Shown in pieces: positions 1 to 64,000 of a stretch of DNA of 64,000 nt. Position 1 is the first letter of the stretch. Each line of letters begins with the position of its first letter. This stretch comes from an uncultured Actinomycetota bacterium (GTDB lineage: Bacteria > Actinomycetota > Actinomycetes > Actinomycetales > CAWJMD01): NCBI GenBank assembly GCA_963845675.1, contig CAWJSX010000003.1:88807-152806 (forward strand), in the 5' to 3' direction. Both the position numbers and the translations under genes were made by a program. The notes below the pieces were generated by a model, which saw nothing but the letters and a program-made list of their open reading frames with translations, was not told the origin of the DNA and ran no database searches.

Positions 1-456
1 GGGCGGATGGCCGCCAGCCGGGGTCGACCGCGTCTCACCGGACACCGCCCCCGGAGGCGCGGGGGCCGCGGCCGTCGTGGTCGACGCAGGCGGCGGGCCC
101 GCCGCCGCCGGGACGGCACCCATGCCGAGCGCCGCCGCGACGACCAGGTAGAGCACGCCGGGGACCAACCGGGCCCGGGTGCGCCGGTCCGATCCGGCCC
201 CCGGGTGTGCGCCCGCCCTCGTGGTCAGCAGGGTGCCCAGTGCCACCAGCGACCCGACAGCCAGCCACGCCGCCACGAGCGCGCCGCCGGCGGACACGAC
301 CGCCACCACGAGGTCGTCGACGGCCGGTGGCGGAGCGGCGTCGGTCTCGGCCGGCCAGGTGGACCACGCCACAGCGGCCAGCAGTCCGGCGACCCCGACG
401 AGGGCCATGACGGCGGCGAGCACGGCAGCGACTCGTGCGACCAGCGGACCTCTCAT
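1..456 (-). CDS. hypothetical multi-pass membrane protein (partial, continues beyond window start)
   Basis: Hand translation of the minus strand from ATG 456..454 stays open to base 1 (MRGPLVARVAAVLAAVMALVGVAGLLAAVAWSTWP...). It shows three hydrophobic segments then an Ala/Pro-rich tail. It is absent from the ORF track only because no stop lies in the window. No family recognised. Confidence 0.4.
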   Translation of the reverse strand, partial: MRGPLVARVAAVLAAVMALVGVAGLLAAVAWSTWPAETDAAPPPAVDDLVVAVVSAGGALVAAWLAVGSLVALGTLLTTRAGAHPGAGSDRRTRARLVPGVLYLVVAAALGMGAVPAAAGPPPASTTTAAAPAPPGAVSGETRSTPAGGHPP

Positions 457-591
457 GACGGCGAAGATAGCAGTTGCTTCCATTTACCGTCGTTTGATGT
501 CGTTCACTGTGGACAGTGTGCTGACGACGCGTCTCGCGCCCCGTGTCACGACCTGGGCGGCTCGGCGTCCGCGTGTCGTACGGTGACGCCC

Positions 592-1140
592 ATGCGCTGG
601 CAGTCGCTCTTCGACGACCTCGAGGCGCAGCTGGGGCGCCAGGAGCGGGGCGATCTGGAGGCCGAGGTCGCGGAGCGGAGCAGGGCCGAGCAGGCCACGG
701 TCACCCTGGCCGAGCGGCTGCTGGCGCACGACGGAGCGCCGCTGAGGATCGGGGTCGCCGGCGGCGGCACCGTGTGCGGTCGGGTGGTCGAGGCCGCACC
801 GCAGTGGCTCGTCGTGGTCGACGGGCGCGACGAGGTGTTAGTCCCCACGCACGCCGTCGTCTCCGTGGCGGGCCTCGGACGCGCCAGCGCGCTGCCTCCC
901 GGCCAGGTGATGCGCAGGCTGGGTCTCGGTCACGCGCTGCGCGCTCTCGCCCGCGACCGGGTGGTCGTGACGGTCACGACGACCGCCGGCGTGTTCACCG
1001 GCACGGTCGACCGTGTCGCGGCCGACCACCTGGACCTGGCCGAGCACCCGCTCGACGAGGCCCGTCGCGCTCCGGTGGTCCGGTCCGTGGTGGCGCTCGG
1101 CTTCGCCGGGCTGCTCACGGTCCGCGCGCGGCGGTGGTGA
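592..1140 (+). CDS. conserved hypothetical protein
   Basis: Last 183 codons of ORF 7..1140, starting at ATG 592 (MRWQSLFDDLEAQLGRQERGDLEAEVAERSRAEQ...). The upstream Arg-rich 195 codons look like GC-driven read-through and overlap the minus-strand gene 1..456. No family recognised. Confidence 0.45.
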   Translation: MRWQSLFDDLEAQLGRQERGDLEAEVAERSRAEQATVTLAERLLAHDGAPLRIGVAGGGTVCGRVVEAAPQWLVVVDGRDEVLVPTHAVVSVAGLGRASALPPGQVMRRLGLGHALRALARDRVVVTVTTTAGVFTGTVDRVAADHLDLAEHPLDEARRAPVVRSVVALGFAGLLTVRARRW

Positions 1141-1145
1141 GGAGG

Positions 1146-1379
1146 TCAGGCCTCCGCGTCGGTCTCGCCGTCCAGCTTGCCGGCGGCGACGTGCGCCCGC
1201 GTCTCGGCGTACTTCTGCTGGATGTACTCCTCCAGCGCGGTGGTCTCGATGCGCCACTGCCCGCGGCCGCCGACCTTGATGGCCGGCAGCTCGCCGGACC
1301 TGACGAGGGCGTACGCCTGGGCTGACGACACGTTGAGGATCTCTGCCACGTCGGTGAGGGGGAGGAACCTGTGAGCCAT
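1146..1379 (-). CDS. excisionase-family helix-turn-helix DNA-binding protein
   Basis: ORF 1146..1475 trimmed to ATG 1379 (MAHRFLPLTDVAEILNVSSAQAYALVRSGELPAIKVGGRGQWRIE...), a typical excisionase/MerR-superfamily HTH. From memory, such a small gene commonly sits divergently upstream of actinobacterial SAF/ssd/tad loci. Confidence 0.8.
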   Translation of the reverse strand: MAHRFLPLTDVAEILNVSSAQAYALVRSGELPAIKVGGRGQWRIETTALEEYIQQKYAETRAHVAAGKLDGETDAEA

Positions 1380-1557
1380 GGAGCCCTCCAGCAGTCGAGC
1401 CGGGCCGCCCGTCGCCCGAACGGGTATTCGACAGTTTGACACAGGGCGCGGCTCGTTACCCACCACGACGGCCATCTGTGGGAGCCTCTGGCCGATGACG
1501 GCAGCTGGCGGCGCATCTGGGGATGTTCGGTGCCTGTATCGGCTGCTTACGGCAGAA

Positions 1558-1574
1558 TACGGTGTTCGTGCGGG
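1558..1574 (+). promoter_or_regulatory. possible promoter core TACGGTGTTCGTGCGGG upstream of the SAF/cpaE operon (weak relative of the tadA element)
   Basis: 14 of 17 positions match TAGGGTGTTCGACGGGG at 58275..58291. It lies 24 nt upstream of ATG 1598. Found by eye; the GGTGTTCG core also occurs by chance inside coding regions. Confidence 0.3.
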
Positions 1575-1597
1575 TCTGAGGGGGGCGTGGGGACGCG

Positions 1598-2254
1598 ATG
1601 AGCGCGACGAGGGACGTGCCGGCGACGCCTGCGTCGCGGCTGCGACCGCCCTCGTGGCGGGACCCGCGCCTCCTGGTCGGAGTTCTCCTCGTGGTCCTCT
1701 CGGTGGTCGTCGGTGCCCGGCTCGTCTCGGTCGCCGACCGGACCGAGCCGTTCTACGTGGCCGCGCACCCGCTCACGCCCGGGGACATGGTCGGTCCCGA
1801 CGACGTCACGGTCGTCCGGTTGACGATGCAGGAGGCCGACCTCACCTACCTGTCCGCTGCCACGGCCCTTCCCGAGGGGCTGGTGGTGGTGCGAACCGTC
1901 GGGGAGGGTGAGCTCGTCCCCCGAGGCGGCGTCGGGGCCGCCGCGGACCTGGGCGTCCAGCCGGTCGGCGTCCCCGTCGAGGGCGCGCTTCCCGCAGGCC
2001 TGGTGAAGGGCGCCGTCGTGGACGTGTGGGTCGCCGCACCCGACCCCGACCGCGCGGGTGCCTTCCTGCCGCCCGAACGCCTGGTGGAGGGTGCGGAGGT
2101 GGCCGAGGTGGCTGAGTCCGGGACGGCCCTCGGGGCCGGCGGCGGCAGCACCGTCCAGGTCCTCGTCGGGCCCGGGGCCCTGCGGGAGGTGCTGGGAGCC
2201 CTCGCGAACGACGCGGCCGTCTCGCTGGTGCTCGCGCCGGGTCGAGGCGGCTGA
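1598..2254 (+). CDS. SAF-domain protein, CpaB/RcpC-like Flp pilus assembly protein
   Basis: ORF 1598..2254. It has an N-terminal TM helix (LLVGVLLVVLSVVVGARLV) followed by a SAF-like beta domain (LTPGDMVGPDDVTVVRL..., GEGELVPRGGV). It occupies the first position of a tad-type operon, directly before the CpaE-like ATPase. Confidence 0.7.
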   Translation: MSATRDVPATPASRLRPPSWRDPRLLVGVLLVVLSVVVGARLVSVADRTEPFYVAAHPLTPGDMVGPDDVTVVRLTMQEADLTYLSAATALPEGLVVVRTVGEGELVPRGGVGAAADLGVQPVGVPVEGALPAGLVKGAVVDVWVAAPDPDRAGAFLPPERLVEGAEVAEVAESGTALGAGGGSTVQVLVGPGALREVLGALANDAAVSLVLAPGRGG

Positions 2255-2258
2255 CGCG

Positions 2259-3582
2259 GTGCAGACGTGTCCGGTCCTCATCGCCGTGACCGGCGCGTGG
2301 GAGGCGCCGCTGGTCTCGTCCGTCGAGTCGGCCAGGGGCACCGTCACGGTCGTCCGCCGCTGCGCCGACCTCGCCGACCTCCTCGCCGGCGCAGCCGGTG
2401 GTCGGGCACGGGCAGCCCTCGTCTCCGCCGACCTGCGCGGCCTGGACCGCGAGGCCGTCACCCGCCTGCGCCAGAGCGGCCTCGCCGTCGTAGGCGTCGC
2501 GACGCCCGGGCTCAGCGAGCACGTCGAGCACCTGCTGGCCCTGGGGGTGGCGGACGTGCTGGCGGCAGACGCGGATCCGTCGGAGGTCGAACGTGTCGTC
2601 ACGTCCGCCCTCTCCGAGGAACCGGGTCGCTCGCTCGCGTCCCCCGCCGACCCCGCGCAGGCCGTTGACACCGCGCGGTGGGCACCGTCGGAGGGCGGCG
2701 CCCTCGCCGGCGAGAAGCCGAGGTCGGCCACGCCGCTGGGGCGGGTCGTCGCGGTGTGGGGTCCCGTCGGCTCCCCGGGCCGCAGCACGGTCGCCGTCAC
2801 CCTGGCCGCCGAGATCGCCGCCCTGGGCGAGCCCGGCGCTCCTCGTGGACGCCGACACGTACGGCGCGAGCATCGGGCAGGCCCTCGGCGTGCTGGACGA
2901 GGCCCCCGGTCTGGCGGCGGCCTGCCGGGCGGCGTCGACCGGTTCGCTCGACCGCGCGATGCTCGCCCGTCTCGCACCGTCCGTCTCGCCCGGCCTGCGC
3001 GTGCTGACCGGCATCACCCGGGCCGACCGGTGGCCCGAGCTGTCGGTGTCTGCGCTGGAGCTGGTGTGGGAGGTGAGTCGGTCCGTGGCCCCCTGGACCG
3101 TCGTCGACACCGGGTTCTGCCTGGAGCGGGACGAGGAGCTCAGCTACGACACGCGCGCCCCACGTCGCAACGGGGCGACGCTGTCCGCGCTGGAGTCGGC
3201 GGACGTCGTCGTCGCGGTGGGCTCGGCCGACCCGGTCGGTCTGCAGCGGTTGGTGCGAGGTCTGGGTGACCTCGCCGAGGTGCTGGGTCCCCTCGCGCCA
3301 CGGGTGGTCGTCACGCGGTCCCGCGCCACGGCGGTCGGCACGTCTCCCGACCGGCGTGTCCGCGAGGCGCTGCAGCGGTACGCGGGGGTGTCGGACGTGA
3401 CCGTCGTGCCCGACGACCGCGCCGCCCTCGACGCGGCGATGCTGGCGGGCAGGTCGCTGACCGAGGCGCAGCCGTACTCACCGGCCCGCGCAGCGCTCGC
3501 CGAGCTGGCGCTCGACCTCGCGGGGCGGGCGGGTGACCGTCCCAGGCGCCGGCGACGGTCGGCGCGCACCGCGGCACAATGA
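2259..3582 (+). pseudogene. CpaE/MinD/ParA-family ATPase (Ssd/TadZ-like), reading frame broken once
   Basis: From GTG 2259 the frame of ORF 2058..3269 gives an N-domain and a deviant Walker A (VAVWGPVGSPGRSTVAVTLAAEIAALGEP). The continuation ALLVDADTYGASIGQALG...VVVTRSRATAVG lies in the frame of ORF 2593..3582, so an indel lies near 2830-2836. Confidence 0.75.
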
Positions 3583-3586
3583 CCGC

Positions 3587-4255
3587 GTGAGGAGCCATGG
3601 TGCGAGCCGACCAGGCGCGACCCTCCACGGGTTGATCGTGGACTGGGGCGGCGTGCTGACCGTGGCGCTCCCGGAGGCGATCCGGGTGTGGGCCGACGCC
3701 GAGGGCGTGGACCTCGAGATCTACCGGGCGGTCCTGGTGGAGTGGGGCTTCGGGCCCGACCACTCCGGACCGGCCGCGGAGCTCGAGCGCGGCGAGATCA
3801 GCGCTGCGACGTTCGAGGTGCTGCTGGCGGAGGAGTTCGCCCGCAGGGGCAGCCCGGTCGCGGGCGGCGGGTTGCTCCGGCGCATGCTGGCCGGTCTGGA
3901 CCGCCCCGAGCCGCGGATGTTCGAGGTCGTGCGGCGGGCCCGAGCGGCCGGGCTCGCCACCGGACTGCTCTCCAACTCGTGGGGCAACGACTACGACCGT
4001 CGGGGCTGGGACGACCTCTTCGACGCCGTGGTCATCTCCGGGGAGGTCGGGATGCGCAAGCCCGAGCCCCGCATCTTCGAGCATGCCGCGTCGCTGCTCG
4101 ACCTCCCTCTCCACGCGTGCGTGATCGTCGACGACCTGGAGCACAACGTGGACGGCGCCCGGGCGACCGGCATGTCCGCCGTGCTGCACCGCGACGTCGA
4201 CGCCACGCTGCCCGAGCTCTCGCGGCTGCTGGGGATAGACCTCTCGGACGTCTAG
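3587..4255 (+). CDS. HAD-superfamily hydrolase
   Basis: ORF 3533..4255 trimmed to GTG 3587. HAD motif I-like LIVDWGGVL, LLSNSWG, GMRKPEPRIF and VIVDDLEHNVDGARATGM are present. Start codon choice is uncertain. Confidence 0.7.
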   Translation: MRSHGASRPGATLHGLIVDWGGVLTVALPEAIRVWADAEGVDLEIYRAVLVEWGFGPDHSGPAAELERGEISAATFEVLLAEEFARRGSPVAGGGLLRRMLAGLDRPEPRMFEVVRRARAAGLATGLLSNSWGNDYDRRGWDDLFDAVVISGEVGMRKPEPRIFEHAASLLDLPLHACVIVDDLEHNVDGARATGMSAVLHRDVDATLPELSRLLGIDLSDV

Positions 4256-4892
4256 GCGACCTTCACCTGGAGCAGGAGCCTCTCCGGCCCGCTCGCCTCG
4301 ACCACGTAGACGCCGGGGGTGCCGCCGACGAGGTCGATCGGGACCGTGGCCTGACCGGGCACCGGTCGCTCGATGTCGTACCCGCGCACGTGCACGACCG
4401 TGGTCCGGTCGGCGCACGAGCAGCCGCAGCTTCTGGCCGCGGGCCAGCGTCACGGTCGCCGGGGCCGGCGTGACGTCGCGCGCCGGCGATCGTGACCTCG
4501 TACGTCACGTCGGGCTCGCCGGCACCGGCACCGGCACCGGCACCGGCACCCGCGCCTCCGGTCACCGTCGCGGCGGGCAGGGTCTCGGTCAGGTGGCAGG
4601 GCGTCGGCACAGCCTCGGGGGTGCCGCTGATCGTCGCGTCCGGGTCGCTGCCCAGGACCTCGGGCTCCACAGGCTCGCCGGACGCCGCGGGCTCCGTCGC
4701 CGACCCGGTCCCGGACACGCCGGCCGGCTCGCCGGCTGACCGTCCTCCGTCCCCCGAACAGCCCGTCAGGACCAGGCCCAGAGCCAGCCCGACGGACAGG
4801 CCGACGACCGCGGCCGGACGACGGCGCGCGGACAGGGGTGTGGTGGTGGCGATCACGGCGCCGAGTGTAGGTGGCGTGACACGATGGCCCAC
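4252..4892 (-). pseudogene. secreted lipoprotein with (Gly-Ala)n linker and beta-rich C-terminal domain (cupredoxin-like, tentative); two frame breaks
   Basis: ORF 4263..4892 has a signal peptide plus lipobox (LVLTGC). The C-terminal domain ...VTLARGQKLRLLVR / ADRTTVVHVRGYDIERPVPGQATVPIDLVGGTPGVYVVEASGPERLLLQVKVA* is recovered only by changing frame near 4462 and near 4415. Stop at 4252..4254. Confidence 0.5.
4521..4550. repeat. perfect hexanucleotide repeat (GGCACC)x5 inside the lipoprotein gene
   Basis: Read directly: ggcacc ggcacc ggcacc ggcacc ggcacc. It encodes the GAGAGAGAGA linker on the minus strand. Confidence 0.95.
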
Positions 4893-4921
4893 GTGCCGCC
4901 CCCGTCCAGCGAAGGAGCCCA

Positions 4922-6361
4922 GTGTCGGACCGTCTGACCCCGCTGGACCTCTCCTTCCTGTACCTGGAGGAGCGGACGACGGTCATGCACGTGGGCTCGG
5001 TGCTGGTCTTCGACCCGCCGGAGGGGGGATTCGACTTCGACGCGTTGCTGCGCCACATCGGGGCCCGCATCGCGTTCGTCCCGCGGTTCCGTCAGCGCAT
5101 CCGCCAGGTGCCGGCCCGCCTCGCGAACCCCGTCTGGGTGGACGACGAGCGCTTCGACATCGGGTACCACGTCCGGCGGTCCGCGCTCCCGCGACCCGGC
5201 ACCGGCGAGCAGCTGCGCGAGCTGGTCGCCCGGGTGCAGTCGCGCCACCTGGACCGCAGCCGGCCGCTGTGGGAGGCGTACGTCGTGGAGGGCCTGGAGG
5301 ACGGGCGCTTCGCCATCGTCACGAAGTCGCACCAGTCGCTCGTGGACGGCGTCAACGCCGTCGACCTGTCCCAGGTCGTGCTGGACGACACCCCGTCACC
5401 GACACCGGCGCCCCCGGACACGTGGCACCCGAGCCGGGAGCCGTCGCTGGTCGAGCTCGTCACCGGCGCCGTCGCGGAGGCGGTGCGGCGTCCGACGCAG
5501 GTGGTCGACACCCTCCGCGCCGGCGCGGCCGACCTGCAGGCGACGGCGGACAAGGCCCTTGGCGCGCTCGGCGGGATCGCGCTCGCGGCCCGCACGGCCA
5601 CCAGCCCCGCGCCCGACTCCCCGCTCAACGTCGAGATCGGCGAGCACCGCCGCTTCGGGACGGTGACCACCGACCTCGAGGACTACCGCGCGGTGCGCGC
5701 GTTCCACGCCACGGGAGGTCGTCGCCGCGCCACGAAGGGGATTGTGGGGACGGCGATCTCGGTCAACGACGTGGTTCTCGCGACGCTCACCGGCGCGCTG
5801 CGCGAGTGGATGCTCGCACGTGGTGCCCGCGTCACGCCGACCACGACGCTCCGAGCCCTCGTGCCGGTCAGTGTCCGGTCCGACGTGGTCGAGTCCGGCC
5901 CCGCCGCCTCGACGGTCGAGTCGCACCTGGTCGACCTGCCGGTGGGCGAACCCAACGCCACGGTGCGGCTGCAGCAGGTCTCGTACCAGATGAAGGCCCA
6001 CGCCGACACGGGGCGGGCCGTACCGGCGAGGCGTCTGGCCGACGTCGGCGGGTTCGCACCGCCCACGCTGCACTCCCTGGGTGCCCGCGTGGCCAGCGGC
6101 CTGTCTCGCCGGGTCTTCAACCTCGTGGTGACGAACGTCCCCGGGCCGCAGCACCCGCTGTTCGCAGCCGGCGCACGGCTGGTGGCCGGGTACCCCGTGA
6201 TCCCCCTCGCCCGGGGGCAGGGGCTCGCGATCGGCCTGACCTCCTACGAGGGCAGCGTGTTCTACGGCCTCAACGCCGACCGGGAGGCGATGCCCGACCT
6301 CGACGTCCTCGGGCAGTGCGTCGTCGAGTCGCTCGCCGAGCTCCGGGACACGGTGCAGTGA
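4922..6361 (+). CDS. wax ester synthase / diacylglycerol acyltransferase (WS/DGAT) family protein
   Basis: Intact 479-aa ORF. N-terminus LTPLDLSFLYLEERTTVMHVG, active-site region IVTKSHQSLVDGVNAVDL (variant of HHxxxDG), and C-terminal NLVVTNVPGP motif. Confidence 0.9.
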   Translation: MSDRLTPLDLSFLYLEERTTVMHVGSVLVFDPPEGGFDFDALLRHIGARIAFVPRFRQRIRQVPARLANPVWVDDERFDIGYHVRRSALPRPGTGEQLRELVARVQSRHLDRSRPLWEAYVVEGLEDGRFAIVTKSHQSLVDGVNAVDLSQVVLDDTPSPTPAPPDTWHPSREPSLVELVTGAVAEAVRRPTQVVDTLRAGAADLQATADKALGALGGIALAARTATSPAPDSPLNVEIGEHRRFGTVTTDLEDYRAVRAFHATGGRRRATKGIVGTAISVNDVVLATLTGALREWMLARGARVTPTTTLRALVPVSVRSDVVESGPAASTVESHLVDLPVGEPNATVRLQQVSYQMKAHADTGRAVPARRLADVGGFAPPTLHSLGARVASGLSRRVFNLVVTNVPGPQHPLFAAGARLVAGYPVIPLARGQGLAIGLTSYEGSVFYGLNADREAMPDLDVLGQCVVESLAELRDTVQ

Positions 6362-7415
6362 GCGGCATCTCGCACGGGCGGCGGGGACGCTGGGGCCTGG
6401 TCCTGGGCGGCGGGGGAGTCCTGGGCGGCGCCTGGATGGTCGGCGCGCTGACGGCGCTGCAGGAGGTGCACGGCCTGGACCCGCGCGAGGCGGACCTGCT
6501 GGTCGGCACGTCGGCCGGCTCCGTGCACGCGGCGCTCCTCGGAGCGGGGGTGAGCGTGGCCGAGCTGCGCTCCCACCAGCTCGGCGAGCCGTCGCGGTCG
6601 GGACCGCTGGCGCGGATCGGCTGGGACTACGAGACAGCCACCGGTGGGTCCCGGCCGCCGCGGCCCCGCTGGGGGCTCGGGTCGGCGGGCCTGGTCCGGC
6701 AGGGAGCGGGACGCCTCCGGCACCTGCCGCCCACCGCCGTGCTCTCGGCCCTGATGCCCGAAGGACGCGGCTCGCTCGAGATGGTGGGCCGTCTCGTCCA
6801 GGCGGTGCAGGACGAGGTGAAGGCGGCGACCGGCGGCTGGTCACCCCACCCGGGCGTGCGGGCGGTCGCGATGGACTTCGAGTCGGGACGGCGAGTGGTC
6901 TTCGGCGACCCGGTGAGCCCGCCGGCGGCCCTGGCCGAGGCGGTGATGGCGTCCTGTGCCGTGCCCGGCTGGTACTCGCCCGTCAGCATCCACGGCGTCC
7001 GGTACATCGACGGCGGGGCGTCCTCGTCCACGAACATCGACGTGCTCGCCGGTCACGACCTGGACGAGATCTTCGTGCTGGCCCCGACGGTCTCGTTCTC
7101 GATGGACCAGCCGACGGCCGCGCCCGCGCGGATGGAACGGGCCTGGCGCCACCGCGTGACCCGACGCGCCCTGCGTGAGGTGGCCAAGGTCCACGCGGGT
7201 GGCACCGACGTGACCGTGCTGGGCCCCGGCCCGGCCGACCTCGAGGCGATCGGCTTCAACCTGATGGACGTCTCACGGCGTCGTCAGGTGCTCGACACCT
7301 CGCTGGTGACCACCCGTGCGGCCCTGCAGGACCCCGAGGAGCTGGAGGCGCTGATGGCACGACCCGAGAGGCTTCGACGGGGACGACCCGGTCGACGACC
7401 AGGAGGTGGTCTGAT
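6358..7415 (+). CDS. patatin-like phospholipase (3-prime end uncertain)
   Basis: GTG 6358 overlaps the upstream TGA (GTGA). Motifs: GLVLGGGGVLGGAWMVG (Gly-rich oxyanion loop), GTSAGS (GxSxG), YIDGG (catalytic Asp). As given, the frame reads through into the next gene. A frame change near 7365 yields ...DPRGFDGDDPVDDQEVV* ending at TGA 7413..7415. Confidence 0.75.
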
Positions 7416-7917
7416 GCGCGTCTTCCTCCCCGCGACGGGGCCGCTGCTGGCCGAGTGGGCGCGAACGGGGGCGGTGGCCGTCCCCCTCACCGCGCACGCC
7501 GTCACACCGGCGCTGCGGGAGTGGTACGCGGAGGGCGATACCGAGGAGCTCGAGTACGCCGCGATGGTCGAGGCGGCGGAGGCCTCTCTGCGCCTGCTGG
7601 GTGACGACCCGTCCGCGGCGCGGCGCCGGGTCGTGCTGGCGGCCGAGGTGGACGTCGCGACCACGCTCCCGGGAGGCGACACCGGCCCGCGGTCCCAGGT
7701 CCTGCTGCCCGGGTCGGTGCCGGTGAGCGACCTCGTCGCCGTGCACGTCGACGACGACGAGGCCGTCGTCGACGTCACGGCCGCGGTCGAGGCCGTCGAC
7801 GCCGCCGACCGCGGCGACGACGAGGCGCAGTTCGTCGTCGACTCGGCCGAGGCGCACGACCTGCTCTGGTTCGACGCGTCCGAGATCGACTCCGTCGTCG
7901 CTGATCTCGGTCACTGA
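7414..7917 (+). CDS. conserved hypothetical acidic protein
   Basis: ATG 7414 overlaps the presumed patatin stop (TGATG). Sequence is MRVFLPATGPLLAEWARTGAVAVPLTAHAVTPALREWYAEGDTEELEYAAM... with an Asp/Glu-rich C-terminus. No family recognised with certainty. Confidence 0.5.
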   Translation: MRVFLPATGPLLAEWARTGAVAVPLTAHAVTPALREWYAEGDTEELEYAAMVEAAEASLRLLGDDPSAARRRVVLAAEVDVATTLPGGDTGPRSQVLLPGSVPVSDLVAVHVDDDEAVVDVTAAVEAVDAADRGDDEAQFVVDSAEAHDLLWFDASEIDSVVADLGH

Positions 7918-7938
7918 GCTGTCGCGGCCCGGCAGTCG

Positions 7939-9349
7939 CTAGAAGCCGTTGCCCCGCACGACCTGGGCGTACCAGAGCGCGCTGGCCTTCGGAGTCCGTT
8001 CCTGCGTCTCGTAGTCGACCCGCACGATGCCGAACCTGCGGTCGTAGCCGAAGGCCCACTCGAAGTTGTCCATCAGGGACCAGGCGAGGTACCCGCGCAG
8101 GTCGACACCCTCGGTGAGCGCGGCGTAGCAGGCACGGAGGTGCTCCTCGATGTAGCTGCGTCGGTGCTCGTCGTGGACGGAGCCGTCACCGGACACCTCG
8201 TCGTCGTAGGCGGCACCGTTCTCGGTGATGACGAAGGGCGTGCCGGGGTATCTCTGGTGCAGCGTGACGAGCAGGTCGCGCAGGCCGTCGGGATCGACCT
8301 CCCAGTCCATCGCCGTCACCGGCAGGCCGCGCGAGACCATCTGCGCCGCCTCGGCACCCACCCACGGCGACCCCTCGAGGGGCACTCCGGAGTCGTGCAC
8401 GTTGGCGGTCGTGTAGTAGTTCACGCCGAGCACGTCGATCGGTGACGAGATCACGTCGAGGTCCCCGGGCTGCACGACGTCGGCCAGGCCGAAGGGCTCG
8501 AGGTCGTCCCAGACGTCCTGCGGGTAGCCGCCCCGAAGGAGAGGGTCGAGGAACAGCCGGTTCTGCAGGCCGTCGACCCGGCGCGCGATCTCGACGTCCT
8601 CGTCACGGGTGCGGTCGGCGGGAGTCACGGGCGACAGGTTCAGCGTGATGCCCAGCTGCGTCTGCTCGCCGGTCGGGGCGACGGACCCCGACACCCGCGT
8701 CGCGCAGCACCCGGGTGGCCTTGCCGTGAGCCAGCAGCAGGTGGTGCACGGCGGCGACCGCCTCGCGAGGGTCGCGGTGTCCGGGCGCGTGGTGACCGGC
8801 TGCGTAGGAGAGCAGGGACGAGCACCAGGGCTCGTTGAGCGTCGTCCACGTCGGCACGCGGTCGCCGAGCGCGTCGTGCACGGTCGAGGCATACTCGGCG
8901 AAGAGGTCGGTGGTGTCGCGGTTCGCCCAGCCTCCCTTGTCCTGCAACGCCTGTGGGAGGTCCCAGTGGTACAGGGTCAGCCACGGCTTGATGCCGCGGC
9001 CCAGCAGCTCGTCCACCAGCCGCGAGTAGAAGTCGAGCCCGGCCGGGTTCACGTCGCCGCCGTCCGGCCGGATGCGCGGCCACGACGTCGAGAAGCGGTA
9101 GGTGGCGATGCCCAGCTCCGACATCATCTCGACGTCCTGCGGCATCCGCCGGTAGTGGTCGCAGGCCAGCTCGCCGGTGTCGCCGTCCAGCACCGCACCG
9201 GGCTGACGACAGAACACGTCCCAGATCGAGTCGGTCCGCCCGTCGGCCGTCGTCGAGCCCTCGATCTGGAAGGCTGCGGTCGCTGCGCCCCAGAGGAAAC
9301 CGGTCGGGAACTGGACGGCGCCGAGGGGGTTGCCCGTAGTGGTCGTCAT
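7939..9349 (-). pseudogene. GH1 beta-glucosidase, one frame break
   Basis: ORF 8603..9349 is the N-half ([20 protein letters not shown] acid/base Glu). ORF 7939..8892 is the C-half (ITENGAAY nucleophile Glu, WSLMDNFEW). The two join at ...ATRVLRDAG / [19 protein letters not shown], which implies a 1-nt indel near 8690-8700. Confidence 0.9.
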
Positions 9350-9443
9350 GGGGGCATTCTGCTACCCACTCCCGCGTGACACGATGTGCCGACCCGACTG
9401 GTGGTCACCATCCACCGATCCGACGCCGCCCGAGGAGAACTGA

Positions 9444-11072
<1,629 letters not shown>

Positions 11073-11081
11073 GCGGCGACC

Positions 11082-12491
11082 ATGCTCATGACGGACGGAG
11101 GACCGGCCTTCACCGCACCCGACGAGGGGCTGCTCGACGAGCTCGCCGCCCGGGTGCCGCGCGGCGCCGTCGTCCGCGACCCCGACGTCGTGGCCGGGTA
11201 CAGCCGCGACCGTGAGCCGTGGTCCCCCTCGGGGACGCCGGCGGCGGTGGTGCGGGTCACCCGGACGGCCGACGTGGTCGCGGTGATGCGCTGGGCGTCG
11301 GAGCACCGCGTCGCCGTCGTGCCCCGCGGGGCGGGCTCGGGGCTCGCCGGCGCGGCCAACGCGACCGACGGCTGCGTCATGCTGAGCACCGAGCGCATGG
11401 ACTCCGTGCTGGAGGTGGACGACCGCGACCTGCTCGCCGTCGTGCAGCCTGGTGTGATCAACGCCGACCTCAAGAAAGCCGCTGCGGCACAAGGGATGTT
11501 CTACGCCCCGGATCCCGGCTCGCAGGGGTTCTGCACGATCGGGGGCAACGTCGCGACCAACGCCGGCGGCCTGTGCTGCGTCAAGTACGGCGTCACGCGT
11601 GACGCCGTGCTCGGGCTCGAGGTGGTGCTGGCCGACGGGCGCGTCCTGCGCACGGGCGGTCGCACCGTCAAGGACGTGGCGGGTCTCGACCTCACCCGCC
11701 TGTTCGTCGGCAGCGAGGGCATGCTCGGGGTCGTCACCGAGGTCACCGTACGGCTGCTGCCGGCCAGGCCCGCGCCGTCGACCGTGGTGGCCACGTTCGC
11801 TGAGCTCGTCGACGCCGGCGACGCGGTGTCGGCGATCATCGCGTCCAGCCGCCCGAGCATGTGCGAGCTGATGGACGCGACGACGGTGGCCGCGGTCGAG
11901 CAGCACTCACCGAGCGGGCTCGACCTGTCGGCAGCGGCGCTGCTGGTGCTGCAGTCCGACGCCCCGGGCTCCGCGGGCGAGGCGGAGTGCGAGGCCTTCT
12001 CCGCCGCCTGCGAGAAGGCGGGCGCGACGTTCGTGATGTCCACGTCCGACCCCGTCGAGAGCGAGATGCTGACGATGGCCAGGCGTTCGGCGGTGGTGGC
12101 CCTCGAGGCGCGGGGCGGGTGGGTGCTCGACGACGTCGGTGTCCCGCTCTCGCGCATCCCCGACCTGGTGGCCGGCTGCGCCTCGATCGGTCGGGACCAC
12201 GACGTCGAGATCGCCACGTTCGGCCACGCCGGCGACGGCAACATGCACCCCACCGTGGTCTACCCACGCGGCGACGCCGCCGCGGAGGCGCGTGCGGGAG
12301 CTGCCTTCGTCGCGCTGCTCGACCTGGCGCTCGAGCTGGGGGGCACGGTGACGGGGGAGCACGGCGTGGGCCTGGCGAAGCGCGCGCACCTGGCCCGGCA
12401 GGTCGGCGAGGTGCACCTCGACGTGCAGCGCTCCGTCAAGGCCGCGCTGGACCCGCTCGGCATCCTCAACCCGGGCAAGTCCCTGGGCTGA
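11082..12491 (+). CDS. FAD-linked oxidase (GlcD / D-lactate dehydrogenase-like)
   Basis: Intact 469-aa ORF. FAD-binding PCMH domain (VVPRGAGSGLAGAANA, VQPGVINADL) and a C-terminal FAD-oxidase domain (GHAGDGNMHP, GTVTGEHGVGLAKR). Confidence 0.85.
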   Translation: MLMTDGGPAFTAPDEGLLDELAARVPRGAVVRDPDVVAGYSRDREPWSPSGTPAAVVRVTRTADVVAVMRWASEHRVAVVPRGAGSGLAGAANATDGCVMLSTERMDSVLEVDDRDLLAVVQPGVINADLKKAAAAQGMFYAPDPGSQGFCTIGGNVATNAGGLCCVKYGVTRDAVLGLEVVLADGRVLRTGGRTVKDVAGLDLTRLFVGSEGMLGVVTEVTVRLLPARPAPSTVVATFAELVDAGDAVSAIIASSRPSMCELMDATTVAAVEQHSPSGLDLSAAALLVLQSDAPGSAGEAECEAFSAACEKAGATFVMSTSDPVESEMLTMARRSAVVALEARGGWVLDDVGVPLSRIPDLVAGCASIGRDHDVEIATFGHAGDGNMHPTVVYPRGDAAAEARAGAAFVALLDLALELGGTVTGEHGVGLAKRAHLARQVGEVHLDVQRSVKAALDPLGILNPGKSLG

Positions 12492-12512
12492 GGGCGGTTC
12501 GAGCGGCCGAGG

Positions 12513-13007
12513 TCAGCCCGCGAGCCACTCCCGGCCGACCTGCTGCTCCTTGCGGATCGCCGACATGATGGCCGGCTGGGCGGCCTTCTCGAGGCTGCCA
12601 CCGATCAGGGGCACCGAGGCCTTGAGGTCGCCCTCGACCGTCTGGAGGGTGCCGGCGCCGGACGGGCTCATCCGCATCGTGCCCCTCAGTCGCAGCGGGG
12701 CCCCCACGATCTCGACGGTGACGGTCGCCTCGCGGGAGCCGTCGGCGGCCGGTGCCTCCCAGGCGTCCGCCTGCTTGATGGTCACGGTGTCGCCCACGAA
12801 CTTGCGTGCCACGTCAGGGAAGTCGTCGGTCGGCATGGTGCGCGACGAGGTGGCCGTGAAGGGACCCGACGCGTCTCCCGACACCTCGACCGAGCGCTGG
12901 AGCGCTCCCATCCGGTCGCACTTGCGCTCCACGAAGGCCTTGTCGGCCAGCATCGCGGCCACCTGGTCCGGGCTCGCCTCGTACGTGATCTCGGCATCGA
13001 CGCGCAT
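12513..13007 (-). CDS. DUF2505 / SRPBCC-fold protein
   Basis: Intact 164-aa ORF (MRVDAEITYEASPDQVAAMLADKAFVERKCDRMGAL...). The pattern is typical of actinobacterial DUF2505 proteins. Assignment from memory. Confidence 0.7.
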   Translation of the reverse strand: MRVDAEITYEASPDQVAAMLADKAFVERKCDRMGALQRSVEVSGDASGPFTATSSRTMPTDDFPDVARKFVGDTVTIKQADAWEAPAADGSREATVTVEIVGAPLRLRGTMRMSPSGAGTLQTVEGDLKASVPLIGGSLEKAAQPAIMSAIRKEQQVGREWLAG

Positions 13008-13105
13008 CCGTCCTCCTGAGCTCGGTCGTGAGTCGGAGGCAGCCTAGATGCAGGGCGGGACGCCGACCGGCACGGTCCGCCACGCGAGGGCCTACCCTTC
13101 GGCGC

Positions 13106-13915
13106 GTGAACGAGCACCCGAGCAACCCACCGTCCGACCGGCACTTCGGAGAGCAGGGGGGCAGGCTGACCTACGGCTCCTACCTACGGCTCGACCAGCT
13201 GCTCACCGCGCAGGTGCTGGAGTCCGACCCGCCTGCGCACGACGAGCTGCTCTTCATCACGATCCACCAGGTCTACGAGCTGTGGTTCTCGCAGCTGCTG
13301 CACGACCTCGGCGAGGTGCGCGCCGCCATGTTCGACGGGCGGCTGTGGTGGGCGCGTCACCTGCTGGGGCGGGTCGGCACGGTCGAGCGCGTCCTGATCG
13401 CCCAGATCGAGGTGCTCGAGACGATGACCCCTCAGGACTTCCTGGTGTTCCGTGAGCGGCTGGCGCCGGCGTCGGGCTTCCAGTCCGTCCAGTTCCGCGA
13501 GCTCGAGTTCCTCTCGGGCCACAAGGACCCGGGGTTCCTCGAGCGCTTCCGGGGCCTCACCGCCGACGAGCGGGCCCGGCTGGAGAAGCGGTTGGAGGAG
13601 CCGACCCTGTGGGACGCCTACCTGCACGTGCTCACCTCCCACGACCTGCCGGTCGGTGACGACGAGCAGGTGTCGTCGTCCCTGGTGGCCGTGGCTCGCG
13701 ACCGCGACCGCTTCGGCGACGCGTGGGAGCTAGCCGAGAGACTGCTGGACCACGACGCGCGCGCTGCGGAGTGGCGCGCCCGCCACGTGCAGATGGTCGA
13801 GCGACAGATCGGCACCAAGTCGGGGACGGGCGGCTCGAGCGGCGCCCCCTACCTGCGGTCGCGCCTGCCCCTGCGGTACTACCCGTTGCTGTGGGAGATG
13901 CGCGGCGCGCTCTAG
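13106..13915 (+). CDS. kynA: tryptophan 2,3-dioxygenase
   Basis: ORF 13028..13915 trimmed to GTG 13106. Motifs: LTYGSYLRLDQLLTAQ, HDELLFITIHQVYELWFSQLLHDL, FRERLAPASGFQSVQFRELEF, and the heme-His region GTGGSSG..YL. Confidence 0.85.
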   Translation: MNEHPSNPPSDRHFGEQGGRLTYGSYLRLDQLLTAQVLESDPPAHDELLFITIHQVYELWFSQLLHDLGEVRAAMFDGRLWWARHLLGRVGTVERVLIAQIEVLETMTPQDFLVFRERLAPASGFQSVQFRELEFLSGHKDPGFLERFRGLTADERARLEKRLEEPTLWDAYLHVLTSHDLPVGDDEQVSSSLVAVARDRDRFGDAWELAERLLDHDARAAEWRARHVQMVERQIGTKSGTGGSSGAPYLRSRLPLRYYPLLWEMRGAL

Positions 13916-14013
13916 GTCGCTCGCGGGACGACCTCGGCGCCGCGGTACTAGGCTCGACGGGGCGCACAGCGAGGTGCGCCGCCGAGGCAAGACCCGCGAG
14001 CAGGTGGAGTGCC

Positions 14014-17000
14014 ATGTCGACAGGTACGGTCCGGAAGCCCTCCGCCTCCGGGGGTGACCCTCGGGCCGACGTGATCGCGAAGGCCGCGTCGGGGGGCGAG
14101 CGCTACGGGGCGCGGGACGAGGACCTGACGGCGTTCCTGACGCGCTACTACCGGCACGTCGCCGACGAGGACCTTCTCGGTCGCGACCCCGTCGACCTCG
14201 CGGGTGCGGCCCTCAGCCACCGGCAGCTCGCCCAGGATCGTAGCCCGGGCACGGCGGTGATCCGCGTGCACACCCCAGCCGTCGAGACCCACGGGTGGCA
14301 GACCGGGCACACCGTCGTCGAGGTGGTCGCCGAGGACATGCCGTTCCTCGTCGACTCCGTGACCCAGCAGCTCAGCGGGGACGGGCGAGCCGTCCACCTG
14401 GTTGTTCACCCGATCATCGTCGTCCGGCGCGACGTCACCGGGCACCTGCTCGAGGTGCTCGACGTGCCGACCGCCTCGCTGACCTCCGGCCAGCGCGGCG
14501 AGGGCTGGCCGGACGACGCGGTCGCCGAGTCGTGGATGCACCTGCAGATCGACCGTGAGCCCGACCCCGAGGTCATGGCCGAGATCGAGGTCCACCTGGC
14601 CGGCGTGCTGGAGGACGTGCGGACCGCGGTCGAGGACTGGCCCAAGATGACGCAGGCCGCCCTCGCGGTCGCCGACAGCCTGGTCGAGGAGGTGCCGGAC
14701 GACCTGGCCGAGGAGGCCCGCCAGGCCGAGCGGCTGATGCGCTGGCTGGTGGACGAGAACTTCACGTTCCTCGGGTACCGGGAGTACGCCCTGGAGGGGG
14801 ACCCGGGCCAGGAGCGTCTGCGTGCCGTCCAGGGCACGGGGCTCGGCATCCTGCGCTACGACCAGGCGCAGGACTCCTCGAGCTTCGAGCGGCTGCCCGC
14901 CACGGTGAGGGCCAAGGCCCGGGAGCGCCGCGTGCTGATCCTCACCAAGGCGAACTCGCGGGCGACCGTCCACCGCAGCACCTACCTCGACTACGTCGGG
15001 ATCAAGACGTTCGATCCCGACGGCTCTGTCACCGGGGAGCGACGCTTCCTCGGGCTGTTCACCTCGGCGGCCTACACCGAGAGCGTGCGCCGCGTTCCGG
15101 TCGTCGACACGAAGATCACGGAGGTGCTCGAGCGTGCCGGCCTCTCGCCCGCGAGCCACTCGGGCAAGGATCTGCTGGCGATCCTCGAGACGTACCCGCG
15201 GGACGAGCTGCTCCAGACCGACGCCGAGCAGGTCTACTCCACGGCGATGTCGGTGCTGCACCTGCAGGAGCGGCGCCGGACCCGGCTGTTCCTGCGCACC
15301 GACGAGTACGGCCGATTCGTGTCGGCGCTGATCTTCCTTCCGCGGGACCGCTACACGACCGCCGTGCGGCTGCGGATGCAGCAGATCCTCAGGGACGCCT
15401 TCCACGCCGACAGCGTCGACTACACGACCCGCGTCAGCGAGTCGGTGCTCGCGCGGCTGCACTACGTCCTGCGTCCGGCGGCCGGCGAGGAGCTGCCCGA
15501 CGTCGACGCCTCGGCTCTGGAGTCGCGGCTCGTCGAGGCGACACGCACCTGGGAGGAGGACCTCGCCGACGCCCTGACGCGCGAGGTCGGCGAGGTCGAG
15601 GCCGGACGGCTGCAGCGCGCGTGGGGCAGCGGGTTCCCCGAGGCGTACAAGGAGGACTTCGCCGCGCGGGTCGCCGTCGGCGACCTCCGCCGCATCGAGG
15701 CGGCTGTCGCGGACCACGAGAGCGGCTTGGGGGAGAGCGCCCTCGAGACCGTCCTCTACGAGCCCGTCGGCGGTGGCAGCGACGAGCGCCGGTTCAAGCT
15801 CTTCCGCCGGGAGCCGCTCTCCCTCACCACGGTCCTGCCGTTCTTCCGCAACCTCGGCGTCGAGGTCACGGACGAGCGACCGTACGAGATCGTCAACGCC
15901 GACGCCCGGATCTCGTACATCTACGACTTCGGCCTGCGGTACCCCGGGCTGTCCCAGTCGGCCGCGAGCCGCGACATGCTCACGGACGCCTTCGAGGCCG
16001 CGTGGGCCGGGCGGAGCGAGTCGGACGGGTTCGACCAGCTCGTGATCGCCGGCGGCCTGACGTGGCGCCAGATCGTGGTGCTCCGCACCTACGCGAAGTA
16101 CCTGCGGCAGACCGGCTCGACGTTCAGCCAGGACTACGTCGAGGCGACGCTGCTGGCGAACTGCTCGATCGCCCGGCGGCTCGTCTCCCTCTTCGAGGCA
16201 CGTTTCGACCCGGACCTCGGAGGTGGGCGACTCGACCTCGCCGCGCGCGCCGAGACGGCTGACGCGCTGGTCGAGGAGATCACCGCGGCGCTCGACAAGG
16301 TCGCCAGCCTCGACGCCGACCGGATCCTGCGCGCCTTCCTCGGCCTGATCACGGCCACGGTGCGCACGAGCTTCTTCCAGACGGACGACGACGGCGCGCC
16401 GAAGACCTACGTCGCCGTCAAGCTCGACCCGCGCCGGGTGCCGGAGCTGCCGGAACCCCGTCCGGTGCACGAGATCTGGGTGTACTCCCCTCGCGTCGAG
16501 GGCGTGCACCTGCGGTTCGGCGACGTCGCCCGCGGCGGGTTGCGCTGGAGCGACCGTCGTGAGGACTTCCGCACCGAGATCCTCGGGCTGGTGAAGGCGC
16601 AGACCGTCAAGAACGCCGTGATCGTCCCGACCGGCGCCAAGGGCGGCTTCGTCGCCAAGCAGCTCCCCGACCCGGGGGACCGGGAGGCGTGGCTCGCGGA
16701 GGGTGTCGCGAGCTACACGACCTTCATCTCGGCCCTCCTCGACGTCACGGACGACCTCGTTCCCGACGGGGAGGCCGGTCCCGCCGGGCGCCGTGTCGAG
16801 CCGCCCCCGCGCGTGGTGCGGCACGACGGGGAGGACACCTACCTCGTGGTGGCCGCGGACAAGGGGACCGCGAGCTTCTCCGACATCGCGAACGGCGTGG
16901 CGGCCGAGTACGACTTCTGGCTCGGCGACGCCTTCGCCTCCGGTGGGTCGGTGGGCTACGACCACAAGGCGATGGGCATCACGGCGCGCGGCGCGTGGGA

Positions 17001-18994
17001 GTCGGTGAAGCGGCACTTCCGCGAGATGGGGCACGACACGCAGAGCCAGCCGTTCACCGTCGTCGGCGTCGGCGACATGAGCGGTGACGTCTTCGGCAAC
17101 GGCATGCTGCTGTCGGAGCACATCCGGCTGGTGGCCGCGTTCGACCACCGGCACGTGTTCCTCGACCCCGACCCCGACCCCGCGGCGTCGTACGCGGAGC
17201 GGCGCCGGCTCTTCGACCTGCCCAGGTCCTCGTGGGAGGACTACGACTCGTCCCTGCTGAGCGACGGCGGGGGCGTCTACAGCCGGTCGGCCAAGTCGGT
17301 GCCGATCAGCGGCCCGGTGCGCGAGCGGCTCGGCCTGCCCGAGGGCACCACCGCCATGACACCCGCGCAGCTGATGAAGGCGATCCTCTCCAGCCCGGTC
17401 GACCTGCTCTGGAACGGCGGGATCGGCACGTACGTCAAGGCGTCCACCGAGGACCACGCGGCGGCCGGCGACAAGGCCAACGACGCGATCCGGGTGGACG
17501 GTGCGGACCTGAGCGTGAAGGTCGTCGGCGAGGGAGGCAACCTGGGGCTCACCCAGCGCGGTCGCATCGAGGCAGCGCGGAACGGCGTGCGCGTGAACAC
17601 CGACGCCATCGACAACTCGGCGGGCGTCGACTGCTCCGACCACGAGGTCAACATCAAGATCCTCCTCGACCAGATCGTGGCCGACGGGGACCTCACGTCG
17701 AAGCAGCGCAACAGCCTGCTGGCCGAGATGACCGAGGAGGTCGCGCGCCTGGTCCTGCGCGACAACTACGAGCAGAACGTCCTGCTGGGCAACGCACGCC
17801 ACCAGGCGTCCGGGATGCTGTCCGTCCACGCCCGGCTGATGAAGATGCTCGAGGCCAAGGGTGAGCTCGACCGCGAGATCGAGTTCCTTCCCGACACCGG
17901 CGGAGATCGAGCTCCGCATCGCGGACGGCATGGGGCTCACGTCACCCGAGTCCGCCGTGCTGGTCGCCTACGCCAAGATCGCGCTCAGTGCCGACATCCT
18001 GGCCAGCGACGTCCCGGACGACCCGTGGTTCCAGCAGGTCCTGCAGAAGTACTTCCCGCAGCCCCTGGTGGAACGCTACGCGGACCGCCTGGCGGCCCAC
18101 CCGCTGCGCCGCGAGATCGTCACGACGTGGGTGGCCAACGACATCGTCAACCGCGGAGGAATCACCTTCGTCTTCCGGGCCCTGGAGGAGACCGGCGCGA
18201 CGGCGGCCCAGGTCGTGCGGGCCTACGTCGTGGCGCGAGAGGTGTTCGGGCAGGAGGAGTTCGTCGCCAGGGTCGACGCCCTGGACAACGAGATCTCGAC
18301 GGACCTCCAGACCGACCTGTACCTCGAGTTCCGGCGGCTCGTGGACCGCGCCTCCCGCTGGCTGCTGCAGAACCGGCCGGGTGAGCTCGACGTGCAGGCC
18401 GAGATCGACCGGTTCTCAGCCGTGGCCACGCGGTGGCGCGGGTCGATGGCGGACGTGCTCGTCGGGTCCGACCGCGAGCGCCTGCTCACCGGCGTCGAGA
18501 CGATGCGGTCCGAGGGGGTCGATGAGGAGACCGCCCGGTGGGCGGCCGGTCTGCTGGACGAGTTCTCCATGCTCGACGTGGCCGAGCTCGCGCAGACGAC
18601 CGGGCAGCCCGTCGAGGAGGTCGCCAGCGTGTACTTCGCGGTCAGCGACCGGTACGGGCTCGACGCGATGCTGGGCCGCATCTCCCACCTCAAGCGCGCC
18701 AACCGGTGGGAGGCGCTCGCCCGAGGAGCGCTGCGCGACGACCTGTACGCGGCGTGGATGGGCCTGACGAGGTCTGTGCTGACGACGGTCGACAGCGGCG
18801 CCGACGACGGGTCGGAGGACGGTCACCGTGCCGCGGCGCGGATCGAGCGGTGGGAGTCGGCGAACGCCGCGCAGCTCAACCGGGCGCGCTCGACGATCGA
18901 TGAGGTCCGCGCCCTGGAGCACGGGGACCTCGCGTCCATGCAGGTGGCGCTGCGGGTACTCAGAGGGGTGATCCGCGCCGGTTCGGCGACGTGA
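14014..18994 (+). pseudogene. gdh: large NAD-specific glutamate dehydrogenase (about 1650 aa class), one frame break
   Basis: ATG 14014 in ORF 13723..18384 (MSTGTVRKPSASGG...), with the catalytic region GGLRWSDRREDFRTEILGLVKAQTVKNAVIVPTGAKGGF. The C-terminal 370 aa lie in ORF 17861..18994. The junction ...EIEFLPDT / AEIELRIADGMGLTSPE places an indel near 17890-17900. Confidence 0.9.
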
Positions 18995-19032
18995 CGCCCG
19001 GCCCGCGCCGCGTCCTGCCGTCCAGCGCGACG

Positions 19033-19038
19033 TAGGGT
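19033..19038 (+). promoter_or_regulatory. -10-like hexamer TAGGGT placed for a leaderless pdtaS transcript
   Basis: TAGGGT ends 6 nt before the GTG start at 19045, and no Shine-Dalgarno is visible. This geometry is typical of actinobacterial leaderless mRNAs. Prediction only. Confidence 0.35.
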
Positions 19039-19044
19039 CACCAC

Positions 19045-20604
19045 GTGTCCACGCTGTCAGACCTCGTCCGCGACCGGTGCGACCTGGACCGCAAGGCGGT
19101 CGAGTGGCTGCACCAGCTGACCGGTGACTGGCAGCTGCTGTCGGACCTCTGCTTCGCCGACCTGGTGCTGTGGGTCCCGCTGCGGGACGGCTCGGGACAC
19201 CTGGCGGTGGCGCACGTCCGCCCCAGCACGGCCGCCACCGTGCACCACAGCGACCCCGTCGGGTCGACGGTGCCGACGGCGGAGCAGCCCGAGGTCGACC
19301 GGGCGAGCCGCCGCGGCACGCCTCCATCCGGGGGTCGAGCGCGACGGGGTGTGGCACGAGGCCGTTCCGGTCTGCCACGACGGGCGGGTCGTCGCGGTGC
19401 TCGGACGGCACGCGCACGTCGTGTCGGTGCGCCCGGAGAGCCCCCTCGAGGTGGCGTACCGGCGCGCGGCCGACGCGTTGCTGCTGATGGTGGCCCAGGG
19501 CGGCTACCCCGACTCCGGGGCGCCCACCGGCCAGCGGCGTGGTGCGCCTCGTGTCGGTGACGGCCTGATGCACCTCGACGCCGACGGTCGCGTGCTGTTC
19601 GCCAGCCCGAACGCGCTGTCCAACTACCACCGTCTCGGGCTGGCGGGCGACCTCGAGGGAGAGCTGCTGGCCGAGGTGACGGCCGGACTGCTGGACGGAC
19701 CGGACCTGGTCGACGAGACGCTCCCGCTGGTCGTCACCGGCCGCGCGCCCTGGCGTACGGAGGTGCAGGCGCGCGGGGTCGCCCTGTCCCTGCGGGCCAT
19801 CCCGCTGCGTCGACGACGGCGTGCGCGTCGGCGCGCTGGTGCTGTGCCGTGACGTCTCGGAGCTGCACCGCCGCGAGCGCGAGCTGATGACCAAGGACGC
19901 GACGATCCGCGAGATCCACCACCGGGTGAAGAACAACCTGCAGACGGTGTCCGCGCTGCTGCGCCTGCAGGCGCGGCGCATCGAGTCGCCGGAGGCGCGC
20001 GGTGCGCTGGAGGAGGCGATGCGCCGGGTCGCGACGATCGCGCTCGTGCACGAGACGCTGGCCCGCGGCATCGACGAGTCCGTCGACTTCGACGCGCTGC
20101 TCGACCGCGGTCTCGCCCTGACCGCCGACCTCCTGGCGGCCCCGACGGCCGGGGGGAGGGCCGTGCGTCACGGGTCCTTCGGCGTGGTCCAGGCCGCGGA
20201 CGCGAACGCGCTCGCCCTGGTGCTGGTCGAGCTGGTCTCGAACGCCGTCGAACACGGCCGCGAGGGCGAGCCGGCCGACGTCAGCGTCGAGGCGCGACCG
20301 CGACGGCCCGCTGCTCGAGGTCGCCGTCGTGGACGACGGTCCCGGTCTGCCCGACGGCTTCGCGCCCGGCCGGCAGGGGCTGGGCACCCAGATCGTGCAG
20401 GCACTGGTCGCGGGTGAGCTGAGCGGCAGCATCGACTGGTCGGCGAACCCCGGCGGGGGGACGCGCGTCGTGGTGCGGGCGCGGCTCAAGGAGCCTGGAC
20501 GGTCCCTGAGGCACGACAAAGGGCGCCCGGCCGATCGGCCGGACGCCCCCCGTGGTCTCGGTGGTGTCAGCCGGCGCGTCGTGCGCGAGCGGTGCGGCGC
20601 TTGA
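19045..20604 (+). pseudogene. pdtaS: PdtaS-type sensor histidine kinase (GAF-PAS-HisKA_2-HATPase), at least three frame breaks
   Basis: The N-terminus MSTLSDLVRDRCDLDRKAVEWLHQLTGDWQLLSDLCFADLVLWV matches the PdtaS pattern. IREIHHRVKNNLQTVSALLRLQARR is the H-box. Pieces lie in ORFs 19045.., 19124.., 19821.. and 20329.., with junctions near 19315, 19815 and 20297. The true stop is probably before the hairpin at 20521, so the 3-prime end is uncertain. Confidence 0.85.
20521..20548. terminator. GC-rich hairpin between convergent pdtaS and whiB1 (bidirectional terminator candidate)
   Basis: GGGCGCCCGGCC-GATC-GGCCGGACGCCC forms a 12-bp stem with one mismatch. On the whiB1 (minus) strand it is followed by TTTG, 19 nt after the whiB1 stop. 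Confidence 0.5.
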
Positions 20605-20815
20605 GGGCGCGGCGCTCGTCCTCCGAGAGCCCACCCCACACGCCGGCGTCCTGGCCGTTCTCGAGTGCCCACTTGAGGCACTGGTCGACGACGTCGCAGC
20701 GGCGGCACACGGCCTTGGCCTCGTCTATCTGCAGCAGGGCGGGCCCGGTGTTCCCGATCGGGAAGAACAGCTCCGGGTCCTCGTCCAGGCACGCAGCGCG
20801 GTGGCGCCAGTCCAT
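20567..20815 (-). CDS. whiB1: WhiB-family redox-sensing transcription factor, WhiB1/WblE orthologue
   Basis: ORF 20567..20827 trimmed to MDWRHRAACLDEDPELFFPIGNTGPALLQIDEAKAVCRRCDVVDQCLKWALENGQDAGVWGGLSEDERRALKRR. It has the four Cys, the GVWGG turn and a basic tail. It is near-identical in pattern to mycobacterial WhiB1 and sits next to pdtaS, as in other actinobacteria. Confidence 0.9.
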   Translation of the reverse strand: MDWRHRAACLDEDPELFFPIGNTGPALLQIDEAKAVCRRCDVVDQCLKWALENGQDAGVWGGLSEDERRALKRRTARARRAG

Positions 20816-21069
20816 CGTTCCACTCACTCCTCATCGCTTGTGAACAGGTTCACGAGCAGTCTCAGTGCGAAGGGGCGCCCGTAACGCACGCCCCTCGTCC
20901 GGAAAAGGCTGTCACGCGCTCACCCCGGATCACAAGGCCTCGGGCGGGGGTTTCGCACGGTACGCCTGAGTCCTTGGTCACGTCGACGTCACGATCACGC
21001 CGACATCGGCGTGACGATCACCACCACAACGAAGAGGCCGATCGGCGTGTTCCCGGTAGCGTCCACGCC

Positions 21070-21489
21070 GTGACGACCTCCCAACCGGCCGCTGCGCGCG
21101 TTCCGCGCACGGTGCTGGCGGTGCCGCCGCCCTGCTCGCGGAGGTCCTGCTCCTGCTCGTGGTGGCGGGGTTCTTCGTCTACGCCGTGGCGACGGACCGA
21201 GCGGCCGACGTCGGGCTTCGACCTGGCCACGGCCGTGTTCTGCCTGCTCGTCGTCGGCGTGCTGCTGGCGTGCGCGAGGGCCCTGTGGCGGGGGCTGCGC
21301 TGGGCCCGGGCGCCGGTCGTCACGGTCCAGCTGCTCACGTTGTTCGCGCTCGCCGTGCCGGCGCTGCAGGCCGGGCGCACCTGGCCGGGTCTGCTGCTGC
21401 TCGCCCTCAGCGTCGTGGCCGGGGCGGGGCTCTTCGCGCCGTCGGCGGTGCGGCACACCGAGGGTCGGGGTGGCGCACCCGTCGCGTGA
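21070..21489 (+). pseudogene. small integral membrane protein, frame broken (probably twice)
   Basis: The C-terminal part of ORF 20974..21489 is hydrophobic (FDLATAVFCLLVVGVLLACARALW..., VTVQLLTLFALAVPAL, LLLLALSVVAGAGLF). An upstream TM helix (LLLLVVAGFFVYAVATDRAADV) appears only in the frame of ORF 21159... Putative GTG start at 21070. Confidence 0.4.
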
Positions 21490-21509
21490 CGGGCACGCAC
21501 CTGTGCCGT

Positions 21510-22238
21510 TCAGGCCTCCGTCAGCTCCGTGCGCAGCGTCTCCAGCGTGCGCGCGAGCAGGCGCGAGACGTGCATCTGGGAGAGGCCGACCTCGTCGGCG
21601 ATCTGCTGCTGGGACATGCCGCGCACGTACCGCAGCGCCAGGATGCGGCGCTCTCGCGGGGGCAGCGCCTGCAGCAGCGGCCGGAGCGCCTCACGGTTCT
21701 CGACGCCGTTCAGGCCCTCGTCGTGCACGGTCAACCACGCCGCGTCGGACTCGACCACCGGCTCCAACGGCACGGTCGAGTAGGCGCCGGCGGACTCGAG
21801 CCCCTCCAGCACGGTCTCCGCGTCCACCCCGGTGCGGGCGGCGAGCTCGTCGACGGTGGGGGAGCGGCCGAGCTCCTGCGTCAGCGCGGCCCGTGCGATC
21901 GACAGGGTGCGGGTCAGCTCCTGCAGCCGTCGCGGCACGCGCACGGCCCAGCCGCGGTCGCGGAAGTGCCGCCGGATCTCGCCGAGGATCGTCGGCACGG
22001 CGTAGGCGGCCAGCGAGCCTCCGCGCTCGGGGTCGAAGCGGTCAACGGCGTTGATCAGGCCGATGGTGCCGACCTGGATGAGGTCGTCGAGCGCCTCGCC
22101 CCGCCCGGAGTAGCGGCGGGCCAGGTGCTCGACGAGGCCGAGGTGCGCCGAGACCAGGCGGTCACGGGCCGCGAGGTGCTCCGGGTGCTCGCGAGGGAGC
22201 CTCGTCAGCAGCTCGAGGTCCTCCTCGACCGTCGTCAT
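21510..22238 (-). CDS. SigB/SigF-type (Streptomyces SigH-like) stress-response RNA polymerase sigma factor
   Basis: Intact 242-aa ORF. Region 2 is DLIQVGTIGLINAVDRFDPERG...YAVPTILGEIRRHFRD. Region 4 HTH is MSQQQIADEVGLSQMHVSRLL. An anti-sigma kinase-like gene lies immediately upstream with a 4-nt overlap. Confidence 0.9.
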   Translation of the reverse strand: MTTVEEDLELLTRLPREHPEHLAARDRLVSAHLGLVEHLARRYSGRGEALDDLIQVGTIGLINAVDRFDPERGGSLAAYAVPTILGEIRRHFRDRGWAVRVPRRLQELTRTLSIARAALTQELGRSPTVDELAARTGVDAETVLEGLESAGAYSTVPLEPVVESDAAWLTVHDEGLNGVENREALRPLLQALPPRERRILALRYVRGMSQQQIADEVGLSQMHVSRLLARTLETLRTELTEA

Positions 22239-22657
22239 CGACGGGGACCTCGCCGACGGTGGGTCAGGCGGATCGAGGACGCGGTCCCGTCCTCGCCGGT
22301 CTGGGCGTCGACCTCGCCGACGAGCGCCTCCAGCACGGCCCAGGCGATGCTGGAGCGTTCCGGCAGCTGGGTCGACGGGCCGCTCACCTCCACCTCCAGC
22401 TCGTCGTCGCTGAGGTGGAACTCGGCGCGCAGACGGTCGCCCTCACCGGCGCCGAGGATGAGCAGCGTGCTGGCCTCGTCGACGGCGATCCGCAGGTCCT
22501 CGATCTCGTCGAGGTCGAGGTCGAGCCGCGCCGCCAGGCCGGCGCAGGCTGTGCGCAGCACCGCGAGGTAGGCGGCGTCGGCGGGGACGACGAGCACCAC
22601 GGGGGCCTCGTGGTCCTCGCGCGTGAGGGAGCCGACCGGCTGTCCGGTGAGCGTCAT
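22235..22657 (-). CDS. anti-sigma factor (RsbW/UshX-like, HATPase_c-like fold)
   Basis: ORF 22235..22720 trimmed to ATG 22657 (MTLTGQPVGSLTREDHEAPVVLVVPADAAYLAVLRTACAGLAARLDLDLDEIEDLRIAVDEA...). It overlaps the sigma gene start (ATGA). Architecture and position match sigma-B-type partner-switching modules. Confidence 0.75.
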   Translation of the reverse strand: MTLTGQPVGSLTREDHEAPVVLVVPADAAYLAVLRTACAGLAARLDLDLDEIEDLRIAVDEASTLLILGAGEGDRLRAEFHLSDDELEVEVSGPSTQLPERSSIAWAVLEALVGEVDAQTGEDGTASSIRLTHRRRGPRR

Positions 22658-23145
22658 GCGTGCGTCCCTCCCCCTGCTGTCCGTTGCAGTGCCTCGCCGT
22701 CGAGGCGGAACACCGTCCACTCATCCTGCGGCACGGCCCCCAGCGAGCGGTAGAAGCCGATCGAGGGTTCGTTCCAGTCCAGCACCCACCACTCGAGTCG
22801 CGGGTAGCCCCGCGCCACGCACTCCGCTGCCAGCGTACGCAGCAGTGCCTGTCCCGCACCCCGGCCCCGCTGGTCGGGCGTCACGTACAGGTCCTCGAGC
22901 CAGATCCCGTGCCGACCCTTCCAGGTCGAGTACGTGACGTACCAGAGCGCCATCCCGACCACGTGGCCCTGGGACTCGGCCACGTGGCAGAAGACGCGTG
23001 GGTCGGGCCCGAACAGGGCGGCGCCGAGGTCCTCGGGCGTGGCCTCGACCGCGTCGGGGGCCCGTTCGTACAGCGCGAGCTCACGGATCAGCGCGTCCAG
23101 CGCCGGGACGTCGGACGGGGCGGCCTCGCGGATCGTGGTGGTCAC
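22654..23145 (-). CDS. GNAT-family N-acetyltransferase
   Basis: ORF 22654..23391 trimmed to GTG 23145 (VTTTIREAAPSDVPALDALIRELALYE...). Acetyl-CoA motif A is VTPDQRGRGAGQALL, and the C-terminal region is FYRSLGA. Confidence 0.85.
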   Translation of the reverse strand: MTTTIREAAPSDVPALDALIRELALYERAPDAVEATPEDLGAALFGPDPRVFCHVAESQGHVVGMALWYVTYSTWKGRHGIWLEDLYVTPDQRGRGAGQALLRTLAAECVARGYPRLEWWVLDWNEPSIGFYRSLGAVPQDEWTVFRLDGEALQRTAGGGTHA

Positions 23146-23855
23146 GCGCTCTCCTGGATGCCGTCGGGACCCGGCGCTCGGGCTGGGCCCGGGTGGGCCA
23201 CCTGGACCATCGTGCTGGTCCCGCGGTGCACCAGCACACCCCGGCCCGGCAGACGGACCTCCCGGCGAGGCAGACGCACCCCCAGCACGTCGCCGTCGGC
23301 AGGTCCGGCTGGGCCGAGGACGAGCCCGGTCCCCGGCCGTCGCAGGTCGACGCACAGCCCGTGGAAGCGGGACAGCAGGTCCGGCGTGCACCCTGCCGCC
23401 ACCACGGTCGGGGCTCCCGCTCCCCGACGGTCGCCGTCGGCCTCGTCGGCCTCGTCGGACGTGTCGGTCGAGTCGGCGACGAGCCGGACCAGGAGGTCTC
23501 CCACGGGGGTCCCGTCCAGACCCTCGACGTCGTCCACCAGCAGCAGCGGCGCCTGCCCCGCTCCCGGGCCGGCCGCGAGGAGTCGCTGCAGGGCCGACGC
23601 CGCGGCGGCGCCGACGCCCGGCACGACGTGCAGGTCGCCCCCGTCCAGGGACGACAGCGGGGAGTGCCCCGGCGTCACGGCGACGACCCGGCGGCCCGCC
23701 CGCGCAGCAGCACGGCCGAGGACGACCAGGGCGGTCGAGCGACCCGACCCGCGGTGCCCCGCCACCAGGTGCACCCGGCTGGCCGGGTCAAGCCCCACGG
23801 GCTGGACCGTGTCGCCGCCCAGACCCAGCGGGAGCACGGTCGGCTCACCGGTCAC
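23142..23855 (-). CDS. FtsK/SpoIIIE-type P-loop domain protein (third, degenerate ATPase domain of the upstream EssC-like protein)
   Basis: ORF 23142..23855 has Walker A HLVAGHRGSGRST and Walker B-like PLLLVDDVE. Its GTG start overlaps the upstream TGA (GTGA at 23852..23855). It is either a genuinely split domain or a further frame break. Confidence 0.6.
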   Translation of the reverse strand: MTGEPTVLPLGLGGDTVQPVGLDPASRVHLVAGHRGSGRSTALVVLGRAAARAGRRVVAVTPGHSPLSSLDGGDLHVVPGVGAAAASALQRLLAAGPGAGQAPLLLVDDVEGLDGTPVGDLLVRLVADSTDTSDEADEADGDRRGAGAPTVVAAGCTPDLLSRFHGLCVDLRRPGTGLVLGPAGPADGDVLGVRLPRREVRLPGRGVLVHRGTSTMVQVAHPGPARAPGPDGIQESA

Positions 23856-26800
23856 GCCGGCGACACGCGGTCGAGCAGGGCGTCGAGGTCGACGCGGTCG
23901 GGCAGTGGAGGGACGGCGGGCGCCGCACCGGGTGGGCGACGGGTTCCCGCCGACAGCGCGGCGAGCGCCGCGTGCTGGGCGGCCCCGCGGGGGTCGTCGT
24001 CGAGCAGCGCCACCTGCACGAGGCGGGGATGCTCGGCGTCACGGCCGCCGACGACCACGCCTCGTCCCGGCGGCCACGGTGTCGGGACGCTCCGGGAGGG
24101 GACGCCGGCCATCACCGCGTCGCCGGTGTCGCTGGTCCGCAGCACGAGCCGTTGTCCCACGAGCGCGCCGAGCCGACCGGTCGCGACCGCCCGCCCTCCG
24201 GTCACGACGCACCGCACCCCCACGGCGGGCCCCCGGGAGAGCAGCTCGAGCACCGCGTCCAGGCGCCGCAGGCCCTCGGTGTCGTCCCAGGACTGATGCA
24301 GCTCGTCCCACCCGTCCACGACCAGCACGATCCAGGGAAGGGCGCCGCCGGTGCGCTGGTACTCGAGCAGGTCGCCGGCCGACGCCCTCGTGAAGAGCTC
24401 CTGGCGTCGCGAGACCTCGGCGAGCAGCCGGCCCAGCAGGCGTCCGGCCCGCTCGCCGTCGTCGCGCGGCACGACGGCACCGACGTGCGGCAGGTCCGTC
24501 AGCGGACCCAGACCCGCGGCGCCGTCGAGCACGTACACCCACCCCTCTGCCGGGGTGCACCGGCCCACGAGGGAGGCGAGCAGAGCACGGACCACCGTGG
24601 TGCGGCCGCTGCGGGAGGCGCCCACGACGCCGAGTGCGCCGTCCACCGCGAGGTCCCAGGAGGCTGCCACCTGGCGCTGTCGCGCCGGGTCGTCGGCGAG
24701 CCCGTAGGTCAGCACGGGGGAGGGCGAGGGCGGTGCGGGCGGGATGGTCCTGGTCGTCAGGAGCTCGGGGAGCGGTGGGAGCCACGGGCTGGGCGCGATG
24801 GCGACGCCCATGTCGCGTGCGGCGGCGCCGACAGCCCGGACGATCCTGGACAGGTCTGCCTCCGCGACGTGCGGCGGTGCCGCGGGACGCGGGGCCGGGT
24901 CGCCGAGGCGTGCCCACTCGAGCCGGCGGACCGAGAACCGCACGTCCGCAGAGCCGGCGGCCACGCCGCCCACCCGCGCGGTCTGGAAGCGCACCGGCTC
25001 CGCCGACCCGACGCGGGCGACCCCTCGACCCGGCGTGCGGTCGCTGATCGTCGCGGCCTCGGAGGTGTCGACGACGTCGATGGAGTCGCCTGGGTGCTGG
25101 ACCCGCAGCGCGAGACGCAGGTTGACGTTGGCCTTGATGTCCGCGCTCACGACGCCCCCCGGGCGTTGCGTCGCGAGCACGAGGTGCACACCGAGGGAGC
25201 GGCCGACGGCGGCCAGGCGGACCAGCCCGGAGATGAAGTCCGGCAGCTCCTCGGCGAGCACGCGGAACTCGTCGATCACCAGGACGAGCCTCGGCAGCGA
25301 AGGCGGCACCTCCTGGCCGGTGGCCCCGACCCGATCGCGCAGGGACTGGTAGTCGGTCAGGTCTGATGCGCCATGGGAGGCGAGAAGCCTCTCACGGCGG
25401 GCGATCTCGGCGCCCAGCGAGTCCAAGGCCCGGGCGGTCAGTCCGGCGTCGAGATCGGTGACGAGCCCCACGGTGTGCGGCAGGCGGGCGCACTCGGCGA
25501 ACGCTGCACCACCCTTGTAGTCGACGAGGACGAACGTCAGCTCGTCCGGTCGGTTGGCGAGTGCCAACCCCGCGATCAGCGTCTGCAGCAGCTCGCTCTT
25601 GCCGGCGCCCGTCGTCCCGGCGACGAGGACGTGGGGCCCGTCGCGCGCGAGGTCCACCACGAACGGGCCACCGGTGGTCGCGCCGAGCACCGTCGTGACA
25701 GCGCGCGGGGACCTGCGCCAGGACGTCGCCACGGCGTCGGCGTCGGTGGCGTCGAGGTCGAGCTGGTCGAGCAGACGGACGGTGTCGGGGAGACCGGCCC
25801 CGGCGACCGGGGTGGCGTCGCGCAGCGGGGCGAGGCCCCGGGCCAGGCGCTGCGCCCAGCGGTCCGCGACGAGGTCGGCGACGACGTCGTCGACGGGTTC
25901 GGCTGCGTCGGGGACGGCTGCGTCCGGGCCCGTCGTCACGCGCAGCCGCGTGGCCACCTCGCCTCCGACCTGCACCGTCCCACGGCACTCGACGGGGAGC
26001 CGGGAGGCAGCACTCGTCCAGGCACAGGACCGAGACGCCGACCGACCGGACCGAGCTCGAGCAGCCGTGCCACACCGGGCAGGGTGCGCAGGTGCTGTGA
26101 GCCGTCGAGGACCACGACCACGTGCGGCAAGGTGCCGACCCGGGTCTCGTGGTGGTGGGTGCCACGGTCGGCGAGGCGAGCGTCGAGCAGCGCCTCCAGC
26201 TCGGCGACGCGGCTCCTGGCCTGCTCCTCGTCCACGCCGATGAGCGCTTGGGCCGGGAGTGGGCGGGACCGCTGCCCGGGAGCAGGTGGGGGAGCCACGC
26301 GGTCCAGGTCCAGTCGGCGCGGTCCCCGGTGACCAGGAGGACCAGCGAGACGTGACGGGGCGAGTGCAGGGTCGCGACCTGGCCCACCAGAGAGCGCGCC
26401 AGCGAGACGACCCGGGGCCTCGGGCCCGCCACCCCGACGACCCCCAGGTCGGTCAGCGACACGGTGACGGGCACGTCGTGCACGAGGGGACGCTCCGGGC
26501 CCTCACGCCCGGTCGAAGGTTCGTGGAGCGCGACCCGCGACGGGAGGTCGGCCGTCCCGAGGCGCAACGAGAGGAAGTCGGGGTCGCCAGGGCTGCGCTC
26601 CCAGACCCGTTGCAGCGCACCGGTGGCGACCTGCAACAGCTCGGCGGCGTCGGGTGCTGACGCCCGTCGGCGAAGCTGCTCGGTCCTGAGGGCGTCGCGG
26701 ACGGTGCCCGTCGCACGCGCGAGCTCGGTCTCGTACGCCGCCACGGCTGCGCGGTGGTCGGACCGGCCGGTGAGACGGTCGCTCAGGAGGTTGCCCAGGA

Positions 26801-27599
26801 TCATCAGCGGGGAGAACAGGCCGATCAGCAAGGCGTAGGGGGAGCGCAGCACCAGCGCCAGCGGCACCGCGAGCAGAAGCGGGAGCACCAGCGCGACGAG
26901 GGGGATCCGGGCTGTGCTCCGAGGCGGCGGCGCAGCAGGAAGGTGGACGGCGACAGGCTGTGGCGCCTGCTGTGTGCGGGGGGAACGGTTGACCTGGACC
27001 ACCCCGTCCTGGACGTGCGCCGCCGCGGCCCGGCCGTCGGGGACCCGCAGCGTCAGCGTCGTGGACCCGAGCAGCACGCGTGACGCCTCGGTCACCGGCG
27101 TCGACGACCCGGTGAGCCAGGCTCCGTCGACCCGTGTGCCGTTCGTCGACCCCAGGTCGCGCACCGTGACCCCGCCCGACGTGACCTCCAGCTCGGCGTG
27201 CACACGGGAGATGTCCGGGTCGTCCACGGTCAGGTCCGCCTGTGCGGACCGCCCGATCCGGTGGGTTCCAGGGGCCAGCCGGTGCACCTGCCCGGCGTCG
27301 GGTCCGCCGACCGTGTGCAGCTCGAGGAAGCCCCCGGTCGCGCCCCTCGCGCGTCCCGGGGCACCGCCGGGGAGCCCGACGCTGAGGAGGGCACCGTCCA
27401 GCAGGGGTCCCGACCCCAGGAGGACGCCGTCCTCGAGCTCGTCGCCGTCGACGTGCAGCGGCGTGCCCGCCCCGGCGCCGACCGCGCCGAGCAGGTGATC
27501 GCGCACGTCGGCCACCGTCGTGCCGGGGCAGGCCTCCACGACCACGTCGACCAGCGCACCGGCGCGCGCCGTGTCCAGCACGCTCAGCCTCAGCCTCAC
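23852..27599 (-). pseudogene. FHA-domain FtsK/SpoIIIE-family ATPase (EssC/EccC-like: FHA - 2 TM - ATPase D1 - ATPase D2), three frame breaks
   Basis: GTG 27599. FHA domain: HRIGRSAQADLTVDDPDISRVHAELEV...VRDLGSTNGTRVDG. TM pair: IPLVALVLPLLLAVPLALVL / LLIGLFSPLMILGNLL. D1 Walker A is VLVAGTTGAGKSELL with LVLVIDEF. D2 is GVVGASRSGRTT. Frames change near 26290, 26045 and 26005 (ORFs 25392..27791, 25936..26298, 23852..25975). Confidence 0.8.
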
Positions 27600-27838
27600 C
27601 CGTGCACCGCCCCCGCCACCGCGCCATCGTGGCAGCGGGCACGGACGGCGCGCCGGAGTCGTCAGCGTCCCTGTGGACAACTCGGACGGCATCGCGGAAC
27701 ACGGGAGGTCCACGGTCCGTCCAGCGGGCGGACGGTGGGCAGCACGACGGCCCCTCGATAGCATCGGCCTGTGGGCGCCGGTCGTCCGCATCCAGCAACG
27801 GGGGCGGGAACGCCTCCTCGACGAAGTGGAGTGCCAAC

Positions 27839-28420
27839 GTGGGAGTGAGCCTCAGCAAGGGCGGGAACGTCTCGCTGACGAAGGAGGCTGGCGCCGCCGG
27901 TCTGAGCGCCGTGACCGTGGGGCTGGGCTGGGACGTGCGCAGCACCACCGGCGTCGACTTCGACCTGGACGCGTCGGCGATCGGGTGCGACGCCAACGGC
28001 AAGGTCGTGTCCGACCAGCACTTCGTGTTCTTCAACAACCTGCGCAGCCCGGACGGCTCGATCGAGCACACCGGCGACAACCTCACCGGCGAGGGCGAGG
28101 GCGACGACGAGCAGATCAAGGTCAACGTGTCCGGCGCGCCGGCCGAGATCGACAAGATCGTCTTCCCGGTCTCGATCTACGACGCCGACAACCGGCAGCA
28201 GAACTTCGGCCAGGTGCGGAACGCGTTCATCCGCGTCGTGAACCAGGTCAACGGGTCCGAGCTCGCCCGGTACGACCTCACCGAGGACGCGTCGACCGAG
28301 ACCGCGATGGTCTTCGGCGAGCTGTACCGGTCGGGCGGCGAGTGGAAGTTCCGGGCCGTCGGCCAGGGCTACGCGACCGGGCTGTCGGGCATCGCGCGCG
28401 ACTTCGGCGTGAACGTCTGA
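27839..28420 (+). CDS. terD: TerD-family stress (tellurite-resistance type) protein
   Basis: GTG 27839 within ORF 27602..28420: (M)[17 protein letters not shown]...[23 protein letters not shown]...[19 protein letters not shown]...[10 protein letters not shown]...[20 protein letters not shown]. This is the canonical TerD sequence pattern including the Ca-binding GDN/DDE motifs. Confidence 0.9.
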
Positions 28421-28501
28421 CGGTCACCACCGCCTGACACGCACGAGGGCCCGGCCACCACCTGGTGGCCGGGCCCTCGTGCGTCCGGGGTGCCTGGCGT
28501 C

Positions 28502-29670
28502 CTAGACCGTGACGTGCGGGTGGTCGTGCGTCGGGCTCTCGCGGTCGAGACGCTTGTTGCGCATCACGGAGTTGACGAACGAGGCGACGATGAAGGCCAC
28601 GCCGATGAGGCCGGTGACGACCTCTGGGATCTCGTACTTGACCGTGATCAGGAGGATCACGGCCAGCGCGCCGATGGCCCAGTGGGCGCCGTGCTCCAGG
28701 TAGATGTACTCGTCCAGCGTGCCCTTGCGCACGAGGTAGACGGTCAGCGACCGGATCCAGAAGGCACCGACGCCCAGGCCGATCATGATGATGAAGATGT
28801 CCTGGGTGATCGCGAAGGCCCCGATCACGCCGTCGAAGGAGAAGGACGCGTCCAGGACCTCGAGGTAGAGGAACAGGAAGAGGCCCGCCCGGCCGGTGGC
28901 CAGGGCGGCCGTACTCGGACCCGACCGACCGTGGCGGTGGCGGTGGCGGTCGCGGTGGCGGTCGCGGCGGCGGGCGCCGGCTGCTCCAGGGCACCCGCCG
29001 CCTCGTCGTCCACCTCGCCCTCGTCGTGACCGGCCTCGAACAGGTTGCCCAGCCCGTTGACGAGCAGGTAGGTGACGACGCCGAGCACGCCGGAGATCAG
29101 GACCTGGCCGAAGTGCTCCTCGTCCGCGAAGGCCATGGCCGAGGCCGTGAGGGCGGTCAGCGCGATGACGACGGCCAGCTGGTCGAGCTTGCCGATCCGG
29201 TTGAGCGGCTCCTCGAGCCAGTTGAGCCAGTGGATGTCGCGGTCCTCGAAGAGCCACTCCAGGAACAGCATCATGAGGAACATGCCGCCGAAGCCGGCGA
29301 TGGCCGGGTGGGCGTCGTTGACGAGGTTGGCGTAGGTGCCGGGGGTCTCGATGTCGCCGCCCGCGATGGCGAGGTCGACCGCGGCGACGGGCGAGATCCC
29401 CGCCGTCGTCGCCACCAGCAGCACCGGGAAGACCAGCCGCATGCCGAAGACGGCGATGAGGATGCCGATGGTGAGGAAGATCTTCTGCCAGAACTCGCTC
29501 ATCCGCTTCAGGACCTTGGCGTTGACCACGGCGTTGTCGAACGAGAGCGAGACCTCGAGGACGATGAGGACGAAGACGACCAGGAAGCCGTTGAGGTCGA
29601 AGAGCAGGAACGAGGCGACGAGCGCGATCAGCGTCGTGGCGCCGGAGAAGCCGAAGGTTCGCAGGAGCAC
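28502..29670 (-). pseudogene. DUF475 (TerC-related) integral membrane protein, one frame break at a hexanucleotide repeat
   Basis: N-half in ORF 28825..29670 (LEVSLSFDNAVVNAKVL). C-half in ORF 28502..30367 (LEVLDASFSFDGVIGAFAIT...). The duplicated DUF475 signature is present. The junction ...ATATATATATAT / GRSGPSTAALATGRAGLFLFLYLEV lies at about 28915-28935. Confidence 0.8.
28931..28972. repeat. imperfect hexanucleotide repeat (GTSGCG)x7 inside the DUF475 gene
   Basis: Read directly: gtggcg gtggcg gtggcg gtcgcg gtggcg gtcgcg gcggcg. It encodes (Ala-Thr)n on the minus strand and abuts the frame break. Confidence 0.9.
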
Positions 29671-29775
29671 CGTCTGGTCCTTGTCGTCGTGTGGGTCGTC
29701 GTGCGGGTCGTCGTCCGGGGGCAGGCTCCCGGGGTCGTACGGAGGCCGGGCACGCGGCCCGGCTCCGGGGTGAGC

Positions 29776-30596
29776 CTACCCGCGGGGTCCGACCGCGCCG
29801 ACCGAGCGCAGCAGCCAGCGCACCAGCTCCTCGCCGCCGAGGACACCTGGGGCTCCGGTCACGTGGAGCCCCGGTGTCGTCCACGCCGCGGACGCGAGCT
29901 CGCCCTGGGCGGGCCGCACCGCCAGGTCGGCGACCTCGAGCAGCTCGCCGTCGAGCAGGGAGTCCCCGGCGGCGACCAGCGTGCCGGCGCCGGTCCGCCG
30001 CTGCACCTCCCGGGCAGCGGCCGACTTCGTCAGGGGACGGGGGACGCAGTACACCTTGCGGCCCTGCAGCGACAGGCCCCAGCCGCGCTCGTCGCACCAC
30101 GCGGCGAGGTCGTCCAGCCAGCCGGCCGGGACGCCGTCGCGGTCCACCACGCTGTAGACGAAGAGGTCGGACGCGACGCGCAACGACTGCACGAACGGCC
30201 CGCGACCCGCTCGACGTGACGGTGCACCTCGTCGACCGGGGCGCATCCGTCGAGCGACCCCTTGACGTGCACGGACCAGTCCTCGTCGACCACGCCGTCG
30301 ACCAGCAGGTGGCCGCCGTTGCTGGCGATGGCGTACCGCGCCGGGGTCGGGCCGGGCAGGTGGACACGGGCCAGCTGTGCCGGCGTGCGGGTCGTGGTCG
30401 GCACCAGGACCGTGGCCGCGGCCAGCTCCACCAGCAGGTCGGCGGCCGTCTCGGTGACGAACGACAGCGGCGCGCCCCGGTAGACCTCGACGCACAGCAG
30501 CCGGGGCGCGTCGACGTCCTCGCAGGGCAGCAGCAGGGCGCCGGGGGAGTAGATCACCGTGCGGTCGAGGTCGACGCAGGTGACGTGCCCGCTCAC
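29776..30596 (-). pseudogene. HAD-family phosphatase of the ter-associated biosynthetic operon, one frame break
   Basis: GTG 30596 overlaps the upstream stop (GTGA). HAD motif I is VTCVDLDRTVIY (ORF 30030..30716 frame). C-terminal motifs are GTLVAAGDSLLDGELLEVADLAV (ORF 29776..30495 frame). The junction ...HVERVAG / PFVQSLRVASDLF lies near 30200. Confidence 0.7.
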
Positions 30597-31722
30597 CCCT
30601 CGCCGCCGGACCGCGGCTCGATCAGCCCGACACAGCTGTAGGACAGGTCGGCGACCGCCTCGACCGGCACGCCGCGCTGGCGCGCGAGGTGCAGCACGTG
30701 CGGCAGCTCGGCCCACGCGCTGGGTCGCACCAGCACGCGCTCGGGCACGCGACGCAGGAGCACCCGGGTGGTCTCGCCGACGCCGGGCTTGACGAGGTTG
30801 ACCTCACCGATCCCGTACCGCTCGCTGATGCGCTCGACGGCGGCCCAGCCCTCCCACGTCGGCTGCCGGTCGACCGGCGGCGACCGCGGGCCACGTGGCC
30901 CCGACCTCGGGTCCGCACGGCGGCGAAGTACTCGCTGACCGCGTCGAGATAGGCGTTCGAGACGTCGCTCGCCGGCCAGGTCGGAGTAGAACTTGGCACC
31001 GTGGAAGTCGTGCGGGCCGATCAGGGAGTCGTTCAGCACGGTGCGCGAGACCAGGCCGGAGACGGTCGAGTTCAGGCACGCGGACGGGATGAGGAAGTCG
31101 TCGCGCGTCCCGAAGCGTCCGCACGCAGCGACCGGGATCGGCGAGCACCGCGAGGTCGTCGACGAAGACGACGCCGGTTGTCCGTGCGTGCTCGGCCAGC
31201 GCGGCGGTCAGCTCGCGGGCGATGGCGCCCTTGCCCGTCCACCCGTCCACGAAGACGACGTCGGACGGATCGTGGTGCGTGCTGAGGTACCGCAGCGCGA
31301 CCTGGTCGATGCCGCGGCCGCGGACGATGGACAGCGTGTAGTGGGCGGGCTCGATGCCGTGGGTCTGCACGAGCCACCGGCGGATGAGGATCCCGACCGG
31401 CGTCCCGGCGCGCGCGAGGGACGCGAGCGCCAGGTCCGGTCCGCGCTCCGCCAGCAGGATCTCGCCGACGACGCCGACAGCGACCGCGATGCGGCGCGCT
31501 GCGTCGGCGACGGCGACGTGGAAGAGACGCTGGTACTCGGCGTCGGGCTGTACTCCTGCGGCAGCGACTCCGCGTAGTGGGCGCGTCCGGACTGGATCGC
31601 CGCCTCGCGCTCGGCGGTCGGGGCCTCGAGCCGGGCGTGCGGAGACGTCCTTGAGCAGCCACGTCACCTCATGGGCGGCGTACGAGCCGAACGCCGGACC
31701 GTGCAGGGGCTGCGGGAGGCTC
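30593..31722 (-). pseudogene. StiP-like protein (PRTase-associated, C-terminal PELOTA-like RNA-binding domain), about five frame breaks
   Basis: Fragments are spread over three frames: PLHGPAFGSYAAHEVTWLLKDVS; ARLEAPTAEREAAIQSGRAHYAESL; EYQRLFHVAVADAARRIAVAVG...FVDGWTGKGAI...; NDSLIGPHDFHGAKFYSDLAG; DVSNAYLDAVSEYF; TWEGWAAVERISERYGIGEVNLVKPGVGETTRVLLRRVP.... Breaks lie near 31640, 31555, 31120, 30965 and 30900. The start position is uncertain. Confidence 0.65.
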
Positions 31723-33145
31723 GTGCGCGGACGGGCGGGACGACGGTCCGGTGACGGGGAGCACGGCCAGCACGACCTCCGGGGTGGCGGTGTCGAGGGC
31801 GGCGACGAGCCCTCCGGGTGACGCCAGCGCGGAGGTGTCCGCGGGGGCGTCGGTGACGACGAGGACCCGGTCGAACCTCGCGCCCTCGACCGGAGACGTT
31901 GTAGGCGAAGCGGTCTCCGTCCGGTTCGTCGTGGGCCGCGAAGCGCACGACCGAGCGGAGCGCGTACCCCTCGTCGTCGACGGCGACGGCCGGCGACCGG
32001 GTGGTGGTGGAGAACCGCACGTCGAGGTCGGGACGTGCGTCCGCCCACGCCTCGGCGAGGTGGAGGGGCGCCGCCATCAGCTCCTCGGTGCCGAGCACGA
32101 GCACCCGGCTGCCCGCGGCGACGGGGGGACCGCCAGCGTCGAGACGGGCCGCGACCTCGGGAACCGTGGCGCTCCAGGCCCGGTGGACCTCGGGGCCGAC
32201 GCCGTGGCGTCCCCCCTCGGGCAGGCCGGGTGGCCAGCCGACGTCGATGCGGTGGACCCGGCCGGACGATGCCGTTGCAGCAGAGGGCTTCCCGCCGGAT
32301 GCCACCTCAGCCACCAGGTCGGCGCCACGACGTAGGGCGTCCGGCGGGAGGTCGACGGTGCCCCTGACGAGCGACACGACGTCGACGTGGGCGCCGAGAG
32401 CCGCCACGGCGGTCACGAGGCGCTGGCCGTCCTCCTCCGAGCGCAGGTCGACGAGCGTCGCGACGACGTAGCGACGGCGCGGGGACACCTCGTGCAGGGC
32501 CGAGATGGTGTTGAGCACCGTCGAGCCGGTGGAGAGCTCGTCGTCCACGAGGACCAGGGGGCGGTCGCGCGTCACCAGAGCCGGGTCGGCGGGCAGCAGC
32601 AGGTGGCTCGTCGCGTGGGAGTGCGACTCCTCGAACGCCCCGAGCACGTCCACACCCGGCACCGGGCGTCGCGTCGAGTGCAGGTAGTCGGCGCGGCCGA
32701 GGGCAACGGCCACGTCGTGCCCCAGCGCCGTGGCGGTCTCCGCGTAGCCGAGGACGGCCGCGTCGACGCCGCCGCCCCCGGTCGCCGCGACCACCGTGTC
32801 GCGCAGCGCGACGGCAGCACCGGGCTCGTCGTCCAGCGCTCGGCGGACGAGCCTGCCGAGGTGCGTGCGTGCGGCGTCGTCCCCGAGGGAGAAGTCGTCG
32901 TCCAGCACCTCGCGGACGAGGGCGCCGAGCAGCAGCGCCGCACCGCGCACCAGCCTGGGGTCTGTCGGCACGTGCTTGGCCAGCACTCGCGAGACGAGCA
33001 GGTGCGCCCGGCGAGGGTTGCGCCGGACCGCGAGCCCGACGAGGTCGTCCAGGGCGAGGCCGACGGGGGAGACGGTCGTGCGCAGCCGCACGTCCAGCCT
33101 GTCGGCGACCCAGGTGCCCGTCCAGGTCCTCGTTCCGGCCGTCAC
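31669..33145 (-). pseudogene. phosphoribosyltransferase-domain protein (ter-associated PRTase with C-terminal TRSP-like domain), at least one frame break
   Basis: GTG 33145 overlaps the HpcH stop (GTGA). The PRPP-binding loop is RPLVLVDDELSTGSTVLN in ORF 31664..33766. After ...DRFAYNVS the sensible continuation (VEGARFDRVLVVTDAPADTSALASPGGLVAALDTATPEVVLAVLPVTGP) is in another frame, with the break near 31885. The 3-prime end and the boundary with StiP are unresolved. Confidence 0.7.
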
Positions 33146-34323
33146 GAGAGCAGGCTCGCGGCGAGGACCTCGACGAACGTGATGTCGGGCTTCGAGACGC
33201 CGAACACCCTGGCGCGCAGGTGAGTTCGCTGGGCCCAGGCCAGGTGCGGCTTCGACTCGTTCATCTTGTTGCCGTACATCGAGGCGGAGACACCGCCCTG
33301 TCCGGCGGTTCCGAGGATGTCGAGGGCGTCCTCGTACTCCTCGTGCGTGACCACCTGCAGCGCGTGGACCGCGCTGACGTGCGTCGGGTGGATCACCGTC
33401 TTGCCGGTCAGGCCGTTGGCCTTGTCGAGCTCCACCTCGCGGATCAGACCGTCCATGTCGCGCGAGATCAGCTGCGCCCGTAGCTCGGGGGCCTTGTGCT
33501 GCTCGAACAACGTCTGGCGCAGGCGTGGCTTGAAGACGCGTTCGCCGCCGCTGAAGTACTCCCAGACCGGACCGGTGATGACGAACCCGGTGCCGTCCGC
33601 GCGGCCCAGACGGTTGACGATGTCGGTGATCACCGCGGCGACGACGCGGACGTCGTAGACGGTGAGCTCTCGAGACCGCCGCAGGCCGTAGACGGCGGAG
33701 AGGTCCGTCGCGCCGATGCGCACGGCGAGCACGTGCGAGCGCCGGCTGTTCAGCACCGACTGGCACCAGGAGAGCGCCTGCATGCGCGTCTCCTCGTGGG
33801 TGATCTGGCGCGACTCCATCACCGGCATCGCGAACAGCCGGTGCCCGTACCGGGACGAGGCCTCCGCGATGGAGTCCAGGTACGCCAGCCCGTTCTCCGG
33901 TCCGAACTTCGGGAGCACGAACCCGGTCAGCGAGGCGACCGCGGGGCCGAGTCTCTCGACGAGGTCGAGGACCTGCTCCGGGCGGCGGACCCGTACGAAC
34001 AGCAGTGGCGCCGGCGAGGTCGCGTCACGGTCTGCGCGTAGGGGGCCGTGCAGGTCGGTGATGGCCTCGACCACGTTCTTCTCGCCGAGCTCGACCTCGG
34101 TGTCGGCGATCGCGTCCTCGAGGCAGAGCACCATCGAGACGGTCCCGCGGGCCGCCTGAGTGCGCACCCGAGCGGCGAGGTCTGGGTGGGTGGCGGGCGT
34201 GTACAGACTGGCCCCGAGGGCGGTCGCCAGCAGCGGGGCGTCGGCGTCTGCGCCGAAGGGTTCAGGCTGCTCCGCGAAGATGCGTGCCCTGGTGGGCGCG
34301 CTGAGGTGGGCGAAGTGCTGCAT
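33142..34323 (-). CDS. HpcH/HpaI aldolase / citrate-lyase beta-like C-C lyase (ter-associated)
   Basis: ORF 33142..34410 trimmed to ATG 34323 (MQHFAHLSAPTRARIF...). Intact at 393 aa. TIM-barrel lyase motifs are MVLCLEDAIAD, VRIGATDLS and GKTVIHPTHV. It is the first gene of the GTGA-coupled operon. Confidence 0.8.
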   Translation of the reverse strand: MQHFAHLSAPTRARIFAEQPEPFGADADAPLLATALGASLYTPATHPDLAARVRTQAARGTVSMVLCLEDAIADTEVELGEKNVVEAITDLHGPLRADRDATSPAPLLFVRVRRPEQVLDLVERLGPAVASLTGFVLPKFGPENGLAYLDSIAEASSRYGHRLFAMPVMESRQITHEETRMQALSWCQSVLNSRRSHVLAVRIGATDLSAVYGLRRSRELTVYDVRVVAAVITDIVNRLGRADGTGFVITGPVWEYFSGGERVFKPRLRQTLFEQHKAPELRAQLISRDMDGLIREVELDKANGLTGKTVIHPTHVSAVHALQVVTHEEYEDALDILGTAGQGGVSASMYGNKMNESKPHLAWAQRTHLRARVFGVSKPDITFVEVLAASLLS

Positions 34324-34535
34324 GGGGACTCCCGGAGTGGCCGAGACCGTCCGCACGTGCCCGCGCGGAGGACGGTCGCATTCTGCCTCAGCCGGAGAGC
34401 GGCGGCACACCGCGGTGCCGCAGAACCGTCCGAAGCGGACGCCCTACCCGGTCCGCGCGGCGGAGGTGCGACGCCTACCCGTGCACACGAGCAGCAGGTC
34501 CTTCGCCGGACGGTGCAGCGGCTGGCCGGCCGGGC

Positions 34536-37345
34536 TCATCGGTCCCCGGCGCTCGACGGGTGGGTCCCCAGGGTGCTGCTGACGTCGCCGAGGCGCGCCA
34601 CGAGGGCGGCCCTCGTCCGCACGTCGAGCTTGTCGAACGCGCGGGCGAGGTGCGACTCCACGGTCTTGGGGCTCAGGTAGAGCCGTGCGGCGATGTCCTT
34701 GTTCGTGAGGCCCTGCGCGACGAGCTCGGCCACGTCGCGCTCGCGAGCGCTGAGAGAGGGGACGCCCTGGGCGCCAGGGGACGTGCGTCCGCCGCCACGT
34801 CCGATCCGGCGACCCAGGCGTCGGAGCTCGCGGACCGCCTCGTCGCGCACGCCCGTCGCCCCCGCCTCGGCCGCCGTCGTGGCTGCCGACTCCAGGTGGG
34901 CCACGGCCGTCTCACGGTCGGTCCCGACGACCGCGCGACCGGCCACGACGAGGGAGCGGGCGACCTCCAGCCTGGCCCCCACGGACTCCGCGCGGTCGGC
35001 AGCCGAGACGGCGAGGTGGTGCGCCGCCTCGCGATCACCGTCCGCGAGGGCCACCAGGGCGTGGGCCCGGGTCGCCGCGGCCCACGGACCAGCCAGACCG
35101 ATCCCCGCAGCGTCCACGGCACGTCGGGCGTGCTCACGGGCCGCCTCGGAGTCGCCCACGTCGAGATCCGCCTGGACGAGCCACGGCGCCCAGCGACAGA
35201 CCCAGCCGGGGTCGATGTCGTAGTCGGACAGGCCTCGTCGTCCGCCCTCGCTGTCACCCCTCGCCACCAGGACGGCGCCCGTGCACGGCTCTCGAGACGG
35301 GCACGTGCCAGGAGGCGTCGACGCGCCCCGCCAGCGTCAGGCTCTCGCTGACGGTGGAGAGCGCGTCGTCCAGCCGACCTGCCTCCAGCAGCGACCACGA
35401 GCGCATCCACAGGGCCCACTGCACGGCCTGGTCGTTGCCGGTGACGCGCGACGCCTGCTCCGCCAGGTCCGCGGCCTCCACGCACCGCGTGATGCGTCCG
35501 AGCAGCCCCAGCGACAGCACCACGGCCAGCTCGAGCGCCACCGCGGCCGACCCGTTGCCGCTCCGCCGTGCAGCGGCCGCCGCGCGCTCGCCGGTGGACA
35601 GGGCGTCGTCCAGCCGTTCGAGCGCGATCGAGACTCCACGGGACGGCCACCAGGAGGCCGGAGTGGGCGACCAGCTCGGCGTCCGTGGCCCCTTCGACGG
35701 CGGTCACGGACCTGTCGGCGCCCGACGCGGCCTGCTGGGTCCGTCCGTCGAACGCGTCCCCGACAGCGGCCAGCGCGGCGGCCGCACCGTGGACGAGCGG
35801 GGGTGCGCCGTCGACGGCCAGCGTCGCGCGTGCCCAACGCGTCATGTCCGCCAGGTCGGTCGTCTCGTAGGCCGACAACGCGAGGTCCACCATCAGGCGG
35901 ACCGCGGCGGGGTCCCCCGCCGTGAGCTCGTCCACCGCCCTGCGGAGACGGCGCCGAGCAGCCCGATGGCGACCGAGAAGGCGCTCGGCCCCGGCGGCCG
36001 ACGCGACGAGTGGCACGGAGGTCGCCCCGGACCCGACCGGTCGGCCGACGCCCGCCGTGGCATGGTCGACGACCCGCAGGGCCTCCTCGAGGTCTCCTGC
36101 CTCGACGAGCGTCTCCGCCAGCTGCACGTGATCGTCCCCGGCTGCGGGGTCCACCCGGTCCGCGACGAGGAGCCAGCCTGCGGCCATGCTCGGTGGCCTG
36201 GGACGGACCTCGGCCGCGGCCCTGCGCAGCGTCCGCGCCGAGTCGACGTCCCCCGGGGCGGTCACCAGCGCGAGGTGTCGCGCGACGGCGGCAGCCGGCG
36301 CGCCCGAGCGGGACAGCTGGGCGGCGGCGCGATCGTGCCCCTCCAGTCGCTCGCTCGGCGAGAGCGTCTCGTACACAGCGGTTCTCACGACCGGGTGACG
36401 GAACGAGAACTGCCGGGCATCCAGCCCGGGCGAGAGGAAGGAGTGCTCGACGAGCTCGTCCAGCGCGGGCAACGCCTCCTCGAGCCCGAGACCGGCCGTC
36501 GAGGCGGCGCGAGGCCGAGGTCGAACGGGTCACCCAGGACGGCTCCTGCCTTGAGCAGGGCGCGTCCAGCCTCGGGAACCGCCTCGACCCGGATCACGTA
36601 CCAGCGCGCGGACCCCACCGGGGACGCCCTCGGCGGACCCCGCCCGGACCAGCTCCTCGATCAGCATCGGGTTGCCTCCGGCCTCCCGGTAGAGCCGGTC
36701 ACGGTCGCCGGCGTCCGCGAAGGAGGCCATCAACGGCTCCGCGTCGTCGCGCGACAGGGGGCCGACGTCCATCACGGTGCCCACACCCTGGGCCCGCATG
36801 GCCACGATCAGCCGGTCCGCAGCACCACCGGGTCTCAGCCCGAGGGCCAGGAGGTGAGGAGCGTGAGGCGGACGTCGGACCAGGTGCTCCAGGAGCTCCA
36901 GGGTGGCCGGGTCGGCCCAGTGAACGTCGTCGACGACGAGAGCGACCGGCGACCGCGCGGCGAGGTGCTGCAGGTGGTCCACCACGGACCGGTAGACGCG
37001 CCACCGCGTGGCTGCCGGGGCCGGCTCGGGACCGTCCGCCTCCAGTGAGGACTGGTCCACCGTGTCCGCCAAGGCCTCCAGCACCGCGGCCAGTGGCACG
37101 TCGCTCTCGAGCTCGGTCGCGCGTCCGCGCAGGACCGTGAAGCCCCGTGCCGCGGCCGCGTCACCGAGCACCGTGAGCAGGGACGTCTTGCCGATGCCCG
37201 GCTCTCCCCGGACGACCAGCCGGCGTCGCCGTCCGCGGGCCACCGCGTCGACGAGCGTGTGCACGACGCGCAGGTCGTCGGAGCGCCCCACCATGCCCTG
37301 CTCGGACACCGGCCCCTCCTCGCCCGTCCACCCGACCGCCAGCAT
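34536..37345 (-). pseudogene. LAL-type (large ATP-binding LuxR-family) transcriptional regulator, three frame breaks
   Basis: N-terminal AAA/NB-ARC-like domain with Walker A VVRGEPGIGKTSLL and VALVVDDVHWAD (ORF 36530..37444). Central helical repeats are in ORF 34673..36472 and 35254..35541. The C-terminal LuxR HTH is LSARERDVAELVAQGLTNKDIAARLYLSPKTVESHL (ORF 34536..35267). Breaks lie near 36500, 35620 and 35270. Confidence 0.8.
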
Positions 37346-37461
37346 GCCCGTCCCCCATCCGGTCTGACCAGGGATCAGGGAAACGCCGGATGTTCCAGCG
37401 CGGCCTGGACGGCAGTGTCGTGCACGCCGAACCGGCACAACCACATCCGCTGGAGGACCCC

Positions 37462-37929
37462 ATGAACGCCGTCACGACCACCGCCACCGCGCCCGGTCTC
37501 GCGTCCGCGCGACGCCACAACCTCTCCGTCTGGACCGAGTCGGCGCACCACATGTACGCCGGCAGGGTCGACGAGTTCCTCGCCTGCTGGACCTCGGACG
37601 CGACCTACACGGTCGCCTACCCCGTGGCGGGTCTGCCGCCGTCGGTCACGGGCCACGAGGCCCTCCGGGCGGTGTTCGGCGGGCTCACCAGCCTGGCCCG
37701 TGAGATCCACGTGCACGACGTGCGCTTCCACCAGACGGACGACCCGGACGTGGTGTTCGTCGAGGAGCGGATGATCGCGGTGCTGCACAACGGCTACCGC
37801 TACGACAACCGCCTGATCCTCCGCGCGACGTTTCGCGACGGCCTCATCCACGAGGTCTTCGAGTACTACGGCCAGGTCGCGCACCAGGAGCTCGTTCGTC
37901 AGGCCGGGCTCGTGCCCGACGCGTCATGA
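37462..37929 (+). CDS. NTF2-like (SnoaL/PhzA-B-like) protein
   Basis: ORF 37390..37929 trimmed to ATG 37462. Small alpha+beta cone pattern (VDEFLACWTSDATYTVAYP...FVEERMIAVLHNGYRYDNRLILRATFRDGLIHEVFEYY). Family call is tentative. Confidence 0.6.
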   Translation: MNAVTTTATAPGLASARRHNLSVWTESAHHMYAGRVDEFLACWTSDATYTVAYPVAGLPPSVTGHEALRAVFGGLTSLAREIHVHDVRFHQTDDPDVVFVEERMIAVLHNGYRYDNRLILRATFRDGLIHEVFEYYGQVAHQELVRQAGLVPDAS

Positions 37930-38636
37930 CCGCGCTCCACGGGCCAGGGCTCACGGACGTGCGCATGATGCTGGTGGCCCACACCAGCTTCCGTCGCGAG
38001 CTCGCGCTGAGCCCTTCCGCCGTCAGGGGGGTGGGCGACGGTGACCGGCGTCGCGCGTCCGTCGTGGCCGACCACGTCGACCTCTTCCTGTCCCTGCTGC
38101 ACCACCACCACACCATCGAGGACGAGCTGCTGTGGGACACGTTGCTCGAGCGGGTACCCGGCGAGCTGGCGCCCCTGGTGCGGACGATGGAGAGCCAGCA
38201 CGAGGCGGTGGCCGCGTTGCTCGAGCGGGCCGGGCGCCGGCTCGCCGCCTGGCGCGAGACGGCCGACGTCGCGGACGGCGAGGCCCTGGCCACGGTGCTG
38301 GGCTCCCTCGTCGTGGCCCTGATGGAGCACCTCGACTGCGAGGAGCGGGACCTGCTGCCGATCATGGCCCGCCACATCACGGCGCAGGAGTGGGAGGTGT
38401 TCACCGCCCGGGGGATGGAGTCGATCCCTCGCTCGATGATGTTCCTCGGCCTCGGGATGATGCTCTACGAGGGCGACCCCGAGGTCATCGCGGGCGAGAT
38501 GGCCGCTGTCCCAGCGCCCCTCAGGGTGGTGCTGCCGACTCTGGGACGCAGGGCCTTCCGCCGGTACGCGCGCCGGGTGCACGGTACGCCGACCCCGCGG
38601 ACCGGGACGGAGCTCAGGTCGTCGATGGCGGTCTGA
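37926..38636 (+). CDS. hemerythrin (HHE cation-binding) domain protein
   Basis: ATG 37926 overlaps the upstream stop (ATGA). Motifs are MMLVAHTSFRREL, LLHHHHTIEDELLW, MESQHEAV and LMEHLDCEERDLLP, matching the His/Glu ligand spacing of hemerythrin-like domains. Confidence 0.7.
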   Translation: MTALHGPGLTDVRMMLVAHTSFRRELALSPSAVRGVGDGDRRRASVVADHVDLFLSLLHHHHTIEDELLWDTLLERVPGELAPLVRTMESQHEAVAALLERAGRRLAAWRETADVADGEALATVLGSLVVALMEHLDCEERDLLPIMARHITAQEWEVFTARGMESIPRSMMFLGLGMMLYEGDPEVIAGEMAAVPAPLRVVLPTLGRRAFRRYARRVHGTPTPRTGTELRSSMAV

Positions 38637-38694
38637 GCGACGACGCGACGTGGCCGTCCCCGGACGGGGTCCGCCACGTCGTGTCTCCGTCAGG

Positions 38695-39660
38695 TCAGCG
38701 CGCGCGTCCTGCGGGCACCGTCCGCCCCGAGGCCCACGGCAGGTGCCAGCCGTAGGCCGCGGCGACCTCGGACTGCTGACCCACGAGGTACTCGGCCTCA
38801 CGGCGCAGTACGAGGGTCCCGCCCACTCGGTGGATCGACGCCAGAGCGCACGTCCCCGTGCCCGCGGGCGCGTGCGGGAAGCGCATGTCCACGGTGACGC
38901 CGTCCCGGAGCTCGGCGGTCAGGCCGATCCCCAACGCGTCCCACTCCGGCTGCCCCGAGACGGCGTACGCGAAGACCAGCATCCGCTTCAGCAGGCCGAT
39001 GTGCTTGAGGCTCGCAGTGAGGGTCTCGCCGTCGGTCTCGCTGCGGGGTCCCAGCCGCAGGACCGTCGACCCGTGCGAGCGCGCAGCGTCGGCGCCCCCT
39101 CCGAGCGACTGGATCACGCCCGTGACGCCGTCGTTCATCTCCCACAGGCAGCCCAGGTGCACGTCCGTGCTCCGTCGCAGACCCGCTGCGGCACTGCGCG
39201 GGTCGGTCGGGAGCGTGGACCAGTAGAGCGTCAGGTGCAGGGCCCCGCTGCTGGCCTGCTCGTCGCCGATCCGCACCGCCGGAGTGGTCTCGGACAGCAT
39301 GGTCCGACCCCGTAGCACCGTCACCTCGCGACTGAGCACCGGTGTCGTCACCGGCGCCTCACCCGGTCGATCGGTGCGAACGCCGTGGGGGGACAGGTCG
39401 AGCGAGAGGTTCCCCGTCCGCACCAGCTCGGGGGAGGTGCGTCGGACCGGCCGGCGGCGGCGGAGGAAGTCGAGGGACGGCGTCTCAGGTGCGCGCACGG
39501 GGCGGCGCGTCGACGCAGCAGCGGGGGCAGGCGGACGTGTCGACGCGGGAGGGGGCACGGGGGCCGCCGTCGGCGCAGGCACCGGCTCGCGCGACGCCGC
39601 CGGTCGTCGCGATCGCCGACGGATGAAGCCGAGGTCCGGCGGGTCGGGCGGGAGCGTCAC
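38695..39660 (-). CDS. TerD-domain protein, TerA-like (divergent) with Pro/Arg-rich N-terminal region
   Basis: Intact 321-aa ORF. The C-terminal 200 aa show a TerD-fold-like pattern (VHLGCLWEMNDGVTGVIQSLGG...ETLTASLKHIGLLKRMLVFAYAVSG...). It overlaps the downstream terD start by 4 nt. Assignment by pattern and context. Confidence 0.55.
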   Translation of the reverse strand: MTLPPDPPDLGFIRRRSRRPAASREPVPAPTAAPVPPPASTRPPAPAAASTRRPVRAPETPSLDFLRRRRPVRRTSPELVRTGNLSLDLSPHGVRTDRPGEAPVTTPVLSREVTVLRGRTMLSETTPAVRIGDEQASSGALHLTLYWSTLPTDPRSAAAGLRRSTDVHLGCLWEMNDGVTGVIQSLGGGADAARSHGSTVLRLGPRSETDGETLTASLKHIGLLKRMLVFAYAVSGQPEWDALGIGLTAELRDGVTVDMRFPHAPAGTGTCALASIHRVGGTLVLRREAEYLVGQQSEVAAAYGWHLPWASGRTVPAGRAR

Positions 39661-40235
39661 CGGCCCAGGTCCACGCCGTAGTCCTGCGCGATGCCCTCCA
39701 GGCCCTCCGCCCAGCCCTGGCCGACGGCGCGGAACTTCCAGCCGGCACGGTGCCGGTACAGCTCGCCGAAGACCAGCGCGGTCTCGCCGGCGCAGTCGTG
39801 GGACAGGTCGTAGCGCGCAAGCTCCGTCCCGCGGTCGAGGTCCGTGACCCGGATGTAGGCGCCCTTGACCTGCTGGAACGTCTGACGACGTGCCTGGGCC
39901 TGGTAGATCGACACGGCGAAGACGATCTTGTCGACGTAGTCAGGCACCCGCGTCAGGTCGACCTCGACCTCCTCGTCGTCGCCCTCGCCGGAGCCGGTCA
40001 CGTGGTCGCCGGAGTGCGTGACCGCGACGTCCGGGGAGGCCAGCTGGTTGTAGAAGACGAAGTGGGCGTCGTTGGGCACCCTGCCGTCGGCGCCCACCAG
40101 CAGCGCGGACGCGTCAAGGTCGAACGGGTCCCGACCGGTGCTCGGTGCCCAGCCCAGCCCGACGAGCACCCGCCGGAGCTCCGGGTTGGCTTCGGTGAGC
40201 CCGATGTTGGCCCCCCGGGCGAGCGCTGTCGACAT
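39657..40235 (-). CDS. terD: TerD-family stress protein (second copy)
   Basis: Intact 192-aa ORF: LARGANIGLTE...VGLGWAPSTGRDPFDLDASALLVG...GDHVTGSGEGDDEEVEVDL...IVFAVSIYQA...[20 protein letters not shown]. Confidence 0.9.
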   Translation of the reverse strand: MSTALARGANIGLTEANPELRRVLVGLGWAPSTGRDPFDLDASALLVGADGRVPNDAHFVFYNQLASPDVAVTHSGDHVTGSGEGDDEEVEVDLTRVPDYVDKIVFAVSIYQAQARRQTFQQVKGAYIRVTDLDRGTELARYDLSHDCAGETALVFGELYRHRAGWKFRAVGQGWAEGLEGIAQDYGVDLGR

Positions 40236-40291
40236 GCGCCCAGGCTAACCAGTCGCCCTCGTCGCACGGTCGGGTAGGCGAGACTGCTGAC

Positions 40292-41226
40292 ATGACGACG
40301 TCGCGCGACGAGCGCCCCCGCGTGGCCGTGGCCACCTACACCTCGCTGCCGCACCTCGACGACGACGGTCCCCGGCTGCTCGAGGCGCTGTCCGGAGCCG
40401 GTGTGGACGCCGAACCCGCGATCTGGGACGACGCCCGCGTCGACTGGCACGCCTACGACCTCGTGCTGCTCCGGACGACCTGGGACTACATGCTGCGCCG
40501 CGCCGAGTTCATCTCGTGGGTCCGGTCCCTGCGCGAGGTCGCGAACCCGGCGGACGTCGTCGAGTGGAACACCGACAAGCACTACCTCGACCAGCTGCGG
40601 TCCGCCGGTCTCCCCGTCGTCGAGACGGTGTTCCTGGAGCCGGGGAGCGAGTGGGTCGAGCTGGACCTCGACTGCGCCGACGTCGTCGTCAAGCCGGTCA
40701 TCAGCGCCGGTGCGACGCACACGGGACGGTTCCCGCTCGGCGACCCCGCCGCCCGCGCCCTCGCCGAGCGGCTGCTGGGCGAGCAGCGGTCCGTGATGGT
40801 GCAGCCGTACGTCGACGCCGTCGACACCGAGGGGGAGACCGCCCTGCTCTACCTCGGCGGACGGTTCTCCCACGCGGTCCGCAAGGGCGCGCTGCTCGAG
40901 GGCCACGGGGAGCTGCCGGTCTACAGCGAGCACACCTACACCGAGGTCATCACGCCCACGCAGGCCACCTCGACCAGCGTCCCTGGCCGAGCGGGTCCTC
41001 GCCGCGGTGCCCGGCGGCGCCGACCGACTCACGTACGCGCGCGTCGACCTGGTCACCGGGCCCGCAGGGGGAACCCCTGCTGCTGGAGATCGAGCTGACC
41101 GAGCCGTCGCTCTTCCTCGAGCACGCCGACGACGCGTCCGTCGCGCGCCTGGCAGACGACGTGGCCGGCCGGGCCCGCGAGGCACGGGAGAGGGTCGCCC
41201 GGCGTCGGGCCCGCGAGATGCACTGA
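40292..41226 (+). pseudogene. ATP-grasp domain protein (ter-associated), two frame breaks
   Basis: ORF 40292..41098 (RVAVATYTSLPHLDDDGPRLLEAL...VVVKPVISAGATHTGRF...VMVQPYVDAVDTEGETALLYLGGRFSHAV). It continues as LAERVLAAVPGGADRLTYARVDLVTGPAG in a second frame and as EPLLLEIELTEPSLFLEH... in the frame of ORF 40516..41226. Breaks lie near 40980 and 41068. Confidence 0.7.
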
Positions 41227-41228
41227 CG

Positions 41229-41769
41229 CTAGAGGTCGAGGTCGGACCGCGTGAACTTCGTCGCCAGGAACTGGCCCTGGTTCGTCAGCTGCTGGGCGTC
41301 GCCGGCGTAGATCGCGGTCGCGTACTCCTGCGCACCCTCGCCCAGCAGCCTCAGCTGCTCGAGCAGGTCCTCGGCGGGAGTTCGTCCGAGCCGGTTGCGG
41401 TGCGTCGCAGCGAAGTCCGGTGGAAGGGCCAGGAAGGTGTCCACGGTCGTCGGAAGGTAGTCGCGCACCATCGACCGGACCGGGATCATCTCCGTCTCGG
41501 TCGCCGGGTTGGCGCGCAGGTACCGCAGCAGCGGCCGCAGGACGTCCTCGACCTCGCGGACGGCGGGCACGCCGCCTTCGGGCATCCGGTCGCCGCCCCG
41601 GTTGACCCGCCGCACCAGGTCGGTCAGCTCGGCGCTCGAGCACCTGCGGCCTCCGGCGCCGAGGGCGTCGAGGCTGGCGGCGTCGGTGGCGACGGAGGGC
41701 GGCGGGCGGCGGCGCCGCCTGCTGCGGCGGCTCGTCGCGCCCGAACAGCCCGGACCAGAACGACGACAT
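41229..41769 (-). pseudogene. hypothetical protein translationally coupled to telA, one frame break
   Basis: ATG 41769 overlaps the corrected telA stop (TGATG): MSSFWSGLFGRDEPPQQAAPPPAA.... It shifts near 41695 into the frame of ORF 41229..41615 (...AELTDLVRRVNRGGDRMPEGGVPAVREVEDVLRPLLRYL...). No family recognised. Confidence 0.45.
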
Positions 41770-43020
41770 CAGACCCCGGCAGCCGGTGGACCGCCCTCGC
41801 TCTGGCTCGCCGCACGCGACCGCTCCAGGTAGGGCTTGGCCCGCTCGACCTGCTGCTCGAGCGCGCCGACGGTGGCGGCCATGCTGGTGACGGCCTGCGC
41901 CTTGTAGGTGTCGATCGCGTCCATCGTCGCGAAGACGTTGTCGAAGGCACTTCTGCAGCGACTCGATGCTCACGGCCGAGCTCGCGGCCTGCTGGTGGAT
42001 CGCCGTGCCCTGCTGCTGCAGCATCGCCGACGTCGACTCGATCATGCTGCTGGTCGTCGTGTTCAGCGCGTTGATCTGGTCGAGCACCAGCTTCTGGTTG
42101 GCCAGCGCCTGGGCGACGATCACGGCCGTCCGCAGTGCCGCCACCGTGGTGGTCTGCGCGCGGTCGACCCCCTTGATCAGCTCGAGGTTGTTCTTCTTGA
42201 CCAGGTCGAGCGCGAGGTATCCCTGCACCGCCACGGCCATCTGCGTGAGGATGTCCTGCCGGCGCTGGCGGATCGGGAACAGCGCGTCGGAGGTGATGGT
42301 GTTCGCCTCCTCCGTCCGTCCGGCCGCCTGGAGCTCGCTGACCTTCGCCTGGGTCGCCTGGTCGAGCGCGGCGGCGAGGGTCGCGTACTCCGACAGCTTG
42401 CCCATCAGGGCCCACATGTTGGCCCGCTCGCTCTCGATCGCCGCGTTGTCCTTGCGCAGCTCATCCTGTCCGGAGGCGAGCGCCTTGATGATCGCGTCCA
42501 GCTGGGACTGCGCCGACTGGTACCGGTCGAAGTAGGCGCGCAGCTTGTCGCCGCCGGGCAGGAAGCGGAAGATCCTGCGGACCCCGCCGAGGTCGGAGTG
42601 GCCCGGGTCGAGCTCGGTCACCGTGTGGCGCAGGTCGCTCAGGCTGGTCGCGACCTTCGCCTGGGCGTCCCCGCCCTGTCCCCTGGCGCCGGCCAGCGCC
42701 GCGGCGGGCCGCTCCAGCATCCGGTTCGAGACCTGGCTCGACTCCCGTACCTCCCGCTCGCCCATGGAGGTGATCGAGGCGATCTTCCGGCTGAACTCGG
42801 GGCTGCGGACGTCCACCGACACGAGGTCGGCGACGAACGCGGCCGCCTTCTGCTGAAGCGCCGTCTGCTGCTCGGGCGCGACCGGGATCATCCCCGCGGC
42901 CTGCTCGTCCTGGACGACGGGCACCGGCGCCGGTGGGGTCAGCACGAGGTCGGTGCTCGTGGCGCTCGCGGTCGTCGTCGGTGCCGCCAGCGGCGTGCTG
43001 AGGTTCAGCGGGTCGGACAT
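41769..43020 (-). pseudogene. telA: TelA/KlaA-family toxic anion resistance protein, one frame break
   Basis: The N-terminal 355 aa of ORF 41053..43020 (…SPEFSRKIASITSMGEREVRESSQVSNRMLERP...LRKDNAAIESERANMWALMGKLSEY...) have the TelA coiled-coil pattern. After ...AVSIESLQK the frame shifts near 41955 to AFDNVFATMDAIDTYKAQAVTSMAATVGALEQQVERAKPYLER..., with the stop at 41769..41771. Confidence 0.8.
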
Positions 43021-43179
43021 CTGCGGTACCCCTCCTGGTGGCCTGCGGCAGACCTCGTGGTCGGCTCGTCCACTCTATGGGCGAACGGCTGCGGGCCGAC
43101 CGGGGTTCCGGTGTCGTGTATCGGACGGGCGGTCGAGCTCCTCCTGACGGTGGGACGACCCCCGGACCGAGGAGCTCAG

Positions 43180-44168
43180 ATGCTGGTCGTGGCGACATGG
43201 AACGTCGAGAACCTGTTCCGTCCGGCGGCGGACGCCTCCGGCCCGACCCGCGCGGCCGCCTACGAGGCGAAGCTGGCTGCGCTGGCGGCGACGATCACCG
43301 CAGGCGGTGCCGACGTGGTGGGGCTGCAGGAGATCGGCAGCTCGGAGGCGCTGGGTGACCTGGTCGACCGGCTCCCAGGGGCGTGGACCAGCGAGCTGTC
43401 CGACGCCCCCGACGGCCGCGGCATCCGCGTCGCCTTCGTCTCCCGCCTGCCGATGACGGACCCGGTCGAGGTCGTCGACCTGCCCGACGCGCTCGCCGGG
43501 GGGCGCGTCACGGACGCGGGGGGCACGCTGACCCGGATGGGACGTGGAGCCCTGGGTGTGACCGTGACCGCGCCGGTCAGCGGCACCGAGGTCAGGCTCG
43601 TGACCTGCCACCTCAAGTCGAAGCTGCTCACGTTCCCGGGAGGCCGGTTCAGTCCCCGGGACGAGGACGAGCGTGCCCGGTTCGGCGTGTACGCCCTCAA
43701 CCGCCGTGCGGCCGAGGCCGGGGCGGTGCGCCTGCACGCGAACGACGTGCTCGACGGCCAGGGCCGCGACCGCGCGCTGGTCGTGATGGGCGACCTGAAC
43801 GACACCGTCGACGCGGCGACCACACAGCTGCTGCTCGGCCCGGGCGGGTCCGAGATCGGGACACGGGGCATGCTGCGACCTGACCGGGGCGACGGCGACC
43901 GGTTGTGGAACCTCGCGCCGATGATCCCCGAGGACCAGCGGTTCAGCCGCGTGTACCGCGGACGGGGGAGCTGATCGACCACGTGCTCGTGTCGCGCGCC
44001 CTGCTGGAGCGTGTGACCACGGTGCGGACCCGCGTCGAACCGCCGCCCGCGGCGGCGGACAGCGTCGTGCAGACCGAGGTCCCCTCCATCGGGGACAACC
44101 CTCGCGCCCGCCGGGACGCGCCGGGCTCCGACCACGCACCCGTGCTGGCCGCCCTCGACCTCGACTGA
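43180..44168 (+). pseudogene. endonuclease/exonuclease/phosphatase (EEP) family protein, one frame break
   Basis: ATG 43180 inside ORF 41908..43974: MLVVATWNVENLF..., VVGLQEIGS, VTCHLKSK, VVMGDLND. The C-terminus ELIDHVLVS...GSDHAPVLAALDLD is in ORF 43905..44168. The break lies near 43960. Confidence 0.8.
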
Positions 44169-44185
44169 CTGTCCCCGCCCGTGCC

Positions 44186-44191
44186 TAGGGT
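44186..44191 (+). promoter_or_regulatory. -10-like hexamer TAGGGT placed for a leaderless ABC-transporter transcript
   Basis: TAGGGT ends 7 nt before ATG 44199. This argues for the 44199 start rather than GTG 44181. Prediction only. Confidence 0.35.
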
Positions 44192-44198
44192 GGGCGTC

Positions 44199-46013
44199 AT
44201 GCACCCGGTCGACCGCTGGCGCGACAGCCCGGTGCGCGCGTTCTTCGCCGAGCTGCCGCGCGCGAACCGGCCGATGGCCGTCGCGTGGTGGGCGCTGCTC
44301 GTGTCCCTCGGCGTGCTCCCGGTGGTCTTCGCATTCGCGATGGGGTCCGTCGTGGGAGCGGTGCAGGACGGGCGACCGCTGACCGGGCCCCTGACCCTGA
44401 TGGGGGTCGTCTTCGTCCTCATGCAGGTGCTGTCGCCGCTGCACCAGGCCGTCGGCACGAACCTCGGCGACGCCCTTGCCTCGCGCCTCAACGACCGGTT
44501 GACGGCGGCCTGCGTCGGCCCGCCGGGGATCGCGCACCTGGAGGACCCGGACCTGACCGGCGACCTCACGGTCGCCCGCGACTTCGACCGCGGCATGACC
44601 GCCCCGCCGATGTACATCAACATGGGCTTCCTCGGCCCCGGTCTCGTGCAGGTGGTGGGTGGGACCGCCTCTGCCGTGGTGCTTCTCACCTTCGCCTGGT
44701 GGGTGCCCCTTCTCCTCGGCGGCGCTTGGGCGAGCACCCACTGGCTGCTGCGGGAGAGCACCATCTGGAGGGACCGGAACACCGACGAGGTGCGGCTCGC
44801 GCAGCGCCACGCCGACTACGCCTACCGCCTCGCCGTCGACCCCGAGCCCGCCAAGGAGCTGCGGCTGTTCGGTCTGCAGGACTGGACGATCCAGCGCTTC
44901 CGCAGTCGTCGGCGCCGGCTCTTCGAGCTGCAGCACGCGGCCACCAGGCTGCGCGAGCGGTCTGTGCTCGGCGCGGTCGCGATCCTCTGCGTCGCGACGG
45001 CCGTCGTGTTCTGGCGTCTCGCGGCCGAGACCGCCGCGGGAGCCCTGACGCTCGAGCAGCTGGTCGTCTTCGCCCAGCTCGCCATCGGCGTCCCGATGGT
45101 CGCGGCAGGAGGGTGGAGCTGGGCCCTGGACGAGGCCAGCGCGCCGGTTGCCGCCGTCGGGAAGCTGGAGCGGGCGATGGCAGGAGCCGGTGCGCTCCCT
45201 TTGGGGACCCGTCAGGCTCCTGCCCCGCACGGCGGTCACGAGGTGCGCCTGCGGGACGTGACGTTCTCCTATCCCCGCACGGAGCGACGGGTGTACGACG
45301 GCCTCGACCTCGTGGTCCCCGCGGGGCGCTCGCTCGCGATCGTGGGGCAGAACGGAGCAGGCAAGACCACGCTGGCCAAGCTGCTGTGCCGCCTGTACGA
45401 CCCCACCTCGGGAACGATCGAGGTCGACGGCATCGACCTGCGCACCGTCGACCTCGACGCCTGGCGCGCCCAGGTGACCGCGGTCTTCCAGGACTTCGTG
45501 CGGTTCGAGCTGTCGCTGCGCGAGAACGTCGACCCCGGCGGAACGGCTCCCGACGACGTGGTGCGTGCCGCTCTCGCCGAGGCCGGCGCCGAGGACCTCG
45601 CAGATCTCGACACCCCGCTCGCGAAGGGCTACCGGGGCGGCACGGACCTCTCGGGCGGGCAGTGGCAGCGCGTCGCGCTCGCACGTGCCCTGTGCGCGGT
45701 GCGGATGGGAGCCGGGCTCGTGCTGCTCGACGAGCCGACCGCCCAGCTCGACGTCCGCGGCGAGGCGGAGATCTTCGAGCGGGTGCTGGACGCGACACGC
45801 GGCACGACGACCATCCTCATCTCCCACCGGTTCTCGACGGTCCGGCACGCCGACCGCATCGCCGTGCTGGAGCAGGGCCGGGTGGTCGAACAGGGCAGCC
45901 ACGACGAGCTGATGGCGGCCGGCGGGCGGTACCGGGAGATGTTCACGCTGCAGGCAAGCCGGTTCGACGTCCTCGTGGACGAGGAGGGGGTCGGCTATGA
46001 CGCCCTCACGTGA
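44199..46013 (+). CDS. ABC exporter, fused permease/ATPase (half-transporter 1)
   Basis: ORF 44181..46013, intact. It has six-TM region signatures followed by an NBD: Walker A GQNGAGKTTL, signature LSGGQWQRVALARAL, Walker B LVLLDEPTAQLD, H-loop ILISHR. Confidence 0.85.
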   Translation: MHPVDRWRDSPVRAFFAELPRANRPMAVAWWALLVSLGVLPVVFAFAMGSVVGAVQDGRPLTGPLTLMGVVFVLMQVLSPLHQAVGTNLGDALASRLNDRLTAACVGPPGIAHLEDPDLTGDLTVARDFDRGMTAPPMYINMGFLGPGLVQVVGGTASAVVLLTFAWWVPLLLGGAWASTHWLLRESTIWRDRNTDEVRLAQRHADYAYRLAVDPEPAKELRLFGLQDWTIQRFRSRRRRLFELQHAATRLRERSVLGAVAILCVATAVVFWRLAAETAAGALTLEQLVVFAQLAIGVPMVAAGGWSWALDEASAPVAAVGKLERAMAGAGALPLGTRQAPAPHGGHEVRLRDVTFSYPRTERRVYDGLDLVVPAGRSLAIVGQNGAGKTTLAKLLCRLYDPTSGTIEVDGIDLRTVDLDAWRAQVTAVFQDFVRFELSLRENVDPGGTAPDDVVRAALAEAGAEDLADLDTPLAKGYRGGTDLSGGQWQRVALARALCAVRMGAGLVLLDEPTAQLDVRGEAEIFERVLDATRGTTTILISHRFSTVRHADRIAVLEQGRVVEQGSHDELMAAGGRYREMFTLQASRFDVLVDEEGVGYDALT

Positions 46014-47815
46014 CGCCGCTGCCGTCCCCGAGGCCCCCGAGGACCTCCCGCCCCCGCTCGCGTCGATGTGGCGGCTGTTCCGGCTCGGCTACACCCACGA
46101 GCCGGCGTTGATCGTCGTGGCCCTGGTGCTCGCGATGGTGGCGGCGGTTCCCGACGCCCTGATCGCCCTCTGCCTGAAGTTCCTCGCCGACGGGGCCGTG
46201 GCCGGGAACGCGCGGACGGTGCTTCTGGCCGCGCTCGCGATGGCCGCCGCCGTGGTGCTGACGTGGCTGCTGTCGATCGTGTCCAGCCGCGTGACGCGGC
46301 GGTTCCGCGACAAGGTGACCATCGCGCTGGAGACGCACGTGGCGGGGCTGCAGGCCGGTGTCTGGAGCATCGAGCACCACGAGCGCCGTGACCACCTGGA
46401 CCGGCTCTCGGTGCTGCGCCACCAGATCTTCGTGCTCGACCACATGTACATGTCCGTCTTCTCCACGTGCGGCTGGGTGCTGCGGCTGGTGGTCACGGTG
46501 GCGCTGCTGGTGTCGGTCGACCCCCTGCTGGCGCTGCTCGTCGTCTTCGCGCTGCCGACCGTGCTCAGCGCCTCGTGGCGCCCCGCGGTCGAGCGGCGGG
46601 TCGAGGAGGCGACCGCCCAGCACCGTCGCCTCTCGACGCACCTGTTCGCCACGGCGACGACCGCGGCGGCGGGCAAGGAGGTACGGGTCACGGGGATCGG
46701 GCCGTCCCTGGTGGCGCAGCGTCGCGCCGAGCAGCGCCGGTGGTTCGGGCCGGTCTCCCGCGCGCGCTGGGGGACAGCGGTCTGGGAGATGGCCGGTTGG
46801 GCGGTCTTCGGGCTCTCGTACGTGGCCGCCGTGGTGTTCGTCGCCACCGGCATCGACGGGTCCGCGGGCGACGTGCTGCTGATCCTGGCCGCGGGGTCGC
46901 GGCTCTCGGCCTACATCGGGGCGACGATGTCGGAGATCGGCTTCCTGCGCGGTATCTGGCTCGACGGGTCCCGCCGGCTCGTGTGGCTGGAGCGGTACGC
47001 CGCCGCGATGACGGTCGACGCCGACCAGCCGGCCCCCGACCGGCTCGAGCGAGGGATCCGCCTCGACCACGTGTCGTTCCGGTACCCAGGCAGCGACCGG
47101 CTGGTGCTGGACGACGTGAGCCTCGACCTGCCGGCCGGTTCCGTCGTCGCGGTCGTGGGCGAGAACGGCGCCGGCAAGTCCACGCTGGTCAAGCTGCTCT
47201 GCAAGATGTACGAGCCGTCCGGCGGGCAGGTCCTCGTCGACGGCGAGCCCCTCTCGCGCATCGACACCGACCGGTGGCGTGAGCGCGTCGCCGGTGCCCT
47301 CCAGGACTTCTACCGGTTCGAGCTGCCGGCGCGGACCAGCGTCGGCGTGGGTGACCTTCCACGAGCCGACGACGAGGCGGCCGTTCTCGCCGCGGTCGGC
47401 CGAGCCGGCGCGGACGACGTCGTGCAGCGGCTGGAGCACGGGCTCGACACCCAGCTCGGGCCCGGTGTGGCCCGGGGGCGTCGACGTCAGCTTCGGCCAG
47501 TGGCAGAAGCTGAGCCTGGCCCGCGGCTTCATGCGCGACGGGCCGCTGCTGCTGGTGCTCGACGAGCCGACCGCCGCCCTCGACGCCCAGACCGAGCACG
47601 ACCTCTTCGAGCGCTTCGCTGCCGCATCGCGCGCCGGGACGGCCGGAGGCGTCACGGTCCTCGTCTCGCACCGCTTCAGCACGGTGCGCATGGCCGACCT
47701 CATCGTCGTGCTCGACGGTGCCCGTCTGGTCGAGGTCGGCACCCACGCCGAGCTGATGGCCGCACGCGGCCAGTACGCGCACCTGTACGGCACGCAGGCG
47801 TCCGCCTACCGGTAG
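45997..47815 (+). pseudogene. ABC exporter, fused permease/ATPase (half-transporter 2), one frame break
   Basis: ATG 45997 overlaps the end of the upstream gene. TMD and Walker A GENGAGKSTL are in ORF 45997..50379. The signature FGQWQKLSLARGF, Walker B LLLVLDEPTAALD and VLVSHR are in ORF 47279..47815. The junction ...GLDTQLGP / VWPGGVDVS lies near 47465. Confidence 0.85.
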
Positions 47816-50373
47816 GGGCCCACGTCCACGAGCCGCACCACGGCGGTGCCGGCCTCGTCGCTCGCGTCGAGGTCGACCTCGGCGATGATCGCCCAGTCAC
47901 GGTCTCCGTCGGGGTCGTCGAGGACCTGACGGACCGTCCACACGCGCTGGGGCGCCGTGGCCTCGGTGACGTGCAGCAGCGCCGGCCCGCGGGCGTCGGC
48001 ACCCGTCCCGAGGGAGTCGTACTCGGCCCAGTAGCCCCCCATCGCCCCGGCCCAGGCCGTCGCGTCCCAGCCGGCGGCGGCGTCCAGCGCGCCGAGGTCG
48101 GCGTAGCGGTAGAGCGCGGCGAGCTCGACCCGCCGGAACAGCGCGTTGCGCACCATCGCCCGGAACGCCCGGGTGTTGGCCGTGAGCGGGCGCGGGGTCG
48201 AGGGCTCCGGCCGCCCGACCTCGCCGGTGGCGGGGTCCGGGTGGGTGAGCTCCTCCCACTCGTCCAGCAGGCTGGAGTCGGTCTGGCGCACCAGCTCCCC
48301 CAGCCACTCGACGATGTCGTCGACCTGCTGCGTCCGGGCTGCCGCCGGCACGCCGGAGCGCAGCGCGCGGTATGCGTCCGTGAGGTACCGCAGCAGCAGG
48401 CCCTCGGAGCGCGACAGCCCCAGGTCCGAGACCATCTCGGTGAAGGTCATCGCCTGCTCCCACATCGCCCGCACCACGGACTTCGGCGAGAGCTGGTGGT
48501 CGGCCACCCAGGGGTGTCCCTGCCGGTAGGTCTCGTACGCCGCCTCGAGCAGCTCGGCCAGCGGGCGCGGGTGCGTGACCTCCTCGAGCAGCTCCATCCG
48601 CTCCTCGTACTCGATCCCGTCCGCCTTCATCGCGGCGACCGCCTCGCCCCGGGCCCGGAACTGCTGCGCGGACAGCACCTGGCGCGGGTCCTCCAGGGTG
48701 GACTCGATCACGGACACCACGTCGAGGGCGTAGGCGTCCGGACCGTCCGGCGTCTCGGGGTCGAGGAGCTCGATCGCGGCGAGGGCGAACGTCGAGAGGG
48801 GTTGGTTCAGAGCGAAGTTCGCCGGGACGTCGACGGTCAGACGCACGGTGCGGCCGCTCTCGTCCGGGACCGGCAGCCTCTCCACCACACCGGCCGCCAG
48901 CAACGCCCGGTAGGCACGGACCGCCTCCTTGACGTGCCTGCCGCGGCGTCCCGGGGGCTCGTGGTTGTCGGTGAGGAGCCGGCGCATCGCGGCGAACGCG
49001 TCACCGGGCCGGGCCACGACGTTGAGCAGCATCGCGTGGCTGACCCTGAAGTGGCTCGTCAGCGGCTCGGGAGCGGAGGCGACCAGCCGGTCGTGGGTGG
49101 ACGAGGACCAGGAGACGAACCCGTCGGGCGGCGACTTGCGCTGCACCTTGCGCCGCTTCTTCGGGTCGTCGCCGGCCTTGGCCAGCGCCTTGAGGTTCTC
49201 CACCTCGTGGTCGGGCGCCTGCACCACGACGGTGCCCGCGGTGTCGTAGCCGGCTCTCCCGGCGCGCCCCGCCACCTGGTGGAACTCGCGGGCCTTGAGG
49301 TGCCGCTGACGGACGCCGTCGTACTTGCTGAGGGACGTCAGCAGCACCGTGCGGATCGGCACGTTGATGCCGACCCCGAGCGTGTCGGTGCCGCACACCA
49401 CCTTGAGCAGTCCCGCCTGCGCGAGCTGCTCCACCAGCCGCCGGTACTTCGGCAGCATGCCGGCGTGGTGGACGCCGATCCCGTGCCGCACGAGGCGCGA
49501 GAGGGTCTTGCCGAAGCCGGTGCCGAACCGGAAGTCGCCGATGGCGTCCGCGATCGCGTCCTTCTCCTCGCGCGTGCAGACGTTGACGCTCATCAGGGCC
49601 TGTGCGCGCTCGATCGCCGCGACCTGCGTGAAGTGGACCACGTAGATGGGGGCCTGCCGCGTGTCGAGCAGGTCGGCGATCGTCTCGTGCACCGGCGTGG
49701 TCGCGTAGTAGTGGTGCAGCGGAACGGGTCTCGCCACCGACGTGACCTTCGCGGTCGGGCGTCCGGTCCGGCGGGTGAGGTCGTGCGCGAAGAAGTCGAC
49801 GTCCCCGAGGGTCGCCGACATCAGCACGAACTGGGCCTGAGGCAGCTCCAGCAGCGGCACCTGCCACGCCCAGCCGCGGTCCGGCTCGCCGTAGAAGTGG
49901 AACTCGTCCATCACGACCTGGCCGATGTCGGCGGCGTCCCCCTCGCGCAGCGCCTGGTTCGCGAGCACCTCCGCCGTGCAGCAGATGATCGGTGCGCCGG
50001 GGTTCACCGCGGCGTCGCCGGTGAGCATGCCGACGCGGGCGGCGCCGAACACGTCGATGAGCGCGAAGAACTTCTCGCTGACCAGGGCCTTGATCGGGGC
50101 GGTGTAGTAGGTGCGGCGTCCGTCCGCGAGCGCCGCGAGGTGGGCCGCGAGGGCGATCAGGGACTTCCCCGAGCCCGTGGGCGTCGAGACGATCACGTTG
50201 GCGCCGGTGACGATCTCGAGCAGCGCCTCCTCCTGGGCGGGGTACAGCGTCAGGCCCTGCCGGTCGGTCCAGGCGGTGAAGACGTCGACGACGTTCTCGG
50301 GCGTGAGGTCGCTGGTGTCGAGGCGCCGGGTGGAGGTGGTCGACCCGGCGCTCGTGCTGGTGGGAGGCATCAC
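47806..50373 (-). CDS. DEAD/DEAH-box helicase with DUF3516-type C-terminal region (Ski2/HelY-related)
   Basis: Intact 855-aa ORF. Motif I STPTGSGKS, motif II DEFHFY, motif III SAT, motif VI QVAGRAGRAG, then a long helical C-terminal extension. Confidence 0.9.
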   Translation of the reverse strand: MMPPTSTSAGSTTSTRRLDTSDLTPENVVDVFTAWTDRQGLTLYPAQEEALLEIVTGANVIVSTPTGSGKSLIALAAHLAALADGRRTYYTAPIKALVSEKFFALIDVFGAARVGMLTGDAAVNPGAPIICCTAEVLANQALREGDAADIGQVVMDEFHFYGEPDRGWAWQVPLLELPQAQFVLMSATLGDVDFFAHDLTRRTGRPTAKVTSVARPVPLHHYYATTPVHETIADLLDTRQAPIYVVHFTQVAAIERAQALMSVNVCTREEKDAIADAIGDFRFGTGFGKTLSRLVRHGIGVHHAGMLPKYRRLVEQLAQAGLLKVVCGTDTLGVGINVPIRTVLLTSLSKYDGVRQRHLKAREFHQVAGRAGRAGYDTAGTVVVQAPDHEVENLKALAKAGDDPKKRRKVQRKSPPDGFVSWSSSTHDRLVASAPEPLTSHFRVSHAMLLNVVARPGDAFAAMRRLLTDNHEPPGRRGRHVKEAVRAYRALLAAGVVERLPVPDESGRTVRLTVDVPANFALNQPLSTFALAAIELLDPETPDGPDAYALDVVSVIESTLEDPRQVLSAQQFRARGEAVAAMKADGIEYEERMELLEEVTHPRPLAELLEAAYETYRQGHPWVADHQLSPKSVVRAMWEQAMTFTEMVSDLGLSRSEGLLLRYLTDAYRALRSGVPAAARTQQVDDIVEWLGELVRQTDSSLLDEWEELTHPDPATGEVGRPEPSTPRPLTANTRAFRAMVRNALFRRVELAALYRYADLGALDAAAGWDATAWAGAMGGYWAEYDSLGTGADARGPALLHVTEATAPQRVWTVRQVLDDPDGDRDWAIIAEVDLDASDEAGTAVVRLVDVGPYR

Positions 50374-50425
50374 CGGTGAGTCTGGCAGGGGTGACAGGCG
50401 CGCCCCGCCATCCCATACTCGGCGG

Positions 50426-50918
50426 ATGCGCAGACGGCCGACGGGGACGTCCAGTGCTTCGCCGGGCGGCAGCCGGCCTGGTCCTGGTCGGCGCCCTCGG
50501 GCTCACGGCCGGGTCGGCGGTGGCGGCGCCGCCCGCCGTCGGGGCAGTTCATCCCCGTGGAGGCCACCCTCCGGCATACGTGATCTACGGGGGACAGGTG
50601 GTCGGCAACCTCTCGGGTCCGGTCGCCGACGCGACGGTGGTCCTCACCGAGGACGGTGCGTTGATCACCGGCATCGACCTGTTGGACGTCGACGCGGTGA
50701 ACCTGGCGGGCGAACCCGTGGACCTCGAGCGCCGGATGCGCAACGGGTGGACCGTCGACATCAGCGACCCCGTGGTGGAGACGACCCCGTCACCCACGGC
50801 ACGGCGCCGGCTCCGTCCACGTCCACGGGCTGGTCACCCTCGGTGTGGCGCTGCGGCGACGGGCGGCGCGCGGCCGTTCCTGATCGTGGCAGGCTCGGCG
50901 TCCCCCTCGGAAAGGTGA
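50426..50918 (+). pseudogene. hypothetical secreted protein (weak call; probable frame break near the signal peptide)
   Basis: ATG 50426 (MRRRPTG...) is in one frame. The signal-peptide-like LRRAAAGLVLVGALGLTAGSAVAAPPA and the rest are in ORF 50376..50918. No family recognised, and both ends are uncertain. Confidence 0.3.
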
Positions 50919-50922
50919 CCCG

Positions 50923-51348
50923 ATGCCCAAGCCCCCGCTCCCCGATGACGTCGCGGAGCTCCTGCGCCGGCCGAACCCGGCGGTCGTCGCCGTCCTGATG
51001 CCGAGCGGCGACCCGATGTCGGTGGCGACCTGGTACCTCGTCGAGGACGACGGACGCATCCTGCTGAACATGGACGCGCAGCCGCGCCCGTGTCGACTGG
51101 ATGCGCGAGCGGCCGCAGGTCGCGCTGACCGCCTTCAAGGACGGGGAGTGGTACACGCACGTCAGCGTCCGCGGGACCGTCGTCGGCGTGGGACGGACGA
51201 CGAGACGCGTGCGCTGGCCGACATCGACCGGCTGTCGACGCACTACACCGGCAACCCGTACCGGGTGCGCGACCGCGCACGAATCAGCGCGTGGATGCAG
51301 GTCGAGCACTGGCACGGCTGGGGCGAGGCGAAGGCGTCCGACGCGTAG
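50923..51348 (+). pseudogene. PPOX-class (pyridoxamine 5-prime-phosphate oxidase-like) probable F420-dependent enzyme, two frame breaks
   Basis: ORF 50923..51348: LPDDVAELLRRPNPAVVAVLMPSGDPMSVATWYLVEDDGRILLNMDA ... ALADIDRLSTHYTGNPY. The middle segment (MRERPQVALTAFKDGEWYTHVSVRGTVVGV) is in ORF 51101... Breaks lie near 51085 and 51195. Confidence 0.65.
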
Positions 51349-51368
51349 CCTCCCGTCCCACCCCGTTT

Positions 51369-51417
51369 GGGCGTGTTCTCGGGGCCCCAAATGCGCCGGG
51401 ACACCGGGAACACGCCC
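51369..51417 (+). terminator. hairpin with perfect 10-bp stem (GGGCGTGTTC ... GAACACGCCC) downstream of the PPOX gene
   Basis: Arms at 51369..51378 and 51408..51417 are exact reverse complements. The 29-nt interior holds a GGGGCCCC palindrome. It lies 20 nt after the TAG at 51346..51348 in a comparatively AT-richer 177-bp spacer. There is no clear U-tract. Confidence 0.35.
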
Positions 51418-51525
51418 CTTCGCGCCCGGTTTGAGATGTCGATCTGACCGATTCGTAGACCCCTCGTGTGAGCCTGGGTACGTTGGCAGGCGCTCCGTTC
51501 CCCCCAATGTGACAAAGGAGTCGCA

Positions 51526-53134
<1,609 letters not shown>

Positions 53135-53243
53135 GTCTCACGTAGGGACTGAGCTCCACCCAGGGTCCGGGACCCCAGGCCGCGCAAGCGGTCTGGGGTC
53201 CCGTTCTCGTTCCCTGGGCCATCTCGCGGGCTACCTCGATGGG

Positions 53244-54507
53244 CTATCTCGCGAGGACGCGGATCTCGTCCTCGATGGCGCCGGCCAACGCGCACCGCGT
53301 CCACGGTCAGCGCAGAGTCGACAGCGACACCCACCGTCACGGTGCCGGCGTAGCTGAACAGGCTGATCCCCAGGCCGATCCGGCCGATCTGCGGGACCCA
53401 GAAGACGACGTCGTCGACACGGCAGCCCGCCAGGCTGAGCGGTCGGCGGGGACCGGGGACGTTCGTCACCACGAGGCTGGCGCTCTCCTCCAGAAGCCGG
53501 ACGGCTGCCCAGCGCCCGGCGGCCGGCAGCGCGCCGACGACACGCAGCAGGGTGAACGTCGCGCCGGCCTGCGCCGAGCCCTTGAGCGCCTGCGTCCTGG
53601 CGGCCACAGCCTGGAGCCTGGCCGCGGGGTCGGGTTCGCCGACCGGCAACTCGACGAAGACGACGCCGAAGCGGTTGCCCAGGTTCGCCGGGACGGGCGA
53701 TCCGCCGCGCAGGTCGACCGGCACGATGGCCCTCAGGTCGTCCACGGCGCCCCCGACATGGAGCAGGTGCGTGCGGAGCCCGCCCGCCGTCGCCGCGAGC
53801 AGCACGTCGTTGATGCTGACGCCTCGCGCCCTCGAGACCTCCCGCACGTCGTCCAGGTCGTGCGGGCGCGTCCACGCCAGCGTCTTGGCGGTCTGCAGCG
53901 GCCCGCGCAGCGACGTGGACGGCTCGCCGACCGTGGCCGCGAGGCGAGTGGTCGTCGAGACGACGGACGCGGCCACGCGAGCAGCAGTCGCGACTCGACC
54001 TGTCGCGGTCGCGGGGGCGCGTGCCGGCCCGGGGGCCGGTGGCATCTCGTCCGCGAGGCTGAGGAAGACCCGCGCGAGGGCCATCCCGTCCGCGATGCTG
54101 TGGTGGAAGCGGGCCACCAGGGCGCTGCCTCCGCCGTCCAGGCGGGCGAGGTGGATCTGCCACCGGGGGCGGACTGCGTCGAGGGGGGTGGACACCAGGT
54201 GGCTCGCCAGGCGCTGCAGCGCCGCGGCGTCCGCGACGGTGGCCGTGACCTCGACGACGTGCGAGCTCAGGTCGAAGGCGTCGTCGGCGCGCCACCTCGG
54301 CCCGAGAAGTGGGAACCGCGAGGCGCTCGGACGGTGCCGGAGCCGCGGGTGCCGCTCGACGATGCGTTCTCGTACCAGTTCGCGCAGCACGTCGATGTCG
54401 AGCCACCCCGAGAGCTGCAGCACGGCGACGACGACGACACGGTTCTCCGGTTGCTCCACCCCGATCCAGGCGGCGTCACCGAAGGCCATCCGCTGGGACC
54501 GGTTCAC
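53244..54507 (-). pseudogene. WS/DGAT-family acyltransferase (second copy), frame break near the 3-prime end
   Basis: Inside ORF 53068..55077. Start is GTG 54507 or ATG 54489. It has the canonical active site ARFHHSIADGMAL and LVVTNVPGPRRPL. After ...ALTVDAVR a shift near 53285 gives ...AIEDEIRVLAR* with the stop at 53244..53246. Confidence 0.8.
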
Positions 54508-54597
54508 CGGCCCATCCTGCACCGCCCGCGCCGACGATCCGCCGGTTCGGGACTTCCGACCCGTGCCGGGTCCCCGTCCCGTACCTAGCCTGCACAG

Positions 54598-55558
54598 ATG
54601 CCGGCCGACCGTGACACCTCCCGCGTGCCCTCTCCCGCCCCCGACGGGGCGATGGAGCTCGACGAGATCTCGGAGCTGCGCAGGTCGCTCGAGCTGGTCA
54701 CCCCCGAGGACGCCGCGGACGGCGACGCGCAGCCGAAGGCCGTGCCCCCCTGGCGGATGGGCTACCCGTACGCGAAGAAGCTGCCCCGCGCCGAGTACGA
54801 GCAGACCAAGCGCGCGCTGCAGATCGAGCTGCTCAAGCTGCAGCTGTGGGTCAAGGACACCGGCCAGCGGCTTCTGCTGGTCTTCGAGGGACGTGACGCC
54901 GCGGGCAAGGGCGGCGTGATCAAGCGGTTCACCGAGCACATGAACCCCCGTGGCGCACGGGTCGTCGCGCTGGAGATCCCGACCGACCGCGAGCGCACGC
55001 AGTGGTACTTCCAGCGGTACGTCGAACCACCTGCCGGCGGCCGGCGAGATCGTCATGTTCGACCGGTCCTGGTACAACCGCGCCGGCGTGGAGCGGGTGA
55101 TGGGCTTCTGCTCGCCGGGGGACTACCTGGAGTTCATGCGCGAGTGCCCCGAGTTCGAGCGCATGCTGGTCAACTCCGGCATCGACCTGAGCAAGCTGTG
55201 GTTCTCGGTCGGACGCCAGGAGCAGGCGCGCCGGTTCGCCGCCCGCCGCACCGACCCCGTGCGGCAGTGGAAGCTGTCGCCGACCGACCTCGCCAGCCTC
55301 GACAAGTGGGATGCGTACACCGAGGCCAAGGAGGCCATGTTCTTCTACACCGACACGCGTGACGCCCCGTGGACGGTGATCAAGTCCAACGACAAGAAGC
55401 GCGCCCGCCTCGAGGCGATGCGAGTGCTGCTGTCGCGGTTCGACTACCCGTCGAAGGACCACGACGTGGTCGGCAGACCCGACCCGCTCATCGTCGGCCC
55501 GGCGGCGCGCGTCTTCGAGACCGACGAGAACCCGCACCCGCTGTTCCCGACGCTCTGA
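54598..55558 (+). pseudogene. ppk2: polyphosphate kinase 2 (PPK2), one frame break
   Basis: ORF 54598..55362: Walker A FEGRDAAGKGGVIKR, then RERTQWYFQRYV. The continuation HLPAAGEIVMFDRSWYNRAGVERVMGF...WKLSPTDL...APWTVIKSNDKKRARL is in ORF 54950..55558. The break lies near 55025. Confidence 0.85.
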
Positions 55559-55618
55559 CCCGGCGACCGGGCGCCACGGCGACGGATGCTTGGATGACCG
55601 TCGACGAGGAGGCGGTCG

Positions 55619-58176
55619 GTGGCTGGTCGGGTGGGCGGGGCGCGCAGGGGAGTACCCGAGCTCGTCGCGGGCGTTGTCGCCGCACTGTCCTACTGCCTCG
55701 GCCAGGTGCTCGCCGGCCGGTTCCCGTTCGGCCCGCAGACACGCAGCGTCAACGACTACGGCACGCAGCTCGTCCCGCAGTACGCGCACCTGCGCGACGT
55801 GCTGACCGGGCAGGCGACCGGCGACCTGTGGTTCACCTGGCAGAGCGCGCTCGGGGTGCCGTACCTCCCGGACGTCGGCGTGTACATGTCGAGCCCCCTG
55901 TCGCTGCTCGTCGTGCTCTTCCCCCGCGACCAGATCGACCTGGCCGCGTTCGTGATCCACCTGCTGCACCTGGCGCTCGCCGGGTCCGCGATGACGTGGT
56001 ACCTGCGCCGGATCGGTGACGGCTCGTGGGTGGTCGCGTCCGCCCTGGGCGCCGCCTACGCGGTCTGCGGGTGGGCCGTCGACGACGCCGGGTACCTGAC
56101 GATCTGGCTGCCGGGCCTCATCGCGTTCCCGCTGATCGCGCTGGCCGGCGAGTGGGCCATCACGTCACAGCGGGCGGTGCTCGCTCCGCTGCTGGTGGCC
56201 CTGCCCTGGTACGCGAACTTCTACACGGCCTACATGGCCACGATCGGCGCCGGGCTGCTCGTCCTGTGCCGTCTGCTCGTCCTGGGCTGGAACCGCCGGG
56301 ACACGCTGCGGGCGGCGGTGCGCGTGGCCTGGACCTTCGGGCTGGGCGTGCTCCTGTCGGCCCCCCTGCTCGTCCCGGTGTGGGCTGCGAACAACCTGGC
56401 CCAGCCGTCCGGCTCGGCGGACCTGACCCGCGCCGACCTGCTGAGGACGCTGGATGCCAGCCCCGGCGACACGCTGGCGCGGCTGCTGCCCGCGACGGAG
56501 GGCGTGGGTCTGACGCCGGGCCTGTTCGTCACCACACCCGTCCTGCTCCTGGCGCTCACCCTGCCGTGGAACCGGCGGCTCACCTCCCGGGCACGCGATC
56601 CTGTACCCCGCCACCCTGATCGCCATCGTCGCCACGATGTTCTGGGTGCCGACGCACATGGCCTGGCACGGGTTCGACCTGCCCGACGGCAGCCCCTTCC
56701 GGCAGGCCTTCGTCCTCTGCGGGCTGCTGACGGTGATGGCGTGGGTGTCGCTGGCCAGGAGGCCGCCGGACGCCGTGGCCTGGGCGGGGGGCGTCGCGTC
56801 CCTGGTCGCGGTCTGGCTCGTCGGCAACGGCTCCGTGCACACGTCGCAGTGGACGAACCCGCTCTTCGCGGTCGCGCTGGTCGCGCTGGCCGGCGTCGTC
56901 GTGCTGACGAGGGGACCGGCGTCACGCGGCGGCGGTCCTCGGTGCCGTGATGTGTCTCGTCGTGGTGGCCGAGGGGTCCGTGACCGCGATGGTGGTCGCC
57001 GAGGCCCACGACCGGTTCGCCAAGCGGCCGCCGTGGGGCCCGCTGCTGCAGTCCGTCCGCGACGAGGCCCTCGCCGTCGACGAGTGGCCCGCGACGCGCA
57101 CCACGGTCGGTGCGGTGAGCACACCGGGATCGACCATCTGGAACGCGCCCAACGACGCGATGCTGATCGGGGGCGAGAGCGCCGGCTACTACAGCAGCCT
57201 GATGTCGCGGACGACGACGAACGCCCTGCAGGCGGTCGGCGTGACGTGGGCGGGGTTCAGCCGGAGCATCATCGACACGCCCGACCCCGCCCGGGACGCG
57301 GTGCTGGGCATCGGTCAGCGCCTGGTGACCACGGACATCGACGGCGTCTCCGTCGAGCGCAGGCCGAGCGCACCGCTCGTCTCGGCCCGCTCGGTCCTGC
57401 CGGAGTCGAGCGACAACCCCTTCCGCACCAGGAACAGCCTCTCGGGCACGGACGCGTACACGGTGCCGGACACCGAGGTGCTCTCGGACGACGGCGTGCC
57501 GCTGCCCCTGCGGCGCAGGGGCGGCTACCGCGAACCCGGCGCCGGGGACCGGCCGGCCGCCGTCCTGCGCGCGACCTGTCCCGCGGGGACGACCGTGCGC
57601 CTGACGGCTCCGGACATGGCCGGCTGGGTGGAGATCGACGACGGACGGGTGGCGACGATCCTGACGCCGGGCGCGAGCGGTGCCGGCTTCGTCGTGAGCG
57701 GCGGGCCCGTCGACCTGGGGCCCGCGCCCGCAGGCGAGTTCCGCGTGGACGTCTACGGCGATCCCCGCCTCGTCCTCCCTCCCGAGCCCCTGGCGTGCTA
57801 CGACGAGCAGGCGTTGGACGCCGGGATCCGGGAGCTCCAGGAGTCGGCGGCCGTCGTCACCACCGGTGGTCACTCGTTCACCGCGCGGTGGGACGAGCCC
57901 GTCGACGGCGACGCCCTGGCCCTGGTGACCGCGGTGCGAGGGTGGCGGTGCAGCACCGGAGGTTCGTGGGAGCGGCCGCAGTCCGCCGCGGGGTTCATCG
58001 CCGTCGGCATGGACGGCTCGTCCGAGCTGAGGTGCTCCTTCACACCGGTCGGCCTGGTGCCGGGCGCCGCCCTCGGTCTGCTGGCCCTGGTCGCCCTGCT
58101 CGCCCCCACCGTCCTCCGGCGGTCAGGCGTGTTCTCGGTGCCAGGAAGGCGCCGGTACACCGAGAACGCGCCGTAG
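55619..58176 (+). pseudogene. YfhO-family polytopic membrane protein (putative glycosyl-transfer/glycopolymer modification), two frame breaks
   Basis: Many TM helices in ORF 55619..56950 (SVNDYGTQLVPQYAHLRDVL..., PWYANFYTAYMATIGAGLLVL), continued in ORF 56637.. (MFWVPTHMAWHGFDLPDGSPFRQAF...), with a large extracytoplasmic C-domain in ORF 56947..58176. Breaks lie near 56590 and 56930. The start is uncertain. Confidence 0.65.
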
Positions 58177-58256
58177 CGCGGGCGAGCGCTGCTCCGATCG
58201 GGGGTCCGGGGGAGGCGTTCTAGCCCGTTGGTGGCGTGTGTGGACGCTCGGCGCCA

Positions 58257-58301
58257 CTGGCGACTCGTCCGCTCTAGGGTGTTCGACGGGGTTGTCCGGG
58301 A
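58257..58301 (+). promoter_or_regulatory. copy A of a conserved 45-bp intergenic element with -10-like TAGGGT (58275..58280), upstream of tadA
   Basis: ctggcgactcgtccgctctagggtgttcgacggggttgtccggga. Forty of 45 aligned positions are identical to 63028..63073. It lies 54 nt upstream of the tadA GTG. Confidence 0.6.
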
Positions 58302-58333
58302 CTGGGTTGTCCGGGACCGGGGTTGTCCGGGAC
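58291..58333 (+). promoter_or_regulatory. three tandem copies of GTTGTCCGGGAC, each containing the palindrome GTCC-G-GGAC (candidate operator array in the tadA leader)
   Basis: Read directly: copies at 58291..58302, 58306..58317 and 58322..58333, with spacing of 15 and 16 nt. They lie between the TAGGGT hexamer and the GTG start at 58355. Confidence 0.55.
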
Positions 58334-58354
58334 GGGGTCGTGTGGGGGGCGCAC

Positions 58355-59587
58355 GTGGACGCGGTGGCGATCGTCGAGGACGAGGTCCGCGAGCTGATCC
58401 GTCGTCGCGGCGTCGACCCGACGCGTGACCCGAGCGGTGTCCGTCGCCTGGTCGAGGATGCCGTCGCCGACTACGACGACCGCTCGCTGTCCGGTGGGCT
58501 CCCGCCGCTGCCCGACCCTCAGCACGCCGTGAAGTCGGTGCTCGACGCGGTCGCCGGTCTCGGTCCGCTGCAGGCCTACCTCGACGACCCTGACGTCGAG
58601 GAGATCTGGATCAACGAGCCCGGCAAGGTGTTCGTCGCCCGTCACGGGATCCCCGAGCTCACCACGACGATCCTCACCGCCGACCAGGTGCGCGACCTCG
58701 TGGAGCGCATGCTGAAGTCGTCCGGCCGACGTGTAGACCTGTCGAGCCCCTTCGTGGACGCGATGCTTGCCGACGGCAGCCGGCTCCACGTCGTGATCCC
58801 CGACATCACGCGTCAGCACTGGGCCGTCAACGTGCGCAAGTTCGTCGTGCGGGCCGACCGGCTCGACGACCTCGTGCGGCTGGGGACGTTGACCGCCCAG
58901 GCCGCGGCCTTCCTCGACGGTGCGGTCCGTGCAGGCCTGAACGTGTTGGTGTCCGGCGGAACTCAGGCCGGCAAGACCACGCTGCTCAACTGCATGGGTG
59001 CCTCGATCCCGCCCCTCGAGCGCGTGGTCACGTGCGAGGAGGTCTTCGAGCTGAAGATCCCGCTGCGCGACTGCGTCGGCCTGCAGTGCCGCCAGCCCAG
59101 CCTCGAGGGCACCGGTGAGATCCCCCTGCGCCGCCTCGTGAAGGAGGCGCTGCGGATGCGTCCCACGCGCCTGGTCGTCGGTGAGGTGCGTCAGGCCGAG
59201 AGCCTCGACCTGCTGATCGCGCTGAACTCCGGGCTGCCCGGCATGGCCAGCATCCACGCCAACAGCGCCCGCGAGGCGATCACCAAGATGTGCACTCTCC
59301 CGCTGCTCGCCGGCGAGAACGTGGGCGCGCGGTTCGTGGTCCCGACCGTCGCGGGGTGCGTCGACCTCGTGGTCCACGTCGCACTCGATGCCGATGGCCA
59401 GCGTCGCGTCCGCGAGATCGTCGCGGTTCCCGGACGGGTGGAGCAGGACGTCGTCGAGACCGCCGACGTCTTCACCACGCGCCAGGGCCGCCTCGTGCGC
59501 GCGGACGGCTACCCTCCGCACGCCGACCGGTTCGAGCGCGCGGGCATCGACCTTGCGGCGCTGCTGCGTCAGGACACCGGACGGTGA
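58355..59587 (+). CDS. tadA: TadA/CpaF-family type IV pilus (Flp/Tad) secretion ATPase
   Basis: ORF 58238..59587 trimmed to GTG 58355 (VDAVAIVEDEVRELIRRRGVDP...). Intact. Walker A VSGGTQAGKTTLL, Asp box, Walker B RLVVGEVR, His box SIHANSA. Confidence 0.9.
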   Translation: MDAVAIVEDEVRELIRRRGVDPTRDPSGVRRLVEDAVADYDDRSLSGGLPPLPDPQHAVKSVLDAVAGLGPLQAYLDDPDVEEIWINEPGKVFVARHGIPELTTTILTADQVRDLVERMLKSSGRRVDLSSPFVDAMLADGSRLHVVIPDITRQHWAVNVRKFVVRADRLDDLVRLGTLTAQAAAFLDGAVRAGLNVLVSGGTQAGKTTLLNCMGASIPPLERVVTCEEVFELKIPLRDCVGLQCRQPSLEGTGEIPLRRLVKEALRMRPTRLVVGEVRQAESLDLLIALNSGLPGMASIHANSAREAITKMCTLPLLAGENVGARFVVPTVAGCVDLVVHVALDADGQRRVREIVAVPGRVEQDVVETADVFTTRQGRLVRADGYPPHADRFERAGIDLAALLRQDTGR

Positions 59588-59594
59588 CCGCGAC

Positions 59595-60460
59595 ATGGGG
59601 GTGATCAGCGGACTGCTCCTGGGCGCCGGGCTCTTCTGCATCTGGTGGTCGTTCTGGACCCGCCGCACCACAGCCGGAGACAGCGCCCGCCGCGTCGCTG
59701 AGCGACAGGCTGTCCGACGAGCTGCTGCAGGCGGGCATGGTCGCGGTGGGTCCGCGCGCGCTCGCTGCCGCCTGCACCACCTCGGCCCTGCTTCGTGGGG
59801 CTCGTCGTGCTGGCGGTCTCCTCGTCCCCGCCGATCGCCGTCTGCTTCGCCGTGATCGGTGGTTGGGCACCGTTCTCGCTCGTGCGGTTCCGGGCGCGTC
59901 AGCGGCGCAGCGTGGTCCGTGACCTGTGGCCCGAGGCCGTCGACCACCTCACGTCGGGCATCCGGGCCGGGCTGTCGCTTCCCGAGGCGCTCGCGCAGCT
60001 GGGGGAGCGAGGTCCGAAGGAGCTGCGTCCGGCATTCGTCGCCTTCGCCGAGGACTACCGCGCCACAGGCCGTTTCGTCGACTGCCTTGACCGCCTGAAG
60101 TCCCGCCTGGCAGACCCGGTCGCGGACCGCATCGTGGAGGCGCTACGCCTGACGCGGGAGGTGGGCGGCAGCGACCTCGGCCGCCTCCTCCGAGCGCTCT
60201 CGACCTTCCTGCGGGACGACGCCCGGACGAGGGCGGAGCTCGAGGCCCGTCAGAGCTGGACGGTCAACGCCGCGCGCCTCGCCGTCGCCGCACCGTGGGT
60301 CGTCCTCGCACTGCTGTCCACCCGACCCGAGGCCGTGATGGCGTACAACCGCCCGGCCGGAGTCGTGGTGCTCGCGGTCGGGGCCGCCGCCTCCGTCGTC
60401 GCCTACCGGGTGATGGTGCGGATCGGGCGGTTGCCCGAGGAGAGCCGGGTGCTGCGGTGA
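59595..60460 (+). pseudogene. tadB: TadB-like type II secretion system F-family membrane protein, two frame breaks
   Basis: ATG 59595 (MGVISGLLLGAGLFCIWWSFW...), middle piece (LSDRLSDELLQAGMVAVGPRALAAACTTSALL) in the frame of ORF 59737.., the rest in ORF 59795..60460 (...LWPEAVDHLTSGIRAGLSLPEAL...). Breaks lie near 59680 and 59790. Confidence 0.75.
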
Positions 60461-61405
60461 ACGGCCCTTCGGCCGCGTGGGCGGGCGCCGGCCTCGGGCT
60501 CGTCGCGGGGCTCGGACTGTGGCTGGTGTTCCTCCGGCTGCCCGTGATGCGTCGCCCCACGCTCGACCAGAGGCTCGCGCCCTATGTCCGCGACGTCGCT
60601 CGGCCGTCGTCGCTGCTGGGTGAGACCGCCTCGGGCACGCCCTTCGCGATCGTCGAACGCATGCTCGGTCCGGTGATGGCGGATGCCGTGCCGCTGGGTC
60701 GAGCGGCTGTCGGGAGGACCCGGCACGGTCCGCCGTCGTCTCGACCAGCTGGGCCGCTCGATGACGGTCGAGCAGTTCCGCGCGCAGCAGGTCGTGTGGG
60801 GGGTGCTGGGTCTGGGTGCAGGTCTGTTCGGCGCACTGGTCCTCGGGCGCGCGCCAAGGCCTCTCTCTCGTGCCGATGCTGGCGATGGTCGTCGTCGGCG
60901 GAGTGGGTGGGGTGCTCGGACGTGACCACCTGCTCAGTCGTGCCGTGCGCAGCCGGGAGGAGCGCATCCTCACCGAGTTCCCCACCGTGGCAGAGCTGCC
61001 TCGCACTGTCCGTGAGCGCGGGGGAGGGCGCGGTCGGGGCGCTGGAGCGCGTCGCCCGGACCACGTCGGGGGAGCTCTCGATCGAGCTGCGGCGCACGCT
61101 GTCCGACGCGCGGGCGGGTGCGACGCTTGGTCGAGGCGCTCGAGGGGATGGCCTCACGCACCAGCCTGCCGATCCTCGCCCGGTTCGTTGACGGCGTCGC
61201 CATCGCCCTGGAACGGGGGACGCCGCTGGCCGACGTCCTGCGGGCGCAGGCGCAGGACGTCCGTGAGGCCGGTCGTCGGCAGCTGATGGAGACCGGTGGC
61301 AAGAAGGAGATCGGGATGATGGTCCCCGTCGTCTTCCTCGTCCTGCCGGTGACCGTGGTCTTCGCCGTCTACCCGGGGTTCGCCGTGCTGAGCCTCGACC
61401 TGTGA
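60457..61405 (+). pseudogene. tadC: TadC-like type II secretion system F-family membrane protein, about four frame breaks
   Basis: GTG 60457 overlaps the tadB stop (GTGA). Pieces are in ORFs 60295.., 60683.., 60816.. and 61118..61405 (…EFPTVAEL..., ...LPILARFVDGVAIALERGTPLADVLRAQAQDVREAGRRQLMETGGKKEIGMMVPVVFLVLP...). Breaks lie near 60690, 60850, 61000 and 61125. Confidence 0.7.
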
Positions 61406-61458
61406 TGCAGATCGACCCACGTCACCACGGGGTGACCAGACCAAGAGGATGTGGACGG

Positions 61459-61647
61459 ATGAGTGCGATGCGGGCGGTCAGGCGTCGCTGGGTGCAGGCC
61501 CTGGCCGGGGGCGACCGTGGCGACGTGCCGGGCTGGGTGATGGTCACGCTGATGACGGCCGGCCTGGTGCTGGGGCTCTGGGCTGTGGCCGGCGACCAGC
61601 TGGAGCGCGTGTTCAGCGAGGCCATGACGCGGATCCTGAACTTCTAG
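61459..61647 (+). CDS. small membrane protein in the Flp-pilin position (atypical, no G/xxxxEY motif)
   Basis: ORF 61402..61647 trimmed to ATG 61459, preceded by AGAGGA. Sequence is MSAMRAVRRRWVQALAGGDRGDVPGWVMVTLMTAGLVLGLWAVAGDQLERVFSEAMTRILNF: a basic leader, Gly, a single hydrophobic helix and a short tail. It sits between tadC and tadE, as pilin genes do. Confidence 0.55.
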   Translation: MSAMRAVRRRWVQALAGGDRGDVPGWVMVTLMTAGLVLGLWAVAGDQLERVFSEAMTRILNF

Positions 61648-61650
61648 GAC

Positions 61651-62055
61651 GTGAGTGCGTCTCGGCTCCGGTGTGGGGTCGGCGCGGTCGACCGCGAGAG
61701 AGGTTCTGCCGTGGTCGACTTCGTCGCGGTCTCGACCCTGGTGACCCTGGTCTTCCTCGGTGTCATCCAGCTGTCGCTCGTGCTGCACGTGCGGAACACG
61801 TTGGTCGACTGCGCGTCCGAGGGGGCGCGCTACGGCGGACTGGCCGACCGGTCACCCGCGGACGGCGTCGCGCGGACCCGTGAGCTGATCGGGATGTCGC
61901 TCTCTCCCCGGTACGCCGAGGACGTGACGGCTTCGACTCGGACGATCGACGGCGTGGTGGTCGTCGAGGTGCGGGTGGACGCGCCCCTGCCGGCGGTGGG
62001 GCTGCTGGGACCGGCGCAGGCGATCACCGTGATCGGGCACGGGGTGCAGGAGTGA
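61651..62055 (+). CDS. tadE: TadE-like pseudopilin / pilus assembly protein
   Basis: Intact ORF. The TadE N-terminal signature is ERGSAVVDFVAVSTLVTLVFLGVIQLSLVLHVRNTL. Confidence 0.8.
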   Translation: MSASRLRCGVGAVDRERGSAVVDFVAVSTLVTLVFLGVIQLSLVLHVRNTLVDCASEGARYGGLADRSPADGVARTRELIGMSLSPRYAEDVTASTRTIDGVVVVEVRVDAPLPAVGLLGPAQAITVIGHGVQE

Positions 62056-62504
62056 TGCCGGTCGGCCGTGACGACCGGGGTTCCGCCGTGGTCGAGTTCG
62101 TCACGCTCGGTGTGCTGCTGCTGGTGCCGGTCATCTACTTCGTGCTCGTGATGGGACGGCTGCAGGCGGCGGCCTTCGCGGTGGAAGCCGCCTCCCGGGA
62201 GGGAGCGCGGGTCGTGGCGGCCGCCGAGGACGACGAAGCCGGCGCCGACCGACTGGCCGCTGTGGTCGAGCTGGCACTGAGGGACCAGGGGTTCGCGGGG
62301 GACGGTGACCCCGAGCAGGAGGTGACGGTCACCTGCGAGAGCGACCCGTGCCTGACCCCCGACTCGGCGGTGACCGTCGTCGTCGAGGTCGACGTCGTGC
62401 TGCCGGGTGTCCCGGCGTTCGTGGACGACGTGATCCCAGCCCGTGTGCCGGTGCGCGCGGACGCGGTCTCCGTTGTCGACCGCTACGCAGGGCTCACGCC
62501 GTGA
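62052..62504 (+). CDS. TadE-like protein (second copy)
   Basis: Intact ORF overlapping the upstream stop (ATGA/GTGA type). Sequence DRGSAVVEFVTLGVLLLVPVIYFVLVMGRLQAAAFAVEAASREGAR. Confidence 0.8.
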   Translation: MMPVGRDDRGSAVVEFVTLGVLLLVPVIYFVLVMGRLQAAAFAVEAASREGARVVAAAEDDEAGADRLAAVVELALRDQGFAGDGDPEQEVTVTCESDPCLTPDSAVTVVVEVDVVLPGVPAFVDDVIPARVPVRADAVSVVDRYAGLTP

Positions 62505-62984
62505 GCCGGCGGCTCCGCCGGCGCTGGCACGAGGTCCGCGAGCGTGCGGACGACGGGCAGATCCTGCTGCTGATCCTCTTCTACTCCGTGATCGCGTTCT
62601 CGCTCGCCGCGGTGGTCGTCAGCGCGTCGGCGGTGCACCTCGAACGCAAGCGCCTGCTGGAGGTGGCTGACGGTGCGGCGCTCGACGCAGCGGACGCCGT
62701 CGACCCCGGCGGCTACTTCGGGGAGGGCGTTCGCCCCGGCTCGGTGCCGCTGTCCGACGCCTCGGTCCGGGCCAGCGTGGACGACTACCTGGCCGGCCGC
62801 CGCGCGTTCGCCGACTTCGACCGACTGGTGGTCGGGTCGCAGACCGGGTGCCAGCGACGGACGTACCGCCGAGGTCACGCTGTACGCCACGGTCGACCCG
62901 CCGTTGGTCGGGTGGGCCCTCGAGGCGTTCGCGGGAGGGATCCCGTTGCACGCCACCGGGTCGGCCAGGGTGGACGCGCGCTAG
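62501..62984 (+). pseudogene. TadG/Rv3654c-like pilus assembly protein, one frame break
   Basis: GTG 62501 overlaps the upstream TGA. DDGQILLLILFYSVIAFSLAAVVVSASAVHLERKRLLEVADGAALDAAD is in ORF 62348..63256. The C-terminus ...ASDGRTAEVTLYATVDPPLVGWALEAFAGGIPLHATGSARVDAR is in ORF 62673..62984. The break lies near 62850. Confidence 0.65.
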
Positions 62985-63027
62985 TGGCGGGGCGAGACCG
63001 ACGCGGGGGTCGTCCGGGCGGTCTGAG

Positions 63028-63073
63028 CTGGCGACTCGCCCGCTCTAGGGTGTTCCGACGCAGTTGTCCTGGA
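63028..63073 (+). promoter_or_regulatory. copy B of the conserved 45-bp element (TAGGGT at 63046..63051), upstream of the first paralogous membrane-protein gene
   Basis: ctggcgactcgcccgctctagggtgttccgacgcagttgtcctgga. It carries a single, one-mismatch copy of the palindrome (GTCC-T-GGAA). It lies 39 nt upstream of GTG 63112, which has a GAGAGGGGG Shine-Dalgarno. Confidence 0.6.
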
Positions 63074-63111
63074 AGGGCCGCTGAGGCTCACACCGTACGA
63101 GAGGGGGCCGC

Positions 63112-63678
63112 GTGGCCTCGTTCATGCCTTCCGGCTCGAAGCCCCTCCCGCCTGTCCCGCCGGACCGCGATAGTCGGCCGGGGGCCGACGGCCCGCGCCT
63201 GGGTTGCTGGGCCTTCCTGGCCTGGGTCGCGCTGGGCGCGTCCTTCCCCGTCCTGATCGCGATCGCGGCGATCGCGGACTCTCCGGCCATAGCTGTCGCC
63301 TCCTCGTCGGTCGCCGTGGTCTGGGCGCTGGCCAACACCGTGTGGGTCGCCTGGCGGACCGCCACCCGACCGGCGGTCCGTGGCATCCACGGGATCCTCG
63401 CCGGGGTGTACCTGCTCTATGCCTTCGTGGCCGGGCTGTGGCTCCAGTACCCCGCGCTGCACGGCACCGTGATCTCCCGCAGACGCCGCGAGACACACCT
63501 CGACTTCGGTGACGAGCGCTTCTCGCCGCTCCTCGACATCGCCCGGGATGTCGGTGCGCTGGCGTTCGGACTCGCGGTCGCCGGACCGGCCGCGGCGTAC
63601 GTCGTCGCCCGCCTCGTCCGCCGGGTCTCCGGAGCCCAGGGCGTCGAGCCGGTCCCCGTCCGGGGCCGAGGGAAGTAG
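63112..63678 (+). CDS. hypothetical four-helix membrane protein
   Basis: Intact ORF 63112..63678 with hydrophobic segments LGCWAFLAWVALGASFPVLIAIAAI, VAVVWALANTVWVAW, ILAGVYLLYAFVAGLWL and VGALAFGLAVAGPAAAYVVA. No family recognised. Confidence 0.55.
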   Translation: MASFMPSGSKPLPPVPPDRDSRPGADGPRLGCWAFLAWVALGASFPVLIAIAAIADSPAIAVASSSVAVVWALANTVWVAWRTATRPAVRGIHGILAGVYLLYAFVAGLWLQYPALHGTVISRRRRETHLDFGDERFSPLLDIARDVGALAFGLAVAGPAAAYVVARLVRRVSGAQGVEPVPVRGRGK

Positions 63679-63683
63679 GCGCC

Positions 63684-64000
63684 CCGTGTACTCCTGCCCC
63701 GACCACGAGGACAAGTACGCCGACCCGTACTACGAGGGCCCGGTGACCTGGCTGCTCTTCGGGGGGTGGTTCCTGCTCATGGTCGGCGGCCCAGGCACCG
63801 TTGCGCTCGGAGCGGCCCGGGACGACGCTCGGCTCGCTGTGCTCGGCTCCGTCGTCGCGGTCCTCTGGACGCTCAGCAACGCCGTGTTCGTCTACCGCAA
63901 GGTCCGCCCCCAGGCCGACCGGCACGGCGCCCCGATGGGCTTCATCTGGTGGGTCGGGACATCCTTCCCTGTGTTCGTCGTGCTCCAGTACCCGGTCTTT
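63684..64000 (+). CDS. hypothetical membrane protein, paralogue of 63112..63678 (partial, runs off window end)
   Basis: Hand translation from GTG 63684 is open to the window end: VYSCPDHEDKYADPYYEGPVTWLLFGGWFLLMVGGPGTV...VVAVLWTLSNAVFVYRKV...FIWWVGTSFPVFVVLQYPVF. It shares AV(V/L)W(A/T)L(A/S)N(T/A)V and LQYP motifs with the preceding gene. Confidence 0.5.

Follow-up and report, generated by a model that had tools for sequence, protein, structure and literature searches.

A two-armed Ter supercluster with a fused PRTase_2-TRSP-StiP-PELOTA gene in an uncultured high-GC soil actinobacterium

Known Ter systems and the locus in the window

The Ter-associated biosynthetic module was reportedly defined by Anantharaman, Iyer and Aravind in 2012 by comparative genomics. 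In enterobacterial ter loci of the IncHI2 and pK2044 type, the module is tied to TerD- and TerC-type genes and runs in the order ATPgrasp_Ter, PRTase_2/TRSP, HAD-like, StiP/PELOTA and C-C lyase. According to its published description, the Bacillus ter/yceC-H cluster of B. altitudinis 3W19 has the order HpcH, PRTase, StiP and HAD, adjoins terD paralogues, a TerC-family gene and TelA/YceH, encodes PRTase and StiP in separate genes and also contains TerB and YceG (PMC11994780). The Pfam family PF11202 is named after StiP of Acinetobacter baylyi, which, according to the same article, is a protease encoded on its own and has phenotypes in stationary phase, morphology and tellurite resistance.

The window analysed here is a stretch of 64,000 nucleotides from an uncultured actinobacterium. 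The analysis shows which genes the ter locus within it contains, the families they belong to, how they are coupled and that their synteny is conserved. The locus is a new member of this known system, which is widespread and was described from in silico work in 2012. A preliminary description had reported a two-armed ter supercluster, and the genes it described are indeed present. Almost all of its family assignments held; the ATP-grasp is not of the Ter family. The two-arm arrangement is not due to chance: both arms are syntenic in L001 and L002 (intact), in L003 (with frame breaks of its own) and in L014/L015 (parts of both arms seen), and largely so in Streptomyces L012 and Cellulomonas L013. 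The locus is chromosomal and flanked by housekeeping-type genes, with no mobile-element genes nearby.

The first arm

Arm 1, on the minus strand, runs from the lyase through a PRTase_2-TRSP-StiP-PELOTA fusion and a HAD-type phosphatase to DUF475. It is a single operon, closed by a putative hairpin shared with the convergent gene terD1. The features are as follows.

27839..28420, plus strand: terD1, TerD-domain protein of 193 aa, intact (Pfam TerD, E 1.7e-83)
28439..28484, no strand: perfect inverted repeat with 22-nt arms and 2 nt between them (repeat search, 100% complementary)
28502..29670, minus strand: integral membrane protein DUF475 (TerC-related), with a single frame break near 28941 (Pfam)
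29776..30596, minus strand: HAD-type (class IIB-like) phosphatase of ~270 aa, with a single frame break near 30197 (motifs, PDB)
30593..33145, minus strand: fused PRTase_2, TRSP, StiP (PRTase-like) and PELOTA_1, 847 aa when corrected (Pfam, frame-aware alignment)
33142..34410, minus strand: CitE/HpcH-like TIM-barrel C-C lyase, intact (Pfam C-C_Bond_Lyase PF15617, E 7e-118)

The protein encoded by terD1 contains the acidic motif, is 98% identical to its L001 orthologue and matched the Streptomyces TerD-like structure PDB 3ibz with an E-value of 9e-101. This gene had been described as diverging from the operon; its stop (28420) instead faces that of DUF475 (28502), tail to tail, and the gene divergent from terD1 is an upstream FHA-FtsK-like gene. 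The inverted repeat between the two stops is probably a bidirectional terminator hairpin. The corrected DUF475 protein covered positions 1-292 of the 293 of its Pfam profile (E 1e-126), also matched TerC, and shared 359 of 408 residues with L001 in a frame-aware alignment with one indel and no stops. Its start is uncertain, either GTG 29670 or farther upstream, to ~29730. The break near 28941 lies within a (GTGGCG)x7 repeat coding for an Ala-Thr linker, a hexamer repeat in which real slippage is possible.

The GTGA overlaps of start and stop codons were exact at all three sites, as first reported: GTGA joins the lyase stop to the GTG of the fusion gene (33145-33142), the fusion stop to the GTG start of the HAD gene (30596-30593) and, in arm 2, the terD2 stop to the GTG start of the TerA-like gene (39660-39657). 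In arm 1 these overlaps couple the genes translationally. For the lyase, the likely start is ATG 34332 (MQHFAHL), giving 396 aa as in homologues, rather than GTG 34410; the protein is 84% identical to that of L001 and had partial, weak NCBIfam matches to RipC/CitE. PRTase and StiP/PELOTA had been taken for separate genes. Allowing for indels, they form one continuous open reading frame (33145-30596) with no stop, in which 687 of 859 residues were identical to the L001 protein by frame-aware alignment and all four Pfam domains were full length. Eight single-base indels were located in it, near 31891, 31740, 31640, 31549, 31115, 30970, 30912 and 30872; at eight in ~1 kb, the StiP region is more densely affected than the window on average. 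The same fusion occurs in the L001 and L002 orthologues and in more than 100 homologues of 810-980 aa among the matches listed, and Streptomyces, Cellulomonas and Actinomadura often carry it. A sequence search of the structure database detected no solved relative of either the fusion protein or the lyase. The corrected HAD protein, 83% identical to that of L002, had no match in a Pfam search; its assignment is supported by DLDRT and GDSLLD motifs and by similarity to the trehalose phosphatase PDB 6cj0 (E 2e-5). Profile searches of the corrected proteins returned Pfam matches for TelA, DUF475, PRTase_2, TRSP, StiP and PELOTA_1, though not for HAD, and none to PF15632 for the ATP-grasp.

The second arm and the genes between the arms

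Arm 2 consists of terD2 followed by a TerA-like gene, and of TelA followed by a coupled small ORF, with a DcsG-like ATP-grasp gene wedged between the pairs.

38695..39660, minus strand: 'TerA-like' protein, intact (AF2 model, hhalign)
39657..40235, minus strand: terD2, TerD-domain protein of 192 aa, intact (Pfam TerD, E 1.4e-75)
40292..41226, plus strand: DcsG-like ATP-grasp of ~310 aa, two frame breaks, near 40979 and 41058 (NCBIfam, PDB 6jil)
41229..41771, minus strand: small ORF of ~180 aa, one frame break near 41631 (frame-aware alignment)
43020-41769, minus strand: TelA, of the toxic anion resistance family, 415 aa when corrected for one indel near 41949 (Pfam)

TerD2 is 91% identical to its L001 counterpart. 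The TerA-like protein, for which a Pfam search gave no match and only 31 homologues were found, has a disordered, Pro/Arg-rich N-terminus with two copies of a PDLGF(I/L)RRR motif. Its C-terminal domain (~200 aa) has a divergent TerD fold; pLDDT exceeded 90 over most of this domain in the AF2 model, and hhalign aligned the protein with TerD over 154 co-linear columns (E 8e-4); the sole Foldseek match at E <= 0.001 was 9a6r_B (SCP2; E 3.5e-7, TM 0.70). Corrected TelA is 97% identical to that of L001 and matched positions 2-332 of the 332 of the Pfam TelA profile (E 1.7e-88). Its translational coupling to the small ORF was borne out by the TGATG junction, in which the TelA stop overlaps the small-ORF ATG. 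The conserved C-terminal domain of the small ORF lies outside known families, but the family is large (521 representative clusters at E <= 1e-3), and an N-terminal PspC domain was present in 5 of 46 sampled members.

The ATP-grasp gene is, as first described, divergent from terD2; it is convergent with the small ORF, the two stops being 2 nt apart. The nearest characterised relative of its product is DcsG (PDB 6jil, 5e-42, a full-length match). Against the NCBIfam D-cycloserine synthetase model NF058666 it scored 237 bits (E 2e-70), well under the equivalog cut-off of 360, and no other dcs genes lie nearby. Its homologues carry PF27100 (DcsG_N), a family widespread across actinobacteria in unrelated contexts. 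The Ter-type ATP-grasp profile PF15632 gave no match to this protein while the IncHI2 positive control was matched, and BLASTP detected no significant similarity between it and the IncHI2 Ter ATP-grasp (E 0.10). Homologues just as similar, from Micromonospora, Kineococcus and two metagenomic contigs, do not adjoin ter genes, and by this comparison the DcsG-like ATP-grasp is tied to ter genes only in the present clade.

Three further genes lie between the arms.

34536..37374, minus strand: LAL-type regulator (AAA_16 ATPase ... GerE/LuxR HTH) of ~930 aa, ~5 frame breaks (Pfam on fragments)
37390-37929, plus strand: SnoaL_2-like protein (Pfam)
37926-38636, plus strand: hemerythrin HHE protein (Pfam)

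The regulator gene is directly upstream of the lyase in the same direction; its product shared 584 of 929 residues with that of L001, with no stops (frame-aware alignment), and outside the present locus it was found only in L001, being absent from L002, L003, L012 and L013. Among the loci compared, the SnoaL_2-like and hemerythrin genes likewise had orthologues in L001 only, and these two genes are lineage-specific filling.

Comparison with other ter loci

Four of the five canonical module families are present, full length once frame-corrected, and match the IncHI2 module family for family (C-C_Bond_Lyase, PRTase_2 with TRSP, StiP with PELOTA_1, HAD-type phosphatase). The claim of a full gene set is not supported: the fifth enzyme, ATPgrasp_Ter (PF15632), is absent and the neighbouring ATP-grasp is of another family. 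DUF4236/TerW and the TerY/TerX vWA-kinase-phosphatase triad were also lacking within the region. As in the IncHI2 loci, the module is tied to TerD- and TerC-type genes, but its membrane partner is DUF475 rather than TerC proper; the lyase, last in IncHI2, comes first here and is only 29-30% identical, and PRTase and StiP are fused here, unlike in IncHI2. The order in B. altitudinis 3W19 is that of the window, as is the association with TerD, TerC-family and TelA genes, whereas the stand-alone StiP of A. baylyi corresponds to the C-terminal half of the fusion.

The chromosomal ter clusters of Cellulomonas L013 (TelA, small ORF, TerD, TerA-like, lyase, fused PRTase-StiP, HAD) and Streptomyces L012 (TerD, TerD, DUF475, TerA-like, TerD, lyase, fusion, HAD) share several features with the window: the fused gene (57-58% identity), the lyase-fusion-HAD order, a TerA-like homologue upstream of the lyase, DUF475 and several TerD genes are common to all, and in L013 TelA is also followed by a small-ORF homologue (34% identity, E 4e-19). 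Both differ in lacking the ATP-grasp, LAL regulator, SnoaL and hemerythrin genes and in having DUF475 in a separate TerD-DUF475 group, not as the last gene of the operon. In L013, TelA through HAD all run in the same direction as a single array beside that group, with no genes inserted between the 'arms'.

Proposed function

In the proposed pathway, the PRTase domain would phosphoribosylate a small base-like acceptor using PRPP, the lyase would make or trim the carbon skeleton of that acceptor, and the HAD phosphatase would strip the 5'-phosphate to yield a nucleoside-like compound. This compound may act together with the TerC-like membrane protein co-transcribed with the enzymes, or be moved by it, with Ca2+-binding TerD proteins and TelA forming the membrane-proximal part of a response to envelope, metal or oxidant stress. 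We infer all of these chemical steps, as well as any connection with the membrane proteins, from the 2012 comparative-genomics model. In keeping with the preliminary description, the texts returned by full-text literature searches included no paper defining a substrate or product of the module. The further statement that no phenotype was known does not hold for StiP, since A. baylyi StiP is cited as a protease on which tellurite resistance and normal morphology depend (Reichert et al., 2013, as cited in PMC11994780). If that protease activity is real, a purely biosynthetic role would not fit.

The module might instead be mainly a sensor or regulator, with PRTase folds binding PRPP or a nucleotide alarmone, PELOTA binding RNA and StiP acting as a protease, and no diffusible nucleoside being made. 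An AF2 model of the fusion orthologue P0152 (pLDDT 82) matched only type I PRTases; these include the regulators PyrR and PurR (the latter with cPRPP or ppGpp bound), and such regulatory uses of the fold count against a biosynthetic reading. PELOTA_1 is described by Pfam as an RNA-binding domain, StiP is named a cysteine protease by Pfam and NCBI, protease activity and a tellurite phenotype are cited for A. baylyi, and C697 of P0152, part of the motif IPSACLNSTVSG, does not vary among 40 homologues. Nevertheless, the top 23 fold matches are catalytic or PRTase-related, mostly adenine PRTases (E 4e-5), the corrected fusion retains both PRPP-loop motifs, VLVDDELSTGST in PRTase_2 and VFVDGWTGKGAI in StiP, and, all the way from actinobacteria to enterobacterial plasmids, it is constantly accompanied by a C-C lyase and a HAD phosphatase, a pattern more usual in metabolic pathways; we consider a mainly regulatory module unlikely. 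A primary role in anti-phage or anti-plasmid defence, with the nucleoside-like product as an infection signal, is more doubtful still, given that the ter proteins of the window matched no PADLOC model save for a marginal TelA hit (E 8e-4) and that the locus sits, with no mobile-element genes around it, in a syntenic housekeeping-type setting rather than a defence island.

Origin of the frame breaks

Some 14 single-base indels break seven of the eleven genes counted earlier, a figure that frame-aware alignments reproduced (DUF475, HAD, StiP, PRTase, ATP-grasp, small ORF and TelA), leaving terD1, terD2, the lyase and the TerA-like gene intact. Eleven of these 14 consist of one extra base outside a homopolymer. 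Similar breaks split unrelated genes throughout the 64 kb, such as GH1 (at Pfam profile positions 209/211), PPK2 (82/84) and NAD-GDH, the last between its catalytic and C-terminal domains. Once corrected, the ter genes have no in-frame stops and keep 79-97% identity to intact orthologues across the breaks; GC3 periodicity is undiminished on either side, and several breaks are compensating pairs or groups after which the frame is regained within 30-90 nt (31640/31549; 30970/30912/30872). A read-level check was possible in part, using short-read contigs not from the source reads but from 95-99% identical relatives in other samples: X5 lacks the extra base at 31889 (the break near 31891) and X3 restores the reading frame at both 40971-40979 and 41058, so that the frame was intact at all three sites covered of ~14, no such contig spanning the breaks at 30197, 31115-31740, 41631 and 41949. 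The breaks are most probably sequencing or assembly errors and not gene decay, because they occur window-wide, the corrected ter genes have no in-frame stops and no loss of identity after the breaks, and relatives' contigs are in frame at the three sites covered. That the indels are real, with the Ter cluster and much of the genome decaying to pseudogenes and the pathway dead in this strain, is the least probable reading on this evidence, even though the breaks sit in the source assembly (the called ATP-grasp P0033, on a 461,375-nt contig, is a truncated 268-aa form), crowd the StiP region, recur in the PRTase and DUF475 genes of the related MAG L003 and are covered at so few sites.

Significance

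The locus had been put forward as the best candidate for an undescribed pathway, a view at odds with the fact that thousands of genomes carry the same module, among them those of culturable Streptomyces, Cellulomonas and Bacillus, as do enterobacterial plasmids. The question of what the module does is no more testable here than in its culturable carriers, and the present copy is a poor entry point for studying it because the organism is uncultured and the assembly error-rich. In this uncultured soil actinobacterium of high GC content, the region is probably a functional Ter stress-response supercluster of an ordinary kind, its broken ter genes owing their breaks to the source assembly.

Gene placement and related loci

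Because the G+C content of the window was 70–76% throughout, lists of open reading frames consisted mostly of spurious frames, and a plain listing was of no use (at 73% GC, 21 kb yielded 128 ORFs of 60 aa or more). Genes were placed by GC3 filtering, a seven-state codon-position HMM, frame-aware protein-to-DNA alignment and comparison with related loci. Using the lyase protein as query, with one genome per species, eight loci were returned. The closest were Microflora Danica MAGs labelled 'uncultured Actinomycetota' (loci L001 and L002, with 84% and 81% amino-acid identity, respectively); identity was 68% for locus L003, 54–60% for Actinomadura and 51–52% for Frankia. A scan of the whole window against Rfam, in which a Mn2+ (yybP-ykoY) riboswitch preceding the TerC-like gene was one of the targets, gave no match. 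Scans for sigma-70 promoters and T-tract terminators gave no meaningful signal, which is usual for an actinobacterium.

The lyase operon encodes a fused PRTase-StiP protein

The genes at either end of the first arm of the ter cluster were:

27839–28420, plus strand, terD1 (Pfam TerD)
33142–34410, minus strand, C-C_Bond_Lyase (Pfam PF15617, E 7e-118, profile 2–320 of 320)

The lyase probably starts at ATG 34332 (MQHFAHL), since the resulting 396 aa fit homologues of 386–390 aa. Pfam calls gave the order after it on the minus strand as PRTase_2 with TRSP, StiP with PELOTA_1, HAD-like and DUF475. The start/stop overlaps ctcTCGTGAcgg (33145–33142) and gagGGGTGAgcg (30596–30593) of this operon read exactly as the preliminary description had them, as did the 4-nt overlap of terD2 and the TerA-like gene in the second arm (ggcCGGTGAcgc, 39660–39657). 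Almost all of its family calls were likewise confirmed, with the intact lyase and TerD proteins and the frame-corrected PRTase_2, StiP/PELOTA_1, DUF475 and TelA proteins matching the named Pfam families. It had terD1 diverging from the operon; the two are convergent, with the stops of terD1 (28420) and DUF475 (28502–28504) facing each other across a perfect 22-nt inverted repeat (28439–28484), and the gene that diverges from terD1 is FHA-FtsK/SpoIIIE-like.

In the frame-corrected protein, PRTase_2 was matched over its entire profile (E 1.5e-61, 1–188 of 188) with the PRPP loop VLVDDELSTGST present, followed C-terminally by a TRSP domain (E 2.8e-32), StiP (PF11202, E 1.5e-100, profile 1–244 of 245) and PELOTA_1 (E 4.5e-33). 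PRTase and StiP/PELOTA had been described as separate genes, but they are one gene of 847 aa. The product is identical to the L001 protein at 687 of 859 positions end to end, without a stop; the first and last segments of the gene share one frame, and both parts lie within one uninterrupted ORF in L001 and L002. All four domains were found in each of the 120 best homologues listed (746–982 aa; from Streptomyces, Cellulomonas, Actinomadura, Rhodococcus and Thermomonospora). The idea of two genes linked by a programmed frameshift was rejected, the orthologues being plain single ORFs. The fusion, common in actinobacteria, argues that PRTase_2/TRSP and StiP/PELOTA act together. No sequence relative of the fused protein was found in the PDB. 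A structure model of an orthologue (P0152, pLDDT 82) matched type I PRTases, namely adenine and xanthine PRTases, PurR and PyrR, with the aligned domain not specified.

The HAD-like protein gave no Pfam match. It contains DxDxT (DLDRT) and GDxxxD (GDSLLD) motifs, matches a trehalose phosphatase in the PDB (E 2e-5) and is encoded in a conserved slot after StiP. The module is linked to TerD/TerC-type genes, with DUF475 in the operon, terD1 convergent to it and terD2 4.3 kb away, and the linkage is kept in L001–L003. It was also present in the Streptomyces (L012) and Cellulomonas (L013) ter loci, for which a synteny comparison had been proposed earlier.

Proposed pathway and alternative roles

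Two features of the locus are shown by the sequences: the translationally coupled operon running from the lyase through PRTase-StiP-PELOTA to HAD and on to a TerC-related membrane protein, and the conserved linkage of this operon to TelA and to TerD proteins bearing Ca2+ sites. A comparative-genomics model of the Ter module dates from 2012 and is relayed in passages of PMC7824862, PMC8115787 and PMC11994780. In the pathway proposed after this model, a base-like acceptor would be phosphoribosylated in a PRPP-dependent reaction, the lyase would carry out a carbon-skeleton step, and the HAD enzyme would remove the 5'-phosphate to give a nucleoside-like compound. Together with DUF475, TerD and TelA, this compound may act at the membrane or across it. 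The statement in the preliminary description that no substrate or product has been demonstrated agrees with full-text literature searches, in which no paper defining either was found, and recent papers still use 'putative biosynthetic cluster' for the module. The same statement does not extend to the absence of a phenotype for StiP, as one has been published in A. baylyi according to a citing passage of PMC11994780.

Alternatively, the PRTase folds and PELOTA could serve in sensing or regulation, and StiP could be a protease. We regard this as rather unlikely. No protease was among the top 50 structure matches of the P0152 model. A cluster serving primarily for defence is very unlikely: PADLOC-DB 2.0 returned no defence-system match, with no hit for nine of the 10 proteins scanned and one marginal match for TelA (PDC-M14B, E 8e-4).

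The second arm: TerD, a divergent TerA-like protein and a TelA-coupled ORF

Two genes of the second arm were assigned directly by Pfam:

39657–40235, minus strand, terD2 (Pfam TerD)
43020–41769, minus strand, TelA (Pfam TelA)

Both terD1 and terD2 matched PF02342 (E 1e-83 and 1e-75, respectively), PDB entries 3ibz and 2kxt matched the terD proteins, and the acidic motif is visible in both (GDHVTGSGEGDDE in terD2). From structure work on K. pneumoniae TerD, we take GDxxTGxGxGDDE to be the acidic Ca2+-site motif. TelA, after one indel correction, matched PF05816 over profile positions 2–332 of 332 (E 1.7e-88).

The TerA-like protein gave no Pfam match, and only 31 homologues, some called TerA by JGI, were found among 5.8 billion proteins. 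An AF2 model built on that alignment was confident in the C-terminal domain, and its sole Foldseek match at E ≤ 0.001 was 9a6r_B 'SCP2' (E 3.5e-7, TM 0.70), presumably B. subtilis YceC, a TerD-family protein. Using hhalign, the TerA-like protein was co-linear with TerD over 154 columns, weakly (E 8e-4, probability 24%) and with a degenerate acidic motif. In Streptomyces and Cellulomonas, homologues lie directly upstream of the lyase. At the N-terminus (region 39400–39660, minus strand), the motif PDLGF(I/L)RRR(P) occurs twice, with spacers rich in Pro and Ala in between; that the longer homologues share this motif supports the GTG start at 39660. Some of them repeat an 'LDL/LDLS' element many times.

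The final A of the TelA stop codon TGA doubles as the first base of the ATG that opens a small ORF (41229–41771, minus strand) belonging to an unnamed family of 521 representative clusters (homologues P0272–P0421), a member of which also follows TelA in Cellulomonas. An XpaC-type gene presumably stands next to TelA in Bacillus, and the small ORF was considered as such a neighbour; this was rejected, since no member matched a Pfam family of that type. In five of 46 sampled relatives, the N-terminus carries a PspC (phage-shock) domain, a hint at a possible envelope-stress role for the TelA-coupled protein.

Neighbouring genes

A large gene for an FHA-domain and FtsK/SpoIIIE-type (EccC-like) ATPase (23626–27697, minus strand), with several frame breaks, is syntenic in L001; a 234-nt non-coding gap (27601–27834) lies between it and the divergent terD1. 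Upstream of it, genes for a SigB-like sigma factor, an anti-sigma-factor-like protein and a GNAT acetyltransferase stand in a row (21512–23150, minus strand); called by eye from translations, they were judged ordinary stress-regulation genes. A LAL-family regulator (AAA_16 to GerE; 34536–37374, minus strand) is directly upstream of the lyase operon and co-directional with it in the window and L001 only, and could be a lineage-specific pathway regulator. SnoaL_2-like and hemerythrin HHE genes (37390–38636, plus strand) with a 4-nt overlap lie between the two arms and are shared only with L001; other genes hold this position in L002, and the arms are adjacent in L003 and in the related locus L014.

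The ATP-grasp gene

The preliminary description credited the locus with the full set of module genes, but the canonical fifth enzyme, PF15632 (ATPgrasp_Ter), is missing and the ATP-grasp protein present is DcsG-like. No match to PF15632 was obtained even at E ≤ 10; as a positive control, the ATP-grasp of the canonical IncHI2 ter locus (L019) matched it at 1.5e-37. BLASTP between these two ATP-grasp proteins was not significant (E 0.10). The rest of the IncHI2 module comprises the same four families as the window. The window protein matched PDB 6jil (5e-42), and its homologues carry PF27100 DcsG_N. With 237 bits against the DcsG equivalog NF058666, below the curated cut-off of 360, and no dcs neighbour genes around it on the gene map, it is not assigned to that equivalog, as judged from sequence and gene context.

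Homologues of 52–54% identity in Micromonospora, Kineococcus (two paralogues) and two metagenomic contigs have unrelated neighbours. Another, 53% identical, occurs in the exact arrangement of the window on two overlapping contigs (L014/L015), whose composite order is TelA, small ORF, ATP-grasp (other strand), TerD, TerA-like and lyase. The gene is wedged between terD and the TelA-partner gene, and keeps this position down to 53% identity. None was found in the Streptomyces and Cellulomonas clusters. Based on these family matches and contexts, the ATP-grasp is a clade-specific, stably embedded neighbour and not the canonical fifth enzyme. It is conceivable, if unlikely, that in the clade of the window, L001–L003 and L014/L015, a DcsG-type ATP-grasp was recruited into the Ter cluster by non-orthologous displacement of the canonical Ter ATP-grasp, with the LAL regulator as its pathway-specific switch. 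The stops of the ATP-grasp (plus strand) and the small ORF (minus strand) are 2 nt apart (41224–41231); in short-read contigs of two runs (X2, X5), position 41227 is followed by one additional A, so that the window probably has a further indel here.

Frame breaks

Breaks were placed by frame-aware alignment to the intact L001/L002 orthologues, which reproduced the earlier count of seven of 11 genes with frame breaks. A blastn gap listing against these loci was too noisy at ~80% identity, and only sites backed by protein-guided alignment were kept.

Indels placed in the ter genes
DUF475: one, ~28941
HAD: one, ~30197
PRTase and StiP: eight, ~31891, 31740, 31640, 31549, 31115, 30970, 30912 and 30872
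ATP-grasp: two, ~40979 and 41058
Small ORF: one, ~41631
TelA: one, ~41949
terD1, terD2, lyase, TerA-like: none

The truncated ATP-grasp protein of the window is present in the protein collection (P0033, on a 461,375-nt contig), so the source assembly itself already had the breaks. Over the entire 64 kb, the reading frame switches on the same strand about once per kilobase. A GH1 beta-glucosidase is split at 8695/8696 (Pfam profile 35–209 and 211–447), a PPK2 at ~55025 (profile 3–82 and 84–228) and an NAD-glutamate dehydrogenase at ~17898, between its catalytic domain and GDH_C. The contig looks unpolished, making any pseudogene call unsafe. ABC transporter, PdtaS-like kinase and Tad/Flp pilus genes are likewise split (further sites ~47457, 18975–20589, 50577–53045 and 59793–64000).

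Once corrected, the ter genes have no in-frame stops and are 79–97% identical to L001 over their full length (TelA 97%, DUF475 88%). Eleven of the 14 break events are a single extra base in a non-homopolymer context, and several compensate within 30–90 nt. The DUF475 break sits in a (GTGGCG)x7 tandem repeat (28931–28973) encoding an (Ala-Thr)n linker between the DUF475 halves, and may stem either from true slippage or from faulty assembly. The read-level check suggested earlier succeeded in part: short-read contigs 95–99% identical to the window, assembled from other soil metagenomes and covering three of the 14 sites, restored the frame at all three, one (X5) leaving out a base at 31889 and another (X3) putting in two bases at 40971–40979 and leaving out one at 41058. 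No contig spanning the breaks at 30197 (HAD), 31115–31740, 41631 or 41949 was found. Nor was a Nanopore run with the locus; those that turned up contained no more than 15% of the sampled words and belonged to other samples. The window-wide switches, the stop-free conserved genes, the indel pattern and the short-read frames together point to assembly error. That the ter genes are true pseudogenes, for which the density of eight breaks within ~1 kb of the StiP region and the slippage-prone DUF475 repeat might speak, is highly improbable given the split unrelated genes, the lack of in-frame stops and the frames restored at covered sites. In L003 (MAG MFD01275.bin.2.2, 11182–15697), PRTase-StiP and DUF475 also contain breaks, with L001 and L002 intact, and this MAG collection seems to contain indel-rich assemblies repeatedly.

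Implications for the Ter system

Few stress and resistance loci in bacteria are as widespread as the Ter system, and the product of its PRTase, lyase and HAD module is a genuine question dating from 2012. The locus is a true Ter supercluster, conserved and well formed, of the kind described then and present in thousands of genomes. As a typical actinobacterial copy in an uncultured organism it adds little to the product question, and its earlier ranking as the best candidate for an undescribed pathway is not upheld, the module being long known and culturable carriers better suited; intact counterparts amenable to genetics are found in Streptomyces, Cellulomonas and Bacillus, as well as on plasmids of Klebsiella and Salmonella. 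The frame breaks are not to be taken as pseudogenes, and the contig needs polishing before annotation-based inference. The module has two conserved yet undescribed companions, the divergent protein with a putative TerD fold and the TelA-coupled small protein. Not every cluster has the canonical ATP-grasp step, which is missing in Streptomyces and Cellulomonas and replaced here by an unrelated ATP-grasp. If the latter truly belongs to the pathway, making the Ter metabolite would call for an ATP-dependent step of amide formation or cyclisation. DcsG catalyses ring closure of O-ureido-D-serine, and if the displacement is true, this chemistry would be the first concrete chemical clue to the Ter product.
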